Shown here one piece after another: positions 1-50,505 of a stretch of 50,505 bases of DNA. Numbering within the stretch: the first letter of the stretch is position 1; the number at the start of each line of letters is the position of its first letter. The stretch comes from Escherichia phage tuinn. The stretch is taken from the sequence record MN850606.1, one strand, 5' to 3'. The notes beneath the pieces were generated by a model. It did no database searches. It worked only from the letters and a program-made list of their open reading frames with translations, and was not told the DNA's origin. The translations under genes and the position numbers were made by a program.

Positions 1-332
1 GCGGGAAGTATGAGCCAGCCGGAATTGTCCATAAAGGTGAATTTGTCATGACGAAGGAGGCGACGCAGCGTATCGGGGTAGGAAACTTGTACCGCATGAT
101 GCGAGGCTATGCTAACGGCGGCGTTGTTGGTAGTTCCGGCTATACTGGCGGTGGCGCTGTAACTGGTGGAGCACCTCAATTTAACATCGGCGGGATTGAT
201 GTTAGCATCACTAACGGAAACGATCCGAAGGGCATCGAAACTGGTGTTAAGATGATCTTTACTGATATGATTAAACGTTCCTGTATGCAGGGCGGCGAGG
301 TTTACGAATTTGTTATGAGCAAGCGAGGTTGA
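1..332 (+). CDS. tape measure protein, C-terminal segment (continues in frame from 48174..50505 across the window end)
   Basis: Frame open from position 1; codon phase matches the ORF leaving the window at 50505; Gly-rich C-terminus typical of lambda H-like tape measure proteins. Confidence 0.8.
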   Translation, partial: GKYEPAGIVHKGEFVMTKEATQRIGVGNLYRMMRGYANGGVVGSSGYTGGGAVTGGAPQFNIGGIDVSITNGNDPKGIETGVKMIFTDMIKRSCMQGGEVYEFVMSKRG

Positions 333-334
333 TA

Positions 335-685
335 ATGAAGCTGGATCAGTTTAAGTGGTGTACGCAGGTTCAGAATGGTGGCGGGGCCATGACGTCATCG
401 AATAACGATCGAGAGATTGCATTCGGTAACGGATACACACAGGTAGCATCTGGAGGTTTTAACACAATCCGGCGAGAGTTCAGCATTGTTTACGCTGGGC
501 TTGATTACAGAGATGTTGTCAAGTTCCTGAATGAGCACAGGCTAAAACCTTTCTTGTGGATCATGCCAGATGGAAGCCCTGGATTGTTTAGGGTGAAAAG
601 CGGTAGCGTCGGCCTTACTCCATTGTCGCCAACCGTTCAGGAAGTAAAAGCCACTTTTACGGAACAATTTACATCAATGCAGTAA
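335..685 (+). CDS. minor tail protein, lambda gpM-like
   Basis: ATG 335 with GAGG upstream; FGNGY and FLW motifs; position directly after tape measure. Confidence 0.7.
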   Translation: MKLDQFKWCTQVQNGGGAMTSSNNDREIAFGNGYTQVASGGFNTIRREFSIVYAGLDYRDVVKFLNEHRLKPFLWIMPDGSPGLFRVKSGSVGLTPLSPTVQEVKATFTEQFTSMQ

Positions 686-688
686 TTT

Positions 689-713
689 AAAGCCGCCTTT
701 GTGCGGCTTTTTT
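689..713 (+). terminator. rho-independent terminator after gpM-like gene
   Basis: Hairpin AAGCCGC-CTTTGT-GCGGCTT followed by T-run. Confidence 0.55.
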
Positions 714-747
714 CTTGATGTTACAATGAGCAAAAAGGAGGTAGAAA

Positions 748-1509
748 ATGGCTAATAAAGAATCAGGTAGAGTTGAATTTGAGAACTGCCTACAAAGTTT
801 GTACCCAGGCGAAATTATAACGCTTGTAGAGATTGACGGGACGAAGTTCGGAGCAAATATTTACCGATTTCACAATGAGAACATCTCTTATACTGCCGAA
901 GAATTAATGCAAGCGCAGCAAACCGGAATATTGCCGCCGAAAGATATTATTTTTCAGGGTGAGGTTTACGGAGCGCGGCCTTTCGGTGTGAGCGGTATTA
1001 ACTTCACAAGTAACGGCAGGGCAGATAAGCCTCAGCTTATAGTGTCAAACCTTGACAGCAGGGTGAGCGCCATGATCAGAAATTACAATGGCATGATGCA
1101 AGCAAAGGTGACTTTCTGGATAACGGCAAAGGAATTTATCGGAGAAGGCGGAGCAATCAAAGATGGCGCTTACAGAAAATTGGTTTATTACATTGAGCGC
1201 CCAAGCCAGTACAATAGAGAGATAGCGAAATTTGATCTAACATCGCCTTACGATATGGATGGACTGATGATCCCGCCGCGCATCACTCAAAGCGTTTGCT
1301 ATTGGGCGCAAAGGGGATGGTACAGGAGCGGAAAGGGTTGCTCTTATAACGGATCGGCAATGTTCGATAAAGACAATAAGCCAGTAACAGATCCATCACA
1401 AGACTATTGCGCCGGAACTGTAACGGCTTGCAAATTGAGGTTCGGTCAGCAAAACGAATTGGATTTCGGCGGTTGCGCGGTTGCTTCACTGCTACGGAGG
1501 AATCAATAA
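748..1509 (+). CDS. minor tail protein, lambda gpL-like
   Basis: AAGGAGG RBS; Cys-rich C-terminal region as in lambda L; synteny. Confidence 0.75.
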   Translation: MANKESGRVEFENCLQSLYPGEIITLVEIDGTKFGANIYRFHNENISYTAEELMQAQQTGILPPKDIIFQGEVYGARPFGVSGINFTSNGRADKPQLIVSNLDSRVSAMIRNYNGMMQAKVTFWITAKEFIGEGGAIKDGAYRKLVYYIERPSQYNREIAKFDLTSPYDMDGLMIPPRITQSVCYWAQRGWYRSGKGCSYNGSAMFDKDNKPVTDPSQDYCAGTVTACKLRFGQQNELDFGGCAVASLLRRNQ

Positions 1510-2240
1510 TGATTAGTGCAAAAATTAAACTTGAAATAATGCAGCACGTTAAAGAGGAATACCCTAAAGAGGCTTGCGGCGTCATAACTCAAAAGTCACG
1601 GGTACAGAAATATCACCGCATAACCAACGTGCATGACGATCCAGAAAATCATTTTGAAATGGACGCCGTAGAATACGCTGAATCGCTCGACAAAGGCGAA
1701 TTAATCGCGGTGGTGCATTCCCATTGCGGGGATGGTGCTAGCACGATACCGAGCGCGCACGACTCATGTATGTGCGATGAAATGGGTGTGTCGTGGATTA
1801 TAGTGTCATGGCCCGAAGGTGATATGAGAATTGTCGAGCCGCAGGAGAGGCCGCTTATCGGTCGCCCGTGGTCGCTGGGGTCGTTCGATTGCTGGGGTCT
1901 TATCATGGCATGGCATAAACAGCACGGAGTAGTATTGAATGACTTCCGAAAGCCTTACGAGTGGTGGAAGTCAGAATATGGTGAAAATCTTTACCAGGAT
2001 AATTATTTGAAAGAGGGATTTGTTGAAACTAACGATCCTCCAAAACCTGGTGATATGGTGATTATGCAGCTATCATCGCCAGTCTGGAATCATGCGGGGA
2101 TTTATTTGGGTAACAATCAGCTATTACATCATGCGTTTGGAAAGCTATCTCGCATTGACTTGTATTCTGGATGGTATCAGGAGCACACTGTAAAAATTTG
2201 CCGACATAAGGATCTGAAATATGACATTGAAAGTAATTAA
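1509..2240 (+). CDS. tail tip assembly protein, lambda gpK-like (JAB/MPN + NlpC/P60)
   Basis: JAMM motif HSHCGDGASTIPSAHD; C-terminal Cys/His NlpC-P60-like region; ATG 1509 overlaps gpL stop. Confidence 0.8.
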   Translation: MISAKIKLEIMQHVKEEYPKEACGVITQKSRVQKYHRITNVHDDPENHFEMDAVEYAESLDKGELIAVVHSHCGDGASTIPSAHDSCMCDEMGVSWIIVSWPEGDMRIVEPQERPLIGRPWSLGSFDCWGLIMAWHKQHGVVLNDFRKPYEWWKSEYGENLYQDNYLKEGFVETNDPPKPGDMVIMQLSSPVWNHAGIYLGNNQLLHHAFGKLSRIDLYSGWYQEHTVKICRHKDLKYDIESN

Positions 2241-2817
2241 GCTATCTGGTTCCCTGGGGCGTAGATTTGGCGTCTTTCACAAAATGGCGGTTGACTCATA
2301 CCCCGAAGCAATACGCGCGCTATCTTCCCAGGTTGAAGGGTTCAAAGACTACATGCAAAGCGAAGTAGGATCGCGCATGAAGTATGCTGTATTCGTTGAC
2401 GGTAAAAACGTTGGTCAGCATGATGAAAAATCATGGAAGTGCGCGCGAGAGGTTAGAATAATTCCCGTTCCAACTGGTTCTAAGTCCGGCGGCCTGTTCA
2501 ATGTTGTTTTTGGCGCTGTAATTATGGCTACTGCGTTCATTACTGGTGGTGCAAGCCTTGCGGCTATGGGCGCTTTTGCATCTTCCGCATTTATGATGGG
2601 TGGTGCTATCGCGCTGGGGGGTGTCATGCAAATGATTTCGCCGCAGCAGGGCGGAATGAAACTGCAAAGCCAATCAGCAGAAAACAGGCCTTCTTACGCT
2701 TTCGGCGGTGCAGTAAATACCACGGCGGCAGGTTATCCGGTTCCTTTGCCATATGGATATAGGACGGTAGGCGGCGCGATCTGGTCGGCTGGAAGCTACG
2801 CAGAAGATAAAGCATAA
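2221..2817 (+). CDS. tail assembly protein, lambda gpI-like
   Basis: Gly/Ala-rich hydrophobic C-terminus; position between K-like and J-like genes. Confidence 0.65.
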   Translation: MTLKVIKLSGSLGRRFGVFHKMAVDSYPEAIRALSSQVEGFKDYMQSEVGSRMKYAVFVDGKNVGQHDEKSWKCAREVRIIPVPTGSKSGGLFNVVFGAVIMATAFITGGASLAAMGAFASSAFMMGGAIALGGVMQMISPQQGGMKLQSQSAENRPSYAFGGAVNTTAAGYPVPLPYGYRTVGGAIWSAGSYAEDKA

Positions 2818-2823
2818 AAAAAT

Positions 2824-2846
2824 ACCCGCCTTGCGCGGGTTTTTTT
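2824..2846 (+). terminator. rho-independent terminator
   Basis: Hairpin ACCCGC-CTTG-CGCGGGT plus T7; a TATAAT (2854..2859) follows. Confidence 0.6.
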
Positions 2847-2895
2847 GTGCCTTTATAATGTGCAAACCAAGAAACAGCACAAAAGGTTAAAAGTC

Positions 2896-5800
2896 ATGGC
2901 TAAATATATGATAAGCGGCAGTAAGGGAGGCGGTCAAAAGCCCTACGTGCCAAAAGAGATGGAAGATAACCTGATCTCGATAAACAAGATTAAAGTTTTG
3001 CTGGCTGTATCTGATGGCGAGTGCGATCCAGATTTTACGTTGCGTGATCTTTATCTTGATGATGTTCCGGTTATTGCCAGCGATGGCACTGTTAACTACG
3101 AGGGAGTTACGGCTGAATATCGACCAGGCACGCAGACGCAAGATTACATCCAGGGTTTTACTGACACATCAAGTGAGGTTACAGTTGCCAGAGATATTAC
3201 CGGAGACAATCCTTATGTTATTTCTGTTACAAATAAAAATCTATCTGCGGTAAGAATAAAGATCCTGATGCCAGTAGGCATTAAAACAGAGGATAACGGC
3301 GATCTTGTTGGCGTAAGGGTTGAGTATGCCGTAGATATGGCTGTTGATGGCGGTTCTTATAGCGAGGTTATGAGAGATGTAATTGACGGCAAGACAAGAT
3401 CAGGATACGACCGCAGCAGAAGGATTGATCTTCCTAAGTTTGATGAGCGCGTTTTAATCCGAGTAAAGCGACTGACTCCAGACAGCACATCTTCAAAGGT
3501 GACTGATAAAATCAAGCTGCAAAGTTACGCTGAGGTTGTTGATGCAAAATTCCGCTATCCTCTGACTGGACTTGTATTCGTAGAATTTGACAGCGAATTG
3601 TTTCCTACGCAAATCCCTAACATTTCTATAAAAAAGAAATGGAAGATTATTAATGTGCCAAGCAACTATGATCCAATATCAAGAGAATATCACGGGTCAT
3701 GGGATGGGACTTTTAAAAAAGCGTGGTCAAATAATCCTGCTTGGGTTCTTTATGATCTGGTGACAAATCAGCGTTATGGGCTTGATCAGCGAGAGTTAGG
3801 AATACAGATCGACAAGTGGAGCTTATACGAGGCGGGCGTTTACTGCGATCAGAAAGTTCCAGACGGTAAAGGCGGCACTGAGCCTCGCTACCTATGCGAT
3901 GTGGTGATTCAGAATCAAGTTGAGGCTTATCAGCTAATCCGTGACATTTGCTCAATCTTTCGCGGAATGAGTTTTTGGAATGGTGAGAGCTTATCAATCG
4001 TGATTGATAAGCCGCGCGATCCATCATACGTGTTTACTAATGAAAACGTCATCAACGGTGATTTTCAGTACACAAACGCAAGCGAAAAAAGCATGTACAC
4101 GCAGTGTAACGTGACGTTTGACGACGAACAAAACATGTATCAGCAGGACGTAGAGGGGGTTTTTGATACTGAGGCGGCATTACGATTTGGATACAACCCA
4201 ACAAGCATTACAGCGATCGGGTGTACGCGCAGGAGCGAAGCGAATCGTCGCGGTCGTTGGGTTTTGAAAACAAACCTTAGAAGCACTACTGTAAACTTTG
4301 CTACCGGACTAGAGGGGATGATTCCATCAATAGGTGATGTTATTGCTATCGCTGATAATTTTCAGAGTAGCAACCTAACGTTAAACCTATCGGGCCGAGT
4401 AATGGAAGTTTCAGGGCTGCAGGTTTTCGTTCCGTTTAAGGTTGATGCTCGCCCTGGTGATTTTATTATCATCAACAAGCCGGACGGCAAGCCAGTTAAG
4501 CGCACGATCTCAAAGGTTAGCGCAGACGGAAAAACCATTGAGTTAAATATTGGATTTGGTTTTGATGTTAAGCCTGATACTGTTTTTGCGATTGACCGTA
4601 CTGATCTTGCGTTGCAGCAATACGTTGTGACAACCATCAGCAAGGGTGATGACGAAAACGAGTTTACCTATTCAATCACGGCTGTAGAGTACGATCCGAA
4701 CAAATACGACGAGATTGATTATGGAGTAAACATTGATGACAGACCGACTTCAATTGTTCAGCCTGACGTGATGGCAGCGCCTGAGAACGTTAAGATCTCA
4801 TCTTATTCTCGCGTCGTGCAGGGTGTTAGCGTTGAGACTATGGTTGTTTCATGGGATAAGGTTCCTTACGCATCGCTTTATGAAATGCAGTGGCGAAAAG
4901 GTGATGGTAACTGGCTGAATACGCCGCAGACCGCTAACAAAGAGATAGAGGTAGAAGGGATTTACTCTGGCAACTACCAAGTAAGGGTGAGATCCGTTTC
5001 TGCAAGCGGTAACGCTTCCCCGTGGTCAAAGATTGCAACCGCCACTCTGACAGGTAAAGTTGGCGAGCCAGGAGCGCCGATTAATCTTACGGCTTCTGAT
5101 AATGAAGTTTTTGGCATTCGTGTCAAATGGGGTATGCCGGAAGGATCAGGCGATACGGCTTACATTGAGCTTCACCAATCGCCAGACGGAACGGTTGAAA
5201 ACTCAAGTCTGCTTACGCTGATTCCATATCCTCAATATGAGTATTGGCATAGCACGTTACCAGCGGGGCAAGTTGTATGGTATAGAATCCGCAGCGTTGA
5301 CAGAATAGGCAACGTTTCAAGCTGGACTGACTTTGTTCGCGGCATGGCGTCAGATGACGTTGAATCTGTTTTGGGCGACATTCTGGACAAGATTTTTGAT
5401 ACAGAAGCTGGTCAAGAAATCAAAGAGAACGCCATAGACAGTGCCAATAAAATCAAAGACCAGGCGCAATCAATCATACAGAACGCGTTGGCAAATGATG
5501 CAGATGTGAAGTGGACGCGAGTGCAAAACGGAAAGCGCAAGGCTGAATATGGTCATGCTCTTGAGCTTATCGCCAATGAAACAGAAGCGCGCGTAACTCA
5601 AATCGAAGAGTTAAGGGCTTCAATTGATGGCGAGATAACATCAAGCATCAAGACAGTGCAGGAGGCAATTGCCACTGAATCAGAGACGCGAGCGACTCAA
5701 ATTCAGCAGCTTGATTCTAAATTCACAAAAGAAATCGACGGCGTGCGCAAGGATACTTCTGCAAGCATTAGCGATGTAAGGCAGACAATCACTAACGAGT

Positions 5801-6474
5801 CAGAAGCGCGCGCTCAGGCCGTTCAGCAGCTTGACGCTAAGTTCACGAAAGAGATAAACGACCTTGACGGAGTTATCAAAACAGAAGTCGAGGCTAACAT
5901 CTCAGAAGTGAAACAGGCGATCGCCAATGAGACAGAGGCAAGGGTTCAGGCTGACCAGGCATTAACAGCACGATTTGGCGACGTTGAATCTGCATTGGTT
6001 GAAAAGTTGGATTCTTGGGCGAGCGTTGATTCAGTTGGCGCTAAATACGCTATGAAACTTGGCCTTACTTACAAAGGCCAGCAATACAGCGCAGGAATGG
6101 TGATGCAGCTTTCGCAGGGTTCATCCGGCCTTATCTCGCAAATTTTGTTTGATGCTAACAGGTTCGCCATTATGACTAGCTCTACTGGAGGGACTTTTAC
6201 TTTGCCTTTCGTGGTTGAGAATAATCAGGTTTTCATTAATAGTCTTTTGGTGAAGAACGGTTCAATCACTAATGCGATGATTGGTAATGTGATTCAGTCA
6301 AACAACTTTGTTCAAAACCAGCAAGGATGGAGGCTTGATAAAAACGGAATCTTTGAGAATTACGGATCAACGCCAGGAGAAGGAGCTACTAAATTCACCA
6401 ATGAGGGATTGAAGGTAAAAGATGCAAACGGAGTATTGAGGGTTGAAGTCGGAAGGATTACCGGAAGCTGGTAA
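2896..6474 (+). CDS. central tail fibre / host specificity protein, lambda gpJ-like
   Basis: 1190-aa ORF; N-terminus aligns by eye with lambda J; central FN3-like region; four tandem coiled-coil repeats; start 2896 chosen over TTG 2845. Confidence 0.85.
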   Translation: MAKYMISGSKGGGQKPYVPKEMEDNLISINKIKVLLAVSDGECDPDFTLRDLYLDDVPVIASDGTVNYEGVTAEYRPGTQTQDYIQGFTDTSSEVTVARDITGDNPYVISVTNKNLSAVRIKILMPVGIKTEDNGDLVGVRVEYAVDMAVDGGSYSEVMRDVIDGKTRSGYDRSRRIDLPKFDERVLIRVKRLTPDSTSSKVTDKIKLQSYAEVVDAKFRYPLTGLVFVEFDSELFPTQIPNISIKKKWKIINVPSNYDPISREYHGSWDGTFKKAWSNNPAWVLYDLVTNQRYGLDQRELGIQIDKWSLYEAGVYCDQKVPDGKGGTEPRYLCDVVIQNQVEAYQLIRDICSIFRGMSFWNGESLSIVIDKPRDPSYVFTNENVINGDFQYTNASEKSMYTQCNVTFDDEQNMYQQDVEGVFDTEAALRFGYNPTSITAIGCTRRSEANRRGRWVLKTNLRSTTVNFATGLEGMIPSIGDVIAIADNFQSSNLTLNLSGRVMEVSGLQVFVPFKVDARPGDFIIINKPDGKPVKRTISKVSADGKTIELNIGFGFDVKPDTVFAIDRTDLALQQYVVTTISKGDDENEFTYSITAVEYDPNKYDEIDYGVNIDDRPTSIVQPDVMAAPENVKISSYSRVVQGVSVETMVVSWDKVPYASLYEMQWRKGDGNWLNTPQTANKEIEVEGIYSGNYQVRVRSVSASGNASPWSKIATATLTGKVGEPGAPINLTASDNEVFGIRVKWGMPEGSGDTAYIELHQSPDGTVENSSLLTLIPYPQYEYWHSTLPAGQVVWYRIRSVDRIGNVSSWTDFVRGMASDDVESVLGDILDKIFDTEAGQEIKENAIDSANKIKDQAQSIIQNALANDADVKWTRVQNGKRKAEYGHALELIANETEARVTQIEELRASIDGEITSSIKTVQEAIATESETRATQIQQLDSKFTKEIDGVRKDTSASISDVRQTITNESEARAQAVQQLDAKFTKEINDLDGVIKTEVEANISEVKQAIANETEARVQADQALTARFGDVESALVEKLDSWASVDSVGAKYAMKLGLTYKGQQYSAGMVMQLSQGSSGLISQILFDANRFAIMTSSTGGTFTLPFVVENNQVFINSLLVKNGSITNAMIGNVIQSNNFVQNQQGWRLDKNGIFENYGSTPGEGATKFTNEGLKVKDANGVLRVEVGRITGSW
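5569..5985 (+). repeat. four tandem ~84-bp (28-aa) repeats inside gpJ-like gene
   Basis: Protein repeats IANETEARVTQI.., IATESETRATQI.., ITNESEARAQAV.., IANETEARVQAD.. Confidence 0.6.
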
Positions 6475-6500
6475 AAAAGGGGGCATAGCCCCCTTTAATT
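6473..6500. terminator. bidirectional terminator between convergent genes
   Basis: GGGGG-CATAG-CCCCC hairpin flanked by A-run and T-run. Confidence 0.6.
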
Positions 6501-7115
6501 TTAATCATAGTGTGATGCATTTATAACCAAAACAGATGAAGCGGTGTAAATACCAACAGGTCCAGGAGTTTGTGCAACCTGCCTAGAAAAAGAGTAGATC
6601 CCGTTACCATACGCGGCAGCTTGAGACTCAAAAATCATGAATCCACCTAAAGCCGGATTAGGAACAGAGTTTAATGCTGTCAGTGATGGCATTATGGCGC
6701 AAGGATAGCCCATGTTAACATCAAATGCGATCCCGCTTACGCCTACTTGCTTTGCATCTAGCGGCCTCATTTTTCCATGATAAACCATTTCACCATGAGC
6801 ATTATAAAACGCTATGCCGTGACTACCTGGGGGAGTCACCATATTACTAAAAGCATAAACAATAACCTCACCCTGATTATCAGATCTATCAAGTCTTATT
6901 GCGTGCCTTCCACCATTGTTAAATTGCGTGAATGATATGTATGATTTAGCGGTCAATCTAACAAAGAAAAAACATACCCTATCAACAGGAATTGACGAAG
7001 TAAAAACGGTTCCGGTATTAGCAGATATTACGGCCCGATCAATTAGATTAACTGGAGTGAAATCTGGACTTAACCATAACGATCCGTCTGATTTTTTTAT
7101 ACTCATCCCGTACAT
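6501..7115 (-). CDS. hypothetical protein (convergent accessory gene after gpJ)
   Basis: ORF with GGGGGTGA RBS before ATG 7115; no recognisable motif. Confidence 0.4.
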   Translation of the reverse strand: MYGMSIKKSDGSLWLSPDFTPVNLIDRAVISANTGTVFTSSIPVDRVCFFFVRLTAKSYISFTQFNNGGRHAIRLDRSDNQGEVIVYAFSNMVTPPGSHGIAFYNAHGEMVYHGKMRPLDAKQVGVSGIAFDVNMGYPCAIMPSLTALNSVPNPALGGFMIFESQAAAYGNGIYSFSRQVAQTPGPVGIYTASSVLVINASHYD

Positions 7116-7117
7116 TA

Positions 7118-7396
7118 TCACCCCCAAAAAGTATATATATATCTTGAATCAGATCCAGAAAGCCCACTCCATGTAACGGTGTCGCCACTTACCCCTAAGT
7201 TTGGTGCGCCAGGGTCGCCACCACGCCAGGAATTCATGCCAACATATATTGCTTTCAATGATTTACCTGGCGGCCTGTTTTGGTAAGTCTTGCTACCTGA
7301 TGGATGAGTGAATTTATCAAGGAAGAAAACAGGCGTTAAAAGTCCTGTAACTTCCCTTCCTCGATCGTCATATATTGCATAACCATATTGCGCCAT
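7118..7396 (-). CDS. hypothetical protein
   Basis: ORF tightly coupled to the next gene; Gly/Ser-rich. Confidence 0.4.
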   Translation of the reverse strand: MAQYGYAIYDDRGREVTGLLTPVFFLDKFTHPSGSKTYQNRPPGKSLKAIYVGMNSWRGGDPGAPNLGVSGDTVTWSGLSGSDSRYIYTFWG

Positions 7397-7665
7397 TAAT
7401 TACACCTCAAATCAATAAATTTACTTTCATTTTGCCAACGGTTGATAAATTTAACTTCTTTATTGTCAACGCTCAACCTGTATTGCTTTTGGCTGAATCT
7501 GTTTTCGCGGACTGCATTAATTTTGACTTCATGGAATCCGTTAACAGGGAATGTTTTAACGTTAAATTTTGCCGTGCAATCGATCTCCTTGAAGTTGCCA
7601 GTAGGCGACGCTGCGCATCCTGTCAGAGCGGCTACAGTGGCGATAACTGCGATTAACTTTTTCAT
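7396..7665 (-). CDS. small lipoprotein, candidate Cor/Llp-like superinfection exclusion protein
   Basis: Signal peptide with lipobox LTGC; AAGGAG RBS; position after tail fibre genes as for cor in lambdoid phages. Confidence 0.55.
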   Translation of the reverse strand: MKKLIAVIATVAALTGCAASPTGNFKEIDCTAKFNVKTFPVNGFHEVKINAVRENRFSQKQYRLSVDNKEVKFINRWQNESKFIDLRCN

Positions 7666-7721
7666 CTTCAATACTCCTTAGTTGTTGTTGAATGCAACTA
7701 TACACGATCTTGGGCATCGCG

Positions 7722-7741
7722 TTTAGCAAAAAGTGCTATTT
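7722..7741 (-). promoter_or_regulatory. conserved motif copy, upstream of lipoprotein gene
   Basis: TTTAGCAAAAAGTGCTATTT on + strand; TATAGT on minus strand at 7697..7702. Confidence 0.6.
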
Positions 7742-8000
7742 GTTATTTTTTGTTTTCCGGTGTTATCGAATTTAAGACGGCGTAAATTTAGCGCAAAATT
7801 TAGACAACATAAGATCAATAAACAATCAATAAAATAGATATATACATATAAAATCAATAGTTTATTTATTTATGTATGTATATTTGTTTTTTCTTGTTAT
7901 CTGCGTTTCTTGTGGTTTTGGTTGTTTGTGGTGATTTTTCTTTCTGAGTATCTGTATGTGCCATCATTCATGTGTATGTATATAATCCGGCGTATCTGAG
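7741..8000 (+). repeat. non-coding regulatory region, copy A of a duplicated element
   Basis: Shares TTTTCCGGTGT, TTATTTATTTAT, GT-rich tract and GTATGTATATAATCCGGCG with 28436..28665. Confidence 0.55.
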
Positions 8001-8108
8001 AGAGCATGGGAACAAGAAAAATAACACACATTAATCATTAACTTATGAGTCAAATCTGTTTTCTTGCCATCTGAGAACGTTTAGAAAACAGAAAAAACAA
8101 AACAGCTA

Positions 8109-8136
8109 TTGACTAAATCAACCAAATGGCTACAAT
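8109..8136 (+). promoter_or_regulatory. sigma70-like promoter of recombination operon
   Basis: TTGACT, 16-nt spacer, TACAAT. Confidence 0.55.
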
Positions 8137-8166
8137 GCACGCATAAAGCAACAAGGAGCATTAAAG

Positions 8167-9222
8167 ATGAGTGATTTTAACGCCTACACTAGCGAAGAAA
8201 TGAGCAACGAGCTTTATCATGATCCTAACGCGTGGACGGCTGAATATGTCAGCGGTTCCAGCCTAGCGGAGATTTACAGCACTTGCCCGGCGTACTGGAA
8301 GTACAAGCCGCGCCAGGAAACTAAAGCACTTGTTTTCGGTACGCAGTCGCATACCAACTTTGAAAGCAAGGAGCTATTCGAAAAAACATATCGCCGCGCA
8401 CCGTCGCAGGATGATTTTAAAGATCTGATCACTAGTCAAACGGCGTTAGCATCAAAGCTGAAATCTTTTGGCCTGAAAGGTACAACGGGCAAACAATACC
8501 CTGAATTACTGGAAATGCTGTACAAGTGCGGCGAGGATCTCAATGTGTGGTGGCTTATCGAAATGATGGCAGAATGCCAGGCCGCAGCGGACGGAGTGCA
8601 GTTAATAGACGCTAAAGATTATGATGCCTGTGTAGCGATGCGGCGCGTACTTGAGGCCATACCGGAGCATAACGCTTGCATGAACAGCCCAACCGCGCAG
8701 CGTGAAATGTCAATATTTGGGATCATCAACGGCGTAAAAGTAAAAGTGCGTCTTGATCACGTTGACGTAAACAAGGATGTAAAGGCAACAATCATTAACG
8801 GTTACGACGAAGAAGGCAGGCCGATTTATGAAGAAGTCACCTATCCAGAAGCGGTGATTATCACTGACTACAAAACAACGGTTAGCGCAAATCCGGTTGA
8901 CTTCCAGCGCCTGGCTTACAATCACGGCTATTATCTTAAAATGGCTTTGCAACATGACTTATTCAAAAAGGCTTATCCAGACGAGGAAAGGCCAGTAATT
9001 GTAAGATTGCTTGCGCAGGAGAAGAAAGAGCCTTACTTGCCGCTTGCTTTCCGCATGAATATTGAGCAATTGAAGATCGGGCGCATCCAGTACATGAGCG
9101 TGATCAACAAGTTCAACGTTTGCCAGCAGTTAGACGAATGGCCTTCGTATGCAAACGGGCAACCGGAAATTGATCTTGATACTCCTGATTGGGTTCGTGC
9201 TCAATTCAGGCATTATCTTTGA
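8167..9222 (+). CDS. PD-(D/E)XK family recombination exonuclease
   Basis: RLDHVDV ... ITDYKT nuclease-like motifs; sits upstream of Erf and SSB. Confidence 0.55.
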   Translation: MSDFNAYTSEEMSNELYHDPNAWTAEYVSGSSLAEIYSTCPAYWKYKPRQETKALVFGTQSHTNFESKELFEKTYRRAPSQDDFKDLITSQTALASKLKSFGLKGTTGKQYPELLEMLYKCGEDLNVWWLIEMMAECQAAADGVQLIDAKDYDACVAMRRVLEAIPEHNACMNSPTAQREMSIFGIINGVKVKVRLDHVDVNKDVKATIINGYDEEGRPIYEEVTYPEAVIITDYKTTVSANPVDFQRLAYNHGYYLKMALQHDLFKKAYPDEERPVIVRLLAQEKKEPYLPLAFRMNIEQLKIGRIQYMSVINKFNVCQQLDEWPSYANGQPEIDLDTPDWVRAQFRHYL

Positions 9223-9297
9223 TAAACTAAACAAATAGCTAAACTTTTATAATGGTTGGTGATATAATTCGCCAACCAGATAACGGGAGAATGAGAA

Positions 9298-9555
9298 ATG
9301 ACAGACAAAGACAATGCCACATTATTGCATTTAGAACGATTCATTGATCGAGTAACCATTGCAATGAAAGAATTTATTAAGCCGATGAACATTAAAGAGT
9401 CGGAAGAAATGAAGACTTACATCAAGGACGTGGTTGCATCCATTGACAACGTTATCCTTGTTGCAACGATGAGCAAGGGAAACAAAGAGCGCGAGAGGTT
9501 GGTTGCTGAATCAACAGAAGAATTTATTAAAATGCTTGAAAGCGAGAAGGAATAA
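9298..9555 (+). CDS. hypothetical protein
   Basis: ORF between exonuclease and Erf; upstream AAATAGC + TATAAT + hairpin (9234..9277). Confidence 0.4.
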   Translation: MTDKDNATLLHLERFIDRVTIAMKEFIKPMNIKESEEMKTYIKDVVASIDNVILVATMSKGNKERERLVAESTEEFIKMLESEKE

Positions 9556-10212
<657 letters not shown>

Positions 10213-10216
10213 TAAA

Positions 10217-10258
10217 CGGGGCGCTTGCGCCCCTTTTGTCATAGGAGAAAACAAAATG
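10217..10258 (+). promoter_or_regulatory. GC hairpin + RBS cassette upstream of ssb (near-identical copy at 45080..45123)
   Basis: GGGGCGCTTGCGCCCC then GTCATAGGAGAAAACAAAATG. Confidence 0.55.
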
Positions 10259-10708
10259 CACGTTATTACAGGTGAGATTCGAAAAGAGCCAAAAGTAAAG
10301 CAAATGCCTAACGGCAGCACGCTATATGTTATTGAGCTTTCCGAACGATACAAAGACCGAGAAGGAAATTGGCAGTATACAAACTATGTGTTTTTCTTTA
10401 ACGCGAAAACAGACGGCCTGAATGGTTGGTATGCTGAGGCGTTCCAGGTGGGCAAGGTTATTTCTGTTTCCTGCGATACCTTGCGAGTTGAAACGCGAGA
10501 ATACAACGGAAAGATTTACAGTACCGTGCAGCCTGGCGGATTTGCAAACTTGCTATTTAGCCAGAGAGGTGAAAGCCAGCAACAATATCAGCAGCGAACG
10601 CAAGGAGGATGGGGGCAACCACAACAGCAACAGCAACAAAATACTCAACAGCAGCCGCAGCAAAGCAATCAGCCTCCGATTGACTTTGACGACGATATAC
10701 CATTCTGA
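10256..10708 (+). CDS. ssb: single-stranded DNA-binding protein
   Basis: OB-fold-like N-terminus, Gln/Gly-rich linker, acidic tail DFDDDIPF. Confidence 0.85.
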   Translation: MHVITGEIRKEPKVKQMPNGSTLYVIELSERYKDREGNWQYTNYVFFFNAKTDGLNGWYAEAFQVGKVISVSCDTLRVETREYNGKIYSTVQPGGFANLLFSQRGESQQQYQQRTQGGWGQPQQQQQQNTQQQPQQSNQPPIDFDDDIPF

Positions 10709-10717
10709 TAACAAAAA

Positions 10718-10742
10718 GCCCCGCATATGCGGGGCATTTTTT
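10718..10742. terminator. bidirectional terminator
   Basis: GCCCCGC-ATAT-GCGGGGC hairpin with A-run and T-run. Confidence 0.65.
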
Positions 10743-11478
10743 AGTCTAACGTGGTTGGTTTGTTTACCAGTGCCGCTACAACCGCTTTTAGCTCGTCAAT
10801 TTCTTTTCTCATCTCATCGTTTTCCGCTTTCAGTTTCTTAACGTGGTGAATCAGTGGAACAGTGAGGCGGTCATACATAACGCCTTCCGCCACCATGCCA
10901 TTACTTGAAGCAATGGCAGGATCTTCTCCTTCTTGCAGCGGTCGCCAGTGAACGTACTCCGGCGCAATTTGTCCAACCTATTCCGCGATTAGCCCGTACC
11001 ATCCCCAATCTTTACGGTCGCTTTCACAAGTTGACCGATACCAAACAGGACGCATTTCAAGCATCAGATCCGCATATTCATCAATAACCGATTCTACGCT
11101 GCTCTTATAACGAGAAGAGGAAGTGGAGCGTAAAACTTGCGACACTCCAGCATTTGGATCAAGCCATAAGTTTGCTGATTGAGCGGTTGTGTTAATATTA
11201 AATAAATAAAATGCATCGTTACCAGTTAGGGGGTAAAAACTCCCACTATACCTTCCGCTATCCAACTCGGATGATAGATCAGTTTGTTTTAGATACGGTT
11301 TCAACTTATTGTCAACATCAGCAGTTGATGCTTTTCCTGCAACATCCTGTTTTAGTGTCGAAACGTCATTTTTCAGCTTCGTTATATCACCAGGAATAGT
11401 AGCAACATCCTGTTTTAGTGTTGAAACGTCATTTTTCAGCTTCGTTATATCACTAGGTATAACAGTGACTGTAGCCAT
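10741..11478 (-). CDS. tail fibre protein with C-terminal intramolecular chaperone (peptidase S74-like) domain, interrupted by in-frame TAG at 10978..10980
   Basis: Called ORF ends ..DWGWYGLIAE*; same frame continues VGQIAPEYV..LKAENDEMRKEIDELKAVVAALV to TAA at 10741, matching the S74 chaperone consensus. Confidence 0.6.
11344..11469 (-). repeat. tandem 63-bp repeat (2 units) inside tail fibre gene
   Basis: Units start 11344 and 11407; encode duplicated peptide I-P-x-DITKLKNDVSTLKQDVA. Confidence 0.7.
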
Positions 11479-11490
11479 TTTCCTAACTCC

Positions 11491-11769
11491 TTAAGCCCAT
11501 TCTCTAATAGGCTGATCTAACTCAACCACGTATCCATTAAAAATTACGGCATCAAACTTATCATCAATGATTCGCACATTAACGAAATAGCCGTCGTTCT
11601 TTCGCGCAATCTCCTCGCCATCGTCAGATCGTGCAATTACTGTATAAGTATTGCCGATTACATCGAGCAGGATTGCATCCTGAATGGATTCGTTATCATC
11701 CCAATTAATTTTTCCTAAAAAGGCCGAAAACTCGGCCTTGTCTGAAAATTTTAATGTTAAATCACGCAT
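11491..11769 (-). CDS. hypothetical protein between tail fibre genes
   Basis: ATG 11769 overlaps upstream stop; no motif. Confidence 0.4.
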   Translation of the reverse strand: MRDLTLKFSDKAEFSAFLGKINWDDNESIQDAILLDVIGNTYTVIARSDDGEEIARKNDGYFVNVRIIDDKFDAVIFNGYVVELDQPIREWA

Positions 11770-13745
11770 TAAACAATTTCCCCCAATTGATGATCTGTTA
11801 GTGCCTTGTGCCATATACGGAAGTTTCTAACGTGCCCGAAAAGATGACGTTCTCCAGTAGTTGTTTGTCCGCCAATCCTTATAGTAGCCGTTGATACTAT
11901 ATATCTCCATTCCGTTTTTGTTTCGCTTGATATTCTGGCATTACTTACACAACAAGTATTGTAATCACTCTTTACTCTCATTCCTATGATCATCTTTTTT
12001 AGTTTCGCATTCTCGTTAACCCTTCTGTTTGATTTACCTATATCGCAATAAGGGAATCCATCATTATCGCCCTTGGCAGATCCGAAAGCAAGAATAATTG
12101 CCGCACCAGATTGATGACCTCCAGTATCAAAAACACGAGGCGCAGCATTTGGCGTCATACTCCAGTTTTTATTAGCTTCCACAAGTAATGTAAACGGCAA
12201 ATTGTAAAGGTTGTTTTTTATTGGTAATGTAACCATATCGCTTGCCCGTGTTACTGGAGTCTCTTCTGTAATAATAAAGGATGAAGCGCACGCCCCACCT
12301 TCAACTTGAGGTGTCGCAATATAAATATAATCATCCGCGCCAGTGCCCACTCCTTTTGCTGGGGCATAATGAACCATTCCACCTATCATATTTTCTGTAT
12401 CAAGTGCCTTAATTGTCGCCTCAAAAAAGATCCATTTGCTTGCTTCATCTTTAACAGCCCTTGCAGTAATACGATTTGCAGCGACGCCAGTTTTTTCAAT
12501 TGATAAATCTGTCAGATTTACGTAAGCATCACCCAAAAATGCATAAGCAGATCCATCGTAGTTTTCAAATCGTAATCGGCATCTTAAATTTGGAGTCCCA
12601 CTTTGCGCCCTGCATGATATGGTTACATACTTTTCATTTCCTGTTACATCAAAACCTCTACTGCCGGAAACGGTTACTATGTTAATCGATGAAGTTTGCC
12701 CTACCATTTCTGGTTTTAATGTAAATTTTGCGTACTGGAATCCGAAATTATCCACACCTGATCTATCTAAGATCATATTTGGTGACTTGTTCCATTTTGA
12801 AGGATTGACGCTATTTATAAGAAGGTTTGCTCTTTGCCCCTCAATGAGCAGACCATCCTTTTCAAATCTAGGTTCATCAATAGCAGCATTAGTAAGCACC
12901 CCAGACTTATTAATGTAAGTAGCGGTTGATGCGCGTTTAAACTTAACAATCTTGTCACCTGGCATCGTGATCTCATCGTCACCTATAACAATCTTTTTAT
13001 ATGACGGAGAGAATCCGGTGATCATATCCAGGGAATCATTAAACGGTATCCACACGTCCGGCAACGGTTGCAATAAATCTTTGTAAGGTTCTGCGGCCTG
13101 CTTTGCGTATTCCTCCGCTTGATCTCGCGCACTTTCAGCTCCTGCCTTTGCAGTGTTCGCAGCGTCACGCGCGGATTCAGCACCAGACTTTGCTGCTTCA
13201 GCGCCAGTCTTTGCAGTGTTTGCAGCGTCGCGCGCGGATTCAGCGGCAGCCTTTGCAGTGTCAGCACCTTTCTTGCTATTCTCTGCATTTGTTGCGCTTT
13301 TCTTTGCGTTATTCTCGCTAGTTTTAGCTGCCTTCTGGCTTGCTGCGGCTGCGTCAGCATTTGTCTTTACGTCTTCCTGGATCTTCTGTAGCTTATCCCA
13401 ATCAAAATCCTTGATGATCTCAATAAATCCAGCAAACTCCGATTCCTTCCCCTGGTAATAACGCAACGTTTCCGCTACGTCTTGCGCAAGACCGTCAACA
13501 GTTAACGAGTCATGAAGCAAGATCAGGTAATTTGTCTTCTGTACTACCGCGCCGCCAGTAGTAATTGCGCGAATGCTTGTATCGCTAATCACTTCTGTAA
13601 TCACAGCAGCTTGCAAAGGTTGAGCAAGAAAGAAAATAGTTGCACCTGGGCGAATCAAGGTTAATTGCTCACGCCATTTTGTACCGTAACCAGTTACATA
13701 ACCTTGCGCGTCCATAGACGCTTGGCCTTGTCTGTAAATCGCCAT
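11769..13745 (-). CDS. side tail fibre protein (lambda Stf-like N-terminus, Ala-rich repeats, C-terminal receptor-binding domain)
   Basis: AGGAGG RBS before ATG 13745; Ala/Ser/Lys-rich repeats; C-terminal domain, possibly jellyroll-type. Confidence 0.75.
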   Translation of the reverse strand: MAIYRQGQASMDAQGYVTGYGTKWREQLTLIRPGATIFFLAQPLQAAVITEVISDTSIRAITTGGAVVQKTNYLILLHDSLTVDGLAQDVAETLRYYQGKESEFAGFIEIIKDFDWDKLQKIQEDVKTNADAAAASQKAAKTSENNAKKSATNAENSKKGADTAKAAAESARDAANTAKTGAEAAKSGAESARDAANTAKAGAESARDQAEEYAKQAAEPYKDLLQPLPDVWIPFNDSLDMITGFSPSYKKIVIGDDEITMPGDKIVKFKRASTATYINKSGVLTNAAIDEPRFEKDGLLIEGQRANLLINSVNPSKWNKSPNMILDRSGVDNFGFQYAKFTLKPEMVGQTSSINIVTVSGSRGFDVTGNEKYVTISCRAQSGTPNLRCRLRFENYDGSAYAFLGDAYVNLTDLSIEKTGVAANRITARAVKDEASKWIFFEATIKALDTENMIGGMVHYAPAKGVGTGADDYIYIATPQVEGGACASSFIITEETPVTRASDMVTLPIKNNLYNLPFTLLVEANKNWSMTPNAAPRVFDTGGHQSGAAIILAFGSAKGDNDGFPYCDIGKSNRRVNENAKLKKMIIGMRVKSDYNTCCVSNARISSETKTEWRYIVSTATIRIGGQTTTGERHLFGHVRNFRIWHKALTDHQLGEIV

Positions 13746-13760
13746 TTGTAAAATCCTCCT

Positions 13761-13779
13761 AAATAGCACTTTTTGCTAA
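13761..13779 (+). promoter_or_regulatory. conserved motif copy (fused to RBS of tail fibre gene on opposite strand)
   Basis: AAATAGCACTTTTTGCTAA. Confidence 0.6.
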
Positions 13780-13809
13780 TGACAATGCAGATAATAGCAT
13801 TTTCAAGTG

Positions 13810-13835
13810 CAAAAAAAAACCCCGCATAAGCGGGG
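13810..13835 (-). terminator. rho-independent terminator after primase gene
   Basis: CCCCGC-ATAA-GCGGGG with U-run on minus strand. Confidence 0.6.
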
Positions 13836-13851
13836 TAATACTAGCGGAGTT

Positions 13852-14781
13852 TTATAGCAGTGATTCAGGCTTGTAGAGTTTTCTTTCTACGCCCTGTTTA
13901 AAATTATCGTTAACAGGCATCATTATGTCAAGCCCTCTTTCCTCTGCCGCGATTATCACATCACGATCATCTTTCCGGCAGACTACGCGCATTCTTCTTT
14001 CTCCTTTATATCTATGCGCAACCATTTCAAGATTTGAAGGAGTAAAACAGGCCCACACCTCTTGACCAGTTGATAAATGAACATGCTGAGAATCAACCCA
14101 ATCAAGGCACAAATAGATCGTCTTATCTGTACTACCTGTTTTAACAACAGATCCGCGCGTGTAGTCGCGAGCTAAAAACCAATCCTTTCCATCCTCATCA
14201 ATGAAAAGCACGTTACACATTTCATCATCCAGCCCGTCATCATGCACCAGGTGACAAGGTAGCGCGTGAATGTATCGACCATCCTTGACGCCGCAATCAT
14301 AATGACAATCTTCCGGCGGATATATCCCCTCATAAACGCTTAAAGGTGTGCGATCGAATTTTAATGTTTTTTCCATCACTTTTTCGCAACATTCATGACT
14401 TGCCTGTTTCCCGAACGAGTAACCAGAAGAACGCGAAGCGCGTTTGTTTGCTCTGATCCTGTAATCTTGTGGCACTTTTCCGAGGAAGCGGCCCAAAATG
14501 TTGATGGCCTCGCTGTAAGGTTCGCCAGTTAATTTCATTAACCAACCGATCCCCGTGTCGTTGCCGCACACGTTGCAGATCGCGCCTCCGTCGCCCTCTT
14601 CATTTAGCTTATCAGTCCATCTAAAACGATCCTTACCGCCGCAGTGTGGGCAAGGTTGATGCTTTTTGTTGAAAACATCGCTATGCAGCCCGCAAATGCT
14701 TTGTAGTGCTTCACGCCATAACCCCTTCATATATGGCAAAACATCTTCTTTCTGATAGGTCATAAAGTTTTCAGTATTCAT
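13852..14781 (-). CDS. DNA primase with zinc-ribbon
   Basis: CPHCGG..CNVCG zinc-binding motif; start 14781 with GAGG RBS. Confidence 0.65.
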   Translation of the reverse strand: MNTENFMTYQKEDVLPYMKGLWREALQSICGLHSDVFNKKHQPCPHCGGKDRFRWTDKLNEEGDGGAICNVCGNDTGIGWLMKLTGEPYSEAINILGRFLGKVPQDYRIRANKRASRSSGYSFGKQASHECCEKVMEKTLKFDRTPLSVYEGIYPPEDCHYDCGVKDGRYIHALPCHLVHDDGLDDEMCNVLFIDEDGKDWFLARDYTRGSVVKTGSTDKTIYLCLDWVDSQHVHLSTGQEVWACFTPSNLEMVAHRYKGERRMRVVCRKDDRDVIIAAEERGLDIMMPVNDNFKQGVERKLYKPESLL

Positions 14782-14793
14782 GGCAAACCTCAA

Positions 14794-14829
14794 TAAAAAA
14801 GCCCAGCAAATATTATCATTTCGCTGGGC
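14794..14829 (-). terminator. rho-independent terminator after HTH gene
   Basis: GCCCAGC..GCTGGGC hairpin with U-run on minus strand. Confidence 0.55.
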
Positions 14830-14836
14830 CTTATCA

Positions 14837-15313
14837 TTAGCTATTCGTGCTGTTATCACCTTTGTAGAATCTTCCGCCTGGTTCGTAGTCTGAATTTTTG
14901 ACTACGCGCAACATTTCGTATTTGTCGCAACGGGTAGTAAGAGGCTTGCCGTTAGAATCAAACCGCAGATCTGGACGACAAAACGAGGCGCGGTATCCTT
15001 TGCATCCATTATATTTGTAGTCGTTATGCACCTTTTGTGCTCCAGCGGCTGAAATCATACCACGCTTTCGCCATTGGTTAACGACTTGCTGAGATACGCG
15101 CAGACGTCGAGCCATAGCAGGAACACCGCCGTAATACTCGATCAGAATGTCAAGGCGAGATTTCAGGCTTGCTTTTACCTCATCTCGCAGGATAAGAAAT
15201 CCGGTTCGGTGTTTTCGTGGTTTTTTGTCTTTACCTCGTCGCGTTCCGTTGTTACCGTTAATAGTGCGCTTGTCGATCTCACCCGTAGATACTGCAATTC
15301 GTGCATCTTTCAT
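14837..15313 (-). CDS. helix-turn-helix DNA-binding protein, candidate transcription regulator
   Basis: HTH-like ARRLRVSQQVVNQWRKRG; basic N-terminus; GAGGTG RBS. Confidence 0.5.
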   Translation of the reverse strand: MKDARIAVSTGEIDKRTINGNNGTRRGKDKKPRKHRTGFLILRDEVKASLKSRLDILIEYYGGVPAMARRLRVSQQVVNQWRKRGMISAAGAQKVHNDYKYNGCKGYRASFCRPDLRFDSNGKPLTTRCDKYEMLRVVKNSDYEPGGRFYKGDNSTNS

Positions 15314-15324
15314 CTAGTCACCTC

Positions 15325-15344
15325 ATAGCATTTTTTGTTAAAAC
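15325..15344 (+). promoter_or_regulatory. conserved motif copy upstream of helicase gene
   Basis: ATAGCATTTTTTGTTAAAAC; TATTAT at 15363..15368. Confidence 0.6.
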
Positions 15345-15400
15345 AGTTTATTGTAATGAGTCTATTATATACTCCAAATGGCATTTTTTAAAGGTTTAAG

Positions 15401-17398
15401 ATGATTCCAAATATCGAAAAACAAATATCAGCATTAGGCGAGGCAGTAATAAAAAGCATCCAAGAGCGATTCACGGTTGGCAATATAGTGCCTTATCCTT
15501 ATCAGTGCGTTGCGTATGCAGAGATCGCAAAGCGCATGAAAAACTATGAGCATCCTTTCTTTGTTAAGGCTTCTGTATCGGCTGGCAAAACATTGATGTT
15601 TGCGATGGTTGCGGCGCAATGCCGCAAAATGGGATTGAAAATGATGGTCCTTGCTCGCCAGGCTGAAATTGTTGATCAGGATTCGGAGGAGATCAGCAAT
15701 CTTGGCGTGCCAAACTCAATCTATTGCGCCGGACTGAAAACAAAAAGCGCATACTTTCCGATCGTAGTCGGTTCTGAGGGCACTGTAGTAAACGGATTGT
15801 TTAAGTCGTTAGGTGATTATGTTCCGCACGTTATCGGTATTGATGAATGTCACCAGGTGGATTGGGAGGATCTCGCGGACGCGATAGAAAATAATGAATC
15901 TTACCAGCAGATGACCACTAAGAAGGATTTGCCAGTACTGATTGGAGAAGAACAGCAATTTGATTCCAATGGCGATCCAATGTTCGGAACAGGGCGCACA
16001 CAGTACACCGTAATAATCATGGAAATGATGCGCAGGTGTCGCGAGGCATACGGGCACGAATTGCGAATATTCGGCATGACTGGATCTGAGTTTCGCGGCG
16101 TGGTTCCAATACTGGTTGAAGATAAGAACAAAAAGGGATTCTGGCGTGAGCAAGTAACTAACATAGACACAAACTACTTAATCAAATTCGGTTCGGTAGT
16201 GCCAACAAATTTCGGCGACGTCGGCGACCTGGGTTATGACCTTTCAGAGTTCGAGGCCAGTAGCGAGGACGGCGTTTCAGACTTTGACGCTAAAACATTG
16301 CGCAAGATGGAAGAAAAGATCCATCAAGACGCAACAATGACACAGAAAATCATGGCTAAAGTCCATGAGATATGCAAAGACAGGAACGGAGTTTTAGTTA
16401 CATGCGCAGGGGAAAGGCACTGCAAGGAGGCCGCCGCCGCACTGCCGCCAGGCGTTGAATACAGGATCATAACTGGCAAGACTGGAGATAATCAGCGTAA
16501 AGAGTGGCTGAGGGAGGCATACGAGGGAAAAGTAAAATACATCTTCCAGGTACAGGCGCTTACCACTGGCGTTAACGTTCCGTTTTTGGATACTTCGGTA
16601 ATACTGAGAAAGATAGGATCTCTAACATTGCTCATCCAGCTTTTGGGGCGCGGTATGCGACTGCTTAAGCAATGGCACATTGAGCAGGGATTCAAGAAAA
16701 AAGATCATCTTGTATTGGATTTTGCAGGTACTATGGATGAGTTAGGTGATTTGTATTTCGATCCAATCCTTGAGCAAGCGCAACTCCAAAAGAGATTTAC
16801 AAACGGGAAAGAGCCTAAGACTTGTCCGATATGTGGAACGCTAAACAGCTTTTACGCTCGCCGATGTATGCACGTAGACGATAACGGGAAACGATGCGAG
16901 CATTTTTGGACTTACAGAATTTGCGAGGACCAGGTAGATCCGAGAACAAAAAAGATAATCAAGCGCGGTTGCGGAACAAAAAACGACGTAGTGGCGAGAG
17001 TTTGCCGTTGTTGCGATATTTCTCTTGTCGATCCTAACGAGAAGTTAAGCGGTAAGCACTACACCAAAAACGATTGGTGCAACGTTAAATATTTCCGCGT
17101 TGATATGACGAAAAACCAGAAAGGAATTGTTTTTTGCTATGAGCTTGAGGCCAACGGCGACACGTTCAAGGCATACGAAAGATTTTTCCCTGAGTCAGAA
17201 AGCAACATTTGCCGGACGATATGGAGAAAAATAGCATTGCAGCACATACCGGATCGCAAGATTGCTGGTATGGTGGCGAGCTATAGAAATGCGCGTAAAA
17301 TAATGTCATACGCTCATCACATCATGCCGCCTGTACGCGTAACGCATCGCAAAAACGGCAAAGGTGAGGATAACATTGCAAAACGGGAGTTTGTTTAA
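15401..17398 (+). CDS. superfamily-2 DNA helicase with C-terminal zinc fingers
   Basis: Walker A SAGKT, Walker B IDECHQ, several CxxC pairs. Confidence 0.75.
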   Translation: MIPNIEKQISALGEAVIKSIQERFTVGNIVPYPYQCVAYAEIAKRMKNYEHPFFVKASVSAGKTLMFAMVAAQCRKMGLKMMVLARQAEIVDQDSEEISNLGVPNSIYCAGLKTKSAYFPIVVGSEGTVVNGLFKSLGDYVPHVIGIDECHQVDWEDLADAIENNESYQQMTTKKDLPVLIGEEQQFDSNGDPMFGTGRTQYTVIIMEMMRRCREAYGHELRIFGMTGSEFRGVVPILVEDKNKKGFWREQVTNIDTNYLIKFGSVVPTNFGDVGDLGYDLSEFEASSEDGVSDFDAKTLRKMEEKIHQDATMTQKIMAKVHEICKDRNGVLVTCAGERHCKEAAAALPPGVEYRIITGKTGDNQRKEWLREAYEGKVKYIFQVQALTTGVNVPFLDTSVILRKIGSLTLLIQLLGRGMRLLKQWHIEQGFKKKDHLVLDFAGTMDELGDLYFDPILEQAQLQKRFTNGKEPKTCPICGTLNSFYARRCMHVDDNGKRCEHFWTYRICEDQVDPRTKKIIKRGCGTKNDVVARVCRCCDISLVDPNEKLSGKHYTKNDWCNVKYFRVDMTKNQKGIVFCYELEANGDTFKAYERFFPESESNICRTIWRKIALQHIPDRKIAGMVASYRNARKIMSYAHHIMPPVRVTHRKNGKGEDNIAKREFV

Positions 17399-17817
17399 TG
17401 GCTATAACTGATAAAGGAGATTATCTTGAGTTTTACGAAAGAGATCCAACCGACACTAGAAAGGAAGTTAATCACCAGATAGATAGCTTTCAGTGGTTGA
17501 CTTATGCTCATCCTTACTTGCTGGCGTGGCATACGGTAAACGAGAATGAGAAGTCGAAAGTAACGGCGATGATTGATCAGCAGTCCGGCTTGGTTAAGGG
17601 GGTAAGCGATTTCATCATCCTGATTGGTTCAAACGGAAAATACCCCTTTGCAGCGATTGAGATCAAACGAGTTAATAAATCAGGCAAGGGGAAAGCATCA
17701 CCAGTCAGCGATGAACAAAAGGCTTTTTTGCGTCGCGTTCGCAGTTTAGGAGGATTCGCTGCGGTCGCCTACGGATTTAATCAGTTTAAGTTAGCTATTG
17801 AATACATGCTTAAATAG
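17398..17817 (+). CDS. VRR-NUC domain nuclease
   Basis: D...EIK-type motif (DFIIL..AIEIKRV). Confidence 0.6.
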   Translation: MAITDKGDYLEFYERDPTDTRKEVNHQIDSFQWLTYAHPYLLAWHTVNENEKSKVTAMIDQQSGLVKGVSDFIILIGSNGKYPFAAIEIKRVNKSGKGKASPVSDEQKAFLRRVRSLGGFAAVAYGFNQFKLAIEYMLK

Positions 17818-17833
17818 CACTTTTTGTTAAAAC
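17812..17833 (+). promoter_or_regulatory. conserved motif copy upstream of dam
   Basis: AAATAGCACTTTTTGTTAAAAC incl. TAG stop of upstream gene; hairpin and ATAATT follow. Confidence 0.6.
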
Positions 17834-17896
17834 TGGCGCGATGGATTGCGCCATAATTCAATAACACGAGATAGCTTTTAATAGCGGAGAAATGAA

Positions 17897-18622
17897 ATGG
17901 CTAAAGATATTTTAGATAAAGACACCCATGACGCATTCGTTAGCTTTGAGCAGTTGGAGAGAGAAACATTTATAGGGAATGCCCTTGCAACTGGAGGCCA
18001 TTACCAGGCAGTAAAGCCAAATCAATATTATAAGGTAAGCGGCAACCGATACGCTGGAAGCACTACGCCGGACGTTGTGCGCGATATGTGGAGCACGCCT
18101 CAAGAGATCGTGGAGTGGATGGAATTAGAATTTGGTGAATACGATCTCGACGCGGCAGCAAGCCATGAAAACGCAGTTTGCGAGAAGTTCTATAGCAAGG
18201 AAACAAACTGCTTAAAGCGTTGGTGGGGTAGCAACAAGCACGTATGGCTTAACCCGCCGTACAGCAACCCAACTCCATTTATCAAGAAAGCAATTGAGCA
18301 AATGGAGCACAACAACCAAATTGATGTTTTGTTGCCATCCGACAACTCTACAGCATGGTTTTATGAGGCGCAGAAAAACGCGGCTGAAATCATCTGGATC
18401 ACTGGCGAGGTTTACGAAGAGGGGGGAGTGGAATATTCCCGCACCGGAAGAATCGCCTTTGTGTCTGGATTGACTGGCGAGCCTGTACAGGGCAACAATA
18501 AGGGAAGCGTGATTTTTGTCATGCGCAAACTTAAAGAAGGCGAGGAGCAGAAAACGCGATACGTTAAGATCAGCGATATTTGCCCCTCTGTAACCGAACG
18601 CCGCGCGCGCAAACGGAGCTAA
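17897..18622 (+). CDS. dam: DNA N6-adenine methyltransferase (phage Dam type)
   Basis: NPPYS catalytic motif, DLDAAAS region. Confidence 0.75.
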   Translation: MAKDILDKDTHDAFVSFEQLERETFIGNALATGGHYQAVKPNQYYKVSGNRYAGSTTPDVVRDMWSTPQEIVEWMELEFGEYDLDAAASHENAVCEKFYSKETNCLKRWWGSNKHVWLNPPYSNPTPFIKKAIEQMEHNNQIDVLLPSDNSTAWFYEAQKNAAEIIWITGEVYEEGGVEYSRTGRIAFVSGLTGEPVQGNNKGSVIFVMRKLKEGEEQKTRYVKISDICPSVTERRARKRS

Positions 18623-18626
18623 CACG

Positions 18627-18884
18627 ATGAAAAAAGAGAGAAGCGTTTATTTAAATGAAACTGGCGAGTGGTTGTTATTTCGCGCTATGGTGTGCGATGC
18701 ACTTGATAAAAACCCTAACGTGAAAAAGATGATTGATTGCGATCCGTGGGAATTTTCAAGCGCATTAGATATGAGCTTTGATGAGACAAGGAAACTCCCT
18801 CTTGAAAAATGGCACGAACAAATCAGAAATGATATGCAAGAGTTTGTAGATTCGTGGAATTTTCAGAACGGAATGATCCACTAA
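18627..18884 (+). CDS. hypothetical protein
   Basis: ORF with RBS; no motif. Confidence 0.4.
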   Translation: MKKERSVYLNETGEWLLFRAMVCDALDKNPNVKKMIDCDPWEFSSALDMSFDETRKLPLEKWHEQIRNDMQEFVDSWNFQNGMIH

Positions 18885-18903
18885 TAGCACTTTTTGTTAA
18901 AAC
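18883..18903 (+). promoter_or_regulatory. conserved motif copy
   Basis: AATAGCACTTTTTGTTAAAAC, hairpin, ATAATT, CATCGAAACGAAC box (18933..18945). Confidence 0.6.
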
Positions 18904-18953
18904 GCCCGGCATTTTGTCGGGCATAATTATTTCATCGAAACGAACGTGAGGAA

Positions 18954-19139
18954 ATGAAAATGGTAGTATATAGCAAGAAAGCATTTGACCAGGCGCAACA
19001 AGCCGCACGCGAGGCGGTAAAAGGTGGAACGAAAAACAATATGCAGCTTGATTGGGGCGCTGCAATGATTCTACTTCGCGTTGCATATGGTCACTACCCA
19101 TTAGAATTTGCGGAGGCATATTATAAGCATGAAGGTTGA
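18954..19139 (+). CDS. hypothetical protein
   Basis: Short ORF after promoter-like cassette. Confidence 0.35.
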   Translation: MKMVVYSKKAFDQAQQAAREAVKGGTKNNMQLDWGAAMILLRVAYGHYPLEFAEAYYKHEG

Positions 19140-19371
19140 GCAAGGTAGAGAGGCGGTATGGAATCACGCTAAAGAATGCGGAATAGCCGACGATATAAAG
19201 AAGATCGCGCAATACTTTGATATTGCAGATGTGAGCATAATTAGCGGAGATAAGATGACTTTCCTCAAGGAAAGGCCGCGAAAAATGGTAAGAGTTCCAG
19301 CAGTTCCAACAAAAATTGATTTCAAAGAGGCAATGGCTAAAATCCGAGAGCCTCGCAAATATTATAAATGA
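19129..19371 (+). CDS. hypothetical protein
   Basis: ORF with GGAGG upstream of ATG 19129. Confidence 0.35.
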   Translation: MKVEQGREAVWNHAKECGIADDIKKIAQYFDIADVSIISGDKMTFLKERPRKMVRVPAVPTKIDFKEAMAKIREPRKYYK

Positions 19372-19465
19372 GGATAGTTATCATGTGGCGCTTGTTTGTT
19401 CTACCGTTACCCGTTATCATCGCTGTTACAGTTATGTACCATATAGTGATGAGATAGGTAGCAGA

Positions 19466-20581
19466 ATGAAAAATGTAAAAATTACAGATGAGCAATTCAA
19501 GATCGAACGGGCGGCGGGTAAGACATATAAACAGATCGCTCAAGAGTACGGAATGAATGTGAGAAGCGTCGAGCGTCGCGCGGCGCGACTTGCAAAGCAA
19601 GGCCAAGTATCCACAATTGGAGCGCCTGGTTTTGGCGTTCATGGTGAGTCAGTAATGACTGACAAAGAAGGCAACATAATCCTAAAGTGGACTAAAACCA
19701 GCAAGGATAAAGAGCAATTAGAAGCATTAATGCGCGCAGCAATGGAGGCATTTAGCGAGGAAGTGCCGCGATTAGATCCGGTTCCATTACAGGAGCGCGA
19801 CTATAACGAAACGCTTTCCTTGTATCCGATCTTTGACATGCACTTAGGCGCTATGGCCCATAAGCACGAATGCGGCGAAAATTGGGATACTGCCACGGCA
19901 GAGCGCGTTATGAATAACTTTATCGACTATGCTTTAATGTGCGCACCGGATAGCGAAAAGGCTGTCATCCTGATTGGTGGCGATATGCTGCATAGCGACG
20001 GCCTGGAGGCGGTTACACCTGCAAGCGGTCACGTACTGGATCAAGATAGTCGATATGCAAAATTGGTTTACGTTGCCATCCGTGCAATGCGACGCGCAAT
20101 CAATAAAATGTTGTTAAAGCATAAACATGTTGAAGTCCAGATCGTAGAGGGCAATCATGACCAATCAGGAATGATTTGGCTGCGCGCAGCAATGGCGGCA
20201 GCATATGAAAACGAGCCGCGCGTTTACGTTGATGTTTCACCTCGCGTTGTGCACCACACGCAATACGGAAAAACTTTCCTTGCGTACCATCACGGGCACA
20301 CAGTGCGTAAACCGGAGACTTTGCTAATGATGTGCGCGTCAGATTGGCGGGAGGACTTCGGAAACTCAAAAACGATGTATGCGCACGTAGGGCACTGGCA
20401 TCACCAGACCGTAACGGAAACGTCGCTTGGCATCGTTGAGGTGCATAGCACCCTGGCGGCAAAAGACGCATACGCCGCGCGAGGTGGCTGGAGATCTCGA
20501 CGCCGTGCGGCGGTTATTATTTACGACAAAGAGCATGGAGAGGTGGGGCGATTTGTTCACTATCCAGAAATGATGAATTGA
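19466..20581 (+). CDS. calcineurin-like metallophosphoesterase
   Basis: Motifs FDMH, GDMLHSDG, GNHD, HHGH, GHWHH; first ATG in frame is 19466. Confidence 0.65.
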   Translation: MKNVKITDEQFKIERAAGKTYKQIAQEYGMNVRSVERRAARLAKQGQVSTIGAPGFGVHGESVMTDKEGNIILKWTKTSKDKEQLEALMRAAMEAFSEEVPRLDPVPLQERDYNETLSLYPIFDMHLGAMAHKHECGENWDTATAERVMNNFIDYALMCAPDSEKAVILIGGDMLHSDGLEAVTPASGHVLDQDSRYAKLVYVAIRAMRRAINKMLLKHKHVEVQIVEGNHDQSGMIWLRAAMAAAYENEPRVYVDVSPRVVHHTQYGKTFLAYHHGHTVRKPETLLMMCASDWREDFGNSKTMYAHVGHWHHQTVTETSLGIVEVHSTLAAKDAYAARGGWRSRRRAAVIIYDKEHGEVGRFVHYPEMMN

Positions 20582-20627
20582 TGAATTTTTATTTAAATCA
20601 ATGACAAATTAAATCAAAAACTTGCAA

Positions 20628-20656
20628 GGGGGCGGCGTTTGTCGCCTCTTTTTTTT
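20628..20656 (+). terminator. rho-independent terminator
   Basis: GC hairpin followed by T8. Confidence 0.5.
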
Positions 20657-20726
20657 GTTTAATTTTTTACCATGTACGTTTATCATGCGGTCAATATATT
20701 GACTTTAATTAATATGGAGAATAAAA

Positions 20727-20942
20727 ATGAAAGATTTTATTAACGCAGCTACCGCTGGATCTGGCGGTTCATCTATCGCAAGCGCCGCTACAGGGCAGTT
20801 AACCATTGCTATTGCCAGCTTTGTTTTAATGGCTGCATTCGGTGCATGGGGCGCTTACCTTCGCTGGCGTGATAGTAAAAAATTCCACGAAGCGATCGAA
20901 AAAGGTGATATTCAAAAAGCTATTGAAATCAGGGGCAAGTAA
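20727..20942 (+). CDS. holin (candidate pinholin)
   Basis: 71-aa protein, hydrophobic core, charged C-terminus; immediately upstream of lysozyme. Confidence 0.55.
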
Positions 20943-21433
20943 TGAGCATAAAGAACAGGGTAGCGGCTGCGGCCTTTGGCGTTGCGGTTGCCTTGACTTC
21001 TCCACTTCTTGAAGAGATCGAAGGGGTAAGATACAAGCCATACAAAGATATTGCTGGAGTATGGACGGTTTGCGCAGGAATCACCGGACCAGATGTTATC
21101 CTGGGGAAAACGTACACTAAAAAAGAGTGTGATGCTTTGTTGGCTAAACATATCCAGGTTGCTAAAAAAGAAGTTGACAAGCAAGTTAAGGTTGACATTC
21201 CTGATAGTATGCGTGCAGCAATGTACTCATTCACTTACAATGCAGGTGTGGGAGCTTTCAGAAATTCAACAATGCTGAAACTCATAAACCAGGGGAAATT
21301 AAACGAGGCTTGCGATCAGCTTTATCGTTGGACTTATTACCATAACCCAAAAACAGGAAAGCGCGAGAAGTCTAAAGGCTTACTTAACAGGCGCAAGGTC
21401 GAATACAAATATTGCACAATGGATCTGAAATGA
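20942..21433 (+). CDS. endolysin, T4-type lysozyme with probable N-terminal SAR segment
   Basis: Catalytic region [26 protein letters not shown]; N-terminal Ala/Gly-rich hydrophobic stretch. Confidence 0.75.
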
Positions 21434-21825
21434 TGAAGAATTTTTTACTTACACCAATCGCAATGGCGGTGATCTTGTCTGGATGTTCAAGCGTTACGCC
21501 ACTGACCGGATTAATCGGCAGTAAGCCGGAAATCACAGCACAGGCTGGATCGGAGAACGTGAAGCAGACAGTTGGCATTACAGCAAAGCAGGACGCCAGC
21601 ACAAAACAGGAAACCACAATAAAGGAATCTGCGGTTGACAAGGTGGACACGTCCAGCAAGAAGGATTTCACAACATCAACCATTCAGGCCAATACCATCA
21701 AGGCAGACAAAATTCATGTCGTGCAGGGTAATAACGGTAGATGGTACGATCCAGTAATCATATGCGTGGTTGTGTTAATTGTGCTGATTTGTCTTTACTG
21801 GAGAGAAAAGAAAAAGGAGGCTTAA
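21430..21825 (+). CDS. unimolecular spanin
   Basis: Lipobox ILSGC at N-terminus plus C-terminal transmembrane segment; ATGA overlap with endolysin. Confidence 0.6.
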
Positions 21826-21840
21826 TGCCTCCTTTATTTT
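21813..21840. terminator. bidirectional terminator
   Basis: AGGAGGC-TTAAT-GCCTCCT hairpin plus T-run. Confidence 0.6.
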
Positions 21841-22064
21841 TATGCGTCGGGCCACATATGAGTTTCGTTTGTTGGCTTGTTCGATTCGTCGTACTGCCTT
21901 ACTTCAATGCTGCAAGTGTCGCCGTACATTTCTGCAATCTTGCGCTCATTTTCAACCGCCGATTGCTCACTCCAGCCTGAATCCTTATCGTAAACTGTCG
22001 GGATTTCAGAAGAAGATCCATTTGCATGATTGTATACGCGAACTACTAAAAACTTGCTGGACAT
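21840..22064 (-). CDS. hypothetical protein
   Basis: ATG 22064 with AAGGA RBS; downstream of promoter-like cassette. Confidence 0.4.
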   Translation of the reverse strand: MSSKFLVVRVYNHANGSSSEIPTVYDKDSGWSEQSAVENERKIAEMYGDTCSIEVRQYDESNKPTNETHMWPDA

Positions 22065-22126
22065 AATTTTTCCTTTTTGGTTGGTTCGTTTCGATGAAAC
22101 AAATATACCCGACACAAGGTCGGGAG

Positions 22127-22146
22127 TTTTAACAAAAAATGCTATT
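22127..22146 (-). promoter_or_regulatory. conserved motif copy
   Basis: TTTTAACAAAAAATGCTATT on +; hairpin, TATATT and CATCGAAACGAAC box follow on minus strand. Confidence 0.6.
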
Positions 22147-22336
22147 CCATACGCTTTACTGTAACCAATAACACACCATCATCATTGCATAAAACGTGTT
22201 CATTGGTGCTAAAAGCGCGCATATCTGAATAAAGCAGCGTAAGTAACGCATGAATAAGATCCTCATGTGATATTGAATTTACGGCGCAGTGCTTCAAGAT
22301 CTTGTCTATTAGCTTTCGCCTGGAACAATTCATCAT
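22142..22336 (-). CDS. hypothetical protein (start uncertain)
   Basis: ORF whose TAG stop lies in the motif; overlaps upstream gene. Confidence 0.3.
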   Translation of the reverse strand: MMNCSRRKLIDKILKHCAVNSISHEDLIHALLTLLYSDMRAFSTNEHVLCNDDGVLLVTVKRME

Positions 22337-22658
22337 CGCCCATCTCCCCTATTCTAGCCATATCCCTGATCCAGTCGTTGCGCATACCATCCAGGCTATA
22401 CAATTCGAATCCGAAAGGCCGCTTTGACGATCCTTTGGACCAGTATTTTCCGCAGACTCCATCTATATAACCAGCCGTCATCATTCTTGCGCAAAATTCC
22501 TTAGATGCAAGGCTGGCGAACATTCTCGGCGTAAGTCCGGCGGCCCGTGCGAGCCGCTCACATTCTCTATGCTGATAGATAAATTTGGCTATGTGCTGCC
22601 TGTTAAACCAATCGTATGACTCACACCATTTATACAGATCAAGCAAAAACATAATCAT
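22263..22658 (-). CDS. hypothetical protein
   Basis: 131-aa ORF overlapping stop of upstream gene. Confidence 0.4.
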   Translation of the reverse strand: MIMFLLDLYKWCESYDWFNRQHIAKFIYQHRECERLARAAGLTPRMFASLASKEFCARMMTAGYIDGVCGKYWSKGSSKRPFGFELYSLDGMRNDWIRDMARIGEMGDDELFQAKANRQDLEALRRKFNIT

Positions 22659-24235
22659 CCCAGCAGTATTGGATTGACAAAAATAACACCATTAATCACA
22701 CAAACATAATTTCTTTCTTCCAGCATTGGCAGTAAGTGCCCTTCTATCCTTTTCATTACGCCAGCCTGACCAACGAAAGGTTTTACCTTTCTCGCTGATT
22801 CGTACAGGGCGCGGATATTCAGAATCCCTTTATTAGCCTTGCCGTGCCTCGTGATCAATTCAATCAATTTACCCATCTCAGCATCATCACCAGCATAACC
22901 AGAAGCATTTGCGGCGCTAATGTATGTTTTGCTCAATTCCTGAAACATGATCAACGCCTCTTGCATTGTTTCCACGTCGATCTCTTTCGACTTCTGCGGG
23001 TATCCGGCAGGATTAAACCAGTTACGGATAACATGCAGGACGGAAGCAAGCCTGATCACCTGTTTATCCATTTTACCCAGCGCACCGCGTAACATTGTAT
23101 GAGAATACTTTCCTCCGTCTGCAAGATGCGGTTCCATATCCTGGCGAGCAATGTTGAGCACTCGCATAGCTGAACGGCTTATTTTCAGCGATATATTTGA
23201 TTCGCTCATGATGTTATGCACCAATTGATAATATTGGGCTTTCAATTCAGAATCCACCGCCTCATAGGTAGAATCACCATTTTCATCAATGAATGAGCGA
23301 CGGCCTAAGAATGATTCCTCTCGGACCAACAAAAAACGCTCACTAACACCGATGCCTCGCGATCCAGCGTCCATGATTCCGCTTATCGTTTCATCCTGGG
23401 CTATGACGCTCATACATCCAAGCGCGCGAAAACTCATATTATTGTCAGCATTAGCACGGGCAATTGATACGTGACCATTATCCCACGCCTTAAGCACTAA
23501 CTCACTGTTAGTCTTCCTTTCGCTATTTGCATAGGTCAAGCCTAACAGACTGTTAATACTTGTTGCTTCATCAGATATTACGGCAAAGTTACCTTGCTTG
23601 TTGTTGATTTTCGCCAAGCCTTCTGGAGTTGTATCTGAAACAGGAAAAGTTATATCACACATTTTTTCCAGCTTTTCCTCCAGATCCTCTTTTTCCTGGT
23701 ATAGAGATTCCATATCAGCGCCGGATCTTTCGCTTTTCATCTCCTTTGCAAGACCTGCCAGCTTTGCCTGTATTTTCTTTCTTTCCTTGCGGCGTTGCTC
23801 GTTGATCTTCTCAACTTCCGCAATCATCGGAGCAATAGCCATGCTGTTGATCGCAGATTTACCAGTTGACGGCGGCTGGCTTGTAACGACGTAAAGCGCA
23901 GTCGGCTGATCGGTTCCGTGATAGTCAACCGTAAAGCGTCCAAGCATAGCGGCAGAAATGCAGCCGATAAAGTGCATGTAAGCAGATGATTCAGGGAATT
24001 GAACGGATCGCGCAATGCTGCGTGATAACTTGCCGACAACATCAATATCATTACCAAGAGAAATAACGGGGTAGCGATCGTGACCGCTATTCACATCCTT
24101 TACGTCGCCCCAAAAGCTGGACGACTGGCGATAGCCGTTAGCCTGAATTGATACGCGAACTGGCGAAAGGTTCTGGCTTTCAGCCATAGCGATTATTTGT
24201 TGTGGAGTTAATTTGTTCGTTTCTAATGAAAACAT
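22655..24235 (-). CDS. P-loop NTPase of unknown function
   Basis: Deviant Walker A SQPPSTGKS, Walker B-like AVISDEAT, charged coiled-coil insert; AGGAG RBS; family not identifiable by eye. Confidence 0.55.
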   Translation of the reverse strand: MFSLETNKLTPQQIIAMAESQNLSPVRVSIQANGYRQSSSFWGDVKDVNSGHDRYPVISLGNDIDVVGKLSRSIARSVQFPESSAYMHFIGCISAAMLGRFTVDYHGTDQPTALYVVTSQPPSTGKSAINSMAIAPMIAEVEKINEQRRKERKKIQAKLAGLAKEMKSERSGADMESLYQEKEDLEEKLEKMCDITFPVSDTTPEGLAKINNKQGNFAVISDEATSINSLLGLTYANSERKTNSELVLKAWDNGHVSIARANADNNMSFRALGCMSVIAQDETISGIMDAGSRGIGVSERFLLVREESFLGRRSFIDENGDSTYEAVDSELKAQYYQLVHNIMSESNISLKISRSAMRVLNIARQDMEPHLADGGKYSHTMLRGALGKMDKQVIRLASVLHVIRNWFNPAGYPQKSKEIDVETMQEALIMFQELSKTYISAANASGYAGDDAEMGKLIELITRHGKANKGILNIRALYESARKVKPFVGQAGVMKRIEGHLLPMLEERNYVCVINGVIFVNPILLG

Positions 24236-24288
24236 TCGTTAGCTTCTCCTTTGTGGGCCGTAAATTTTAACGGCCCAATACTACCCCG

Positions 24289-24309
24289 TTTTGTCAAAAA
24301 GTGCTATTT
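24289..24309 (-). promoter_or_regulatory. conserved motif copy upstream of P-loop gene
   Basis: TTTTGTCAAAAAGTGCTATTT on +; hairpin GGGCCGTTAAAATTTACGGCCC follows. Confidence 0.6.
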
Positions 24310-24525
24310 GATCCGCTCTATTGCAACCAGAAGTCGATCAGGCTGGCGGTCGCTGTAGCATTCTCCTGTAATCCCATCCTTAAACGTAAAGTAAAGCGCT
24401 TTATGATATGAAAAACCAATCAGCCAACCTACCGCCGTTTTTTTGATGGGCCTGACTATATCGCCAGGCTTGAAAGTCTTTGTGGTAGAATGCGTTACTT
24501 TGTAACGGTTTTCACTGTTTATCAC
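24304..24525 (-). CDS. hypothetical protein
   Basis: 73-aa ORF coupled to upstream gene. Confidence 0.35.
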   Translation of the reverse strand: MINSENRYKVTHSTTKTFKPGDIVRPIKKTAVGWLIGFSYHKALYFTFKDGITGECYSDRQPDRLLVAIERIK

Positions 24526-24908
24526 AGATATTTGCCCTCAAACAGATAACAGCCGCCAGCAGAGAATCCGACCTCTTCACGGTACAGGTTCCAGCGGTCG
24601 CCGCACTCATCAAAAACATAACCCGCAACGCTTCCAAGCGGTCGCCCTTTCTCGATCTGGTATCGCTTGCCCTGCTTAAAGTGCTTTTTGCACGGCATGT
24701 TATGATCTACAAACGTGCAAAGAACGGTCTTTGTGTTAATGGCGCGGTAATCATCTCGGTTTGCTGGAAGCCAACGGCTACCCTTAACAAGCGTCTTAAC
24801 CTGGAACTCTTCCACCTCGATCACATCATTACTTCCTGCAATCTTCTGATAAACCGTTTTAAAACGGCCTTTCATCAATACGTTGGTTTCATTACAGATA
24901 ACATTCAT
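24522..24908 (-). CDS. hypothetical protein
   Basis: 128-aa ORF, AAGGAG RBS. Confidence 0.4.
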   Translation of the reverse strand: MNVICNETNVLMKGRFKTVYQKIAGSNDVIEVEEFQVKTLVKGSRWLPANRDDYRAINTKTVLCTFVDHNMPCKKHFKQGKRYQIEKGRPLGSVAGYVFDECGDRWNLYREEVGFSAGGCYLFEGKYL

Positions 24909-24962
24909 GATTAGATCTCCTTTGTTTGTTCGATGTGATTATGCCAGGTTTTTACACCTGGC

Positions 24963-24984
24963 TTTTAACAAAAAGTGCTATTTT
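24963..24984 (-). promoter_or_regulatory. conserved motif copy
   Basis: TTTTAACAAAAAGTGCTATTTT incl. stop of methylase gene; hairpin and ATAATC follow. Confidence 0.6.
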
Positions 24985-25688
24985 GAGTTTGACTCAAAGA
25001 CTGCGCGAGCAAAGCCGCGCGGAGTGAGGGAGCGGATCATCTTTGTGCGCGATGACTTGCCGCCAGTTTTGGCCCAGCCTGGATTATCTTTGTCTTCCTC
25101 TTTCGGCAGGATTAAAGCGCGTGGAGGAATAACAAAGCCGTTGCCAGTCCAGAGGCACGTTTTCTTAAAATAGCGATCACGCGCCGGAATAATATCAGGG
25201 AAGTCGGGATGTTTATCATCTTCCGGCAGATAGCCAGCGTAATCGCACGGATGGAACGTATAATCAGGCTTACGCCATAACGTTGACAACTTGCCAACCG
25301 GATTTTCGATCATGTAAGGAACACCGAAATAATCAGCTATATCAGCCGCGATTCTGCAAGTGTCGGCGGCCTCATCCTGGAACGATGGATTCTCAAGGCG
25401 TTTTTTGGCCCAATGGCGAGATCCGCTATTTGCAAGGTCGGTGCACGGCGGAAATGCCATAATAAAATCAGGATTGCCCCACTCATTATTGATTGCCTTA
25501 ACATAAAAAGCATCGTCAATCCAGACGTTAACGTATTCGATATTCTCATGCTGTATGCGCACTGACTGGTAATCACCGTGATCGCCACCGTCAGCATTAA
25601 AGCAAATGCACTTATAGCCATTATCAGCCCAATCTTTAACGGCTTTACCAGATCCATCAAATAGGGAGAATATTAAACCTTTATACAT
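24978..25688 (-). CDS. compact DNA (cytosine-5) methyltransferase
   Basis: Motif I FSLFDGSG, motif IV FPPC, motif VI ENPVG, C-terminal RSLTPRGFARAVF; only ~236 aa. Confidence 0.65.
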   Translation of the reverse strand: MYKGLIFSLFDGSGKAVKDWADNGYKCICFNADGGDHGDYQSVRIQHENIEYVNVWIDDAFYVKAINNEWGNPDFIMAFPPCTDLANSGSRHWAKKRLENPSFQDEAADTCRIAADIADYFGVPYMIENPVGKLSTLWRKPDYTFHPCDYAGYLPEDDKHPDFPDIIPARDRYFKKTCLWTGNGFVIPPRALILPKEEDKDNPGWAKTGGKSSRTKMIRSLTPRGFARAVFESNSK

Positions 25689-25698
25689 CGTCATTACC

Positions 25699-25923
25699 TC
25701 AAAACGGAAAACATCGCGGACAACCAGGATCGAAATCGCATCCACAATCATTAACAATCATAGTGGGATCTGCAAATATTGCGCTTGATTCAAGATCCAT
25801 ATCCATATCACCTAAAGCCTCATCAAGAGTCTTAATTTTATATGCCACTTCAAGCGCCGCCTCTTTATTTAGTCCGGCATCTTCTGCCATTTGAAGGCGC
25901 TCAAAAAATCCGTCTTGACTCAT
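25699..25923 (-). CDS. small acidic Cys-cluster protein
   Basis: 74 aa, ~16 acidic vs 5 basic residues; C-terminal CGCDFDPGCPRC. Confidence 0.45.
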   Translation of the reverse strand: MSQDGFFERLQMAEDAGLNKEAALEVAYKIKTLDEALGDMDMDLESSAIFADPTMIVNDCGCDFDPGCPRCFPF

Positions 25924-26036
25924 CGCATAATCCCCTTAATAACAGCTAAGATAATAGCCAGGCCAGCAGCAGTAACCAAAAAGCCAACCGCGCAAATAAT
26001 CGAATAAAAAAAGAAATCAATAGCCTTATCTATCAT
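25920..26036 (-). CDS. 38-aa single-pass membrane peptide
   Basis: GAGGTGG RBS; hydrophobic core; ATGA-type overlap with next gene; below track size cut-off. Confidence 0.35.
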   Translation of the reverse strand: MIDKAIDFFFYSIICAVGFLVTAAGLAIILAVIKGIMR

Positions 26037-26078
26037 TTTCCACCTCATTTAAAAGGCGGCAAAACGCCGCCATATTAA

Positions 26079-26306
26079 TTAAAGAGCACGCCAACTTTGA
26101 ATATAGAAAGCGTTTTCTTCCAGTAATTCTTTTACCTGATCTTTATTGTATTTGCGCACCTTACCGCCTGGATGGATACCAATAAGATAGCCGCCTTTGC
26201 CCTCGGTGATAGTGATTTGGCTAATTCCGCAAGACTTATCAAGTTTTACAGCCACGCGGTGATGAGCGTCAATAGTTGCCATAATGTTTAAAACTTTTGC
26301 TTTCAT
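26079..26306 (-). CDS. hypothetical protein
   Basis: 75-aa ORF followed by hairpin. Confidence 0.4.
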   Translation of the reverse strand: MKAKVLNIMATIDAHHRVAVKLDKSCGISQITITEGKGGYLIGIHPGGKVRKYNKDQVKELLEENAFYIQSWRAL

Positions 26307-26414
26307 TTAAATATCCTCAATTGAAATATGAATGGCGTCGTGCTCTTTTTCCGTCGCCGCCGTAATGGTCATTTGCAACCGCCACCATCCAGGCATTTTT
26401 GAAAATAAATAGCC

Positions 26415-26627
26415 TCATTTCTTATTTTTCATCTTAAATTTATGGCCTGGAACACCAGCACCAATATATCCATCGTTGTATTCCATTAAATAAAGGTGAA
26501 GACCATTATCTGAAATTACATGAGGATCTTCTTTGAGATTTCCCATTAGCGGGTATTCTTTTCCGCGCGTAAATCTCCAAGTTGAGTTATAAGTTTCTAC
26601 GCATTTAAGTTTTAATTGCTTTGCCAT
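26415..26627 (-). CDS. hypothetical protein
   Basis: 70-aa ORF coupled to upstream gene. Confidence 0.4.
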   Translation of the reverse strand: MAKQLKLKCVETYNSTWRFTRGKEYPLMGNLKEDPHVISDNGLHLYLMEYNDGYIGAGVPGHKFKMKNKK

Positions 26628-26824
26628 TAGATGATCTCCATGTATGTTTCAAAGCCATTTAACTTGAACAGGCCGTTTTCACATTTGCGAACGTTCCAAG
26701 TTAGCCCTGAGTGGTACGCCTCCATATCATCAAGGTCAATGGTGATTTCAGCACCTTTCTTAAACAAACCTTTTTCGTGAGACTTGTCGCGCTTAACAAC
26801 TTTAACATCAACCTGATTTTCCAT
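26627..26824 (-). CDS. hypothetical protein
   Basis: 65-aa ORF downstream of motif and TATAGT. Confidence 0.4.
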   Translation of the reverse strand: MENQVDVKVVKRDKSHEKGLFKKGAEITIDLDDMEAYHSGLTWNVRKCENGLFKLNGFETYMEII

Positions 26825-26878
26825 CTTTAAATCCTCGTTTGTTGTCGATGCGCTTACTATACCAATCAGCAGCGCATA

Positions 26879-26901
26879 TTTTTTAACAAAAAGTGCTATT
26901 T
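26879..26901 (-). promoter_or_regulatory. conserved motif copy
   Basis: TTTTTTAACAAAAAGTGCTATTT; TATAGT on minus strand at 26856..26861. Confidence 0.6.
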
Positions 26902-27163
26902 AGTCCAGTAATTCGATTTCACGCTCTCCAGTTAACGGATCCACAAGCCAGAATCCGAGCGGTTCGCCGTGAACACCGCCATAGAATCCAAGAGCCGTCA
27001 GATCTTCACCTTTAACGAATACCAGGTTTCCGCTACGGCTTACGTGAGACACGTTAACGATAACCGGAAATGTGCGAGCCTTAAATGCAGGCCGCAGGGC
27101 GTAACACCCGTTATTGAGCAAACGTGCTTTGCGCTTAACTGGAATAGGTGCATTAATTTTCAT
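26900..27163 (-). CDS. hypothetical protein
   Basis: 87-aa ORF with AAGGAG RBS. Confidence 0.4.
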   Translation of the reverse strand: MKINAPIPVKRKARLLNNGCYALRPAFKARTFPVIVNVSHVSRSGNLVFVKGEDLTALGFYGGVHGEPLGFWLVDPLTGEREIELLD

Positions 27164-27175
27164 GGTTATTACTCC

Positions 27176-27388
27176 TTATCGTAAAGATTTAAAGACGTAT
27201 AGTTTATTGCGGTAACTATATATCCGCATTGTTATTTCTCGCAGCGCAATATATTCCTTCCTGTTTTCCGGCAGACTGGCGAGCAACAACAGGCAGTATT
27301 TATAAGCGCGGTCAAGATTCCTTTCCGTGCCCCTGCAATATCCCTTATTGCGCCTGGAGCGGTACAGCCATAACAATTTCTTGAACAT
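27176..27388 (-). CDS. hypothetical basic protein (start inferred)
   Basis: ATG 27388 one nt after upstream stop; fills an otherwise non-coding gap. Confidence 0.3.
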   Translation of the reverse strand: MFKKLLWLYRSRRNKGYCRGTERNLDRAYKYCLLLLASLPENRKEYIALREITMRIYSYRNKLYVFKSLR

Positions 27389-27389
27389 T

Positions 27390-27599
27390 TCAGATACGCC
27401 CATACAGATCGCAAACTTCGTTGATAAAACAGCGTTGAGACTCTTTATCCTGCTTCTCAAACATCGCACGGCACTCATAGCGGTGATTATGCACGATGAC
27501 AACAACCATATTTTCAGGTGCTGACGGGTGACGCGCTGACGCGTCGCAGATTAAAACATCCATACCCATCTCATGTGCTTTCTTGATCACATCCAACAT
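27390..27599 (-). CDS. hypothetical protein
   Basis: ORF, start taken at ATG 27599. Confidence 0.35.
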   Translation of the reverse strand: MLDVIKKAHEMGMDVLICDASARHPSAPENMVVVIVHNHRYECRAMFEKQDKESQRCFINEVCDLYGRI

Positions 27600-27853
27600 T
27601 TTTTCTTCTCCTGCAATAAGCAAACATCATTGATAAAATCAGCACGGCCCTTAATGTTGCTGATGTGGAACGTCTTTTCAGCGTACAGGCCATCACCTTC
27701 AATCACGATCATTACGCGAGTCGGTTTATTCACTGGCGCACACGAAAAGAGTGGTCGCGCCGGAAGAAATTTAGTGGTCACATCCAGGTTAGCCCTGGCG
27801 GCCCTGCAAAACGCCTCCGCCAGATCCAAATCATTTTCGGTAATCACCGCCAT
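27587..27853 (-). CDS. hypothetical protein
   Basis: 88-aa ORF. Confidence 0.4.
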   Translation of the reverse strand: MAVITENDLDLAEAFCRAARANLDVTTKFLPARPLFSCAPVNKPTRVMIVIEGDGLYAEKTFHISNIKGRADFINDVCLLQEKKKCWM

Positions 27854-28125
27854 TACTTCTTGATCTCCTTACTGATAAATTTCAGCACCTGGCGCAAGAA
27901 AACTTCGTTGTTGATAGTCGCTGGCAATTCTTCTTTCACTTCTTGCGGCAGATAGATATTGCCGTGCCAGGTCAAGCAATCGTAGTTGATACGATAAGAG
28001 CAAAGCCACTCGCAATCGTTATCTGCTTCCCAAATGCAGAGTTGCAGAACATCGCCAAAATCTTCAACAGTCAGATCCAGACCGTGACGCTTAGCGAAAT
28101 TGAAAGTGGTTTTGCTGATGTTCAT
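27853..28125 (-). CDS. hypothetical early protein
   Basis: First gene of minus-strand early block; AGGAG RBS. Confidence 0.45.
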   Translation of the reverse strand: MNISKTTFNFAKRHGLDLTVEDFGDVLQLCIWEADNDCEWLCSYRINYDCLTWHGNIYLPQEVKEELPATINNEVFLRQVLKFISKEIKK

Positions 28126-28185
28126 TTACTATCTCCTGAGCGGTTCGTTTCGATGTGTGTAATGTACCCGATCAGGTGGCATGAG

Positions 28186-28206
28186 TTTTAACAAAAAGTG
28201 CTATTT
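28186..28206 (-). promoter_or_regulatory. conserved motif copy, candidate promoter of minus-strand early block
   Basis: TTTTAACAAAAAGTGCTATTT; TACATT and CATCGAAACGAAC box follow on minus strand. Confidence 0.6.
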
Positions 28207-28435
28207 GACGGTTATCGCCAGGATTGCGATCGAAATAATCAAAAGTAATCATTCGTAATCAAATCACGTCAAAATGATGATTGCCTTTGCAAATTTGATG
28301 AGAAAAGTAATCACGTTTAATCATTGGTTGCAGGGGAGATAGTGAAACCTTCCCCTCTTGCCTCACTTTTCCGCCTGGCTGTCAGTGGTTGTTGTCTTTT
28401 GTTCACCCCTGTTACCGATTTCAGGCGGCGTGTTT

Positions 28436-28665
28436 CCGCGCGGTTTTCCGGTGTAGCGAAAACGAAAAAAACAAAAAAATCCCTCTATAATACATTGAAA
28501 ATAAAGATTATTTATTTATATATATCTATAATGTTTTCTTTTTGTTCTCACTGTTACAGTGCTTTTTGTTGGTTATGGTGTGGTTGTGTGTGGGTATATA
28601 TGGATAGTTGCGCGCGCGGCGGATTGCATATGTATATATACTTTTTCCGGCGGATTGCGTTAACA
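28436..28665 (+). repeat. non-coding regulatory region, copy B of duplicated element
   Basis: Shared segments with 7741..8000; A-tracts, two TATAAT boxes, GCGCGCGCG and ATATGTATATATA tracts, CGGCGGATTGC twice. Confidence 0.55.
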
Positions 28666-28759
28666 GCGTGAACATAAAAATAACAGCAGCGAAATCAATA
28701 ACTTGCGCATGATTTTGTAGTTTTTCGATATTGGTAACGTTTTGAATACAACAAAAACA

Positions 28760-28787
28760 TTGACACGCACCAAATAGCTTTTATAAT
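28760..28787 (+). promoter_or_regulatory. near-consensus sigma70 promoter of plus-strand early block
   Basis: TTGACA, 16-nt spacer, TATAAT. Confidence 0.65.
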
Positions 28788-28818
28788 GCGCCAACAGTCA
28801 ACAACTGGAGGAAAGGAA

Positions 28819-29280
28819 ATGGAACAGAAGACCACTAAGGACTATTGCGATTGGCTTCGCGAGCTTGGTCGCCGCCTGGCTAGTGGCGATATTGAAGAGT
28901 ATAAAATGTCACTAATTGACCTGGCCGGAATGTTAAGCGGTGACGACTGCTACAAGATCACGCGCAGTTCATCCTACAGCCGGACCATTATCAACCGCGT
29001 TCCAGAAGTAAGGGCCGCAGGTCGGGTAAGCATCAAGGTAGAGGAAACGGAAGATGATAAATTTTACGTTTTCCGCATGGTCCGCGAATCGAAAAGGAAA
29101 ATCATCACACCCGAAGAATTGCCAGCCATCAAGGCAAGGGCGATCAAAAAGTTTGCCGATCGCATACTGGCAGCAATCCCGAATATCGTTGACCTGGAAG
29201 GGGATAAACTGGCTGGGGCTTGCGAGGGCGTAAGCCGCTACCAGGATATGATCCGCGAAATCATCAAAGAGGAAGAGTAA
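28819..29280 (+). CDS. hypothetical early protein
   Basis: GGAGGAAAGG RBS before ATG 28819. Confidence 0.45.
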   Translation: MEQKTTKDYCDWLRELGRRLASGDIEEYKMSLIDLAGMLSGDDCYKITRSSSYSRTIINRVPEVRAAGRVSIKVEETEDDKFYVFRMVRESKRKIITPEELPAIKARAIKKFADRILAAIPNIVDLEGDKLAGACEGVSRYQDMIREIIKEEE

Positions 29281-29552
29281 TGAAAAAGGCATTAATCAGC
29301 GTTTTGGCGGCAATGGCATTCCTGACCGGATGCAAAGAAGATGGCGCGCATGTTGGCAATGTGCAGATGGCTAACCCTGGCGATGACTACAGCGTAAGGG
29401 AGCTATTCACCGCTGACGGTTGCACCGTTTACCGATTCTATGACGATCGCACTGTTTACTTCACCAACTGTAAGGGCACGACTAGCTGGGAAGTGTCGAA
29501 AAGCAATGGCAAAGGCACGAAGACAGAACATATGACCGTCGAGACAAAATAG
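29280..29552 (+). CDS. small Cys-containing lipoprotein (second candidate exclusion lipoprotein)
   Basis: Signal peptide with lipobox LTGC; three further Cys. Confidence 0.5.
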   Translation: MKKALISVLAAMAFLTGCKEDGAHVGNVQMANPGDDYSVRELFTADGCTVYRFYDDRTVYFTNCKGTTSWEVSKSNGKGTKTEHMTVETK

Positions 29553-29568
29553 CACTTTTTGTTAAAAC
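29547..29568 (+). promoter_or_regulatory. conserved motif copy
   Basis: AAATAGCACTTTTTGTTAAAAC incl. TAG stop. Confidence 0.6.
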
Positions 29569-29646
29569 TCGAAAACGATAACCAGGCATAATAAATCACA
29601 TAGGGCGGCACGGCGTCGCCCACAAAACCAATCAGGAGAAAGCACC

Positions 29647-30540
29647 ATGTTAAAACTTGCTGACATTAAATTCCCGATCACCTTCGAATCTCGCGGCATT
29701 GGTCATTACATTTTTACTGATGAAAAAACATGCCATAAAGTTGATCTTCATAGCTACAAGCGTGCGCCATCAGACATGGAGATTGAACACTTTATTGATG
29801 CGCACAATACGCAGTACAACGCACTTAAAGACTATGGCTATGCAATGCCAGGCTACACATGTTTGCACTACAAGCCATATAAGGGCCAAGTTTTACCAGT
29901 GCGCTCACCGGAACGCGCAGAGATTCCGATGGTTCATATGAAAACCTGCGACTACAAAAAGCTGTGGTGCTTAAGTCTGGACAATATCAAGTATCCTATC
30001 ACGTTCCGCACGACTGGTAAGTCAACGATTCGCTACACATCGCGCGACAATGGCGTTTATAGCGATGGTACGAAACCAGGGTTGAAAGTTGATTTCTTTG
30101 TCAACGGTCACAATAGATACAATCCGCACAACGAAGAGGATAAAGTGTACTACGTGGAAGACATTACAAAACACTTATTTGGAGAAACTCCATTCGGCGG
30201 CGGTAAGACGTCAATTCAAAAAATCATTGGCGATGAGATCCACAAAGCGGCTGCCGAAATGAAAGCGCCTGGAGGCTGGCGTATTGACAAGAGCGCATTT
30301 GCAAATCAAGAAATCGTAACGCAGGGCGCAATTGAAGATATGCCAGTTGCAGCCACTCTAAAAGGAGTCCGGCTTGATGACGGCACCTGGTATGAAGTAA
30401 CGGCTACACCAAAGACGATCGAGATTCATGATGACGTTGTTATCCTTCTGCTTCACTACGGCGTCTATAAAAACCGGACGATTGCAGGTGAGATCAGCAT
30501 TAAGCGCGGAACGATGGTTAAGTGGAAGGTGAAGATTTGA
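29647..30540 (+). CDS. hypothetical protein with internal duplication
   Basis: Two related halves (LADIKFPITFESRG.. / LDNIKYPITFRTTG..). Confidence 0.45.
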   Translation: MLKLADIKFPITFESRGIGHYIFTDEKTCHKVDLHSYKRAPSDMEIEHFIDAHNTQYNALKDYGYAMPGYTCLHYKPYKGQVLPVRSPERAEIPMVHMKTCDYKKLWCLSLDNIKYPITFRTTGKSTIRYTSRDNGVYSDGTKPGLKVDFFVNGHNRYNPHNEEDKVYYVEDITKHLFGETPFGGGKTSIQKIIGDEIHKAAAEMKAPGGWRIDKSAFANQEIVTQGAIEDMPVAATLKGVRLDDGTWYEVTATPKTIEIHDDVVILLLHYGVYKNRTIAGEISIKRGTMVKWKVKI

Positions 30541-30616
30541 GTTTGCTCACTGCGGCGCACGTCGCCGCATGGATCGGATTGTTTTCCTACCTGTTTAGCT
30601 TTTATTGAGGTGAGAG

Positions 30617-30769
30617 ATGGCTACCTGGATTTTGCTGATTCTTATGATTGATGGCGGCGTTGACCATATCGAAATGAATAGCCAGCAATCTTGCATTGAG
30701 GCACGAGAGCAGATCAAGAACAACAACAGGTTTTATGCGTACACTCACACGCTATGTATTAAGAAATAG
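30617..30769 (+). CDS. 50-aa small protein with hydrophobic N-terminus
   Basis: GAGGTGAGAG RBS; stop TAG lies in motif; below track cut-off. Confidence 0.3.
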   Translation: MATWILLILMIDGGVDHIEMNSQQSCIEAREQIKNNNRFYAYTHTLCIKK

Positions 30770-30785
30770 CACTTTTTGTTAAAAC
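30764..30785 (+). promoter_or_regulatory. conserved motif copy
   Basis: Motif followed by TATAAT at 30803..30808. Confidence 0.6.
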
Positions 30786-30838
30786 TCAAATGTGGGGCCA
30801 GGTATAATGGCCTCACTTTCAACGAAGGAGATAAAACG

Positions 30839-31060
30839 ATGTACATTAAAAAGAAGATGAAATGCGTTTCCGTTAACTATGCTTGCTCTGGCATGTTCAA
30901 GCCTGGCGAAATCTATACGGCGCAAAAACTGAAAACATCAACCGGATCTTTTTACGTGAGCAATAGTAAGGGGCATCGCATGTTCCTGAACGGCGGCGAA
31001 GGCACTAAGGTTATGGCACACGCTATGGTAATGGCTGAATTTGAGGAAGTGAAACAATGA
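30839..31060 (+). CDS. hypothetical protein, paralog A of tandem pair
   Basis: AAGGAG RBS; shares PGxxY..FLNGxxGT..AEFEEVK pattern with next gene. Confidence 0.45.
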   Translation: MYIKKKMKCVSVNYACSGMFKPGEIYTAQKLKTSTGSFYVSNSKGHRMFLNGGEGTKVMAHAMVMAEFEEVKQ

Positions 31061-31302
31061 TCATTGAAAACAATTTTCTTTGCGTTAAGAGCAATAGACC
31101 ATTCTTCACGCCTGGCAAGGTGTACCAGGGCAAGAAGGACACAAGAGATGGTCACTCTTATCATGTTCACTGCAACAACGGATACAAGTTTTACCTTAAC
31201 GGCGAGAATGGAACTGAGATCGTTGCGTTTGAAAACGTAGTTGCCGAGTTTGAGCAGATTACAGACGCGGAATTTGAGGAAGTGAAAGATGAAAACAAAT
31301 AA
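31057..31302 (+). CDS. hypothetical protein, paralog B of tandem pair
   Basis: Overlapping start; paralogous to 30839..31060. Confidence 0.45.
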   Translation: MIIENNFLCVKSNRPFFTPGKVYQGKKDTRDGHSYHVHCNNGYKFYLNGENGTEIVAFENVVAEFEQITDAEFEEVKDENK

Positions 31303-31486
31303 GCGCGTCAAGCACAGGTTTACTGATAACCACGGCGACGCGATTGATGTATACAAGTTTGGCGATCGAGTTTTTATTGATGGCACGTTTGAAGGTGGGC
31401 GTAGGCCGGATTTTAGGTCGATACTTACCGTTGACCAAGTGCGCAAGCTGGCAGATAAGTTAAATGATCTGGCAGATGAAATATAA
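31289..31486 (+). CDS. hypothetical protein
   Basis: 65-aa ORF. Confidence 0.35.
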   Translation: MKTNKRVKHRFTDNHGDAIDVYKFGDRVFIDGTFEGGRRPDFRSILTVDQVRKLADKLNDLADEI

Positions 31487-31521
31487 TACAAGCAAATCCA
31501 TTTTAATTGATAGGTTTTATA

Positions 31522-32065
31522 ATGAAAAAAATACACTTTCGAACTATGGGGCAAGAAGTACGAATTAATCACCAGCAAGCGGATTGTTATCGTTGACCTA
31601 GACGGCACACTATCTGACGGATCGCATCGTTTGCATTTGCTGCCAACTGAAAACTTGCACCTTACGGAGTTGTGGAGCGAATTTAACAGGGCCGCCGCCG
31701 GAGATTCACCGATTAAAAGCACGATCGCGGTTATTAACGGTTTGTGGGTGTCGGGATTTGCCATCGTCATCTTGACCGGACGCAGCGACGAAGTGCGCTA
31801 TGAAACATGCAAATGGTTGAATGAGAACGGCGTGAAGTTTGACGAAATCATCATGCGCCGCCAGGAGGACAACCGAAAGGATACGGTTATTAAAGAAGAA
31901 GCCTTGCGCGCTATTGGCCTGGACAATATTGTTTGCGCCTTTGACGATTCTCCGAACGTTGTTAAGCACTTCCGCAGCCTGGGGATCACAACCTATCAGG
32001 TCACGGAATATGACAAGCCGCACGCTCACCTGCAATCTCACGGCGTGGAGGAGTTGCAGAAATGA
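31522..32065 (+). CDS. HAD-superfamily phosphatase (polynucleotide 3'-phosphatase-like); ATG at 31522 is out of frame because of an A7 tract
   Basis: HAD motifs VIVDLDGTLSDG, ILTGRSD, FDDSPN in frame entered at 31526; removing one A from 31525..31531 gives ATG-initiated MKKYTFELWGKKYEL.. Confidence 0.55.
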
Positions 32066-32271
32066 TCCTGAATGTAGCATATGCTAACCCTCGCGGCTGC
32101 AATATATACGGCTTTAAGGTTGGCGCGATGGTCAACGCCAGGATAAACGAAAAAGGCGTATTAGTTGTCAAGTCTCCTAAAACTGGCGTGGATATGCGCA
32201 TCAAGGAGAACGGCGGAAGATTGTTTATCAGGTCAATGTCTGGTCAAACGCTCGCAACGTTCACCAAATAG
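32062..32271 (+). CDS. hypothetical protein
   Basis: 69-aa ORF, ATGA overlap with upstream gene. Confidence 0.35.
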   Translation: MILNVAYANPRGCNIYGFKVGAMVNARINEKGVLVVKSPKTGVDMRIKENGGRLFIRSMSGQTLATFTK

Positions 32272-32288
32272 CACGAATTGCAAAAAAC
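32266..32288 (+). promoter_or_regulatory. conserved motif copy (variant)
   Basis: AAATAGCACGAATTGCAAAAAAC; TATAGT at 32307..32312. Confidence 0.55.
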
Positions 32289-32343
32289 AGATCATCGGGC
32301 TTGCTGTATAGTAAGCCCATCAACAACAAACGAGGATTAAATC

Positions 32344-32607
32344 ATGGCTAACAAGATCGAGTTTTTTAAAGCTGTAGACATTATCGACGGCGCGCCTAGC
32401 TTCTTTGCTATCCATTCTATTGACGGCAAGGATATTGGGTACAACGTTATCCGTCGAGATGGAATATCAAAAATTAGTGACCTGGTAGGCCATATTGTGT
32501 CAAACGGGAAATGCGCATGGCCCGATTCGCCACGAGAGCCGCGCCGCCGCGACATGGTAGAGCCTGTTCTGCTTTACACTCTGGTAGTAGAGGGAGAAAA
32601 TAAATGA
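32344..32607 (+). CDS. hypothetical protein
   Basis: 87-aa ORF. Confidence 0.4.
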   Translation: MANKIEFFKAVDIIDGAPSFFAIHSIDGKDIGYNVIRRDGISKISDLVGHIVSNGKCAWPDSPREPRRRDMVEPVLLYTLVVEGENK

Positions 32608-32789
32608 TTTTGTTACTTGCTTTTTTGGTTGTTTTTCTTTACATTTCAGGCTTATTCACGTTCCGCGCGTTTGTGAAATATTCTGGCGCGACAGACAAGG
32701 ACGATAAAATCGTTCTCGCTTTCTGGTTTGTTTGGGTGTGGTTAGCAATTTACGAGATCATCAGAGACAAACAGAAATTTGAGTGGTGA
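32604..32789 (+). CDS. small membrane protein (two predicted TM segments)
   Basis: Hydrophobic stretches LLLAFLVVFLYISGLF and LAFWFVWVWLAIY. Confidence 0.4.
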   Translation: MILLLAFLVVFLYISGLFTFRAFVKYSGATDKDDKIVLAFWFVWVWLAIYEIIRDKQKFEW

Positions 32790-32848
32790 TTCTTGCTATG
32801 GCGCATTCATGCAGTGCGCCATGTTGAGAAAACCTAAAGGGGGAGACG

Positions 32849-32998
32849 ATGCGTAACTTTGAAAAAATCATTACCAAAAAGAAGCGTCGCGGGTACGATG
32901 AGCATGTGGAGCTTGTGAAAAAGCAACGCAAGAAGCGCAACGAAGACAAGAAGCGCGGGAAAAAATTTAATGCGATTTTTCGCTATGGAGATCATTAA
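32849..32998 (+). CDS. 49-aa highly basic small protein
   Basis: AAAGGGGGAG RBS; Lys/Arg-rich; stop abuts next gene; below track cut-off. Confidence 0.3.
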   Translation: MRNFEKIITKKKRRGYDEHVELVKKQRKKRNEDKKRGKKFNAIFRYGDH

Positions 32999-33000
32999 TC

Positions 33001-33591
33001 ATGAAACGAGACATTATCATCCTTAATGGGCCGCCAGGTTGCGGGAAGGACACTATTGCAGCTTACCTAACGGGCCATCGTTACCCAGCGGTTAAGGCGT
33101 CATTCAAACAGCCGATGTTCGATATTGCGTTTTCCATGCTTGGCCCGACTCGATATGATGAGTTTATTGACCTGTACAACGACCGAGAGCAAAAAGAAAA
33201 GCCTCAAGTTATCTTAGGCGGCAAGTCACCTCGACAATTCATGATCTGGATTAGCGAGGATGTAATGAAGCCAGTCTTTGGGGAGCAGTATTTCGGGCGT
33301 CGAATGGTTGAAGAGATTAACGAGATGTACCGAGATTTGGCGGTTGTGATCAGTGATGGCGGATTCCCCGAAGAAGTCAAGCCGCTTGTTAAGGCAGGGA
33401 ATGAGGTGCATATTTGCCGATTGCATCGCGACGGCTTCACGTTTGCTGGCGATTCGAGAGACTACATTGACCTGAGCGGTTATCACTATCGAATCCATCA
33501 CTATGACTTCCACTTGCAGGACGGCAAGCCGGAACTGGCTGTAAACGAGATCGTCAATGCTGTCAAATGGAAGCACACAAAGATTAAATAG
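33001..33591 (+). CDS. P-loop kinase (dNMP kinase-like or polynucleotide kinase-like)
   Basis: Walker A LNGPPGCGKDT. Confidence 0.5.
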   Translation: MKRDIIILNGPPGCGKDTIAAYLTGHRYPAVKASFKQPMFDIAFSMLGPTRYDEFIDLYNDREQKEKPQVILGGKSPRQFMIWISEDVMKPVFGEQYFGRRMVEEINEMYRDLAVVISDGGFPEEVKPLVKAGNEVHICRLHRDGFTFAGDSRDYIDLSGYHYRIHHYDFHLQDGKPELAVNEIVNAVKWKHTKIK

Positions 33592-33606
33592 CACGAATTG
33601 CTAAAC
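33586..33606 (+). promoter_or_regulatory. conserved motif copy (variant)
   Basis: AAATAGCACGAATTGCTAAAC; TATAAT at 33626..33631. Confidence 0.55.
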
Positions 33607-33661
33607 GCGGGGCGCAATGCCTCGCTATAATGCAAACACCAATCAACGAGAGGAAACAATC

Positions 33662-34180
33662 ATGGTGGAGTTAAACGACATTCGCGTTGGAACAAAATTT
33701 CGCGTAACCTGGGCAGATAAATATTGTGGCGTTAGCAAGGGCCAGGTTGTTGCGGTGGATAGTATTTATCGTGGTGTTAGTGGTGACTTTTGCCGTCCGC
33801 GCATCAATAATGGCTATATCATTACTCGCCGTATTGGCTTTGATAATTATTGCGTAGTGGCGACTCAAGGAGTTTTGATTGAGCTTAAGAGAATCAGCGA
33901 TCATCTCGGTCGTCATGTTAAGGCAATGAAAACACCATTTCAGAGAGCGAGATACGATGCGCGACGTATGCGCCGACTTGCGCGAAATGCGATCAAGTTC
34001 AAAAAGCCTGGCGATGATTTTTACGGCATGTATAAGGGATTGCGCGCAATGCTGGGAAATAACAATAACGCAACGAATCCTAAGCCACCTTTTGATTTTC
34101 ATTCCGCAATGATTGCGGTATTATCAATGCTACTTTTTCTTTATAGCATGAGGGCGCTACTATGGTTTTTAACGCATTGA
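33662..34180 (+). CDS. hypothetical protein with C-terminal TM segment
   Basis: ORF from ATG 33662; hydrophobic C-terminus. Confidence 0.4.
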   Translation: MVELNDIRVGTKFRVTWADKYCGVSKGQVVAVDSIYRGVSGDFCRPRINNGYIITRRIGFDNYCVVATQGVLIELKRISDHLGRHVKAMKTPFQRARYDARRMRRLARNAIKFKKPGDDFYGMYKGLRAMLGNNNNATNPKPPFDFHSAMIAVLSMLLFLYSMRALLWFLTH

Positions 34181-34410
34181 AACGACTGTTTAAGCCGGAA
34201 TACCGGATCGTGTTTTGCCGAGACTGTTCTACTTATCATGTGCAGCGACGCAGCTTAGGCGGCAATTGGCACTATGTTACAGACGACTTTTTCGGCATCA
34301 TTGCCACTGAATTTAAGTATTACAGCGATGCTTATATTTACGTCAAGAAGCGCCACCGCTTACGCAAGTGTCGTTTTTCCGTGCTGATTCACGTTAATGA
34401 TTGTTACTGA
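34162..34410 (+). CDS. hypothetical protein
   Basis: 82-aa ORF. Confidence 0.35.
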   Translation: MVFNALKRLFKPEYRIVFCRDCSTYHVQRRSLGGNWHYVTDDFFGIIATEFKYYSDAYIYVKKRHRLRKCRFSVLIHVNDCY

Positions 34411-34417
34411 GGTGAAA

Positions 34418-34600
34418 ATGAAAACTGGTATTATTATTCTTTTCCTGATTCTTTTCGGCAGTCATTTAACCATTAACTATGAGGGCATTATGGCCTTTTG
34501 GGGCAACTTGATGATGTTTGCTGCTGGTTCAATTGCTGGCTACTCTGACGGGAAAAAGGATGGTGTGCGCAAGATGCTTATGGGGCTTAAACAAAAATAA
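34418..34600 (+). CDS. small membrane protein
   Basis: GAGGTG RBS; hydrophobic N-terminal half. Confidence 0.4.
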   Translation: MKTGIIILFLILFGSHLTINYEGIMAFWGNLMMFAAGSIAGYSDGKKDGVRKMLMGLKQK

Positions 34601-34611
34601 GGGGATATGAA

Positions 34612-34902
34612 ATGGCAAACAAAACTTACCGCAAACTACTGGTTAACGCTTTTGAAAACATCGCGCAGTGTAACAAGTGGAACGACTCTAAACACTCGCC
34701 AATCACAATGAAGCGCGCCGGATTCAAAAATGCTCGTTCATGGGCGCGAGCTTTCGCAGCTTGCTATATGCCGGATGTCGGACTAGGGGTGATGAACGAT
34801 TTTTTGATCAACATGATAGAGGAAGCGGCGCGAGAGGATCGACCGCTGACACAGCGAGATTTTGACGGCTTCGCGCGCGATGAGCTTTACTATCTGAGCT
34901 AA
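34612..34902 (+). CDS. hypothetical protein
   Basis: 96-aa ORF. Confidence 0.4.
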   Translation: MANKTYRKLLVNAFENIAQCNKWNDSKHSPITMKRAGFKNARSWARAFAACYMPDVGLGVMNDFLINMIEEAAREDRPLTQRDFDGFARDELYYLS

Positions 34903-34921
34903 TAGCACTTTTTGTTAAAAC
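34901..34921 (+). promoter_or_regulatory. conserved motif copy
   Basis: AATAGCACTTTTTGTTAAAAC incl. TAA stop; hairpin with TAAAGT follows. Confidence 0.6.
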
Positions 34922-34977
34922 TTCCGCAAGGGCATTTGGTAAAGTGCCCTTATTGAAGCGAAACAGAGGAAAGCGCA

Positions 34978-35190
34978 ATGAAAATCAAAATCACCAAAAT
35001 CGACACTATCAACGGCGACGGATCAATCACTCTTGAGCAATGTGGCTTGGTTGTTGGTGATGTGCTGGAAGTTGACGGACATTTCAGCGACGGATCTTAT
35101 TGTGTTATTGCGCCGCGCAACAGCGAGTTTATCAAGGCTGGCGACAATATTAGTGTTAACCATGACGAATGCGAGGTAGTAGAAGAATGA
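34978..35190 (+). CDS. hypothetical protein
   Basis: 70-aa ORF. Confidence 0.4.
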   Translation: MKIKITKIDTINGDGSITLEQCGLVVGDVLEVDGHFSDGSYCVIAPRNSEFIKAGDNISVNHDECEVVEE

Positions 35191-35420
35191 TCACGATTAA
35201 CCTTTCAGAGAAGCAAGCATATCAAGTGATGCGCTACATTTCTGGCTTTGGTATGGAAGGCGCTATGGGTGAAGTTGCGGATCAGATTTGCCGTCAACTT
35301 ACACCAGCACCAACGCGAGCGGCAGAAACTGCCGCATGGCGCAACGAGGCTGGATACATCCAGAAAGCTATTGAAGACTGGAAGCGCATAAACGAGACTA
35401 TGGAGGAATCAGGTTTATGA
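35187..35420 (+). CDS. hypothetical protein
   Basis: ATGA overlap; GAGG RBS. Confidence 0.4.
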   Translation: MITINLSEKQAYQVMRYISGFGMEGAMGEVADQICRQLTPAPTRAAETAAWRNEAGYIQKAIEDWKRINETMEESGL

Positions 35421-35731
35421 TTTATATTCACTACTACCAAATCGGAACTAACGAGAACAAGAAAGAGCATCGTTTCATCCATGATGATTTGGACAAGGCA
35501 AAGGCACAGCAACAGGTTTTAGGCGGTGTCATTCAGGCTTTTGAGCCTGTAGAAGATATTGAGTACCGCGAGCATTTAAAAGATGTTGTTATTGATGAGA
35601 TCTCTTGCTTGATTGATGATATGACAAATCACGGCCCTGGTTCCCCGTGGGAAGATGCAGGATCTGTAACGTGGGATAAGGCCAAAGTTAAGACGCTAAA
35701 CAACTTTCGAGAGATTCTCGACGGTTTTTAA
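35417..35731 (+). CDS. hypothetical protein
   Basis: 104-aa ORF, coupled start. Confidence 0.4.
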   Translation: MIYIHYYQIGTNENKKEHRFIHDDLDKAKAQQQVLGGVIQAFEPVEDIEYREHLKDVVIDEISCLIDDMTNHGPGSPWEDAGSVTWDKAKVKTLNNFREILDGF

Positions 35732-35926
35732 TTAAAAACGCATAGCCGTTAGAGCGCCTAAATCGCATTCTAACGAGCTATTTTTCTGGTAAGGTGATTT
35801 GGATGAGTACAAACAACCCTCGCAATGGTGCAAAGAGAAGCAGGAGGAAGCACTTGAGCGCGGAGATGTAGAAGAAGCTATGAACTATTTCAAACTTGCG
35901 GAAGAATGGAAGGGGAGAGGATACTG

Positions 35927-36157
35927 ATGTTCGGCATGAACGAGGCGCAATTCAACGCAGCTAAACGCCAGGCTAAAAAGTGCGGCGAGGCAATGAAAGC
36001 GGATGTGGAAAAGCGCGGGAAGTATGTTGATGAAGTAATGAAGGGCATCATTGCAGAACACTACCAGCCAATCGCGCCAATGTTGACGATCACTCAATTC
36101 ATTTGGCTATGTGGTTACTTGCGCGGACGTTGGGGGAACGCTTTCGACAGGGAATGA
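35927..36157 (+). CDS. hypothetical protein
   Basis: GGGGAGAGG RBS before ATG 35927. Confidence 0.4.
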   Translation: MFGMNEAQFNAAKRQAKKCGEAMKADVEKRGKYVDEVMKGIIAEHYQPIAPMLTITQFIWLCGYLRGRWGNAFDRE

Positions 36158-36186
36158 TTGACAACTCTTTCCTGATTGGTTAGCAT
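36158..36186 (+). promoter_or_regulatory. sigma70-like promoter
   Basis: TTGACA, 17-nt spacer, TAGCAT; palindrome GTGACGCGATAGTCAC at 36223..36238. Confidence 0.5.
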
Positions 36187-36318
36187 GGCGTCGTTTACAT
36201 AAGAGCGGCTTTGTCCGAACGCGTGACGCGATAGTCACACAACAACGGCGATATGCAGGAGGTTTTTGCAATGCAAAATAATCCGTAAGACGTATCGCCT
36301 TTTTAATGGAGATCCAAA

Positions 36319-36552
36319 ATGATTAAATACAAATTAACCGTTTCTTTCCGTGATACCGTTATTCATCCTTTCTACAATAGCTTTGTTAACAGCTTTACAG
36401 TAGAAGCGACAAATGATCAGCTTGGCGGTGACGAAACTTGCATTTCTATCGGCAATGTTGCTTATCCGATTCACAACATTACCAGCATTAAGCGTGAGGT
36501 TGTCGCTGATGAATTACAAAGTGAAGATGACGATCCGGCGAATGGGGCGTAA
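36319..36552 (+). CDS. hypothetical protein
   Basis: GGAG RBS; 77-aa ORF. Confidence 0.4.
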   Translation: MIKYKLTVSFRDTVIHPFYNSFVNSFTVEATNDQLGGDETCISIGNVAYPIHNITSIKREVVADELQSEDDDPANGA

Positions 36553-36694
36553 CTGCCAATCATGCAAACAGGAATATGAATGCGTAGTTGATGCTCTTGA
36601 TGAACTGGAAGCAGTAGCAAAAGCAAAAGAGCAATCGGGCGCTAATCCTGAAACACATCAATTTTCAATTAACCTTGTGAGGGCTTTACAATGA
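36524..36694 (+). CDS. small Cys-containing protein (start uncertain)
   Basis: CxxC..C; overlaps upstream ORF. Confidence 0.3.
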   Translation, partial: KMTIRRMGRNCQSCKQEYECVVDALDELEAVAKAKEQSGANPETHQFSINLVRALQ

Positions 36695-36915
36695 TCGCAT
36701 TATCTTTCTGCATTGGTTTTATCATGGCTATCATTATCTTTTCCGTTGTCATGCGCTTTGCTTATAAGTTCGTGATTAATAAAGGTTGGTACGCTTCTGC
36801 AATCTGGAGCGAAAAACAAAAGAAATGGCTTGTCCGTGGTCAATACCTGATGATCGGCAGCAAGATTCTAAATTCCATTCGAGCCAAAGATGGAAAAGTA
36901 AAATATACAGCTTAA
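36691..36915 (+). CDS. small membrane protein
   Basis: Hydrophobic N-terminal segment. Confidence 0.4.
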   Translation: MIALSFCIGFIMAIIIFSVVMRFAYKFVINKGWYASAIWSEKQKKWLVRGQYLMIGSKILNSIRAKDGKVKYTA

Positions 36916-36920
36916 AAATT

Positions 36921-36944
36921 ACCCGCCGCACGGCGGGTTTTTTA
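36921..36944 (+). terminator. rho-independent terminator at end of early block
   Basis: ACCCGCCG-CA-CGGCGGGT plus T6. Confidence 0.65.
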
Positions 36945-36956
36945 TTGCCCGTTGTC

Positions 36957-36965
36957 TGGTATAAT
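36957..36965 (+). promoter_or_regulatory. extended -10 promoter of late operon
   Basis: TGGTATAAT (TGn + TATAAT) about 30 nt upstream of terminase small subunit. Confidence 0.45.
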
Positions 36966-36993
36966 CAGGCATCTAACCAAAGGAGGATTAACA

Positions 36994-37521
36994 ATGGCTA
37001 AAAACGTTGAGCCTGCTGTAAAGGCATTAAATTTCAAAGAGTTATATAATAAAACTTATGGCGATATTGTCACGCTAAACAACCGCCACAAGTACACGCC
37101 GGAACAGGTTTTTGATATGGCGATCCGCTATTTCACTTGGGCCGAAGAGAATCACATCCAGGCGGCTGAAACTGCTTCCTTTCAGGGTGACGTGTACGAG
37201 AGCAGAGTTTACAAGCCTCGCGTTTTCACGGTTAACGGATTCAGCTTGTATCTCGGCGTGACTGAGGCTGCTGTAAGCAAATGGCGTAAAGAGCCTGGAT
37301 TCTGCGATGTGATGGAGTTTGTTGATAAAGTAATTTACGAGCAAAAATTCCAGCTTGCGGCAAATAACATGATTAATGCTGGATTTATCGGTAAAGAGAT
37401 CGGCGTAGAGAAGCCAGCAACAGTGAGCGTTGAAGCTAGCGCGGCAGCTAATGCAAGCATTGACGCAGTAACTGCCGATGAGGTGAAAGAGGCTGTTATT
37501 GATATTCTGGAGCAACTTTAA
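36994..37521 (+). CDS. terminase small subunit
   Basis: AGGAGG RBS; position directly upstream of large terminase. Confidence 0.6.
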   Translation: MAKNVEPAVKALNFKELYNKTYGDIVTLNNRHKYTPEQVFDMAIRYFTWAEENHIQAAETASFQGDVYESRVYKPRVFTVNGFSLYLGVTEAAVSKWRKEPGFCDVMEFVDKVIYEQKFQLAANNMINAGFIGKEIGVEKPATVSVEASAAANASIDAVTADEVKEAVIDILEQL

Positions 37522-39089
37522 TGATCATATGGGAAGATTTGACGGCGGCGCAAAAGCGAGCCATTAAAGAAATCAGTGAGCATTCATTCGAAAAGATGAT
37601 CAGAATCTGGTTTCAGTTATTGCAGGGGCAAAAATTCCAGAGCAACTGGCATTTTAGCTTATTGTGCAGTGAGGTAGAGAAGATCATCAATGGAGAGTCG
37701 CAGAATGTGATTTTCAACATTACGCCAGGTAGCGGTAAGACTGAGATTTTCTCGATCCACATGTCACCCTACGCGTCATTGAAAAGTCGGAAGGTGAGAA
37801 ACCTTAACCTTTCGTTTAGTGATGGACTTGTCCAGCAAAACAGCAACAGGATAAAGGAGATTATCGGTTCTCCTGAGTGGCAAGAGCTATGGCCAGGAAA
37901 ACTGGCAAAGGCGAGCGCAAAAGATCTCATAGTTACGGATGGCGGCAAGGTTAAATTGCAAGTTAACTCACGTTCTATTGGCGGACAGGTAACAGGTTTG
38001 CGTGGCGGCTATATGGACGATGGTTTTACTGGTATGCTGGTTCTGGACGATCCAGACAAGCCGGATGATATGCTTTCTAAGGTCAAGCGTGAGGCTATCC
38101 ACATGCGGTTAAAAAACACAGTGCGATCGCGCCGAATGAAAGACACTACGCCGATTGTTATGGTGCAACAGCGACTACACGTTAATGATTCCACCTGGTT
38201 TATGCTTAATGGCGGGATGGGTGGTATTGAGTTTAAAGTTGTGAGTATTCCGGCGCTGGTTACGAAAGAATACCGCGAAACGCTTCCTGATTGGTTGAAG
38301 CCTGAATTTGATCGTGATGTGTTGTCAAGTAAGCCAGTGATGATAGATGGCGTTGCTCATTATTCATTTTGGCCTGCGAAGGAAAGCGCGGAGGAATTGC
38401 TTGCATTGCGCAATGCAGATCCTTATACGTTCGCCAGTCAGTACCAACAGCAACCCATCGCGCTTGGCGGCAACGTGTTTAAAACAGAGTGGTTCCAGTA
38501 TTACGGCAGCGGAGAAAAATGCGCACTTCCTAAACCGGATCGCTTTGAATACACATTTATTACTGGTGATACCGCGCAGAAGGCCGGAGAGCTTAACGAC
38601 TATTCAGTTTTTTGTTATTGGGGGATGTATAAGAATCGCGTTTACTTCATTGATGGCATTCGCGGAAAGTGGGAAGCGCCGGATCTTGAATTAAATTTTA
38701 TTGCCTTCGTTAATCAGTGCTGGAAGCGCAATAAGGAGTGTGGCAGCTTGCGACGTATCCACATTGAGGATAAGGCCAGCGGCACGGGTTTGATTCAGGG
38801 GGCCAAAAAGAAGATCCCGATTGATATAAATCCCGTTCAGCGAAGCAATGACAAGGTAACGCGAGCAATGGACGCCGCGCCAGTAATGAGGGCCGGACGT
38901 GTGGCACTGCCAGAAAGTCATCCCATGTTACCTGAGATACTGGCAGAGGTTGCAGCGTTCACTTTTGACGATTCTCATCCCCATGATGATATTGTCGATA
39001 ATATAGTTGATGCTGTTAACGTCGAAATGAACTTGGCTGATGATCCGGTAGCAAGGATGAAAAAGCTGGCTGGTCTACGCAATAAATAG
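37521..39089 (+). CDS. terminase large subunit
   Basis: ATPase motifs (TPGSGKT, LVLDDPD) and C-terminal nuclease-like region; synteny with portal. Confidence 0.75.
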   Translation: MIIWEDLTAAQKRAIKEISEHSFEKMIRIWFQLLQGQKFQSNWHFSLLCSEVEKIINGESQNVIFNITPGSGKTEIFSIHMSPYASLKSRKVRNLNLSFSDGLVQQNSNRIKEIIGSPEWQELWPGKLAKASAKDLIVTDGGKVKLQVNSRSIGGQVTGLRGGYMDDGFTGMLVLDDPDKPDDMLSKVKREAIHMRLKNTVRSRRMKDTTPIVMVQQRLHVNDSTWFMLNGGMGGIEFKVVSIPALVTKEYRETLPDWLKPEFDRDVLSSKPVMIDGVAHYSFWPAKESAEELLALRNADPYTFASQYQQQPIALGGNVFKTEWFQYYGSGEKCALPKPDRFEYTFITGDTAQKAGELNDYSVFCYWGMYKNRVYFIDGIRGKWEAPDLELNFIAFVNQCWKRNKECGSLRRIHIEDKASGTGLIQGAKKKIPIDINPVQRSNDKVTRAMDAAPVMRAGRVALPESHPMLPEILAEVAAFTFDDSHPHDDIVDNIVDAVNVEMNLADDPVARMKKLAGLRNK

Positions 39090-39106
39090 CACTAATTGCT
39101 AAAAAG
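39084..39106 (+). promoter_or_regulatory. conserved motif copy (variant) between terminase and portal
   Basis: AAATAGCACTAATTGCTAAAAAG then TATAAT (39110..39115). Confidence 0.55.
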
Positions 39107-39118
39107 TTATATAATCAA

Positions 39119-39142
39119 GGCTGGATTTTTCCAGCCTTTTTT
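39119..39142 (+). terminator. hairpin + T-run inside late operon
   Basis: GGCTGG-ATTTTT-CCAGCC plus T6. Confidence 0.55.
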
Positions 39143-39159
39143 ATTATGGAGATTTGACG

Positions 39160-40452
39160 ATGAGCGAAAAAACAAGGCTAGTTAAGGCCGATGGATACAA
39201 CGAGATTTTCAAGGGTAGTAAGGGCAATGGGCGTGTAGAGTTGCCTTTCTTTATGCAAGGGTTCGAATACACCACGCACGCTGATTTTTACATTCGCGAC
39301 GGCCTAGCAAAACGAATTATCGACGTTGTTCCAGAAGAAATGGTGACGCCTGGATTTAATATTGATGGCGTGGAAGATGAGGAGAGTTTTAGATCTTTGT
39401 GGGATGAGAAGCGACTAAACGATAAAATCATTGATGCGCTTTGCTGGTCGCGTCTTTTTGGTGGCGCTGCAATCGTGGCAATCGTTCAGGATGGTAGGTC
39501 GTTAAAGTCACCTGTAGCGCCTGGTGCAATCCTTGAAGATGTTCGCGTTTACGATCGCTTTCAGGTTAGGGTAGAAAAGCGCGAAACTAATCCACGCAAG
39601 GTAAGATATGGTGAGCCATTAATTTACACCATTTCACCTGGTGCCGACTTGCCAGAATACCAGGTTCACTATTCGCGAGTCTGTATTATCGACGGTGAGC
39701 GGCTACCAAATCAGCGGCGTCAATCAAATGATGGGTGGGGTGAGTCGATCCTGAATAAGAGACTTGTTGAGGCTATTTGTGATTATAACTACTGCGAAAA
39801 CTTAGCAACTCAATTGTTGCGACGTAAGCAACAGGCGGTATGGAAAGTTAAAGGTCTTGCTGATCTTTGTGATGATGATGATGGTGTTAGTGCCGCACGT
39901 TTGCGACTTGCTCAAGTTGATGATGAGGGTGGCGTAGGCCGTGCGATCGGCATTGATGCGGAAGATGAGGAATATGATGTTTTAAATTCTGATATTTCTG
40001 CCGTCGATTCGTTCTTGGAAAAGAAGATGGATCGCATTGTATCTCTTTCCGGCATCCATGAAATCATCCTCAAAAACAAGAACGTTGGCGGTGTTAGCGC
40101 GAGCCAAAACACGGCGCTTGAAACCTTCTACAAGCTGATCGACCGAAAGCGAAAGGAAGAATACAAACCAATCCTTGAATTTCTGATCCCGTTCCTTATT
40201 CAAGAGGAAGAATGGAGCATTCAGTTTGCGCCGTTAAGCGTTCCAAGCGAAAAGGACCAGGCCGAAATCTTGAACAAGAACATTGATTCTTTGAGTAAGG
40301 CTATTGACGGTCAATTCATGGATGCAGAAGAGGCGCGCGACACATTGCGAGCCATTGCGCCTAACGTTAAACTAAAAGACGGCAATGACATTAAATTACC
40401 TGAGCAAGACGTAGAGCCGGAGCCAGGAACAACAGAGGGTAGCAATCAATGA
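39160..40452 (+). CDS. portal protein
   Basis: ~430-aa protein after terminase; GGAG RBS before ATG 39160. Confidence 0.7.
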   Translation: MSEKTRLVKADGYNEIFKGSKGNGRVELPFFMQGFEYTTHADFYIRDGLAKRIIDVVPEEMVTPGFNIDGVEDEESFRSLWDEKRLNDKIIDALCWSRLFGGAAIVAIVQDGRSLKSPVAPGAILEDVRVYDRFQVRVEKRETNPRKVRYGEPLIYTISPGADLPEYQVHYSRVCIIDGERLPNQRRQSNDGWGESILNKRLVEAICDYNYCENLATQLLRRKQQAVWKVKGLADLCDDDDGVSAARLRLAQVDDEGGVGRAIGIDAEDEEYDVLNSDISAVDSFLEKKMDRIVSLSGIHEIILKNKNVGGVSASQNTALETFYKLIDRKRKEEYKPILEFLIPFLIQEEEWSIQFAPLSVPSEKDQAEILNKNIDSLSKAIDGQFMDAEEARDTLRAIAPNVKLKDGNDIKLPEQDVEPEPGTTEGSNQ

Positions 40453-41204
40453 TAGTGAAAGGCGTCGTTAAACAATGGCGCTTTCCTGAAGCAAGCGAGC
40501 GGCAATTGCGCCGCTCAATTCAGGAGGCGATAAGGGATCTTGTTGTGCTGATGCGCAGCAAAACAAAGGAAATGAAATTTGACGCGGACACCGAAGAAAT
40601 CAACGCCGCAGAGGATGAGATTAGTAGCTTCGCGTTAAAGCTAATAGCTGGCATCGCCGCATCACTTCCGGCTATCGGTCTTGCTGTTTATAAATTCAAC
40701 GCGAAGCAATTTATTAACGTAGCCAAATCAACGGGAGGCAAGTCAAATTCAGCCGTTATCATCCTTATGGCTATTGGGGCCAATGCGAATGAGAGTTGGT
40801 ATAGGACGCTATACGGTCAATGGCATGACATGACGATCGCATCTCTTCAAAAGCTATTTGGAAACATCGTGTCTGACTGGTCAACCAATATTAGATTGGC
40901 AAACTTTCGCGGAATGAGAGATAGCCAGGTTAATGAATTGGCTGGTAAGAGGTTCGCAGTGTATAGCTCTTGGGGTAAGACAAGGGCGGAAAACATCATA
41001 GGCGCTTGGAATAGTAGACTCATGCGCCAGCGTCTTTATGATTCAAAAGTAACTCATTATTTTTGGCATGGTATGCTTGATGACAGAGAGCGATTGCAGC
41101 ATGTACAATGGGAAGGTAAGCGCATTGCGCTAGATTCTGAACATGATTTTCCTGGTGAGCCTTTCGGTTGTCGTTGTTGGGCCATACCAGATTGGAACAG
41201 TTAA
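40449..41204 (+). CDS. head morphogenesis / minor capsid protein
   Basis: Coupled to portal; position and size. Confidence 0.55.
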   Translation: MIVKGVVKQWRFPEASERQLRRSIQEAIRDLVVLMRSKTKEMKFDADTEEINAAEDEISSFALKLIAGIAASLPAIGLAVYKFNAKQFINVAKSTGGKSNSAVIILMAIGANANESWYRTLYGQWHDMTIASLQKLFGNIVSDWSTNIRLANFRGMRDSQVNELAGKRFAVYSSWGKTRAENIIGAWNSRLMRQRLYDSKVTHYFWHGMLDDRERLQHVQWEGKRIALDSEHDFPGEPFGCRCWAIPDWNS

Positions 41205-41214
41205 GAGGTATTAA

Positions 41215-42330
41215 ATGAAGGCAAAACAAAGATTTGATAGCGCCAAAGTAAAGGCGCACTTTGATGATAACGGGTTTTTAGTTGATCGCCCTATCGTGGC
41301 GCGAATTGGTTTACAAGTCTATCAGACTCCTTTCGGTGAGCGCCGAGAATTTCGCCCTGCGTCAGAAGTATTCAAGGCCGACTCGCTCGCCACCTTTGCA
41401 GGGAAGCCGGTCACGGTTGGTCACGTCACGGTAACGCCAGAAAACGCCGAAAAGGTTGTAGTTGGTTCTTGTGCTGGCGCTGGTGTGCCGAACGGGATCG
41501 GCGTAGAGGTTCCGTTAAGCATTTACTCAAAACGAGCAATCGAAAGCGCAAAGAAGCGAGACACGGCGGAAATTTCAGTTGGTTATACATCGGTTGATAT
41601 TGATAAACCAGGCTGGGGCAATAATAAAACTGGTGAGTACGTTTTCGATGAGGACGTTAGCGAAGACTGGAAACCTGATTCTCCTGATTGGGTTAAGTTT
41701 GATGCAATCCAGACTGAAATCAAGGTAAACCACATCGCGTTAGTTTTCCGAGGTCGAGCTGGCATTGCAAAATTAAACCTTGATAGCCAGCAAGATTTTC
41801 CGTATAGTGACGACGTTATTAACAACAAAGAGGATCAAATCATGACTGTAAAAATTAAACTGGATGGCGCTGTAGAGTTTGACGTGCCGAAAGCGGTTGC
41901 GGATCACATTGAATCACTGAAAGCTGATACCAAAGCGCAGAAAGAAAAGGCTGACAGCCTGGAAGCTGAGCGAGACGCACTGCAAACCAAAGTAGATGGC
42001 ATTCAGGATCAGATTGATGCCGCAGTCAAGAAGGCCAAAGAAGATGCCGAGCAATATGCTCAATTAGTTGCAGACGCTAAAGAGTTAGGCATCAAGTGCG
42101 ACGGCCTGGATGCGAAAGCAATCAAGGTTGCATACATCAAGGAAGTTATGGGCAATGACGTTTCTGATAAAACTGATGCCTATATCGAAACAGCTTTCGA
42201 CATCGCCAAAAACTCTGATAAAATGGCGGCGCAGCGTAAGAGCATTAAAGGTGACTCTTTCGCGAATGAAAAGCAGGATGACGCAGGTTCTAAGCTGAAT
42301 CCTAACGCTCGTTTTGAGAAACTGAAATAA
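41215..42330 (+). CDS. capsid scaffolding / prohead protease-like protein
   Basis: Globular N-terminal half plus coiled-coil acidic C-terminal half. Confidence 0.5.
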   Translation: MKAKQRFDSAKVKAHFDDNGFLVDRPIVARIGLQVYQTPFGERREFRPASEVFKADSLATFAGKPVTVGHVTVTPENAEKVVVGSCAGAGVPNGIGVEVPLSIYSKRAIESAKKRDTAEISVGYTSVDIDKPGWGNNKTGEYVFDEDVSEDWKPDSPDWVKFDAIQTEIKVNHIALVFRGRAGIAKLNLDSQQDFPYSDDVINNKEDQIMTVKIKLDGAVEFDVPKAVADHIESLKADTKAQKEKADSLEAERDALQTKVDGIQDQIDAAVKKAKEDAEQYAQLVADAKELGIKCDGLDAKAIKVAYIKEVMGNDVSDKTDAYIETAFDIAKNSDKMAAQRKSIKGDSFANEKQDDAGSKLNPNARFEKLK

Positions 42331-42342
42331 GGAGTAATTAAA

Positions 42343-42852
42343 ATGGCTAAAATTGGAGCAAGTTATTTTGACACTATGGCGCGTGCGCTTCCTGGTCAGG
42401 TATCCGATACTTCGGCATATAACATCGACGGCGCTTGTGTTCTTGACAAGGAAGACGGCATCCCAATCCTGGTTGGCGTGGCTGTTAAGCTAAAAGGCGT
42501 TGACTCAATGGGTAATAAGCTGATCGACGCTATTTCTGGTAGTGGTGATGTTCCTTATGGCGTTGGCATCCGTTCGCACTTTCAAACTACGGCTGATAAT
42601 GGACGAATGGTTTATGAGGCTGGCGGCGGAATCAACGTTATGACAGAGGGCCGCGTTTGGATGGTTGGCGATGATACCGACAAGAGCAAAAAACCATCGT
42701 ATCGTGAGCCTGTAAAAATTGATGAAAACACTGGCAAGGTGAAAAGTGCTGGCACTATCAATACCAACTGGATTTACACGGGAGATAAAACCACATTTGG
42801 AACTGGCGATGATGTGTTGACTTTGTTTGAAGTTCAGGTCTTCCCAAGCTAA
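42343..42852 (+). CDS. head structural / decoration protein
   Basis: AAGGAG RBS, own downstream terminator. Confidence 0.45.
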   Translation: MAKIGASYFDTMARALPGQVSDTSAYNIDGACVLDKEDGIPILVGVAVKLKGVDSMGNKLIDAISGSGDVPYGVGIRSHFQTTADNGRMVYEAGGGINVMTEGRVWMVGDDTDKSKKPSYREPVKIDENTGKVKSAGTINTNWIYTGDKTTFGTGDDVLTLFEVQVFPS

Positions 42853-42857
42853 AATTA

Positions 42858-42882
42858 AGGCGCTCGCTTGAGCGCCTTTTTT
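42858..42882 (+). terminator. rho-independent terminator
   Basis: AGGCGCTC-GCTT-GAGCGCCT plus T6. Confidence 0.65.
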
Positions 42883-42902
42883 ATTATGTAAGGAGAAATG
42901 AA

Positions 42903-43685
42903 ATGGCTAAAGATTATTCATCTGTTATGGGTCTTTCTTGCCCTGGTTGTTTGGTTGATTCTACTCGCTACAATATTGATGGAACTGGCGTTTGCGGATC
43001 TGAGTCGATAATTGCTGGCAAAGTTGTTTTCTTCAAAGAGAGAGTGGAAGGTTATAACATATTTGTTGATCATAAAGAGTATGATGCTGTGGTTGCTGGT
43101 GTTGCTATAAGGAGCAATATCACGACAACGGTTAACGAGGAAGACGGATACTCTGACTATAAGGAAGGAGATTCTATCAATATTTTAACAAGAGGGGTTG
43201 TATGGTGCTTAACTCAAACGATTGAGTCTGCGCCTGAACATGGCGATCTTGTTTATGTTAACAATGATGGTTTTGTAGCAAAAAGTGATGGCGATGAAAT
43301 CGTCGATGGCTGGATTTTTACTGGTGACTTCTACAAGTTTGATGAAACAATGAACATAGTCGGAGTCAGAATAACGCCGCTTCATCATAGAAAATACCTT
43401 CTTACTGGTGCGATCATTGAGGCCGAAAATGGCTACATAGAGGGAACAGAGACGATTAATAACGTTCAATTAAAGGTAACGGTTGTTCCTACTTGGGCTG
43501 ATGACAAAACGGGTCAGTGGACAATTACAAACGAGCAAGATCCAAAGGTTGCCAGCGTTAGCCGTACAGGTCTTGTTGTTCCTACTGGTGTAGGAGGCAG
43601 AGTTAACGTCAACTGGACTGCTAATGATGGTTCTGGAGTTGCTGACCAGTTTGATATTGTATTTAAGAAAACCGCTGGCGCATAA
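42903..43685 (+). CDS. head structural protein with C-terminal Ig-like domain
   Basis: N-terminal half related to 42343..42852 product; beta-rich C-terminus. Confidence 0.45.
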   Translation: MAKDYSSVMGLSCPGCLVDSTRYNIDGTGVCGSESIIAGKVVFFKERVEGYNIFVDHKEYDAVVAGVAIRSNITTTVNEEDGYSDYKEGDSINILTRGVVWCLTQTIESAPEHGDLVYVNNDGFVAKSDGDEIVDGWIFTGDFYKFDETMNIVGVRITPLHHRKYLLTGAIIEAENGYIEGTETINNVQLKVTVVPTWADDKTGQWTITNEQDPKVASVSRTGLVVPTGVGGRVNVNWTANDGSGVADQFDIVFKKTAGA

Positions 43686-43711
43686 CTGATAGCATAAAAA
43701 AACATTGCACG

Positions 43712-43730
43712 TTTAACAAAAAGTGCTATC
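43712..43730 (-). promoter_or_regulatory. conserved motif copy, inverted relative to late operon
   Basis: TTTAACAAAAAGTGCTATC on +. Confidence 0.6.
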
Positions 43731-43733
43731 ATC

Positions 43734-43760
43734 TAGGCCGTTACATTTAACGGCCTTTTT
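43734..43760 (+). terminator. rho-independent terminator
   Basis: AGGCCGTTA-CATT-TAACGGCCT plus T6. Confidence 0.65.
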
Positions 43761-43775
43761 TATGGAGGAAGCAAA

Positions 43776-44747
43776 ATGGCTAAAAAATACGATGAATTAG
43801 ATGCTACCATTGTAGCAAATCATTTACAGGTTCAGGGCGTTAAGGGTGATGCTTCTGATATGGGTATTTGGACCGCTCAAGAGCTACACAAGATCCGCTC
43901 TACCGCATACGAGAAAGAGTATCCGGCAGGTTCCGCACTTCGCGTATTCCCTGTAACAAACGAGCTTTCTGATACTGATAAGACTTTTGAGTATCAGACT
44001 TTTGATAAGGTTGGCTACGCGAAAATTATCGCCGACTACACCGACGATCTGCCGACCGTGGACGCGCTGATGACTTCTGAATTTGGCAAGGTGTTCCGCC
44101 TGGGTAACGCTTTTCTGATCTCCATTGATGAGATTAAAGCAGGTCAGCGAACTGGCAAGAGCCTGTCAACTCGCAAGGCTAACGCTGCGCAAAATGCGCA
44201 TGATCAGTTGATTAACTTCCTGGTGTTCAAAGGTTCCAAGCCTCATAAGATCGTTTCCGTTTTCGATCACCCTAACCTTACGAAAATTGTTTCTAAAGGA
44301 TGGATGAGCCATGATGGAAACACCAAGTCCCCTGATGTGGCAAGCGATGAACTGGAGGCTGCAATCGAGACTATCGAGGAAGTAACCAAAGGTCAGCACC
44401 GCGCGACTAACATCCTGATCCCGCCGTCCATGCGTAAAGTCTTGACGGTTCGAATGGAAAATACCACTGAAAGTTATCTTGAATACTTCCAGAAGCAAAA
44501 CGGCGGCATCACTATCGACTCTATCGCAGAGCTTGAGGATATTGACGGCAAAGGTACGAAAGGTTGCTTGGTTTACGAAAAAGATCCAATGAACATGAGC
44601 ATTGAGATTCCAGAAGCGTTTAACATGCTTCCGGCGCAGCCAAAAGACCTTCATTTCAAGGTTCCTTGCACTTCCAAGTGTACTGGCCTTACTATTTACC
44701 GTCCGTTTACGATGGTGCTTATTACTGGCTTGAAAAAGTCAGCTTAA
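43776..44747 (+). CDS. major capsid protein
   Basis: GGAGG RBS; 323 aa; strong terminators on both sides. Confidence 0.65.
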   Translation: MAKKYDELDATIVANHLQVQGVKGDASDMGIWTAQELHKIRSTAYEKEYPAGSALRVFPVTNELSDTDKTFEYQTFDKVGYAKIIADYTDDLPTVDALMTSEFGKVFRLGNAFLISIDEIKAGQRTGKSLSTRKANAAQNAHDQLINFLVFKGSKPHKIVSVFDHPNLTKIVSKGWMSHDGNTKSPDVASDELEAAIETIEEVTKGQHRATNILIPPSMRKVLTVRMENTTESYLEYFQKQNGGITIDSIAELEDIDGKGTKGCLVYEKDPMNMSIEIPEAFNMLPAQPKDLHFKVPCTSKCTGLTIYRPFTMVLITGLKKSA

Positions 44748-44758
44748 TTAGATAACAT

Positions 44759-44789
44759 GGGGAGCCTTAATGGTTCCCCCTTTTTTTTT
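44759..44789 (+). terminator. rho-independent terminator after capsid gene
   Basis: GGGGAGCC-TTAAT-GGTTCCCC plus T9. Confidence 0.7.
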
Positions 44790-44807
44790 ATTTACGGAGT
44801 ACACAAA

Positions 44808-45074
44808 ATGAGCAAAACTTTAAAACTTAAAGTAACTGGCGTTTGCATGATTATTATGGACGGTAAGCGTTATCACCCTGGTGATGAGATTGAAATTGAA
44901 TCTGATCGCATTAATGATTCCGCAATTGAATACCTGATCGCTCGCGGCGATGTGGAAGTTAAAGACAATTCCGAAATTAACGAGCAAATCAAGGAGAAAG
45001 CGGAGAAGAAGCGCAAAAAAGATCCTACCGAGGGCAAGAGCCGCAAAGAGCTAGAGGATGGCGGCGAATATTAA
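44808..45074 (+). CDS. hypothetical small head-associated protein
   Basis: ATG 44808 (GGAG RBS); Lys/Glu-rich C-terminus. Confidence 0.4.
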
Positions 45075-45079
45075 TAATT

Positions 45080-45123
45080 GGGGCGCTTATGCGCCCCTTG
45101 TCATATCTGGAGAAAACAAAATG
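45080..45123 (+). promoter_or_regulatory. GC hairpin + RBS cassette (second copy of element at 10217..10258)
   Basis: GGGGCGCTTATGCGCCCC then GTCATATCTGGAGAAAACAAAATG. Confidence 0.55.
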
Positions 45124-45540
45124 GTAGATGAATTTTACACAGACGCTGAAATCGTTCAGCAAATCGTAAAGCTGGCCCCACCAATGCAACAGGTTGATCC
45201 CGATTTAATTGTGGCATGGATTGAGCTTGCTAAAGAGTTTGTTTGCAAAAAACGGTTTAAAAACTCATACCCGAAAGCGGTTGCGCTTTACACTCTTCAC
45301 CTTATGACCTTAGACGGGGCAATGAAACAGGAAGGTGAAAGCGTAGAAAGCTATTCCCGCCGCGTTGCATCGTTCACTCTGACTGGTGAGTTTAGTCAGA
45401 CGTTTGATCGAATTTCTTCCGATACAAGCGGAAAGCAGATCCGACAAACGCCGTGGGGCAAAATGTACGAAGTGTTAAACCGTAAGCACGGTGGCGGCTT
45501 TGGCCTTGTAACTGGATTGCGCCGGAGATGTTGCCGATGA
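45121..45540 (+). CDS. head-tail connector / adaptor protein
   Basis: Position between capsid and tail genes. Confidence 0.45.
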
Positions 45541-45911
45541 ACTACAATGAGATTGCAAGAATGGCTACTGCTGGGATTAACTTTTTCAGCGACGCTAACG
45601 GTATGTTTAAGTGCATCACGCAGCAGGGAGGGGTTGAGATTATCGGCGGAGAGGAAGTTACCAAGCCTGAGATTTCAGTGATGATAAAGGGGCTTGTTAG
45701 ATCTCCGAGGACTAGAGAGGTTGACGGTGAAACGATCCGAGTAACCGACAAGTTGGGGGTATTCACCAATGAAACTGAGATCAAAAATGGTTATCAGATT
45801 GAAATTGATGGCGATCGTTATGTTGTCGTTGAAGCAAGACCAGTCAGACAGACTAACATCACGGCAGCTTATCGTCCGATATTAAGGAGGATTGCAGTGC
45901 ATGGCGGATAA
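45537..45911 (+). CDS. head-tail joining protein
   Basis: ATGA overlap; synteny. Confidence 0.45.
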
Positions 45912-46344
45912 TTATAAGATCAGGGAATTTCACGGTGATATAAGCAGGTGGATTGATTCAGTAAGCAGCGGCCTTGTTGATTGCGTTGAAATGTTCGCGA
46001 CAAACGTCCACGAGGATCTTGTAAAGCGTTCGCCAGTTGATACGGGCCGATATAAAGCTAACTGGCAGGTAACAGCAAACAAGCCGCCGCTATATGCTCT
46101 CAATCAATACGATCGCGATGGTAGTAAAACCATTGCAGAAGGCAAGCGAGCAATATATGCAATCATGCTGGGCGGTGGCGCGGTGCGGTCAATCTATTTT
46201 TCAAACATGCTTATTTACGCCAATGCGCTTGAATACGGGCATTCAAAACAAGCGCCGTCCGGCGTGCTGGGAATCGTGGCGGTAAAGCTGCGATCCTATA
46301 TGACTAAGGCAATAAAGGATTCGAGGGCAAAAAATGCACTATGA
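45901..46344 (+). CDS. tail component (HK97 gp10-like)
   Basis: AAGGAGG RBS; DTGRYKANW motif region. Confidence 0.45.
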   Translation: MADNYKIREFHGDISRWIDSVSSGLVDCVEMFATNVHEDLVKRSPVDTGRYKANWQVTANKPPLYALNQYDRDGSKTIAEGKRAIYAIMLGGGAVRSIYFSNMLIYANALEYGHSKQAPSGVLGIVAVKLRSYMTKAIKDSRAKNAL

Positions 46345-46735
46345 TTTAATGTTAGCGGCAAGAAAGGCGCTGGCGGCGGAATATGAATCACGATTCAAGA
46401 TCGCCTATGAAAACGTTGATTTTGTTCCGCCTGGTGATGGTTCGATGTGGTTAAAATTTGACTACATGGAAGCCGACACAGATCGCATATCTCTTGATAG
46501 AAAATGCGTTTCTTATATCGGATTGGTTCAGGTTGGAATTGTTATGCCTCCTGGCGGCGGCACTGATAAAGCGCGTTTGCTGGCTAAAGAGATTGCGAGA
46601 TTTTTCTATGATGGTAGAATGTTTGAAACTGGCTATATTAGCGATGGGGCAAAGGTCCACACATTACTAAAAAGTGAAACAGGTTGGTTCTTACCGATCC
46701 GTTTCAGTGTTAGGCTTGACACAAAGGAGGAATAA
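46334..46735 (+). CDS. tail completion / terminator protein
   Basis: Position immediately upstream of major tail protein. Confidence 0.45.
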   Translation: MHYDLMLAARKALAAEYESRFKIAYENVDFVPPGDGSMWLKFDYMEADTDRISLDRKCVSYIGLVQVGIVMPPGGGTDKARLLAKEIARFFYDGRMFETGYISDGAKVHTLLKSETGWFLPIRFSVRLDTKEE

Positions 46736-46737
46736 TC

Positions 46738-47400
46738 ATGCACTTGCCTAATGGTTCTCAAATTTTCATCGGCGTTAATATGGGTGAGCCAATTAGCGCG
46801 ACTCAAATCAGCAATGCTGATAATCCTGTTTTTACAACCGAAAACACTCAAAGCATCAAAAAAGGCGCTTATGTTCTTATTGAAACATCTTCTTGGGGCA
46901 AACTTGTTAGTCGAGTGCTTCGAGTTAAGGAAGTATCAGATAATGCAAGTGTTACTCTTGAGGGTGTTAGCACTAAAGATACAAACGTATTTCCAGAAGG
47001 ACAGAACACAGCAACTTTCCGAGAAGTGAAATCTTGGGTAGAGGTTCCTTGCGTACAGGATCTTGCGCAGGACGGCGGCGAGCAACAGTATTACACTTAT
47101 CAGTGTTTGGCTGATGACCATGAGCAGCAGTTGCCGACCTACAAGAGCGCGGTTTCTCTTACCTACACTTTCGCTCATGAATATGATAACCCGATTTATC
47201 CGATCTTGCGCGAGGCTGAGGAATCCGGCGACGTAACCGCTTTGCGTATGTACGTGCCGAAAGCTAAAGAGATGCGTTGCTGGGCTGGCGTATTGTCTTT
47301 TAATGACATTCCGCAAACAACTATGAACGAAATGGAAACTGTTTCCCTTTCTGTATCTATGAAAGGCCGATTCACGTTCTTACCTTCCGACGTTAAGTAA
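46738..47400 (+). CDS. major tail protein
   Basis: AAGGAGG RBS; 220 aa; followed by strong terminator and then the G/GT chaperone. Confidence 0.65.
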   Translation: MHLPNGSQIFIGVNMGEPISATQISNADNPVFTTENTQSIKKGAYVLIETSSWGKLVSRVLRVKEVSDNASVTLEGVSTKDTNVFPEGQNTATFREVKSWVEVPCVQDLAQDGGEQQYYTYQCLADDHEQQLPTYKSAVSLTYTFAHEYDNPIYPILREAEESGDVTALRMYVPKAKEMRCWAGVLSFNDIPQTTMNEMETVSLSVSMKGRFTFLPSDVK

Positions 47401-47405
47401 AACAA

Positions 47406-47426
47406 GGGGCGTTGCGCCCCTTTTTT
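47406..47426 (+). terminator. rho-independent terminator after major tail gene
   Basis: GGGGCG-TTG-CGCCCC plus T6. Confidence 0.75.
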
Positions 47427-47466
47427 CATTCCTGTAAAATCAATCTATCAAATAAATTAATTCCAC

Positions 47467-47485
47467 TTTTAACAAAAAGTGCTAT
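47467..47485 (-). promoter_or_regulatory. conserved motif copy fused to RBS of tail chaperone gene (inverted)
   Basis: TTTTAACAAAAAGTGCTAT followed by AAGGAG and ATG 47500. Confidence 0.6.
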
Positions 47486-47499
47486 AAGGAGATCTTAAG

Positions 47500-47817
47500 A
47501 TGGCAAAGATGAAACTAACGTTAGGCCCACTGCCTGATTTTAAGCTGCCTGTTTCTTTCGTGCTTCCAAATGGTGATGAGCAAGTTATTGTTTTTACCGT
47601 GCGCCACAAGAAGGCAAGCGAAATTCACGAACGATACACGGCAGAAAAGCCGATGAGCGACGTAGAAATGATCACCTTCCTTGCTTCCGGTTGGGATCTG
47701 GAAGATGAATTTAACGAGGAAAACGTTGCTAAATTGCTGGATTATTACCCGTCTGCGTCATTATCGCTGACTGGTCATTATATGAAAGCACTTGCGGGGC
47801 AGCGGGTAAAAAACTAA
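47500..47817 (+). CDS. tail assembly chaperone (lambda gpG-like)
   Basis: Position between major tail and tape measure; ends at slippery site. Confidence 0.7.
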   Translation: MAKMKLTLGPLPDFKLPVSFVLPNGDEQVIVFTVRHKKASEIHERYTAEKPMSDVEMITFLASGWDLEDEFNEENVAKLLDYYPSASLSLTGHYMKALAGQRVKN

Positions 47818-48134
47818 AGCGGGCGGTTTACCTGTTTTACCTCAAGCCGCCAACTGACGCACAATTAGAGGCCGTCGGCCTATCCCGTTCAGACTACGAA
47901 GGGGAGGAGCCGCCGGAGGTAATTTTTGATGAATCAATGTTTCAATCTTGGGATCTGTTTTGCGCTATGCAGACGCAATGGAGATCGACTAGCGGCAGTG
48001 TGTATGGGTTCGACTATAACGTTTTGCCTATGCTTTTTGACATTTACAAGATTGAGGATCGGGAGATGGCGCTAAATGATTTGCGCATCATGGAACAAAA
48101 GGCGCTAGAAATGATTCATTCAAACAAAACATAA
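47500..48134 (+). CDS. tail assembly chaperone fusion (gpGT-like) via programmed -1 frameshift at 47808..47814
   Basis: Heptamer A_AAA_AAC just before stop of G; -1 frame open, without stop, through ORF 47937..48134. Confidence 0.65.
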
Positions 48135-48154
48135 GCGCCGCGAGGCGCTTTTTT
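48134..48154 (+). terminator. hairpin + T-run before tape measure gene
   Basis: AGCGCC-GCGA-GGCGCT plus T6. Confidence 0.5.
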
Positions 48155-48173
48155 AATATCTGGAGGTTTTAAA

Positions 48174-50505
48174 ATGGCTGAAAAATACGCTGGCCTAACG
48201 CTAGGCGTTGACGTGTCGCAGGTCAACAATGCTGTTAAATCATTGCAGCAATTCAAGAAGGCAAACGACGACGCAAAAAAAAGCGTTAATGAATTTGTTG
48301 ATTCTGAGGTTGTGGCCCGACAGCAAGCAAAACAGCTTGCCGAAGAACTGGCGCGCCAGAAAGCAGAATTTAAGAAAATCCAGGAGTCAATTGATCCCAC
48401 TGCATCAAAGATGGATAAGCTGCGAAAGGCAGCGACACAGCTTGATGCGCTATGGAAAAAGGGCGTTGTTCCTGATCAGACTTTTTTTGAGCTTGGGGCA
48501 ATTCTTGAGACGCAGCAAAACAAGCTGATCGCAACCAAAAAAGCGATGACAGAGGAAGGCCGCGCGGCGCTTGAGGAATCAAAGAACAAGGCGCGTGCAG
48601 CGGAAGAGGCTAAAAAATTCGTCCAGGCTTTGCGTGAGCAGGAAGAAGCAGCAGGAAAAAGCAAGTCTGAATTGCTGGAAATGAAAGCGGCACAGCTTGG
48701 AGTTAGCCAGGAGGCAGCACCTTACATCGCAAGGCTGAAAGAGCAGGAAAAGCAGATCCAGAAACTTGGGATTTCTACAGGCCAATACAAACAAGCAATG
48801 GCGCAATTGCCAATGCAGATCACAGACGTGGTGACTTCACTTGCTTCTGGTATGCCAGTTTGGTTGGTCGCAGTCCAGCAGGGTGGACAGATCAAGGATT
48901 CTTTTGGTGGTGCATCCAATGCTTTAAAAGCGTTGCTATCTTTCCTGAATCCGGTAAACGTGGCGTTTGGCTTGCTTTCCGGCACGCTGGCAATTGCTGC
49001 ATATAATGCCTACAAAGCACAGACAGAGCTTGAGGCAATTAAAAAAACCGTTCAGGAAACAACTGGCTTGAGTGGTGAGTTTGCCGAAAAGATTGCTATA
49101 GGAATCCAGGAGCTTTCCGACAAGACAGGCGAAAGCGCCGAAGATCTGGCAAAGGCTTACATAACAACGAAAGACGGCGCGAGCGAGGCGATTAAAAAAC
49201 TGGTTGACGTTGGAATGACTTATGATGACGCAAAAAAGAAAGTCAACGAGTACAAGGGCGCGTCTAGCTTTGTCAGCTTGAATAACGAAATTGCAAACCA
49301 CAAAAACAAAGTCCTTGAGTTGGGCGAGTCGTGGTATGAAGTTTTGAAAGCTAAGCGTGATTACGCTTCCCCGTCCGGCGGCCTGTTAGGTAAAGAGCTT
49401 GGCTATGTTAATCCTATGCTTAAGTTTGCACTTAACACTTATGAAGACATTGGAAAGGTCGTAAAAGATGCGAATAAGGACATGGCGGAACGAGCGGAGC
49501 GAATCGACAAAGAAAACCTGGCCTTAAACAGAGTGCGCGCAGCACAGGAGGCTTTAAACAAAGCCATTGAGGATCAGAAAAATGTGGCGCGTTCGGCTGA
49601 TGAAGAACTGAAAAAGCGCGCGGCTGAAAACGTGGAGTTTAGGCGCAAAGAGCTTGAGGAAATCAAGAAGCAGGAGCAGAAAAAGAAAGAGGCTAAAGGG
49701 GGAATAGTTCGCGGCCCTACTGAGCAGCTTGATAAAGAGTTGTACGTTTTAAAGGCGCAACTGGAAACTCTTAAAGAGCATCGCACTGTTAACGATGTTA
49801 TTTCTCGCCAGCGTAAATCTTTATGGAGCATCGAAAAGCAGATCGAGATCCTGGAGAATGCGCAGAGCAAGCGTAAATTGACCGGAGCGGAACAGGCGCT
49901 ACTAAACGAGCAAAAGGCCGTTCTTGAAATGGCAAGACAAAAAGCTGAGCTAGGGGATCAGATTGTTTTGCAGGAGCGCAAAAACAAGCTGGAGCAAGAT
50001 AGTCTTAAGTTTATCCGTGAAACTGAGGCTGCTATTGATGCGATTGGCCTTAAGCAACTTGGATACACTGAAAAGCAGATCGAGCGTGAGCTAGAGTTAC
50101 GCAAGCTGCGCACCGACTACGAGGCGCAAGGCGGAAGCGTTAGCGACGAAGTTTTTCAGCAAATGGAGACGAAACTTAAGCTGTATTACCAGGCACAAGA
50201 CGAGGCGCAAGGCAACTGGTTAGCCGGAGCAAAGAACGCATGGGAGCTATTCGCGGAAGATGCAAACAATGCCTATGGCAATGTTCAGCAGATCGCAAGC
50301 GAGGCGTTAAACGGCCTTACAAACCAATTAGCGAATTTTATCGCTACTGGCAAGGCAAACTTTAAAGACTTCTCGACGGCTATCATCAAAATGATTATCC
50401 AGATGATCACGAAAATGGTCGTCTTTAATGCGTTATCTGGCCTGATGGGTGGTCAAACCTGGACGATGGGGAGCTTGCTTAAGAATATTGGCGGATTTGC
50501 TGGCG
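48174..50505 (+). CDS. tape measure protein, N-terminal segment (runs off window end, continues at 1..332)
   Basis: GGAGG RBS; long coiled-coil ORF with no stop in window; phase matches 1..332. Confidence 0.8.
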   Translation, partial: MAEKYAGLTLGVDVSQVNNAVKSLQQFKKANDDAKKSVNEFVDSEVVARQQAKQLAEELARQKAEFKKIQESIDPTASKMDKLRKAATQLDALWKKGVVPDQTFFELGAILETQQNKLIATKKAMTEEGRAALEESKNKARAAEEAKKFVQALREQEEAAGKSKSELLEMKAAQLGVSQEAAPYIARLKEQEKQIQKLGISTGQYKQAMAQLPMQITDVVTSLASGMPVWLVAVQQGGQIKDSFGGASNALKALLSFLNPVNVAFGLLSGTLAIAAYNAYKAQTELEAIKKTVQETTGLSGEFAEKIAIGIQELSDKTGESAEDLAKAYITTKDGASEAIKKLVDVGMTYDDAKKKVNEYKGASSFVSLNNEIANHKNKVLELGESWYEVLKAKRDYASPSGGLLGKELGYVNPMLKFALNTYEDIGKVVKDANKDMAERAERIDKENLALNRVRAAQEALNKAIEDQKNVARSADEELKKRAAENVEFRRKELEEIKKQEQKKKEAKGGIVRGPTEQLDKELYVLKAQLETLKEHRTVNDVISRQRKSLWSIEKQIEILENAQSKRKLTGAEQALLNEQKAVLEMARQKAELGDQIVLQERKNKLEQDSLKFIRETEAAIDAIGLKQLGYTEKQIERELELRKLRTDYEAQGGSVSDEVFQQMETKLKLYYQAQDEAQGNWLAGAKNAWELFAEDANNAYGNVQQIASEALNGLTNQLANFIATGKANFKDFSTAIIKMIIQMITKMVVFNALSGLMGGQTWTMGSLLKNIGGFAG

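What the first reader, a model, noticed from the sequence alone, without database searches (positions are those of the whole stretch)
22655..24235. 526-aa P-loop protein of unknown function, the largest early gene
Deviant Walker A (SQPPSTGKS), Walker B-like (AVISDEAT) and a highly charged coiled-coil insert between them; transcribed from its own motif promoter (24289..24309). It does not resemble the helicase, primase or terminase already present. Large early ATPases in lytic phages are often host-takeover or anti-defence factors, or replication initiators.
Basis: inference. Interest (0 to 1): 0.5.

Follow-up and report, generated by a model that had tools for sequence, protein, structure and literature searches.

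The report
T1-like phage MCM-like replicative helicase
The "unknown" 526-aa ATPase is the conserved DUF3987-family (MCM-like AAA+) DNA helicase of T1-like coliphages, most likely the phage's own replication-fork helicase, so the finding is real but ordinary and already annotated.

The parts
22655..24235 (-). DUF3987-family AAA+ (MCM-like) helicase gene, 526 aa; ortholog of phage T1 ST9
23855..23881 (-). Walker A / P-loop, residues 119-127 SQPPSTGKS (family signature QPxxxGKS; Gln replaces the first Gly)
   Evidence: Invariant in A1. K126 invariant in 76 distant members. Pattern holds across 135 representatives.
23663..23860 (-). Antiparallel charged helical hairpin, residues 126-191. It extends the helix that follows the P-loop; the outgoing helix is basic and the return helix acidic.
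   Evidence: AF2 secondary structure H126-166 and H172-191, block pLDDT 83-96. Charge counts. Walker A to Walker B distance is 54-110 aa across the family, mostly 90-100.
23561..23584 (-). Walker B, residues 218-225 AVISDEAT (family form hhhS-x-E; E223 invariant, D222 replaceable by Ala or Ser)
   Evidence: Strand E217-221 in the model. Conservation.
23426..23473 (-). Pre-sensor-1 beta-hairpin, residues 255-270, with invariant R260; the predicted DNA-contacting channel loop
   Evidence: Strands E255-258 and E267-270 lie just before beta-4 in the model. R260 is invariant in A1 and A4. The channel-loop role is inferred by analogy with MCM.
23390..23419 (-). Beta-4 plus sensor-1 motif, residues 273-282 (GCMSVIAQDE; Q280 invariant)
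   Evidence: Strand E273-279. Q280 invariant in 76 members.
23318..23350 (-). Arginine-finger motif GVSERFLLVRE, residues 296-306 (G296, R300, E306 invariant); resembles the MCM 'SRF' motif
   Evidence: Conservation. Strand E301-305 follows R300. The resemblance to MCM 'SRF' rests on established knowledge of MCM motifs and was not superposed residue by residue.
23021..23251 (-). Helical lid domain, residues 329-405, with R383 invariant in A1 and K388 invariant in A1 and A4 (sensor-2 candidates)
   Evidence: Helices H329-343, H354-371, H380-405. Conservation.
22676..22888 (-). C-terminal winged-helix domain, residues 450-520
24289..24308 (-).
   Evidence: 16 copies against 0.02 expected. Already described in TLS as aaATAGCACnnnTTGnTAAAA with function unresolved. 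A copy lies at the same distance upstream of T1 ST9.
24264..24269 (-). -10-like hexamer TAAAAT, exactly 22 nt after the motif's TTGACA; predicted transcription start near 24257
   Evidence: About 13 of 16 motif copies have TAnnnT or CATAAT at 21-22 nt. Sequence. Promoter function is inferred.
24255..24276 (-). 7-bp GC-rich hairpin (GGGCCGT / ACGGCCC, 8-nt loop containing the -10-like hexamer) with no T-run after it, so not an intrinsic terminator
   Evidence: Read directly from the sequence. Not listed by the terminator scan.
22263..22658 (-). Translationally coupled downstream ORF (131 aa, ATGA overlap), ortholog of T1 ST10: winged-helix-like N-terminal domain plus disordered tail with an invariant D-x-ELF motif; candidate helicase accessory protein
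13852..14859 (-). Stand-alone DNA primase with a T7-gp4/P4-type zinc ribbon and no helicase domain; presumed partner of the helicase (deposited start in phage tonn corresponds to about 14780)
   Evidence: PF08273 E 4.8e-15. phrog_510 'DNA primase', matching only positions 6-316 of 667. Its homolog lies 3 bp downstream of the DUF3987 gene in phage XCL1123.
15401..17817 (+). SF2 helicase (ResIII + Helicase_C) plus VRR-NUC nuclease; the 'helicase already present'. It is not a ring helicase and is co-conserved with the DUF3987 gene and primase.
   Evidence: Pfam. 35% identical ortholog next to the primase in XCL1123. No similarity to the DUF3987 protein.

Best explanation
The gene encodes the phage's own replication-fork helicase, a member of the DUF3987 family of AAA+ ATPases in the same structural clade as MCM. 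Shown here: full-length family membership; an MCM-like AAA+ core ending in a winged helix; invariance of residues that map to the predicted Walker A Lys (K126), Walker B Glu (E223), beta-hairpin Arg (R260), sensor-1 (Q280), Arg finger (R300) and a lid Lys (K388); exclusive fusion or adjacency to primase and DnaB-N modules in relatives; and core-gene status with conserved synteny in T1-like phages. Inferred: the protein forms a ring (probably a hexamer) around single-stranded DNA. ATP is hydrolysed at subunit interfaces, with R300 acting in trans. The R260 hairpins in the channel pull the DNA through, unwinding the fork, probably 5'->3' as measured for the family member AgaPH. In that arrangement it would play the role DnaB plays for the host. 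It would work with the phage's separate T7-gp4-type zinc-ribbon primase and with host DNA polymerase III, since these phages encode no DNA polymerase. The C-terminal winged helix, the N-terminal helical region and the charged helical hairpin are likely DNA- or partner-binding surfaces. Which surface binds what is unknown.
Against: No experiment exists on any T1-like ortholog; ring formation, polarity and partners are all extrapolated. In this genome the gene is about 8 kb from the primase, among small early genes. The fold clade also contains non-replicative ATPases (RavA, Mg-chelatase BchI, ComM, BrxL). The model shows no MCM-type helix-2 insert and no OB/Zn N-terminal domain, and the Pfam MCM model is not matched. 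The Walker B Asp is not conserved in the family. AgaPH is a distant relative with a PriCT domain that this protein lacks.
Confidence: 0.78

Rival explanations
1. Initiator-helicase. The protein both recognises the phage origin (through its C-terminal winged helix and/or N-terminal helical region, perhaps with the coupled 131-aa winged-helix protein) and loads itself as the fork helicase, as papillomavirus E1, SaPI Rep and P4 alpha do. This extends the best explanation rather than excluding it.
Against: No iterons or tandem repeats in or next to the gene. The TLS authors found no origin-like repeats anywhere in that genome. Winged helices in MCM-like helicases are not by themselves origin binders. 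T1-like replication may start by recombination or transcription instead.
Confidence: 0.3
2. Recombination or branch-migration motor rather than the fork helicase. It would act with the Erf/exonuclease VIII/SSB module on recombination intermediates or concatemers, as ComM does in transformation.
Against: The closest structural matches are MCM by a wide margin. Family fusions are to primases and DnaB_N, not to recombinases. The gene abuts the primase gene in XCL1123. The SF2 helicase plus VRR-NUC pair is the more natural fork-remodelling or recombination motor.
Confidence: 0.08
3. AAA+ loader or remodeller that recruits or hijacks the host DnaB helicase (a lambda P or DnaC analogue) instead of unwinding DNA itself.
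For: The phage encodes no DnaB-type helicase. AAA+ helicase loaders exist (established knowledge). Some relatives carry a DnaB N-terminal domain.
Against: The fold belongs to the MCM clade, with a pre-sensor-1 hairpin bearing an invariant Arg. A family member unwinds DNA directly. In the DnaB_N fusions the DUF3987 module sits where DnaB's own motor domain would be, which argues for replacement of DnaB rather than loading of it.
Confidence: 0.06
4. Host take-over or anti-defence ATPase.
For: It is located among small early genes of unknown function. A large charged insert could be a protein-interaction arm.
Against: No PADLOC match. It is a core gene conserved at 35-100% identity in 925 phages, with invariant ATPase-motif residues and conserved synteny, unlike fast-evolving accessory genes. 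All domain fusions are replisome modules. The insert is a family trait that is also present in primase-fused members.
Confidence: 0.03

Closest known systems
Phage T1 ST9 and the other Drexlerviridae 'DNA helicase' orthologs (e.g. tonn gp43, swan01, AAS23 gp49)
   Same: Direct orthologs: 100% protein identity to swan01, 99.8% DNA identity to tonn, 58% to T1 ST9. Same length, same position at the end of the leftward cluster, followed by the ST10-like ORF and convergent with the lysis cassette.
   Different: Nothing of substance. T1 has an HNH endonuclease gene inserted directly upstream. None of these proteins has been studied experimentally as far as the searched literature shows.
AgaPH, the PriCT-DUF3987 helicase of a Seonamhaeicola mobile element (PMC11724360)
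   Same: Same Pfam domain, conserved Walker A and B, a small C-terminal domain, and genetic linkage to a primase. Shown to be an oligomeric, ATP/dATP-dependent 5'->3' DNA helicase.
   Different: AgaPH has an N-terminal PriCT domain and partners an AEP primase-polymerase. The phage protein has a different helical N-terminus and coexists with a zinc-ribbon (T7 gp4/P4-type) primase and no phage polymerase. Sequence relatedness between the two was not measured here.
Archaeal/eukaryotic MCM (SF6 replicative helicase, Pfam PF00493)
   Different: About 13% identity and no PF00493 hit. No OB-fold/zinc N-terminal domain and no helix-2 insert visible; instead a roughly 65-residue helical hairpin extends helix alpha-1. 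The Walker A starts with Gln. The one polarity measured in the family is 5'->3', opposite to MCM's 3'->5' (established knowledge).
T7 gp4 / bacterial DnaB (SF4 RecA-fold replicative helicases)
   Same: Presumed same job: a 5'->3' ring helicase on the lagging-strand template working with a zinc-ribbon/Toprim primase. Some DUF3987 proteins even carry the DnaB N-terminal domain.
   Different: Unrelated motor fold (AAA+ rather than RecA-like). The helicase and primase are separate polypeptides encoded about 8 kb apart.
MCM-like helicases of staphylococcal elements (SCCmec Cch; SaPI primase-helicase/Rep) and phage N4 dns
   Different: Cch and SaPI Rep belong to other Pfam families and match less well than MCM. 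N4 dns carries a fused primase domain.

Membership tests
DUF3987 (Pfam PF13148; PHROG 2373) | Score above the curated Pfam gathering threshold over the whole domain | tested here: met
   152.9 bits against a cutoff of 27; residues 81-430 cover profile positions 3-350 of 364. PHROG 2373 E 2.6e-244 over the full length.
DUF3987 (Pfam PF13148; PHROG 2373) | Conserved Walker A (QPxxxGKS) and Walker B (hhhS-x-E) motifs | tested here: met
   K126 and E223 are invariant in 76 members at 22-37% identity. The motif forms are tabulated across 135 representatives.
DUF3987 (Pfam PF13148; PHROG 2373) | [quoted passage not shown] 2016) | tested here: met
DUF3987 (Pfam PF13148; PHROG 2373) | Fusion to, or adjacency with, an AEP or DnaG-type primase | tested here: met
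   Met for relatives: fusions and a primase 3 bp downstream in XCL1123. In this window a homologous primase is present but about 8 kb away.
DUF3987 (Pfam PF13148; PHROG 2373) | ATP-dependent DNA unwinding, as shown for AgaPH | not testable with these tools
   Needs purified protein. Only the AgaPH data exist.
MCM / SF6 helicases (Pfam PF00493) | Sequence match to the MCM AAA+ model | tested here: not met
   No PF00493 hit at E<=1. PDB sequence and profile searches find no MCM. The relationship is visible only at fold level.
MCM / SF6 helicases (Pfam PF00493) | AAA+ core with a pre-sensor-1 beta-hairpin, sensor 1 and a trans arginine finger | tested here: met
MCM / SF6 helicases (Pfam PF00493) | Helix-2 insert hairpin | tested here: not met
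   In the model helix alpha-2 (204-214) is uninterrupted. The extra element is a helical hairpin on alpha-1 (126-191).
MCM / SF6 helicases (Pfam PF00493) | N-terminal OB-fold/zinc DNA-binding domain | tested here: not met
   Residues 1-97 are all-helical in the model, and no such Pfam domain is found.
MCM / SF6 helicases (Pfam PF00493) | Hexameric ring; 3'->5' translocation | not testable with these tools
   Only monomer prediction is available. The one measured family member is oligomeric and moves 5'->3'.
DnaB / T7 gp4 (SF4) replicative helicases | RecA-like DnaB_C motor domain | tested here: not met
   No DnaB_C hit. The fold is AAA+.
Known anti-phage defence-system or counter-defence components | Match to a PADLOC model, or accessory-gene behaviour | tested here: not met
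   No PADLOC hit at E<=0.1. The gene behaves as a core gene of the lineage.

The most novel reading that the evidence does not exclude
The protein may be a self-sufficient initiator-helicase that frees T1-like phages from host DnaA, DnaB, DnaC and DnaG. It would recognise and melt the still-unknown phage origin through its winged helix, possibly with the translationally coupled winged-helix/acidic-tail protein (T1 ST10 ortholog). It would load itself as an AAA+ ring running 5'->3', and use the family-specific charged helical hairpin as the docking arm for the separate primase or for host Pol III/SSB. That would be an MCM-clade motor operating inside an otherwise bacterial-type replisome.
Probability: 0.2. 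Interest if true: 0.5.

Novelty: already known. Interest (0 to 1): 0.18.

Why it matters
It corrects the record for this window. The largest gene of the leftward cluster is a housekeeping replication protein, not an orphan ATPase or a host take-over factor, so it should not be chased as a counter-defence candidate. There is modest wider value. T1-like phages are among the commonest coliphages and common laboratory and fermentation contaminants, yet their replication machinery has had little molecular study. The literature is also inconsistent about which of their two "helicases" drives the fork. The TLS paper appears to treat the SF2 protein as the helicase, while the original TLS record labels this gene 'yfiJ: putative ATPase'. 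My PDB searches found no solved structure for DUF3987. The family is large (6387 clusters at 50% identity) and is reported to translocate with the opposite polarity to MCM. A T1-like ortholog would therefore be a convenient model, but that is an opportunity, not a discovery made here.

Tried and rejected
1. PDB sequence searches with the protein and with a 19-sequence profile gave only chance hits, such as the augmin coiled coil. The relationship to MCM shows only at fold level.
2. NCBIfam gave no match, and PADLOC gave none.
3. A canonical sigma-70 promoter upstream of the gene is not there. TTGACA is present, but no -10 lies at 15-19 nt. The MAFFT alignment of motif copies suggested a 14-nt deletion in this copy. 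Register counting showed that to be an artefact: the 22-nt spacing to a -10-like hexamer is kept.
4. I suspected a conserved small partner gene upstream of the helicase, because a ~72-aa ORF precedes it in three phages. There is no significant similarity among them, so I dropped the idea.
5. Origin-like iterons or tandem repeats in or near the gene: none. GATC density is ordinary, 12 in 1.58 kb against 6.1 per kb genome-wide. No Rfam family at E<=0.1 in 21500..25500.
7. Literature searches for T1 DNA-synthesis genes and host dnaB/dnaG dependence returned nothing usable. The Kazlauskas 2016 supplements are not held. A 2026 Nature paper on Avs sensors mentions Drexlerviridae and helicases, but it concerns the capsid protein and RecA-fold helicases, not this protein.
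8. I considered the invariant VIAQDE (278-282) as an alternative Walker B and rejected it. It ends beta-4 after the pre-sensor-1 hairpin, which fits sensor 1, whereas AVISDE ends beta-3.
Full report
**Observation**

It has an AGGAG ribosome-binding site 10 nt before the ATG. SQPPSTGKS is residues 119-127 and AVISDEAT is residues 218-225. The segment between them is very charged: 44% K/R/D/E over residues 126-191, against 21% elsewhere. The protein shows no pairwise similarity to the window's other helicase or to its primase.

**What the window is**

The gene is 99.8% identical in DNA to Escherichia phage tonn (Drexlerviridae, Tempevirinae, Warwickvirus). The protein is 100% identical to that of phage swan01. 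Depending on the record, the gene is deposited as "DNA helicase", "putative helicase" or "hypothetical protein".

**Family**

- Pfam places residues 81-430 in DUF3987 (PF13148, E 1.7e-44, 152.9 bits against a cutoff of 27). The match is one uninterrupted stretch covering 348 of 364 profile positions.
- PHROG 2373 ("DNA helicase") matches end to end at E 2.6e-244.
- NCBIfam, PADLOC and sequence searches of the PDB give nothing.
- The family is large. A profile search of 1.84 billion representatives finds 6387 clusters at E<=0.001.

**Structure**

An AlphaFold2 model built on 19 orthologs is confident (mean pLDDT 87.6, pTM 0.85). In order along the chain it shows:

| Residues | Element |
|---|---|
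| 1-97 | Helical N-terminal region |
| 115-119 | Strand beta-1, followed by the P-loop |
| 126-166, 172-191 | Long helix after the P-loop that turns back on itself: the "coiled-coil insert", an antiparallel hairpin with a basic outgoing arm and an acidic return arm |
| 204-214 | Helix alpha-2 |
| 217-221 | Strand beta-3, ending in S-D-E (Walker B) |
| 255-270 | Beta-hairpin before beta-4 |
| 273-279 | Strand beta-4, ending at Q280 |
| 300-305 | R300, then strand beta-5 (301-305) |
| 329-405 | Helical lid |
| 450-520 | C-terminal winged helix |

The protein is therefore an AAA+ ATPase of the MCM structural clade, but not an MCM in the strict sense. There is no PF00493 match, no OB/zinc N-terminal domain, and no helix-2 insert in the model.

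**Conservation**

In 19 orthologs (36-88% identity) the Walker A (Q120-S127), S221, E223, R260, I278-E282, E299, R300, R383, K388 and others are invariant. In 76 family representatives only 22-37% identical to the query, just eight positions remain invariant: K126, E223, R260, Q280, G296, R300, E306 and K388. On my mapping of the motifs onto the model, six of them are the Walker A lysine, Walker B glutamate, beta-hairpin arginine, sensor 1, arginine finger (in a "SERF" motif resembling MCM's "SRF") and a lid lysine. This is the pattern expected of an active, oligomeric, DNA-translocating AAA+ motor.

The Walker B aspartate is not conserved and is often Ala or Ser. The Walker A to Walker B distance is 54-110 residues across 135 representatives, mostly 90-100. 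The helical hairpin is therefore a family trait of variable length, not a peculiarity of this phage.

**Context and fusions**

All recognisable extra domains in family members are replisome modules: Prim-Pol, DnaG CHC2 zinc ribbon, BT4734-like AEP, PriCT_2, NrS-1 polymerase helix bundle and the DnaB N-terminal domain.

The window has three other relevant genes:
- A stand-alone primase with the T7-gp4/P4-type zinc ribbon (13852..14859). It matches only the N-terminal half of its PHROG profile, so it has no helicase domain.
- An SF2 helicase (ResIII + Helicase_C, 15401..17398).
- A VRR-NUC nuclease.

The deposited annotations of tonn and T1 list no DNA polymerase, as the TLS paper also notes for TLS and T1. 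This leaves the DUF3987 protein as the only ring-helicase candidate.

In Pseudoalteromonas phage XCL1123 (34% identity) the order is DUF3987, then primase after a 3-bp gap, then SF2 helicase, exonuclease VIII and SSB, all in one operon. That primase and SF2 helicase are homologs of the window's (E 2e-9; 35% identity, E 7e-118). Phage Bas79 has the same set clustered.

tblastn finds the gene in 925 phage records, 911 of them full length. Nearly all are 43-53 kb T1-like genomes. In T1 itself the ortholog is ST9 (58% identity). It is followed by ST10 and is convergent with the lysis cassette, exactly as in the window.

**Literature**

- Kazlauskas et al. 2016 classified phage DUF3987 proteins as divergent SF6 (MCM-related) helicases. 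They noted a C-terminal wHTH and frequent fusion or adjacency to AEP or DnaG primases, predicted them to be replicative helicases, and pointed out that N4 dns, which is essential for replication, is one (PMC4889955).
- A 2025 study purified a PriCT-DUF3987 protein (AgaPH). It is oligomeric, binds its primase-polymerase, and unwinds 5'-tailed and forked DNA with ATP or dATP. Walker A and B mutants are dead (PMC11724360).
- The AAS23 paper already calls the 67.6%-identical ortholog a "putative helicase containing a DUF3987 domain".
- The TLS reannotation describes "a primase (Gp56) and a helicase (Gp58)" in opposite orientation. This fits the SF2 gene, which is my inference. The original TLS record labels the DUF3987 ortholog "yfiJ: putative ATPase".

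No experimental work on a T1-like ortholog turned up.

**Mechanism**

The most likely reading (confidence about 0.78) is that this is the phage's fork helicase: a ring-forming AAA+ motor working with the separate primase and host Pol III. Family membership, fold, the conserved motif residues, context and distribution are shown here. Ring formation, 5'->3' polarity, the trans arginine finger, the channel hairpin and the roles of the winged helix and helical hairpin are inferred. Rival readings:

| Reading | Confidence | Main point |
|---|---|---|
| Initiator-helicase (compatible extension) | 0.3 | No separate initiator or loader recognisable, but no iterons either |
| Recombination or branch-migration motor | 0.08 | ComM is a structural neighbour, but fusions are to primases |
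| DnaB loader | 0.06 | Fold and AgaPH activity argue for direct unwinding |
| Host take-over or anti-defence | 0.03 | Core-gene behaviour, no PADLOC hit |

**Promoter claim**

The element at 24289..24308 is one of 16 copies of AATAGCACTTTTTGTTAAAA in the window (0.02 expected). The copies are oriented with local transcription. About 13 of the 16 have a -10-like hexamer exactly 21-22 nt after the motif's TTGTTA. That puts TTGTTA about 5 nt upstream of a normal -35 position.

The copy in front of this gene is the only one with a perfect TTGACA. Its -10 candidate TAAAAT (24269..24264) lies in the loop of a 7-bp hairpin that has no T-tract after it. T1 has a copy at the same distance (55-74 nt) upstream of ST9, inside the 3' end of an inserted HNH gene.

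The repeat has already been described in TLS, T1, Rtp and Rogue1, with its function left open: stoperator, enhancer site or UP-like element. "Own promoter" is therefore plausible but unproven. Read-through from upstream promoters is also likely, because no terminator separates the genes.

**Other points**

The helicase stop overlaps the start of a 131-aa ORF (ATGA). That ORF is conserved with T1 ST10 and restricted to T1-like contigs. It is modelled as a winged-helix-like domain plus a disordered tail with an invariant D-x-ELF motif. It is a candidate accessory factor but remains untested. Nothing else is hidden in the gene: no tandem repeats, Rfam matches or unusual GATC density.

**Verdict**

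This is an already annotated member of a described helicase family, so novelty is "already known" and interest is low (0.18). The remaining value is that T1-like replication and the DUF3987 family still lack direct experimental and structural characterisation.

Noticed in passing
window 7721, 13762, 15324, 17813, 18883, 22127, 24289, 24963, 26881, 28186, 29548, 30765, 34901, 39085, 43711, 47467 (20-nt sites): There are 16 copies of AATAGCACTTTTTGTTAAAA (0.02 expected), oriented with local transcription. About 13 have a -10-like hexamer (TAnnnT or CATAAT) exactly 21-22 nt downstream, so the motif's TTGTTA sits about 5 nt upstream of a normal -35. This looks like an activator-box or UP-like promoter class. 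The repeat itself is published for TLS, T1 and Rtp with its function unresolved; the passages of the TLS paper that I read do not mention the fixed spacing to a -10.
   Followed up: partly
window spacers after the motif copies, e.g. 22108..22124, 24255..24276, 24942..24959: Many of the 22-nt spacers between the motif and the -10-like hexamer contain a short GC-rich inverted repeat (cccgaccttgtgtcggg, ccaggtgtaaaaacctgg, gcgcgatggattgcgc, gggccgt..acggccc). Several downstream leaders share CATCGAAACGAAC. This may be a regulator-binding or RNA-structure element.
   Followed up: no
window 22263..22658 (-): A 131-aa ORF is translationally coupled (ATGA) to the helicase gene. It is the ortholog of T1 ST10 (53% identity) and is confined to T1-like phages. 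It has a winged-helix-like N-terminal domain and a disordered tail with invariant D108, E110, L111 and F112. The deposited name 'YdbL' looks like a legacy label. It is a possible helicase accessory or adaptor protein.
   Followed up: partly
window 13852..14859 (-): The primase matches only positions 6-316 of the 667-position PHROG 510 profile and has the T7-gp4/P4-type zinc ribbon (PF08273). It looks like the primase half of a primase-helicase, with the helicase function supplied in trans.
   Followed up: partly
L004 (phage T1) 46085..46624 and 46140..46159: In T1 an HNH homing-endonuclease gene (ST8) is inserted directly upstream of the helicase gene ST9. The conserved motif copy now lies inside its 3' end, at the same distance from the helicase start as in the window.
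   Followed up: partly
phage database hits, e.g. MG065643.1: 21 records named 'Campylobacter phage' (host C. jejuni) carry this gene at about 88% protein identity, within ~50-kb T1-like genomes. This is unexpected for a Campylobacter host and suggests mislabelled or contaminating coliphages.
   Followed up: no
window 23561..23584 (Walker B) and family alignments A1 and A4: The Walker B aspartate (D222) is not conserved in the family: it is Ala in 4 of 19 orthologs and often Ala or Ser in distant members. The preceding Ser and the following Glu are conserved. This is an unusual Walker B form (S-x-E).
   Followed up: partly
window 21813..21835: A perfect 9-bp-stem hairpin with T-runs on both strands sits between the rightward lysis cassette and the leftward helicase cluster. 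It looks like a bidirectional intrinsic terminator.
   Followed up: no
P0181 (representative): Some family members fuse the DnaB N-terminal (primase-binding) domain to a DUF3987 AAA+ module, in the position of DnaB's RecA-type motor. This is a natural domain swap, consistent with DUF3987 acting as a DnaB analogue.
   Followed up: partly

What the first reader, a model, noticed from the sequence alone, without database searches (positions are those of the whole stretch)
24978..26036. Small operon: membrane peptide, acidic Cys-cluster protein and compact C5-cytosine methyltransferase
Three coupled minus-strand genes: a 38-aa membrane peptide (25920..26036), a 74-aa acidic protein with C-terminal CGCDFDPGCPRC (25699..25923) and a ~236-aa protein with C5-methyltransferase motifs I, IV, VI and C-terminal TPRxxARxxF (24978..25688). 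At ~236 aa it is unusually short for a C5 enzyme and has almost no room for a target-recognition domain. With the separate Dam (17897..18622) the phage would carry two orphan methylases, consistent with anti-restriction. The acidic partner could be a DNA mimic or a specificity/regulatory subunit; this is speculative.
Basis: partly seen in the sequence, partly recalled or inferred. Interest (0 to 1): 0.6.

Follow-up and report, generated by a model that had tools for sequence, protein, structure and literature searches.

The report
Known phage orphan cytosine methylase cassette
This is the already described compact "Dcm-like" DNA cytosine-C5 methyltransferase of T1-like (Drexlerviridae) coliphages, preceded by two small genes of unknown function that are not its obligate partners. 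A close relative of the enzyme has been shown to make 5-methylcytosine and to trigger the bacterial retron Ec86 defence.

Summary

The window is a Warwickvirus-like phage (Drexlerviridae, Tempevirinae), 99.3% identical to phage orkinos over this region. The methyltransferase is 100% identical in protein to those of swan01 and the BASEL phage FritzSarasin. It is 89.8% identical to that of KarlJaspers (Bas06). The 711-bp dcm gene of a KarlJaspers strain, K42, was shown experimentally to produce 5mC on retron msDNA and to trigger retron Ec86.

A separate Dam gene is confirmed, so the phage carries two orphan methylases.

The "partner subunit" idea is disfavoured. The acidic protein and the methylase occur independently in other phages, and the K42 enzyme works alone.

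The finding is therefore already known. Two things remain open: the enzyme's exact target sequence, and what the two small proteins do.

The parts
24978..25688 (-). dcm-like gene: a 236-aa orphan DNA cytosine-C5 methyltransferase. Numbered from the Met at 25688, it has the catalytic Cys82 in PPC, Glu128 in ENPV and Lys175/Lys176 in YFKKT.
   Evidence: ORF and sequence. PHROG 757, E = 1e-85. Invariant motifs. AlphaFold2 model with pLDDT 88.5. C5-methyltransferase fold. Protein 100% identical to swan01 and FritzSarasin and 89.8% identical to KarlJaspers, with C82/E128/K175/K176 conserved. The K42 orthologue makes 5mC and triggers retron Ec86.
25697..25700 (-). GAGG Shine-Dalgarno of dcm, overlapping the TGA stop of the acidic-protein gene (TGAGG).
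   Evidence: Conserved in all eight loci compared. In phage K42, two retron-escape mutants carry a C-to-A change 9 bp upstream of the dcm start. By my inference, on the coding strand this is the last G of the GAGG.
25699..25923 (-). Gene for a 74-aa acidic protein (pI 4.05). It has a helical N-terminal part, an acidic linker and a C-terminal CxC-x5-CxxC motif that is a putative zinc knuckle. Function unknown.
   Evidence: PHROG 9323, E = 4e-37, unknown function. Four invariant Cys. 97 clusters, all from Drexlerviridae-size contigs. 449 phage records. The N-terminal 46 aa are homologous to T1 ST6, which lacks the Cys motif. The AlphaFold2 model has low confidence, pLDDT 67.
25920..26036 (-). 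Gene for a 38-aa single-pass membrane peptide. Its stop overlaps the acidic-gene start (ATGA). Function unknown.
   Evidence: Frame, length and hydrophobic character are conserved across Warwickvirus and Hanrivervirus despite roughly half of the residues changing. It is absent from T1 and not found next to the acidic gene in LL5. No Pfam, PHROG or PADLOC match.
26055..26071 (-). Intrinsic-terminator-like hairpin (GGCGGCGTTTTGCCGCC followed by TTTT) between the preceding 75-aa gene and the peptide gene.
   Evidence: Consensus scan. At the same position the Hanrivervirus loci have a different stem sequence, GGGAGG...CCTCCC.
24943..24962 (-). Conserved stem-loop 16 nt after the dcm stop (GCCAGGT gtaaaa ACCTGGC). 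It contains two CCWGG sites and has no T-run. Role unknown.
   Evidence: Sequence and CCWGG hits at 24944 and 24957. It is conserved in six related phages. In Jahat a different stem, GCCCGAC...GTCGGGC, occupies the same place.
17897..18622 (+). Separate orphan Dam-type N6-adenine DNA methyltransferase. It is not part of the cassette and is cited only as the second methylase.
   Evidence: PF05869, E = 3e-61. PHROG 111, E = 2e-87.

Best explanation
The 711-bp gene encodes the compact, orphan 'Dcm-like' DNA cytosine-C5 methyltransferase that is common in enterobacterial phages.

Mechanism. It is a minimal Rossmann-fold enzyme that uses S-adenosylmethionine. It carries the canonical SAM-binding loop (FDGSG), the nucleophilic cysteine (PPC, Cys82) and the ENV-type glutamate (ENPV, Glu128). 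In place of the usual large target-recognition domain it has only a loop of about 40 residues, and its fold is most like the DNMT3 catalytic domain.

Shown. The gene, its motifs, its fold class and its near-identity to characterised and annotated phage proteins are shown here. For an orthologue that is 89.8% identical, the enzyme alone was reported to deposit 5mC in E. coli, and this activity triggers the retron Ec86 (Eco1) abortive-infection system.

Inferred. It probably methylates phage DNA during infection at a short motif, most likely CCWGG. That would protect against EcoRII-type enzymes and the CCWGG subset of CCNGG-type enzymes, complementing the phage Dam at GATC. The cost would be sensitivity to methylation-sensing defences.

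The two upstream genes. The 38-aa membrane peptide and the 74-aa acidic Cys4 protein are translationally packed with dcm. They are best read as independent small accessory genes of the Tempevirinae early region, not as subunits of the enzyme.
For: Identity and context:
- The region is 99.3% identical in nucleotides to phage orkinos, and related phages annotate the gene as dcm, DNA methyltransferase or Dcm-like C5 cytosine methyltransferase.
- The protein is 100% identical to swan01 and FritzSarasin and 89.8% identical to KarlJaspers.

Family:
- PHROG 757 at E = 1e-85.
- 2,059 homologous clusters, all without a Pfam domain and nearly all 227-260 aa.
- 1,194 clusters at 50% identity and 1,498 phage records.
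- One member is fused to a D12-class N6-adenine DNA methyltransferase.

Motifs and fold:
- Invariant motifs.
- Model pLDDT 88.5.

Experiment (bioRxiv 10.1101/2023.08.16.553469):
- All four K42 retron-escape mutants disrupt, or probably disrupt, the 711-bp dcm.
- Expression of Dcm alone is toxic only when Ec86 is present.
- LC-MS shows 5mC on msDNA with wild-type Dcm but not with the C82A/E128A/K175A/K176A mutant.

Orphan status: no nuclease, Vsr or defence-type neighbour.

Motif inference:
- Among all 48 four- and five-base palindrome classes in this genome, CCWGG is the most over-represented: 128 sites against 53 expected from dinucleotides, and a Markov ratio of 1.03.
- GATC is also not avoided: 307 against 187, Markov ratio 1.01.
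- In contrast, CCSGG is the most depleted class (2 against 46), and 21 of 64 six-base palindromes are absent.
- T1, which has no C5 methylase, has 65 CCSGG sites.

Independence of the small genes.
Against: - No Pfam or NCBIfam model matches.
- Sequence-only comparison with solved C5 methyltransferases is marginal (E = 0.15-0.6, covering motifs I-IV only).
- Profile comparison with E. coli Dcm aligns only motif IV, at 1% probability. 'Dcm-like' is therefore a name, not an orthology.
- CCWGG specificity was assumed in the K42 paper by analogy with host Dcm. It was tested only by mutating the msDNA site. Those experiments were run in MG1655, which by my own knowledge, not a tool result, carries a functional host Dcm; the paper did not determine the enzyme's own target.
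- The site-frequency argument is indirect. CCSGG depletion is a lineage trait of Tempevirinae and is not seen in every phage that carries this methylase. CCWGG enrichment could reflect host very-short-patch repair or codon usage.
- BASEL found no correlation between methyltransferase content and restriction resistance.
- No methylation data exist for this particular phage.
Confidence: 0.85

Rival explanations
1. The three genes form one functional module. The acidic Cys4 protein, possibly with the membrane peptide, would be a regulatory or specificity subunit of the methylase. Alternatively it would be a DNA-mimic anti-restriction protein that works together with it.
For: - Tight packing: an ATGA overlap between the peptide and acidic genes, and the acidic-gene stop overlapping the dcm Shine-Dalgarno.
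- The Cys4 form of the acidic protein lies immediately upstream of the methylase across Warwickvirus, Hanrivervirus, Tlsvirus and some Klebsiella Weberviruses.
- It is still there in AV105, where the methylase has been replaced by a 46%-identical allele.
- T1, which lacks the methylase, has only the Cys-less form.
- The protein is strongly acidic, pI 4.05.
Against: - K42 Dcm alone is active in vivo.
- The methylase family is much wider than the acidic family: 1,498 against 449 phage records, and 2,059 against 97 clusters.
- The methylase occurs in the same slot without the acidic protein in Klebsiella phage SegesCirculi.
- It sits next to unrelated genes in Jersey-like, lambdoid and other phages.
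- The N-terminal domain of the acidic protein exists without any methylase in T1.
- No ArdA, Ocr or other family match.
- The model has low confidence.
Confidence: 0.1
2. The enzyme is a genuine DNA C5 methyltransferase, but its target is not simply the inner cytosine of CCWGG. Because its recognition loop is so small, the motif could be shorter or degenerate, or a different cytosine could be methylated.
For: - It is not an orthologue of Dcm.
- Its nearest fold, DNMT3, reads only two bases (the DNMT3 specificity is established knowledge).
- Ec86 is not switched on in MG1655 unless the phage enzyme is added, and empty-vector msDNA has little 5mC. MG1655 carries a functional host Dcm by my own knowledge, so the phage enzyme seems to do something host Dcm does not.
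- The family has at least three loop variants (DNPGW, GYSxQH and the AV105 type), which suggests several specificities.
Against: - Mutating CCTGG in the msDNA abolishes defence.
- CCWGG is the most enriched short palindrome in the genome.
- Six-base palindromes containing CG, CCGG or GGCC are strongly avoided, which argues against broad CpG-, CCGG- or GGCC-type protection.
Confidence: 0.25
3. The protein is not a simple DNA 5mC methylase. It could be an RNA or tRNA m5C methyltransferase, a transferase of another group such as carboxymethyl, or the first step of a cytosine hypermodification pathway.
Against: - LC-MS detected 5mC in DNA for the K42 orthologue.
- No TET/JBP, glycosyltransferase or other modification gene is adjacent. 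The neighbours are small proteins without family matches, and they also occur in the methylase-less T1.
- The top structural matches are DNA enzymes.
Confidence: 0.03

Closest known systems
Dcm of Escherichia phage KarlJaspers (Bas06) and its strain K42, the trigger of retron Ec86/Eco1
   Same: - Same 711-bp gene in the same position, with the same upstream 37-aa peptide and 74-aa acidic genes.
- 86.1% nucleotide and 89.8% protein identity.
- C82, E128, K175 and K176 are all conserved.
   Different: - It belongs to a different genus: Hanrivervirus, against the Warwickvirus-like window.
- About 10% of residues differ, mostly at positions 32-70.
- Nothing has been measured for the window phage itself.
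Dcm-like C5 cytosine methyltransferase of Escherichia phages FritzSarasin (Bas04), swan01 and orkinos (Warwickvirus)
   Same: The protein is 100% identical from the Met at 25688, and the gene order is the same.
   Different: Some records annotate a 257-aa form from an upstream TTG that overlaps the acidic gene. That start is not supported by conservation.
DNMT3A/DNMT3B catalytic domain (eukaryotic de novo DNA C5 methyltransferases)
   Same: - It is the only solved family with any sequence signal, across motifs I-IV.
- Both have a short target-recognition region.
   Different: - Only 14-19% identity.
- The phage protein is about 50 residues shorter than the crystallised DNMT3 domains.
- It has KK where the K42 authors' superposition on DNMT3A places the substrate-binding residues.
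- It has no partner such as DNMT3L and no regulatory domains.
E. coli Dcm (M.EcoKDcm) and EcoRII-type CCWGG methyltransferases, Pfam PF00145
   Same: The chemistry is the same: 5mC made through a Pro-Cys nucleophile. The target proposed in the literature is also the same, CCWGG.
   Different: - 472 aa against 236 aa.
- No detectable sequence relationship beyond motif IV.
- No PF00145 match.
- No linked vsr gene.
T1 ST6 (69-aa acidic protein of phage T1), compared with the acidic protein
   Same: It is 63% identical over the first 46 residues and occupies the same syntenic slot, between the ST5-like and ST7-like genes.
   Different: T1 ST6 ends in an acidic tail without any cysteine. T1 has neither the methylase nor the membrane peptide.

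Membership tests
DNA cytosine-C5 methyltransferases (SAM-dependent, Pro-Cys nucleophile) | Motif I, the SAM-binding loop FxGxG | tested here: met
   FDGSG is present. D13, G14, S15 and G16 are invariant in 32 homologues, and the loop aligns to LFDG of DNMT3B.
DNA cytosine-C5 methyltransferases (SAM-dependent, Pro-Cys nucleophile) | Motif IV, Pro-Cys with the catalytic cysteine | tested here: met
   FPPCTDL is present, with P83 and C84 invariant (this is C82 when numbered from the 25688 start). It aligns to PCNDL of DNMT3B and PCQ of E. coli Dcm. C82A was one of four substitutions in the inactive K42 mutant.
DNA cytosine-C5 methyltransferases (SAM-dependent, Pro-Cys nucleophile) | Motif VI, ENV, the glutamate that contacts the target cytosine | tested here: met
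   ENPV is present, with E130, N131, P132 and V133 invariant. The assignment to ENV comes from position and from the K42 authors' superposition on DNMT3A. I had no residue-level structural alignment.
DNA cytosine-C5 methyltransferases (SAM-dependent, Pro-Cys nucleophile) | Overall fold matches solved C5 methyltransferases better than other Rossmann methyltransferases | tested here: met
   [not shown]
DNA cytosine-C5 methyltransferases (SAM-dependent, Pro-Cys nucleophile) | Match to the curated family models (Pfam PF00145 DNA_methylase, or NCBIfam) | tested here: not met
   No Pfam or NCBIfam family matches at E <= 1. None of the listed homologues carries a precomputed Pfam domain.
DNA cytosine-C5 methyltransferases (SAM-dependent, Pro-Cys nucleophile) | A sizeable variable target-recognition domain between motifs VIII and IX | tested here: not met
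   Only about 40 residues lie between KKT (177-179) and SLTPRG (222-227). Only about 20 of them vary, and model confidence is lower there.
DNA cytosine-C5 methyltransferases (SAM-dependent, Pro-Cys nucleophile) | The product is 5-methylcytosine in DNA | not testable with these tools
   This was reported by LC-MS for the K42 orthologue, which is inferred to be close to the 89.8%-identical KarlJaspers protein. It has not been measured for this phage.
Dcm / EcoRII-type CCWGG methyltransferases | Sequence orthology to E. coli Dcm | tested here: not met
   hhalign of the family profile against Dcm gives 1% probability, with 24 columns aligned around motif IV only.
Dcm / EcoRII-type CCWGG methyltransferases | CCWGG target specificity | tested here: inconclusive
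   CCWGG is not avoided and is the most enriched short palindrome, while CCSGG is depleted about tenfold on the Markov expectation and more than twentyfold on the dinucleotide expectation. The literature test is indirect.
Restriction-modification system (methylase with a cognate nuclease) | An adjacent restriction endonuclease or specificity gene | tested here: not met
   The neighbours are small proteins with no Pfam or PADLOC match, plus a DUF3987 putative helicase. The methylase is therefore an orphan.
PHROG 757 (phage DNA methyltransferase family) | A full-length profile match | tested here: met
   E = 1.1e-85, covering residues 2-237 against profile positions 11-219 of 247.
DNA-mimic anti-restriction proteins (Ocr, ArdA), considered for the acidic protein | A family match, or an elongated fold with acidic surfaces that imitates DNA | tested here: not met
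   No Pfam, NCBIfam or PADLOC match. The only matches are PHROGs of unknown function. The model is low-confidence, with three short helices and a coil. The acidity itself is real, pI 4.05.
Zinc knuckle or Cys4 metal-binding motif, considered for the acidic protein | Four conserved metal-ligand cysteines with CxC...CxxC spacing | tested here: met
   C60, C62, C68 and C71 are invariant in 26 homologues. Metal binding itself cannot be tested here.

The most novel reading that the evidence does not exclude
The Cys4 form of the small acidic protein, and in Warwickvirus and Hanrivervirus also the membrane peptide, might be a lineage-specific accessory of the compact methylase. It might tune the enzyme's timing or target, or shield the phage from defences that sense methylation, such as retron Ec86.

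Two observations leave this open. The Cys4 C-terminus is seen wherever the acidic gene abuts a methylase gene, even after that gene has been swapped for another allele (AV105). The methylase-less T1 carries a Cys-less version.

Separately, the enzyme's true recognition sequence may differ from the assumed CCWGG.
Probability: 0.12. Interest if true: 0.5.

Novelty: already known. Interest (0 to 1): 0.2.

Why it matters
The cassette itself is not new. The protein is identical to annotated proteins in several deposited phage genomes. A close orthologue has a published activity (5mC formation) and a published biological consequence (triggering retron Ec86/Eco1).

What remains useful:
- The family is very common: about 3% of deposited phage genomes (1,498 of 50,697 records) and more than 2,000 clusters at 90% identity. 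Pfam and NCBIfam still do not detect it, so routine annotation misses it.
- It is one of the smallest C5 DNA methyltransferase architectures, with a DNMT3-like fold. Its real sequence specificity has not been measured directly.
- The window phage shows a striking contrast between unavoided GATC and CCWGG sites and strongly avoided CCSGG and six-base palindromes. This gives a cheap, testable picture of how methylation and site avoidance share the work of evading restriction.

Tried and rejected
- Pfam, NCBIfam and PADLOC scans of all three proteins and their neighbours found nothing for the cassette.
- Searches of PDB sequences with the single protein and with the family profile gave only marginal DNMT3B hits (E 0.15-0.6).
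- Profile comparison with E. coli Dcm showed no meaningful relationship, so I rejected filing the protein as a Dcm orthologue.
- The AlphaFold2 model of the acidic protein was too uncertain (pLDDT 67, pTM 0.35), so I ran no fold search on it.
- I looked for domain fusions among longer family members. Only one was informative, a fusion to a D12 N6-adenine methyltransferase. Nine others had no Pfam domain in their extensions.
- I looked for a promoter inside the cassette. The consensus scan gave no more sites than shuffled sequence (5 against 5.5 expected), so I make no promoter claim.
- The published journal version of the Ec86 paper is not in the searchable library, so I relied on the preprint.
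- I considered a hypermodification pathway and rejected it, because there are no TET or glycosyltransferase neighbours.
- CCSGG depletion turned out to be a Tempevirinae lineage trait rather than a correlate of carrying the methylase. I therefore use it only as supporting context.
Full report
**What is there**

The window carries three closely packed minus-strand ORFs at the stated positions:
- A 38-aa hydrophobic peptide at 25920..26036. A 42-aa reading from an upstream ATG at 26048 is possible but not conserved.
- A 74-aa acidic protein at 25699..25923.
- A 236-aa protein at 24978..25688.

The peptide stop overlaps the acidic-gene start (ATGA). The acidic-gene stop overlaps the Shine-Dalgarno of the third gene (TGAGG, then 8 nt, then ATG). 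A terminator-like hairpin with a T-run precedes the peptide gene at 26055..26071. A conserved stem-loop follows the third gene at 24943..24962.

**Where the window comes from**

Region 24800-26300 is 99.3% identical to Escherichia phage orkinos. It is 98-99% identical to swan01, tonn, tonnikala, tiwna and the BASEL phage FritzSarasin. All are Drexlerviridae, subfamily Tempevirinae, genus Warwickvirus. In those records the third gene is annotated dcm, DNA methyltransferase or Dcm-like C5 cytosine methyltransferase.

**The methyltransferase**

Curated libraries do not recognise the protein:
- Pfam and NCBIfam give no match.
- PADLOC gives none.
- PDB sequence searches give only marginal DNMT3B alignments over motifs I-IV (E 0.15-0.6).

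PHROGs does recognise it: PHROG 757, "DNA methyltransferase", E = 1e-85.

The family is large and uniformly compact:
- 2,059 clusters at 90% identity, with no precomputed Pfam domain among the listed hits, which are nearly all 227-260 aa.
- 1,194 clusters at 50% identity with E <= 1e-3, mostly 200-260 aa.
- 1,498 of 50,697 deposited phage genomes. These include Drexlerviridae of E. coli and Klebsiella, 45-kb siphoviruses such as rolling and Sloth, Kagunavirus, FV3-type and phAPEC8-type myoviruses of about 136-165 kb, and an Arthrobacter phage.
- It also occurs in a lambdoid prophage region of E. coli, next to Dam, NinG and RusA genes.

An alignment of 32 members that are 54-82% identical to the window protein shows these invariant features: FDGSG (motif I), PPC (motif IV), ENPV (motif VI), a YxKKT segment, and a C-terminal IRSLTPRG-A-A.

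An AlphaFold2 model built on that alignment is confident (pLDDT 88.5, pTM 0.88). Its best structural matches are DNA cytosine-C5 methyltransferases:
- Foldseek: DNMT3A/3B at E about 1e-6.

One family member is fused to a D12-class N6-adenine DNA methyltransferase.

The "unusually short" remark is correct. E. coli Dcm is 472 aa, M.HhaI 327 aa and M.HaeIII 328 aa. Only about 40 residues separate the KKT segment from the SLTPRG segment, and only about 20 of those vary.

Despite the name, the protein is not an orthologue of host Dcm. A profile comparison aligns 24 columns around motif IV, at 1% probability.

**Published experiments on an orthologue**

A preprint on retron Ec86 (bioRxiv 10.1101/2023.08.16.553469) used phage K42, whose genome is 95.4% identical to KarlJaspers (Bas06).
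- All four Ec86-escape mutants disrupt, or probably disrupt, a 711-bp dcm gene. One is a 2,262-bp deletion, one a frameshift, and two are a base change 9 bp upstream of the start.
- Dcm expressed alone is toxic only in cells that carry Ec86.
- LC-MS finds 5mC on msDNA with wild-type Dcm but not with a C82A/E128A/K175A/K176A mutant.

The KarlJaspers gene is 86.1% identical in nucleotides and 89.8% identical in protein to the window gene. Numbered from the Met at 25688, the window protein has C82, E128, K175 and K176.

The -9 position falls on the last G of the conserved GAGG, which independently supports the 25688 start; this is my inference.

[quoted passage not shown] A genome paper on a related Hanrivervirus also lists the Dam plus cytosine methylase pair. 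The enzyme, and the observation of two orphan methylases, are therefore already known.

**The second methylase**

The ORF at 17897..18622 is a Dam-family enzyme (PF05869, E = 3e-61; PHROG 111). Neither methylase has a nuclease neighbour, so both are orphans.

**The two small genes**

The acidic protein:
- pI 4.05.
- PHROG 9323, unknown function.
- Four invariant cysteines in NDCxCxFDxxCxRCFPF.
- Its model is of low confidence (pLDDT 67): three short N-terminal helices, an acidic linker and a C-terminal knuckle. I did not use it for fold comparison.

Its distribution is much narrower than that of the methylase: 97 clusters, all at least 68% identical, and 449 phage records.

The slot between the ST5-like gene (window 26079..26306) and the ST7-like gene (window 24522..24908) exists in four states:

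| Phage or group | Content of the slot |
|---|---|
| T1 | Only a 69-aa homologue of the acidic protein's N-terminal 46 residues (63% identity), with an acidic tail instead of cysteines. No methylase and no peptide. |
| Klebsiella phage SegesCirculi | The methylase, with no acidic protein. |
| Warwickvirus, Hanrivervirus, Tlsvirus | The Cys4 acidic protein plus the methylase. The peptide is present only in the first two genera. |
| AV105 | An identical acidic protein, then an HNH endonuclease, then a 46%-identical methylase allele with PDC in place of PPC and a different loop. |

In more distant phages the genes upstream of the methylase are unrelated. The K42 enzyme is also active on its own. 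Together this makes an obligate subunit role unlikely.

A weaker, lineage-specific link cannot be excluded. The Cys4 form is repeatedly found abutting a methylase gene.

The peptide is a real gene by conservation of frame, length, hydrophobicity and start-stop overlap, even though about half of its residues change. Its function is unknown.

**Indirect evidence on the target**

The K42 paper assumed CCWGG by analogy with host Dcm. It showed only that mutating the CCTGG in the msDNA abolishes defence. Those experiments were run in MG1655. By my own knowledge this strain has a functional host Dcm, yet empty-vector msDNA had little 5mC. The phage enzyme's own target is therefore not rigorously defined.

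In the window genome I counted all 48 four- and five-base palindrome classes:

| Site | Observed | Expected from dinucleotides | Markov ratio | Rank |
|---|---|---|---|---|
| CCWGG | 128 | 53 | 1.03 | most enriched |
| GATC | 307 | 187 | 1.01 | third most enriched |
| CCSGG | 2 | 46 | 0.10 (20 expected) | most depleted |

In addition, 21 of 64 six-base palindromes are absent. Examples are AAGCTT (0 against 21), TCCGGA (0 against 22), GATATC (0 against 14) and GGCGCC (0 against 15.5).

T1 has Dam but no C5 methylase. It has 65 CCSGG sites, 83 CCWGG sites and only 11 absent six-base palindromes.

So the two motifs that match the phage's two methylases are the ones this lineage does not avoid. 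This fits CCWGG protection, and it argues against a broad CpG-, CCGG- or GGCC-type specificity.

The argument is indirect:
- CCSGG depletion tracks the Tempevirinae lineage rather than presence of the methylase.
- CCWGG enrichment could also come from host very-short-patch repair or from codon usage.

**Verdict**

The core interpretation is supported: a compact orphan C5 methylase and a second orphan Dam. The speculative partner role for the acidic protein is disfavoured.

The methylase is already known, both as an annotated gene and, through a close orthologue, as an experimentally characterised retron trigger. Three items are still open: the true recognition sequence of this minimal enzyme, the lack of any Pfam or NCBIfam model for a family found in about 3% of phage genomes, and the functions of the Cys4 acidic protein and the membrane peptide.

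Noticed in passing
whole window (1..50505), compared with T1 (L013): The genome shows extreme avoidance of restriction-type palindromes. 21 of 64 six-base palindromes are absent, and CCSGG has 2 sites against 46 expected from dinucleotides (20 by Markov). GATC (307 sites) and CCWGG (128 sites) are not avoided and rank among the most enriched short palindromes. T1, which lacks the C5 methylase, has 65 CCSGG sites. In partial loci, CCSGG depletion tracks the Tempevirinae lineage.
   Followed up: partly
L013 (phage T1) 47118..47327, against window 25699..25923: T1 ST6 (69 aa) is homologous to the N-terminal 46 residues of the acidic protein (63% identity, E = 3e-13). It ends in an acidic, cysteine-free tail. 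It sits between the ST5-like and ST7-like genes, with no methylase and no peptide. This suggests the dcm gene is an insertion into a conserved backbone slot.
   Followed up: yes
L017 (Escherichia phage AV105) 2201..3637: In this Warwickvirus the same slot holds an identical acidic protein, then an HNH_3 endonuclease (175 aa), then a 228-aa methylase allele. That allele is only 46% identical, has PDC in place of PPC and has a different recognition loop. The last 59 nt are identical to the window gene, which points to cassette exchange by recombination, possibly driven by a homing endonuclease.
   Followed up: partly
window 24943..24962 (minus strand): A conserved stem-loop, GCCAGGT-gtaaaa-ACCTGGC, lies 16 nt after the dcm stop and has no T-run. 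Its two arms are themselves CCWGG sites. In phage Jahat a different stem, GCCCGAC...GTCGGGC, occupies the same place, so the structure rather than the sequence appears to be conserved.
   Followed up: no
window 26055..26071 (minus strand), with L002 and L004-L006: A terminator-like hairpin with a T-run sits just upstream of the peptide gene. The Hanrivervirus loci keep a hairpin there with a different stem, GGGAGG...CCTCCC. The cassette therefore sits downstream of a conserved, probably leaky, terminator. I found no convincing promoter.
   Followed up: partly
GenBank records MG0656xx, labelled 'Campylobacter phage' (for example A119, A143, C5): Between 20 and 39 records labelled as Campylobacter jejuni phages carry sequence close to coliphages: 20 match this region at the nucleotide level (60-80% or better), and others match only at the protein level (45.8-86.5% identity for A143, C5 and A119). 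They include this methylase and the acidic protein. They are probably mislabelled or contaminated.
   Followed up: no
protein P0336 (563 aa): This is a natural fusion of the compact C5 methylase domain (N-terminal) with a D12-class N6-adenine DNA methyltransferase (PF02086, residues 303-546).
   Followed up: no
L006 (Shigella phage pSf-1) 2001..2710: The methylase gene appears frameshifted. The match is 710 nt, the annotated CDS is 651 nt, and the translated identity drops to 57%. This is either a sequencing error or a natural pseudogene.
   Followed up: no
L014 (phage LL5) about 1313..1390: LL5 has a gap of about 195 nt between the acidic gene and the methylase gene, and no membrane peptide. 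The gap contains a possible 25-aa cysteine-rich ORF, MTPIEKICCPRHGGSGDKTTCPFCK.
   Followed up: no
L008/L009 (pig-gut contigs carrying a 227-aa family member): There is only one GATC in 6.7 kb, against 19 CCSGG and 9 CCWGG. The methylase sits between a DNA polymerase A gene and an SNF2 helicase gene. This is a different avoidance profile from the window phage.
   Followed up: no
bioRxiv 10.1101/2023.08.16.553469, Results: The CCWGG specificity of the phage enzyme was assumed from host Dcm. The msDNA methylation and toxicity experiments were done in MG1655, where empty-vector msDNA showed little 5mC. By my own knowledge MG1655 carries a functional host Dcm. That is hard to reconcile with the phage enzyme and host Dcm having the same target, unless host Dcm cannot reach the msDNA.
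   Followed up: partly

What the first reader, a model, noticed from the sequence alone, without database searches (positions are those of the whole stretch)
31522..32065. HAD phosphatase gene whose only ATG is out of frame because of an A7 tract
The ORF carries HAD motifs (DLDGT, TGRSD, FDD) but has no ATG/GTG/TTG in frame after the upstream stop at 31523..31525. The only ATG (31522) is followed by seven A (31525..31531) and reads MKKIHFRTMGQEV..stop. Deleting one A gives ATG-initiated MKKYTFELWGKKYELITSKRIVIVDLDGT.. So this is a homopolymer sequencing error, a fresh frameshift, or a slippery A-run allowing +1/-1 slippage. With the P-loop kinase at 33001..33591 it could form a split end-healing pair like T4 Pnk, which counters host anticodon nucleases, but no RNA ligase was recognised.
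Basis: partly seen in the sequence, partly recalled or inferred. Interest (0 to 1): 0.55.

Follow-up and report, generated by a model that had tools for sequence, protein, structure and literature searches.

The report
Private frameshift in phage phosphatase gene
One extra A in a run of A's at the very start of a well-known T1-like phage phosphatase gene puts its start codon out of frame in this genome only, so it is an ordinary one-off mutation or sequencing slip and not a conserved recoding device.

The parts
31511..31514 (+). Weak Shine-Dalgarno-like TAGG, 7 nt upstream of the ATG
   Evidence: Read from the sequence. The same upstream sequence is conserved in relatives that use this ATG.
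31522..31524 (+). Ancestral ATG start codon of the phosphatase gene, now out of frame
   Evidence: Relatives annotate their CDS from the homologous ATG. All 11 close loci have ATG-A6-TAC.
31525..31531 (+). A7 tract, which is A6 (Lys-Lys codons 2-3) plus one private extra A
   Evidence: Searches show an insertion of 1 relative to JLBYU01. One search shows that all 4 panel genomes differ from the window here. One search shows 0 of 21 phage records identical, with every listed hit (the top 10) at 98.5% = one gap. Searches show that all homologous IMG/VR and metagenome matches are A6.
31522..31596 (+). 24-codon out-of-frame peptide that is actually read from the ATG (MKKIHFRTMGQEVRINHQQADCYR, then stop)
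31526..32065 (+). Pnk-type HAD 3'-phosphatase reading frame (residues 2-180 plus stop), +1 relative to the ATG
   Evidence: for the translation. One search gives PF25109 HAD_PNKP at 2.6e-21. One search gives phrog_415 at 8.5e-66. One search gives profile hits to Pnkp1 4XRP (2e-14) and T4 Pnk 1LTQ (4e-7).
31595..31609 (+). HAD motif I DLDGT (D25 nucleophile, D27), aligned with T4 Pnk D165/D167
   Evidence: Invariant in alignment A1 and in 120 of 120 homologue clusters. Aligned with T4 'FDVDGT'.
31631..31633 (+). First canonical in-frame start (TTG). It lies downstream of motif I, so a product from here would lack the nucleophile.
31775..31789 (+). Motif TGRSD (T85, G86, R87), aligned with T4 Pnk SGR (R213)
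31940..31948 (+). Motif FDD (D141, D142), aligned with T4 Pnk D277/D278
31670..31672 (+). Private S50L substitution (TCG to TTG) at a site that is S or T in 119 of 120 homologue clusters
   Evidence: private SNP at 31671; position 50: S 117, T 2, R 1.
32062..32271 (+). Downstream 69-aa gene whose ATG overlaps the phosphatase stop (ATGA), so the two are probably translationally coupled
33001..33591 (+). T4 gp1-like dNMP kinase (P-loop), the conserved downstream partner of the phosphatase gene. It is not a polynucleotide kinase.

Best explanation
This is a non-programmed expansion of a mutable homopolymer, private to this lineage. The ancestral gene begins ATG-AAA-AAA-TAC (Met-Lys-Lys-Tyr). In this genome the A6 has become A7, most likely by strand slippage during phage DNA replication. 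Ribosomes starting at the only available ATG therefore read a 24-residue nonsense peptide and stop at 31594-31596. The stand-alone T4-Pnk-type 3'-phosphatase (a HAD fold with its DxDGT nucleophile) is then not made. Any residual product from rare errors would be negligible. The gene is an accessory early gene that sits upstream of a dNMP kinase and probably takes part in nucleotide salvage or 3'-end cleaning during host-DNA breakdown, so its loss would be tolerated in culture. Shown here: the indel, its uniqueness, the gene family and the absence of an alternative start. Inferred: that the extra A exists in the phage DNA rather than only in the consensus, and that the gene is dispensable.
For: A7 is private. 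Four of four complete close genomes have A6. Zero of 21 GenBank phage records match the A7 version, and every listed hit (the top 10) differs by exactly one gap. All homologous IMG/VR and metagenome matches are A6. All 120 homologue clusters start in frame 2-5 residues before FELWG. No compensating indel is present. The first canonical in-frame start lies after the nucleophile motif. Several points favour a real change over an artefact. The assembly is not generally prone to homopolymer errors, since 179 of 184 comparable runs of 5 nt or more have the same length as in relatives. The same genome carries two private nonsense substitutions, which sequencing chemistry does not typically create: 31484, which is 38 nt upstream, and 10980. 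The gene also carries private S50L at a site that is S/T in 119 of 120 clusters, and P20R, which is seen in none of 120, consistent with relaxed constraint. Homopolymer indels that are polymorphic among relatives are all intergenic, whereas the window's two private indels are both coding. The private indels have therefore not yet been filtered by selection.
Against: A single residual homopolymer miscall in the consensus would look identical, and no reads are available. The genome is not in the searchable assembly collection. The rest of the gene is intact, with every invariant catalytic residue present. Its private changes number only 3 synonymous to 2 non-synonymous, too few to show decay. 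Genome-wide, the window's private SNPs show the same synonymous/non-synonymous ratio as those of relatives (64:36 against 472:187, p = 0.13), so there is no general sign of relaxed selection or of a damaged assembly. The second private indel (G4 to G3 at 34036) is also in a homopolymer, which fits an error model as well as a slippage model.
Confidence: 0.5

Rival explanations
1. Sequencing or assembly artefact. The phage DNA has A6 like all its relatives, the consensus miscounted the homopolymer, and the gene is intact and functional.
For: The lesion is a singleton +1 in a 6-7 nt homopolymer, the classic miscall site. All relatives are A6. The ORF is otherwise perfectly preserved, with all catalytic residues. 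The only other private indel is also in a homopolymer inside a gene (G4 to G3 at 34036). The record starts inside the tape-measure gene, so the genome was never re-oriented. That points to an assembly with little curation.
Against: 179 of 184 comparable homopolymers of 5 nt or more, including longer runs, agree with relatives, so no systematic homopolymer problem is visible. The genome also has private nonsense substitutions and an S50L change at a conserved site, which are not homopolymer artefacts. This shows that real lesions, or at least non-homopolymer ones, occur in this sequence.
Confidence: 0.4
2. Leaky or regulated expression through the A-run. The A7 is real, and some full-length phosphatase is still made. 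This could happen by +1 ribosomal slippage of tRNA-Lys from AAA (31528-31530) to AAA (31529-31531) while the rare AUA codon waits in the A site, or by RNA polymerase dropping one A. Alternatively the tract could act as an on/off contingency switch in the phage population.
For: The geometry allows it. A +1 shift or an A6 transcript restores exactly the ancestral protein. AUA is a rare E. coli codon (general knowledge). Homopolymers are known contingency loci and 'pseudo-pseudogenes' exist (PMC1088944).
Against: The out-of-frame state is not conserved: none of the more than 30 homologous loci and none of the 120 clusters show it. In reporter assays E. coli RNA polymerase showed no detectable slippage on A runs shorter than 8 and no deletion-type slippage on poly(A) at all (PMC6260861). 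Selection against slippage becomes evident at about 9 nt (PMC1088944). These phages encode no RNA polymerase of their own in the annotated relatives. No Shine-Dalgarno-like stimulator lies close to the shift codon, since the only one is the RBS 14 nt upstream.
Confidence: 0.06
3. A truncated or alternatively initiated product is made, either from TTG 31631 or from a non-canonical ATT/ATC codon at 31583-31591, and it retains some function.
For: The frame stays open for 181 codons. TTG 31631 would give a 144-aa ORF. ATT 31583 would keep the DLDGT motif.
Against: A start at TTG 31631 removes the Asp nucleophile, which is invariant in 120 of 120 clusters. No Shine-Dalgarno sequence precedes either site. 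All homologues keep the N-terminal FELWG strand. No homologue among the best 120 is shorter than 174 aa.
Confidence: 0.03

Closest known systems
Orthologous 'polynucleotide kinase / kinase-phosphatase' genes of Warwickvirus and Hanrivervirus phages (e.g. JLBYU01_39 UGO55832.1, tonn_22 QHR69053.1, FritzSarasin bas04_0071 QXV79428.1)
   Same: 84-98% identical protein, same position in the early region, same upstream sequence and same ATG.
   Different: They have A6 and an intact 179-180 aa ORF, or a 236-237 aa form fused to the next small ORF. The window has A7 and the ORF has lost its start. It also carries private P20R and S50L.
C-terminal 3'-phosphatase domain of bacteriophage T4 polynucleotide kinase (PDB 1LTQ, 5UJ0) and of Capnocytophaga Pnkp1 (PDB 4XRP). 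Pfam family PF25109 HAD_PNKP.
   Same: HAD fold family. It has DxDGT (T4 D165/D167), the (S/T)GR motif (T4 R213), the R-K-D segment (T4 D254 region) and DD (T4 D277/D278). The residue roles in T4 come from my knowledge of published mutagenesis.
   Different: There is no fused 5'-kinase domain and no Walker A motif in the 180 aa. It is not associated with an RNA ligase. Its substrate is unknown.
T4 gp1 deoxynucleoside monophosphate kinase (PDB 1DEK), as the relative of the neighbouring P-loop protein 33001-33591
   Different: Only about 15% identity. It lacks the roughly 45-residue insertion of T4 gp1. The family has no Pfam model, and its activity has not been tested.
'Pseudo-pseudogenes' rescued by transcriptional slippage at A9/T9 runs (Baranov et al. 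2005, PMC1088944)
   Same: A frameshift located in a homopolymer of A, such that one missing A in the mRNA would restore the frame.
   Different: The run is only 7 nt, below the length at which E. coli RNA polymerase slips detectably. The disrupted state is not shared by any homologue.

Membership tests
PNKP-type HAD 3'-phosphatase (Pfam PF25109; T4 Pnk C-terminal domain) | Profile match above the curated threshold over the whole domain | tested here: met
   76.7 bits against a cut-off of 27.6, covering residues 20-162 on profile positions 2-140 of 143. phrog_415 at 8.5e-66.
PNKP-type HAD 3'-phosphatase (Pfam PF25109; T4 Pnk C-terminal domain) | Catalytic motif I DxDGT (Asp nucleophile and general acid) | tested here: met
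   D25-L-D27-G-T29 at 31595-31609. It is invariant in A1 and in 120 of 120 clusters, and is aligned to T4 D165/D167.
PNKP-type HAD 3'-phosphatase (Pfam PF25109; T4 Pnk C-terminal domain) | Motif II (S/T)GR, the R-K-D segment and the motif IV DD acidic pair | tested here: met
   T85-G86-R87, R118-K119-D120 and D141-D142 are conserved and aligned with T4 SGR, RKD and DD.
PNKP-type HAD 3'-phosphatase (Pfam PF25109; T4 Pnk C-terminal domain) | An expressible gene, meaning a start codon in frame with the domain | tested here: not met
   The ATG at 31522 is in the -1 register relative to the domain. There is no ATG, GTG or TTG in frame before TTG 31631.
PNKP-type HAD 3'-phosphatase (Pfam PF25109; T4 Pnk C-terminal domain) | 3'-phosphatase activity on nucleic acid ends or 3'-nucleotides | not testable with these tools
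   This needs an enzyme assay of the A6-corrected protein.
Bifunctional polynucleotide kinase-phosphatase (T4 Pnk), as the gene is commonly annotated | N-terminal P-loop 5'-kinase domain in the same polypeptide | tested here: not met
   The protein has 180 aa, only HAD-family hits and no Walker A motif. The PDB alignments cover only the phosphatase half of 1LTQ.
Split end-healing / RNA-repair set (Pnk phosphatase + Pnk kinase + RNA ligase) | The partner P-loop protein is a polynucleotide 5'-kinase | tested here: not met
   [not shown]
Split end-healing / RNA-repair set (Pnk phosphatase + Pnk kinase + RNA ligase) | An RNA ligase encoded in the genome | tested here: not met
   No ligase is annotated in four complete close relatives. 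All window ORFs of 230 aa or more correspond to other annotated functions, except a 297-aa protein with no Pfam hit. In Gajwadongvirus the adjacent ligase is an ATP-dependent DNA ligase (PF01068 plus PF14743). Caveat: I did not run every small ORF against ligase profiles.
Programmed recoding site (transcriptional slippage or ribosomal frameshift) | The two-frame arrangement and slippery tract are conserved among homologues | tested here: not met
   All homologous loci have A6 in frame. All 120 homologue clusters start in frame.
Programmed recoding site (transcriptional slippage or ribosomal frameshift) | The tract is long enough for the transcribing polymerase to slip | tested here: not met
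   The tract is A7. Published reporter data show no detectable slippage by E. coli RNA polymerase below A8 and no deletion slippage on poly(A) (PMC6260861). Genomic avoidance starts at about 9 nt (PMC1088944).
Programmed recoding site (transcriptional slippage or ribosomal frameshift) | Measured frameshift product | not testable with these tools
   This needs a reporter assay, mass spectrometry or ribosome profiling.

The most novel reading that the evidence does not exclude
The A6/A7 tract at codons 2-3 might be a genuine contingency locus. Replication slippage would switch the Pnk-type 3'-phosphatase off and on within phage populations, and low-level +1 ribosomal slippage at AAA-AUA would give residual expression. 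Under this reading the window captures an 'off' variant of a phase-variable anti-defence or salvage gene, not a dead gene or an error.
Probability: 0.04. Interest if true: 0.5.

Novelty: already known. Interest (0 to 1): 0.1.

Why it matters
It matters little for biology. For annotation, this locus should be recorded as a frameshifted copy of the conserved T1-like 'pnk' gene, either as a pseudogene or as a '/note: frameshift, verify', and not as a new recoding signal. Three by-products are modestly useful. (i) The gene that more than 100 Drexlerviridae records call 'polynucleotide kinase' is only the 3'-phosphatase half of Pnk. (ii) Its constant downstream partner is a T4 gp1-type dNMP kinase belonging to a family that has no Pfam model. 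(iii) The phosphatase and dNMP kinase genes travel together, and overlap, in two different phage families. That points to a nucleotide-salvage module and away from RNA repair.

Tried and rejected
1. I looked for a proxy for the reads with exact-protein look-ups of four window-specific proteins in the public assembly collection, including Logan. None is on record, so there is no independent assembly of this phage.

2. I scanned IMG/VR, metagenome and GTDB contigs for A6 plus 0-2 extra bases. Only A6 appears at homologous loci, and the few longer matches are unrelated sequences.

3. I tested whether the assembly is error-laden. The private-SNP spectrum and synonymous/non-synonymous ratio do not differ from four relatives. 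An apparent G-to-T excess is shared by the relatives. This test is inconclusive.

4. The T5 run at 36300 first looked like a third private indel, but it is shared with phages G3B1 and Tuinin.

6. NCBIfam gave no family above threshold for either protein.

7. L012 looked as if it shared the out-of-frame ATG, but it has an in-frame TTG directly after the upstream stop. I therefore rejected it as a parallel case (read by eye).

8. I considered a compensating indel and rejected it.

Full report
OBSERVATION. The sequence reads ...TAGGTTTTATA ATG AAAAAAA TAC ACT TTC GAA.... The ATG is at 31522-31524 and the seven A's are at 31525-31531. From the ATG the frame gives MKKIHFRTMGQEVRINHQQADCYR and stops at 31594-31596. 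The +1 frame opens after TGA 31523-31525 and runs without a stop to 32063-32065. It encodes KKYTFELWGKKYELITSKRIVIVDLDGT...TGRSD...FDD.... The mechanical ORF list shows TTG 31631 as the first ATG/GTG/TTG in that frame, and this lies beyond the DLDGT motif.

CONTEXT. The 50,505-base window is a complete, circularly permuted genome of a T1-like coliphage (Drexlerviridae, Tempevirinae, Warwickvirus). It is 98.8% identical over 24 kb to Escherichia phage JLBYU01 and similarly close to KMB46, tunzivis and swan01. Its ends fall inside the tape-measure gene. No record in the phage collection is identical to it.

COMPARISON WITH RELATIVES. In FritzSarasin, tonn, BEK7 and JLBYU01 the homologous CDS is annotated from the same ATG and is 540-543 nt long. 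Their sequence is ATG-AAAAAA-TAC, which is A6. All eleven close loci I fetched have A6. More distant T1-like loci start M-I-K-F-E-L-W-G with an in-frame ATG. A 65-nt query across the tract found 21 GenBank phage records. None is identical, and every listed hit (the top 10) is at 98.5% with one base fewer. A pattern allowing A6 plus 0-2 extra bases found only A6 at homologous loci in IMG/VR (5 loci), metagenomes (5 loci) and GTDB genomes (none homologous). Among the 120 best homologue clusters in the 5.8-billion-protein collection, every protein starts 2-5 residues before the conserved FELWG strand and none is shorter than 174 aa. Whole-genome alignment shows no compensating indel in the gene. 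The A7 is therefore a private +1 insertion.

WHAT THE GENE IS. The A6-corrected protein matches Pfam PF25109 (polynucleotide kinase PNKP phosphatase domain) at 76.7 bits, against a cut-off of 27.6, over residues 20-162. It also matches PHROG 415 at 8.5e-66. A profile of 15 homologues hits Capnocytophaga Pnkp1 (4XRP, 2e-14) and T4 Pnk (1LTQ and 5UJ0, 4e-7 and 5e-8). The alignment places D25/D27 on T4 D165/D167, T85-G86-R87 on T4 SGR, R118-K119-D120 on T4 RKD, and D141-D142 on T4 DD. These residues are invariant or nearly so in 120 clusters. The protein has no P-loop and only HAD-family matches. The common annotation 'polynucleotide kinase' is therefore a misnomer: this is the stand-alone 3'-phosphatase half.

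CONSERVED LINKAGE OF THE TWO GENES. The two genes are nevertheless linked. The phosphatase gene lies 0.7-2.1 kb upstream of the kinase gene in every T1-like locus I examined. The two genes overlap in Webervirus. They also overlap in the unrelated Autographiviridae genus Gajwadongvirus, where the order is SbcD-like exonuclease, phosphatase, kinase, ATP-dependent DNA ligase. T1 and TLS are reported to degrade host DNA and reuse the nucleotides (PMC11447400). The KanT1 study also reads these two genes as an extension of the replication and nucleotide-supply module (PMC13164509). Taken together, the more economical inference is a salvage or end-cleaning pair.

IS THE A-RUN A RECODING DEVICE? To express the phosphatase from A7, one of three things must happen: the ribosome shifts +1, the RNA polymerase drops one A, or the polymerase adds two. 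The out-of-frame arrangement is not conserved in any homologue. In a systematic reporter study, E. coli RNA polymerase gave no detectable slippage on runs shorter than T7 or A8, and no deletion-type rescue on any poly(A) run tested (PMC6260861). Genomic avoidance of A/T runs becomes evident at about 9 nt (PMC1088944). The relatives encode no RNA polymerase. A +1 slip of tRNA-Lys on AAA-A with the rare AUA codon in the A site is geometrically possible. It has no nearby Shine-Dalgarno-like stimulator and no comparative support. I give programmed or leaky expression about 0.06.

REAL MUTATION OR CONSENSUS ERROR? No reads are available, and four exact-protein look-ups show that this genome is not in the public assembly collection. 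The evidence is therefore indirect.

(a) Against a four-genome panel the window has only two private indels. One is the A7. The other is G4 to G3 at 34036, which alters the last six residues of a 133-aa protein and is absent from 56 records. A third candidate, the T5 run at 36300, is shared with two other phages.

(b) The homopolymer indels that vary among relatives are all intergenic, whereas the window's two private ones are both coding. The private ones have therefore not passed through selection.

(c) The assembly is not generally prone to homopolymer errors. Of 184 comparable runs of 5 nt or more, 179 have the same length as in relatives.

(d) The genome carries two private nonsense substitutions. 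One is GAA to TAA at 31484, which trims 8 residues from the gene just upstream. The other is GAA to TAA at codon 168 of 220 in a tail-fibre chaperone-type protein (window 10980). Neither is shared by 59 and 25 matching records respectively. These are not homopolymer artefacts.

(e) Within the phosphatase gene the window has five private SNPs. Three are synonymous. The other two are P20R, seen in none of 120 clusters, and S50L, at a site that is S/T in 119 of 120 clusters.

(f) Genome-wide, the private-SNP spectrum and synonymous fraction do not differ from those of relatives.

Points (c) to (e) lean towards a real, recent loss-of-function allele. Points (a) and (f), together with the intact remainder of the gene, keep a single miscall fully plausible. 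My estimate is about 0.5 for a real mutation and about 0.4 for an artefact.

VERDICT. A known and widely distributed accessory gene of T1-like phages carries a private one-base homopolymer expansion at codons 2-3. It is not a new system and not a conserved recoding signal. The RNA-repair speculation fails its membership tests. Interest is low (0.1). The only non-trivial reading left open is a phase-variable or leaky tract, with probability about 0.04.

Noticed in passing
window 34036-34038 (ORF 33662-34180): A second private homopolymer indel. The window has G3 where the 4-genome panel has G4; among 57 matching phage records none listed is identical across the tract, and a single >=99% record, probably a partial match, was not inspected. 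It replaces the last 6 residues of a conserved 133-aa hypothetical protein and extends the ORF by about 45 codons, so that it overlaps the start of the next gene (34162).
   Followed up: partly
window 31484-31486: A private nonsense substitution (GAA to TAA) removes the last 8 residues (EYKQIHFN) of the 73-aa protein just upstream of the phosphatase gene. None of 59 matching phage records has it.
   Followed up: partly
window 10978-10980 (minus strand; gene 11478..10825): A private nonsense substitution (GAA to TAA) at codon 168 of 220 in a tail-fibre-associated protein that one relative annotates as 'chaperone of endosialidase'. None of 25 matching records has it. It would truncate the C-terminal chaperone-like part.
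   Followed up: partly
window 31581 and 31671: The phosphatase gene has two private amino-acid changes. P20R gives an R never seen in 120 homologue clusters. S50L falls at a site that is S or T in 119 of 120.
   Followed up: yes
L034 (KMB46) 33068-33778; proteins P0001-P0015: Many close relatives encode a 236-237 aa form of the phosphatase in which the ORF is fused to the downstream ~53-aa ORF. Others have two overlapping genes (ATGA). I did not work out the cause of the fusion.
   Followed up: no
L051 2441-4552; L053 1513-2579; all T1-like loci: The gene order phosphatase then dNMP-kinase-like P-loop protein is conserved. The genes lie 0.7-2.1 kb apart in T1-like phages. They overlap by 4 nt in Webervirus and in Autographiviridae Gajwadongvirus, where they sit between an SbcD-like exonuclease and an ATP-dependent DNA ligase.
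   Followed up: partly
[not shown]
   Followed up: yes
window 30839-31057 and 31057-31299; 42343-42849 and 42903-43679: There are two pairs of adjacent paralogous genes: small early proteins ending ...AEFEE/Q, and two head-associated HtjA-like proteins. They cross-hit in tblastn.
   Followed up: no
window 2819-2824, 32050-32266, 32938-32996: The window differs from JLBYU01 in a mosaic fashion. The HNH endonuclease gene between the tail-assembly and tail-fibre genes is absent, and two small early genes downstream of the phosphatase are replaced by unrelated sequence.
   Followed up: no
window 1-329 and 48174-50505: The ends of the window fall inside the tape-measure gene, so the window is a whole, circularly permuted genome that was not re-oriented.
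   Followed up: partly
L012 (IMGVR_UViG_2974632794_000001) about 2480-2510: This relative has a different upstream junction. An out-of-frame ATG overlaps the upstream stop (ATGA), and the phosphatase frame appears to start at a TTG directly after that stop.
   Followed up: partly
window 30952-31770 (minus strand): A 272-codon antisense ORF spans several plus-strand early genes, including the start of the phosphatase gene. It is almost certainly spurious.
   Followed up: no

What the first reader, a model, noticed from the sequence alone, without database searches (positions are those of the whole stretch)
47467..47502. Same motif in inverted orientation fused to the ribosome-binding site of selected genes
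Three genes carry the motif in the opposite orientation immediately 5' of the Shine-Dalgarno: tail chaperone G (TTTTAACAAAAAGTGCTAT-AAGGAG-N8-ATG, 47467..47502), long tail fibre (minus strand, ..TTAGCAAAAAGTGCTATTT-AGGAGG-N9-ATG at 13745) and the HTH gene (..TTAACAAAAAATGCTAT-GAGGTG-N6-ATG at 15313). The major capsid gene has it followed by a hairpin and then the RBS (43712..43778). The fixed position relative to the start codon suggests a second function: a late promoter read the other way, an operator, or an mRNA element affecting translation or processing.
Basis: partly seen in the sequence, partly recalled or inferred. Interest (0 to 1): 0.6.

Follow-up and report, generated by a model that had tools for sequence, protein, structure and literature searches.

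The report
Promoter box reused at late-gene promoters
The "inverted motif next to ribosome-binding sites" is real. It is the known but unexplained 21-base repeat of T1-like phages, placed on top of ordinary host-type promoters of late genes and of a regulator gene, so it most likely works on DNA as a promoter or operator element, not as a translation signal.

Summary
The window is a T1-like phage (Drexlerviridae). The motif (ATAGCAC-N3-TTG-N-TAA) occurs 18-19 times. It is the published "21-nt direct repeat" of TLS/T1, whose function is still listed as an open question.

In about 15 copies it sits 21 (20-22) nt upstream of a -10 hexamer, with no -35. It is therefore the upstream box (-50..-34) of the early/middle promoters.

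The four "inverted" copies exist as described, but they are not held at a fixed distance from start codons in relatives (12-23 nt at G). Each instead overlaps a conserved sigma-70-type promoter:
- **Major capsid gene:** the box forms the spacer, the TG and the start of the -10 of TTGCAC-16-TATCAT.
- **Tail fibre:** the box lies at about +6..+22, after TGCTATTAT.
- **Chaperone G:** the box is a complete backward-facing promoter unit (box-21 nt-TAnnnT, invariant in 24 distinct relatives) laid over the sense promoter.
- **HTH gene:** the box belongs to the divergent helicase promoter.

There is no RNA structure and no Rfam match.

Best model (inferred): one box-binding protein, probably the Cro-like HTH protein, switches on the -35-less promoters and interferes with the late promoters.

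The parts
47469..47485 (+). Box copy upstream of tail assembly chaperone G (TTAACAAAAAGTGCTAT; reads ATAGCAC... on the minus strand)
   Evidence: Present in 24 distinct relatives' upstream segments and absent in TLS-like, Henu7-like, webervirus and Rtp-like lineages.
47442..47447 (-). Backward-facing -10 hexamer TAGATT, exactly 21 nt from the box. Predicted TSS about 47435, transcribing leftwards into the terminator and the 3' end of the major tail gene.
   Evidence: It is TAnnnT in 24/24 distinct sequences. T-12, A-11 and T-7 are invariant (2.0 bits) while the inner positions carry 0.48-0.70 bits. Spacer length is constant and spacer sequence is variable (0.90 bits mean). The hexamer is absent in lineages without the box.
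47404..47440 (+). Terminator after the major tail gene (47404-47422) overlapping sense promoter P_G: -35 TTGCGC 47412-47417, 17-nt spacer, -10 TAAAAT 47435-47440. Predicted TSS about 47447.
   Evidence: The -10 is TAnAAT in all box-bearing sequences. TTGCnn lies 16-17 nt upstream in the lineages read. The promoter is also present in lineages lacking the box.
47486..47502 (+). SD AAGGAG (47486-47491) and ATG (47500) of chaperone G (Pfam Phage_TAC_4)
43705..43732 (+). Major capsid promoter P_MCP: -35 TTGCAC 43705-43710, 16-nt spacer, TG 43724-43725, -10 TATCAT 43727-43732. The box 43713-43729 forms the spacer, the TG and the first 3 nt of the -10.
   Evidence: In every box-bearing sequence but one the TTG of the -35 is kept and the -10 is TATnnT (TATCAT/TATATT/TATTAT/TATGAT/TATTCT). 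This holds down to 54% MCP identity, including weberviruses. Rtp-like phages have TTGCGT-16-TATAAT at the same place without the box.
43735..43761 (+). Terminator-like hairpin plus T-run between P_MCP and the SD (43764-43769). The predicted TSS (about 43739) falls in its 5' arm.
   Evidence: scan; z = -2.46; 6 of 9 pairs with compensatory changes in 14 lineages.
13763..13779 (-). Box copy in the leader of the long tail fibre gene (TTAGCAAAAAGTGCTAT), about +6..+22 of P_fib
   Evidence: Variants TTAACAAAACGTGCTAT and TTAGCAATTCGTGCTAT sit at the same place in many lineages, 5-11 nt after the -10. Absent in weberviruses, TLS-like and slyngel-like phages. No -10 hexamer 21 nt from this copy.
13791..13836 (-). 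Terminator (13819-13836 plus T-run) and extended -10 promoter P_fib (TGC 13797-13799, TATTAT 13791-13796)
   Evidence: TGnTAnnAT is conserved in nearly all of the roughly 60 distinct relatives' sequences.
15325..15341 (+). Box of the helicase-operon promoter (ATAGCATTTTTTGTTAA on +). It abuts the SD of the divergent HTH gene (ATG 15313, minus strand).
   Evidence: The gap between box and HTH SD is 0 nt in all lineages examined.
15363..15392 (.). Shared, nearly palindromic -10 region: TATTAT (+, 15363-15368; P_helicase, 21 nt from the box) and TATAAT (-, 15364-15369; P_HTH, with -35 TTTAAA at 15387-15392)
14837..15313 (-). Candidate box-binding protein: 158-aa Cro-like HTH regulator (T1 ST23 family)
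   Evidence: phrog_2856; weak Cro/YdaS HTH matches below Pfam's cut-offs. (model pLDDT 85; best fold matches are all-alpha Cro proteins). (ortholog in 849 phage records). (no other Pfam-recognisable regulator among 40 early ORFs).
39086..39115 (+). Box in ordinary orientation overlapping the portal-gene promoter: ATAGCACTAATTGCTAA, then 7 nt, then TATAAT (39110-39115), followed by hairpin 39117-39138 and the SD
   Evidence: The 7-nt gap is constant in about 20 related loci. This shows that position matters, not inverted orientation.

Best explanation
The motif is a DNA element of transcription control, not an RBS or mRNA element.

**Usual placement.** The box (core TAGCA-N5-TG(C/T)TA, plus asymmetric flanks) occupies about -50..-34 of promoters that have a good -10 but no -35. 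Such promoters should need a factor bound at the box.

**The inverted copies.** These are the same box placed over promoters that host RNA polymerase should recognise unaided.
- Capsid gene: inside the spacer and extended -10.
- Fibre gene: at about +6..+22.
- Regulator's own gene: at about +17..+33.
- Chaperone G: as a complete backward-facing promoter unit whose core overlaps the sense promoter (TSSs about 12 bp apart), so that polymerase recruited to the box excludes polymerase from P_G.

**Inferred logic.** One box-binding protein, most likely the Cro-like HTH protein encoded next to a box and expressed from a canonical promoter, turns on the early/middle promoters. At the same time it hinders late promoters and its own promoter.

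**Shown versus inferred.** Shown here: the geometry and its conservation. Inferred: the binding protein, the sign of regulation, and how late genes are later released.
For: 1. **Box-to--10 geometry.** 46 of 54 boxes in three genomes (window, T1, webervirus SegesCirculi) have a -10 hexamer (>=4/6, with A2 and T6) 20-22 nt downstream. The background for such a hexamer at one position is 2.1%. No -35-like hexamer lies at 16-18 nt. Seven of the eight exceptions are the late-gene copies (MCP, fibre, portal, TerS). The eighth is the T1 copy at 104, near the genome end.
2. **MCP site.** The TTG of the -35, the 16-nt spacing, the TG and TATnnT are conserved in all box-bearing sequences but one, down to 54% protein identity. 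The box sequence within the spacer is itself conserved.
3. **G site.** 24 distinct sequences keep box-21 nt-TAnnnT with variable inner bases and a variable spacer sequence. The sense TAnAAT promoter is adjacent. Lineages without the box lack the backward hexamer.
4. **Fibre site.** A conserved TGnTAnnAT is followed 5-11 nt later by the box.
5. **HTH gene.** The box is flush with its SD in all lineages. The -10 is shared and palindromic with the helicase promoter. Its promoter is one of only three canonical sigma-70 promoters reported for TLS (P57).
6. **Binding-site shape.** The core is a 5-bp inverted repeat spaced one helical turn apart. The HTH domain models as an all-alpha Cro fold.
7. **RNA options.** No RNA structure and no Rfam family.
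Against: - No binding, TSS or expression data exist for any T1-like phage in the searched literature.
- The HTH recognition helix is not especially conserved while the box is nearly invariant.
- HTH gene and box co-occur in every lineage examined, so co-occurrence cannot discriminate between candidates.
- The box has strongly conserved asymmetric positions (C7, the T-tract, TAAAAC) that a symmetric dimer alone does not explain.
- Repressing the most abundant late protein requires an unexplained release step.
- The invariant A...TA at the G site coincides with positions -5, -1 and +1 of the sense promoter, so part of that conservation could serve P_G.
- Many small early ORFs of unknown function could encode the real factor.
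Confidence: 0.5

Rival explanations
1. There is no phage factor. Host RNA polymerase itself (alpha-CTD or sigma region 4) recognises the box as an UP-like or -35-substitute element. The inverted copies then act only through polymerase competition (the backward promoter at G) or are simply structural parts of late promoters (the spacer and TG at MCP).
For: - The first promoters of the early arms are box promoters (28188 in the window; 48735 in T1). If these are immediate-early, they must fire before any phage protein exists.
- The box is A/T-rich on its promoter-proximal side (TTGYTAAAAC).
- The TLS authors raised the UP-element idea.
Against: - The UP-element consensus lacks an invariant G/C-containing heptamer such as ATAGCAC (own knowledge).
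- TTGYTA lies 22 nt from the -10, too far to act as a -35.
- Canonical sigma-70 promoters exist that could provide immediate-early expression, including that of the HTH gene (28760-28787 and 15364-15392; TLS P01 and P57).
- Exact conservation of a spacer sequence at P_MCP across 54-100% identity is unusual for a spacer that is not contacted.
Confidence: 0.2
2. The box in the 5' leader acts at the RNA level, as a translation enhancer, processing site or protein-binding RNA element fused to the SD.
For: - In this genome the box ends 0-3 nt before the SD of G, fibre and HTH.
- The HTH flush junction is conserved in all lineages.
- The leader is A-rich.
Against: - Leaders fold no better than shuffles (z = -0.18, -1.54 and +1.53).
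- No Rfam match.
- The box-SD gap varies from 0 to 10 nt at G, and the box is lost in several lineages with the SD kept.
- The MCP copy lies upstream of its own predicted TSS.
- The same sequence works in the opposite orientation at about 15 promoters, where the RNA would carry the complement.
- The portal and T1 TerS copies have the other orientation.
Confidence: 0.05
3. The boxes are stoperator-like sites: orientation-dependent sites where a bound phage protein blocks elongating polymerase, as suggested for the repeats by the TLS authors.
For: - The copies in the G, fibre and HTH leaders all have the same orientation relative to transcription and lie downstream of promoters.
- The TLS paper raises the analogy.
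Against: - Most copies have the opposite orientation with respect to read-through transcription and sit at a fixed 21 nt from a -10, which is promoter geometry rather than a roadblock.
- These phages are virulent and no immunity repressor is known.
- The constant 21-nt distance and the TAnnnT at G are unnecessary for a roadblock.
Confidence: 0.08
4. The box is a loading site for a Q-like antiterminator. At P_MCP it lies between the -35 and the -10, as the lambda Q-binding element does, and the late region is full of intrinsic terminators.
For: - Box position at P_MCP.
- Terminator-like hairpins directly after P_MCP and P_portal, and many terminators between late genes.
- TGCTAT on the non-template strand of the leaders could act as a sigma-dependent pause element.
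Against: - The HTH protein shows no similarity to Q families.
- Most boxes are at -50..-34 of early promoters, which is not a Q-type arrangement.
- Late terminators are followed by their own promoters, so antitermination is not required.
Confidence: 0.07
5. The late copies are by-products of a duplicating or mobile promoter cassette, comparable to T4 PeSL cassettes, and have no regulatory role at the late genes.
For: - The G-site module looks like a roughly 45-bp insertion into an ancestral leader.
- Presence and absence is patchy across lineages at the G, fibre, portal and TerS sites.
Against: - Within lineages that have it, the G module keeps the box, the exact spacer length and the three key -10 bases while the remaining positions diverge.
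- The MCP copy is kept throughout the box-bearing lineages examined (weberviruses to Tunavirinae).
- This pattern indicates purifying selection.
Confidence: 0.1

Closest known systems
21-nt intergenic direct repeats of phage TLS/T1/Rtp (aaATAGCACnnnTTGnTAAAA; PMC11447400)
   Same: It is the same sequence element, with the T- and G-type sub-classes represented here. It is intergenic and about 76 nt upstream of start codons. The MCP copy corresponds to TLS 'DR7', which that paper's Table S1 lists on the negative strand.
   Different: [quoted passage not shown] It does not report the -10 hexamer at 21 nt, the opposite-orientation copies, or their overlap with late promoters.
Phage phi29 protein p4, and R-M controller (C) proteins: one DNA-binding protein that activates or represses according to site position (own knowledge)
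   Same: The proposed logic is the same. A single small dimeric regulator activates promoters lacking a -35 when bound upstream, and represses promoters whose core it overlaps. C-protein folds appear among the weaker structural matches.
   Different: There is no sequence or family relationship. In phi29 the polarity is opposite (late promoter activated, early promoters repressed). Binding and the sign of regulation are untested here.
Lambda CII-dependent promoters (PRE, PI, PaQ) (own knowledge)
   Same: These are -35-less promoters that depend on an activator box. One of them (PaQ) faces backwards and dampens late-gene expression, which resembles the backward unit at G.
   Different: CII binds direct repeats (TTGC-N6-TTGC) that straddle the -35. 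PaQ acts through antisense RNA inside a gene. Here the predicted transcripts do not overlap and the effect would be promoter occlusion.
Bidirectional / divergent overlapping sigma-70 promoters with symmetric -10 elements (Warman et al. 2021, own knowledge)
   Same: The HTH/helicase pair shares a palindromic TATAATA/TATTATA -10, with predicted TSSs about 18 bp apart. The G pair has adjacent -10 hexamers on opposite strands.
   Different: Here one direction carries a conserved upstream box and lacks a -35, so direction choice would be factor-controlled. At G the backward direction has no gene to express.
T4 middle promoters (MotA box replacing the -35) (own knowledge)
   Same: A phage-specific box replaces the -35 and is combined with a host sigma-70 -10.
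   Different: The MotA box is centred at -30 and needs the AsiA co-factor. Here the box is centred at about -42. No MotA or AsiA homologue was seen among the proteins scanned.
Mycobacteriophage L5 stoperators (cited in PMC11447400)
   Same: Many copies of one asymmetric site occur in short intergenic spaces. The leader copies lie downstream of promoters in one orientation.
   Different: See the rival explanation: the fixed distance to -10 hexamers, a virulent phage and mixed orientations all differ.

Membership tests
TLS/T1 21-nt direct repeat (PMC11447400) | Matches the consensus aaATAGCACnnnTTGnTAAAA | tested here: met
   The late copies read gATAGCACTTTTTGTTAAacg (MCP), tATAGCACTTTTTGTTAAaag (G) and aATAGCACTTTTTGCTAAtga (fibre).
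TLS/T1 21-nt direct repeat (PMC11447400) | Oriented in the direction of transcription, about 76 nt upstream of a start codon | tested here: not met
   This holds for about 15 copies. It does not hold for 13763, 43713 or 47469, which have the opposite orientation and lie 14-46 nt from the ATG. TLS's own DR7 is the same exception.
Sigma-70 promoter (P_MCP, with the box as spacer and extended -10) | -35-like and -10-like hexamers 16-18 nt apart, with key bases (TTG; TA...T) conserved in homologous positions | tested here: met
   TTG kept and a 16-nt spacer in all box-bearing sequences but one (L127); TG at -15/-14 in all of them; TATnnT in all but that one.
Sigma-70 promoter (P_MCP, P_fib, P_G, backward unit at G) | Transcription actually starts about 7 nt downstream of the -10 | not testable with these tools
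   No TSS or RNA-seq data for T1-like phages were found.
Activator-dependent (-35-less) promoter | Good -10, no -35, conserved box at a fixed distance upstream | tested here: met
   46 of 54 boxes have a -10 at 20-22 nt. The hexamers at the -35 position read AAAACT/TAAAAC.
Activator-dependent (-35-less) promoter | Activity depends on a protein bound to the box | not testable with these tools
   Needs in vitro transcription or EMSA.
Operator of a Cro/CI-type dimeric HTH protein | Dyad-symmetric half-sites about one helical turn apart | tested here: inconclusive
   TAGCA-N5-TG(C/T)TA is symmetric, but strongly conserved asymmetric positions flank it.
Operator of a Cro/CI-type dimeric HTH protein | A cognate HTH protein encoded by the phage, with a site at its own promoter | tested here: met
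   HTH gene 14837-15313, with the box flush to its SD in all lineages. Cro-like fold. Actual binding was not tested.
Structured cis-regulatory RNA / translational leader element | Stable or covarying structure, or a fixed register to the SD/ATG across homologues | tested here: not met
   (z-scores -0.18, -1.54, +1.53). (no Rfam match). (variable distance; box lost in some lineages).
Intrinsic terminator (hairpin after P_MCP) | G+C-rich stem with compensatory changes, followed by a T-run | tested here: met
   Whether it terminates, or instead stabilises the 5' end, was not tested.
Lambda-type Q antitermination site | A Q-family protein encoded by the phage | tested here: not met
   No Q-family Pfam hit among the 47 proteins scanned. 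The HTH protein folds like Cro.

The most novel reading that the evidence does not exclude
A single Cro-like protein runs the temporal programme of T1-like phages purely through box geometry. At -42 it recruits polymerase to more than 15 -35-less promoters. Inside late core promoters it blocks them. At chaperone G the phage keeps a gene-less, backward-facing decoy promoter whose only job is to have recruited polymerase sit on the late promoter. This would answer the published open question about the 21-nt repeats.
Probability: 0.3. Interest if true: 0.7.

Novelty: new variant of a known kind. Interest (0 to 1): 0.55.

Why it matters
T1 is one of the classical coliphages, and Drexlerviridae are abundant in phage collections and in therapy candidates. 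Their transcription programme is nonetheless essentially unknown.

The geometry found here does three things:
- It turns the repeat into a promoter map (box-21 nt--10).
- It supplies dozens of predicted transcription starts.
- It singles out the few copies that overlap late promoters as the likely early/late coupling points.

If confirmed, it gives a compact, engineerable switch of one box and one small protein, with the outcome set by position. It would also improve annotation of about a thousand deposited genomes.

Tried and rejected
- **Literature by sequence string.** Nothing relevant was found. Keyword searches found only the TLS paper. One poorly designed search gave only unrelated papers. 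A PNAS 2026 paper with Drexlerviridae and RNA-seq turned out to profile a T5-like phage. The T1 genome paper (Virology 2004) is not held.
- **Box as a sense promoter for G.** TGCTATAAG would put the TSS past the SD, there is no -35, and T-7 is missing in relatives. Rejected.
- **Sigma-54-like reading** (TAGCAC-N3-TTGCT). The GG/GC spacing is wrong and a -10 is conserved 21 nt away. Rejected by inspection.
- **UP-element register, and IHF, Fis, DnaA and DeoR consensus comparisons.** Compared from memory; none fit.
- **Antisense small ORF 47196-47429 downstream of the backward promoter.** Its ATG is not conserved in relatives (for example L004). Rejected.
- **Co-occurrence test of HTH gene against box.** A first impression that weberviruses lack both was wrong. 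They have the HTH gene elsewhere and at least 15 boxes. The test is therefore uninformative.
- **Recognition-helix conservation as a link to the invariant box.** The helix is variable, so this gives no support.
- **RNA folding of leaders and an Rfam scan.** Both negative.
- **Generic promoter scanner.** It did not exceed shuffles overall. It was useful only for individual sites (28760-28787; 15364-15392).
Full report
**What the window is.** The window is 99% identical over a 5-kb test stretch to Escherichia phages JLBYU01 and tunus, and it is related to T1. It is therefore a T1-like siphovirus (Drexlerviridae).

**The observation.** The only slip is that the SD-ATG gap of the HTH gene is 5 nt, not 6. 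The 17-mer TTAACAAAAAGTGCTAT occurs 16 times at <=3 mismatches against 0.39 expected. The relaxed pattern ATAGCACNNNTTGNTAA finds 19 copies. T1 has the same motif, including copies upstream of its capsid and chaperone genes.

**It is a known, unexplained repeat.**
- It places them "in the direction of transcription" about 76 nt upstream of start codons, and notes them also in T1, Rtp and Rogue1.
- It suggests stoperators, enhancer-binding sites or UP elements, and lists their function as an open question.
- Its Table S1 lists one copy (DR7) on the opposite strand next to terminator T35. This is the capsid-gene copy, and the paper does not comment on it.
- No paper with transcription-start or RNA-seq data for a T1-like phage was found.

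**What the ordinary copies are.**
- When all copies are read as ATAGCAC..., about 15 of them are followed after 21 nt (range 20-22) by a -10-like hexamer such as CATAAT, TATAAT, TATAGT, TATTAT or TAAAAT. A C/A-rich leader, an SD and an ATG follow.
- Across the window, T1 and the Klebsiella webervirus SegesCirculi, 46 of 54 boxes have such a hexamer (>=4/6, with A2 and T6) at 20-22 nt. The background frequency at a given position is 2.1%.
- The box therefore occupies about -50..-34. The bases at the -35 position (AAAACT/TAAAAC) do not resemble TTGACA. These are -35-less promoters with a conserved upstream box.
- This explains the "76 nt": 17 + 21 + 6 + about 7 + a leader of about 25.
- The core of the box is a 5-bp inverted repeat one helical turn apart, TAGCA-N5-TG(C/T)TA. 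The centre is variable (TTT, GAA, TAA) and the flanks are asymmetric.
- Seven of the eight boxes without a hexamer at 21 nt are late-gene copies. The eighth is the T1 copy at 104.

**The capsid copy (43713-43729).**
- In all related loci carrying the box, down to 54% capsid identity and including weberviruses, the arrangement is as follows: stop codon of the upstream gene; an A-rich tract; TTG(C/A)(A/C)(C/G); 2 nt; the first 14 nt of the box; then TATCAT, TATATT, TATTAT, TATGAT or TATTCT.
- The box therefore supplies the 16-nt spacer, the TG at -15/-14 and the first three bases of the -10 of a near-consensus sigma-70 promoter reading towards the capsid gene. In the window the -35 is 43705-43710 and the -10 is 43727-43732.
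- Rtp-like phages have TTGCGT-16-TATAAT at the same place without the box.
- On the opposite strand there is no conserved hexamer 21 nt from this copy (TATCAG, TATGCG, TATACA, TAGCAC).
- The hairpin that follows is real: z = -2.46, and 6 of 9 pairs show compensatory changes in 14 lineages.
- The predicted start (about 43739) lies in the hairpin's 5' arm.

**The chaperone-G copy (47469-47485).**
- Eighty loci were retrieved with a G-protein profile.
- All 24 distinct box-bearing sequences share one arrangement:
  - the terminator of the major tail gene, whose loop and 3' arm carry TTGCnn;
  - a 17-nt spacer (17 nt in the window);
  - a sense -10, TAnAAT (information 2, 2, 0.65, 2, 2, 2 bits);
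  - 1 nt;
  - a hexamer that on the opposite strand reads TAnnnT in every case (2.0 bits at T-12, A-11 and T-7; 0.48-0.70 bits at the inner positions);
  - exactly 21 nt of poorly conserved sequence (mean 0.90 bits);
  - the box (1.95 bits).
- This is the full box-21 nt--10 unit of the ordinary promoters, pointing backwards.
- Lineages without the box (TLS-like, Henu7-like, weberviruses, Rtp-like) keep the terminator and a sense promoter but lack the backward hexamer.
- In the window the sense -10 is 47435-47440 and the backward -10 is 47442-47447. The predicted starts are about 47447 (rightward) and about 47435 (leftward).
- The two cores overlap, so binding of polymerase should be mutually exclusive.
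- The backward transcript runs into the terminator and the 3' end of the tail gene. It has no conserved ORF.
- The distance from the box to the ATG varies from 12 to 23 nt.

**The fibre copy (13763-13779).**
- About 60 distinct relatives keep a terminator followed by an extended -10 promoter: TGCTATAAT, TGCTATTAT, TGATAAAAT or TGGTACAAT.
- In many lineages a box variant follows 5-11 nt later (TTAGCAAAAAGTGCTAT, TTAACAAAACGTGCTAT or TTAGCAATTCGTGCTAT). This is roughly +1..+22. The SD comes next.
- Weberviruses, TLS-like and slyngel-like phages lack the box there.
- No -10 hexamer lies 21 nt from this copy.

**The HTH copy (15325-15341).**
- It is the normal box of the divergent helicase promoter (TATTAT at 15363-15368).
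- The HTH promoter (TTTAAA-17-TATAAT, 15392-15364, minus strand) shares the almost palindromic -10 region and reads through the box.
- In every lineage the box is flush against the HTH SD.
- The TLS equivalent of this promoter (P57) is one of only three canonical promoters that paper found.

**Orientation is not the key variable.** Upstream of the portal gene the box is in the ordinary orientation, but it is followed after a constant 7 nt (not 21) by TATAAT or TACAAT in about 20 loci. There it covers -36..-20 of that late promoter. In T1 a box overlaps a possible -10 of the small-terminase gene (tentative). What the exceptional copies share is overlap with a host-type promoter.

**RNA-level ideas.**
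- The G, fibre and HTH leaders fold no better than shuffled sequences.
- Rfam finds nothing in the window.
- The register to the SD and ATG drifts or the box is lost in relatives.

**Candidate binding protein.**
- The HTH protein models confidently (pLDDT 85).
- Its HTH domain is closest to all-alpha Cro proteins (Xfaso1 Cro, N15 Cro bound to its operator). These bind pseudo-palindromic operators as dimers (own knowledge).
- Orthologues occur in 849 phage records.
- No other Pfam-recognisable regulator was found among 40 early ORFs, although many of these are of unknown function.
- Against this candidate, the recognition helix varies between lineages while the box does not.
- HTH gene and box co-occur in all lineages, so co-occurrence is uninformative.

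**Interpretation.**
- Shown: the motif is a DNA promoter element with strict geometry. The inverted copies are conserved placements of it over late promoters and over the regulator's own promoter. One of them is a complete backward promoter.
- Inferred, step 1: -35-less promoters need a factor, whereas the late promoters (consensus -35 with extended -10, or extended -10 alone) do not.
- Inferred, step 2: a single box-binding protein would therefore activate the former and hinder the latter. It would do so directly at MCP, fibre and its own gene, and by recruiting polymerase in the wrong direction at G.
- How late genes escape later is unknown.
- Rivals: recognition by host polymerase alone, stoperator-like blocks, Q-like loading, neutral cassette spread, and RNA-level action. 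They are scored in the rival-explanations section.

**Verdict.**
- The RBS-centred reading is not supported.
- The operator/promoter readings are partly supported.
- The element is already published as an unexplained repeat.
- The promoter geometry and the late-promoter overlap appear to be new. They are directly testable, and they are a variant of known position-dependent regulator logic.

Noticed in passing
window 43735-43756 and 39117-39138: Terminator-like hairpins sit between a late promoter's -10 and the SD (capsid, portal). The predicted TSS falls in the 5' arm. The promoter's own transcripts would therefore lack the full stem, while read-through transcripts from upstream would carry it and could terminate. 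This would be a possible self-insulating promoter/terminator module. Alternatively, the hairpin may stabilise the 5' end of the mRNA.
   Followed up: partly
window 18904-18922, 22108-22124, 24944-24961 and others: Many box promoters carry an inverted repeat inside the 21-nt spacer or around the -10. The T1 record annotates the equivalents as rho-independent terminators. Terminator and promoter thus appear to be overlaid in the same roughly 45 bp.
   Followed up: partly
window about 18929-18941, 22090-22102, 28140-28152; also L106: A conserved C/A-rich leader (CATCGAAACGAAC and variants) lies directly downstream of box promoters. It is shared between Escherichia and Klebsiella phages. Its function is unknown.
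   Followed up: no
window 28205-28787: A non-coding, AT-rich stretch of about 550 bp with (TA)n-like repeats lies between the two divergent early arms. It ends in a perfect TTGACA-16-TATAAT promoter (28760-28787). This is probably the immediate-early promoter, and the stretch may hold an origin or pac-related region.
   Followed up: partly
window 26627-26824 (-): A 65-aa ORF matches Pfam PF25180, 'Phage antiviral trigger protein Gp54' (E = 1.7e-38).
   Followed up: no
window 14837-15313 (-): Besides the Cro-like HTH, the regulator has two other strongly conserved parts. One is an N-terminal basic arm (DKRxxNGNNGTxRGKDKK), which was modelled with low confidence. The other is a C-terminal RASFCRPDLxFDxNGK...C module with no detected family match.
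   Followed up: partly
window 47441-47485 compared with loci L125, L127, L134: The G-site module (backward -10 + 21 nt + box) looks like an insertion of about 45 bp into an ancestral short leader (...TAAAAT-tgactcacaaaccaatcaggag). This suggests that promoter units can be copied into new places, comparable to the mobile promoter cassettes of T4-type phages.
   Followed up: partly
window 14837-14853 (-): A degenerate box (ACAGCACGAATAGCTAA, 2 mismatches) overlaps the end of the HTH gene. It is followed at 21 nt by TAATAT and a hairpin, upstream of the primase gene. T1 has the equivalent copy (35979-35995).
   Followed up: partly
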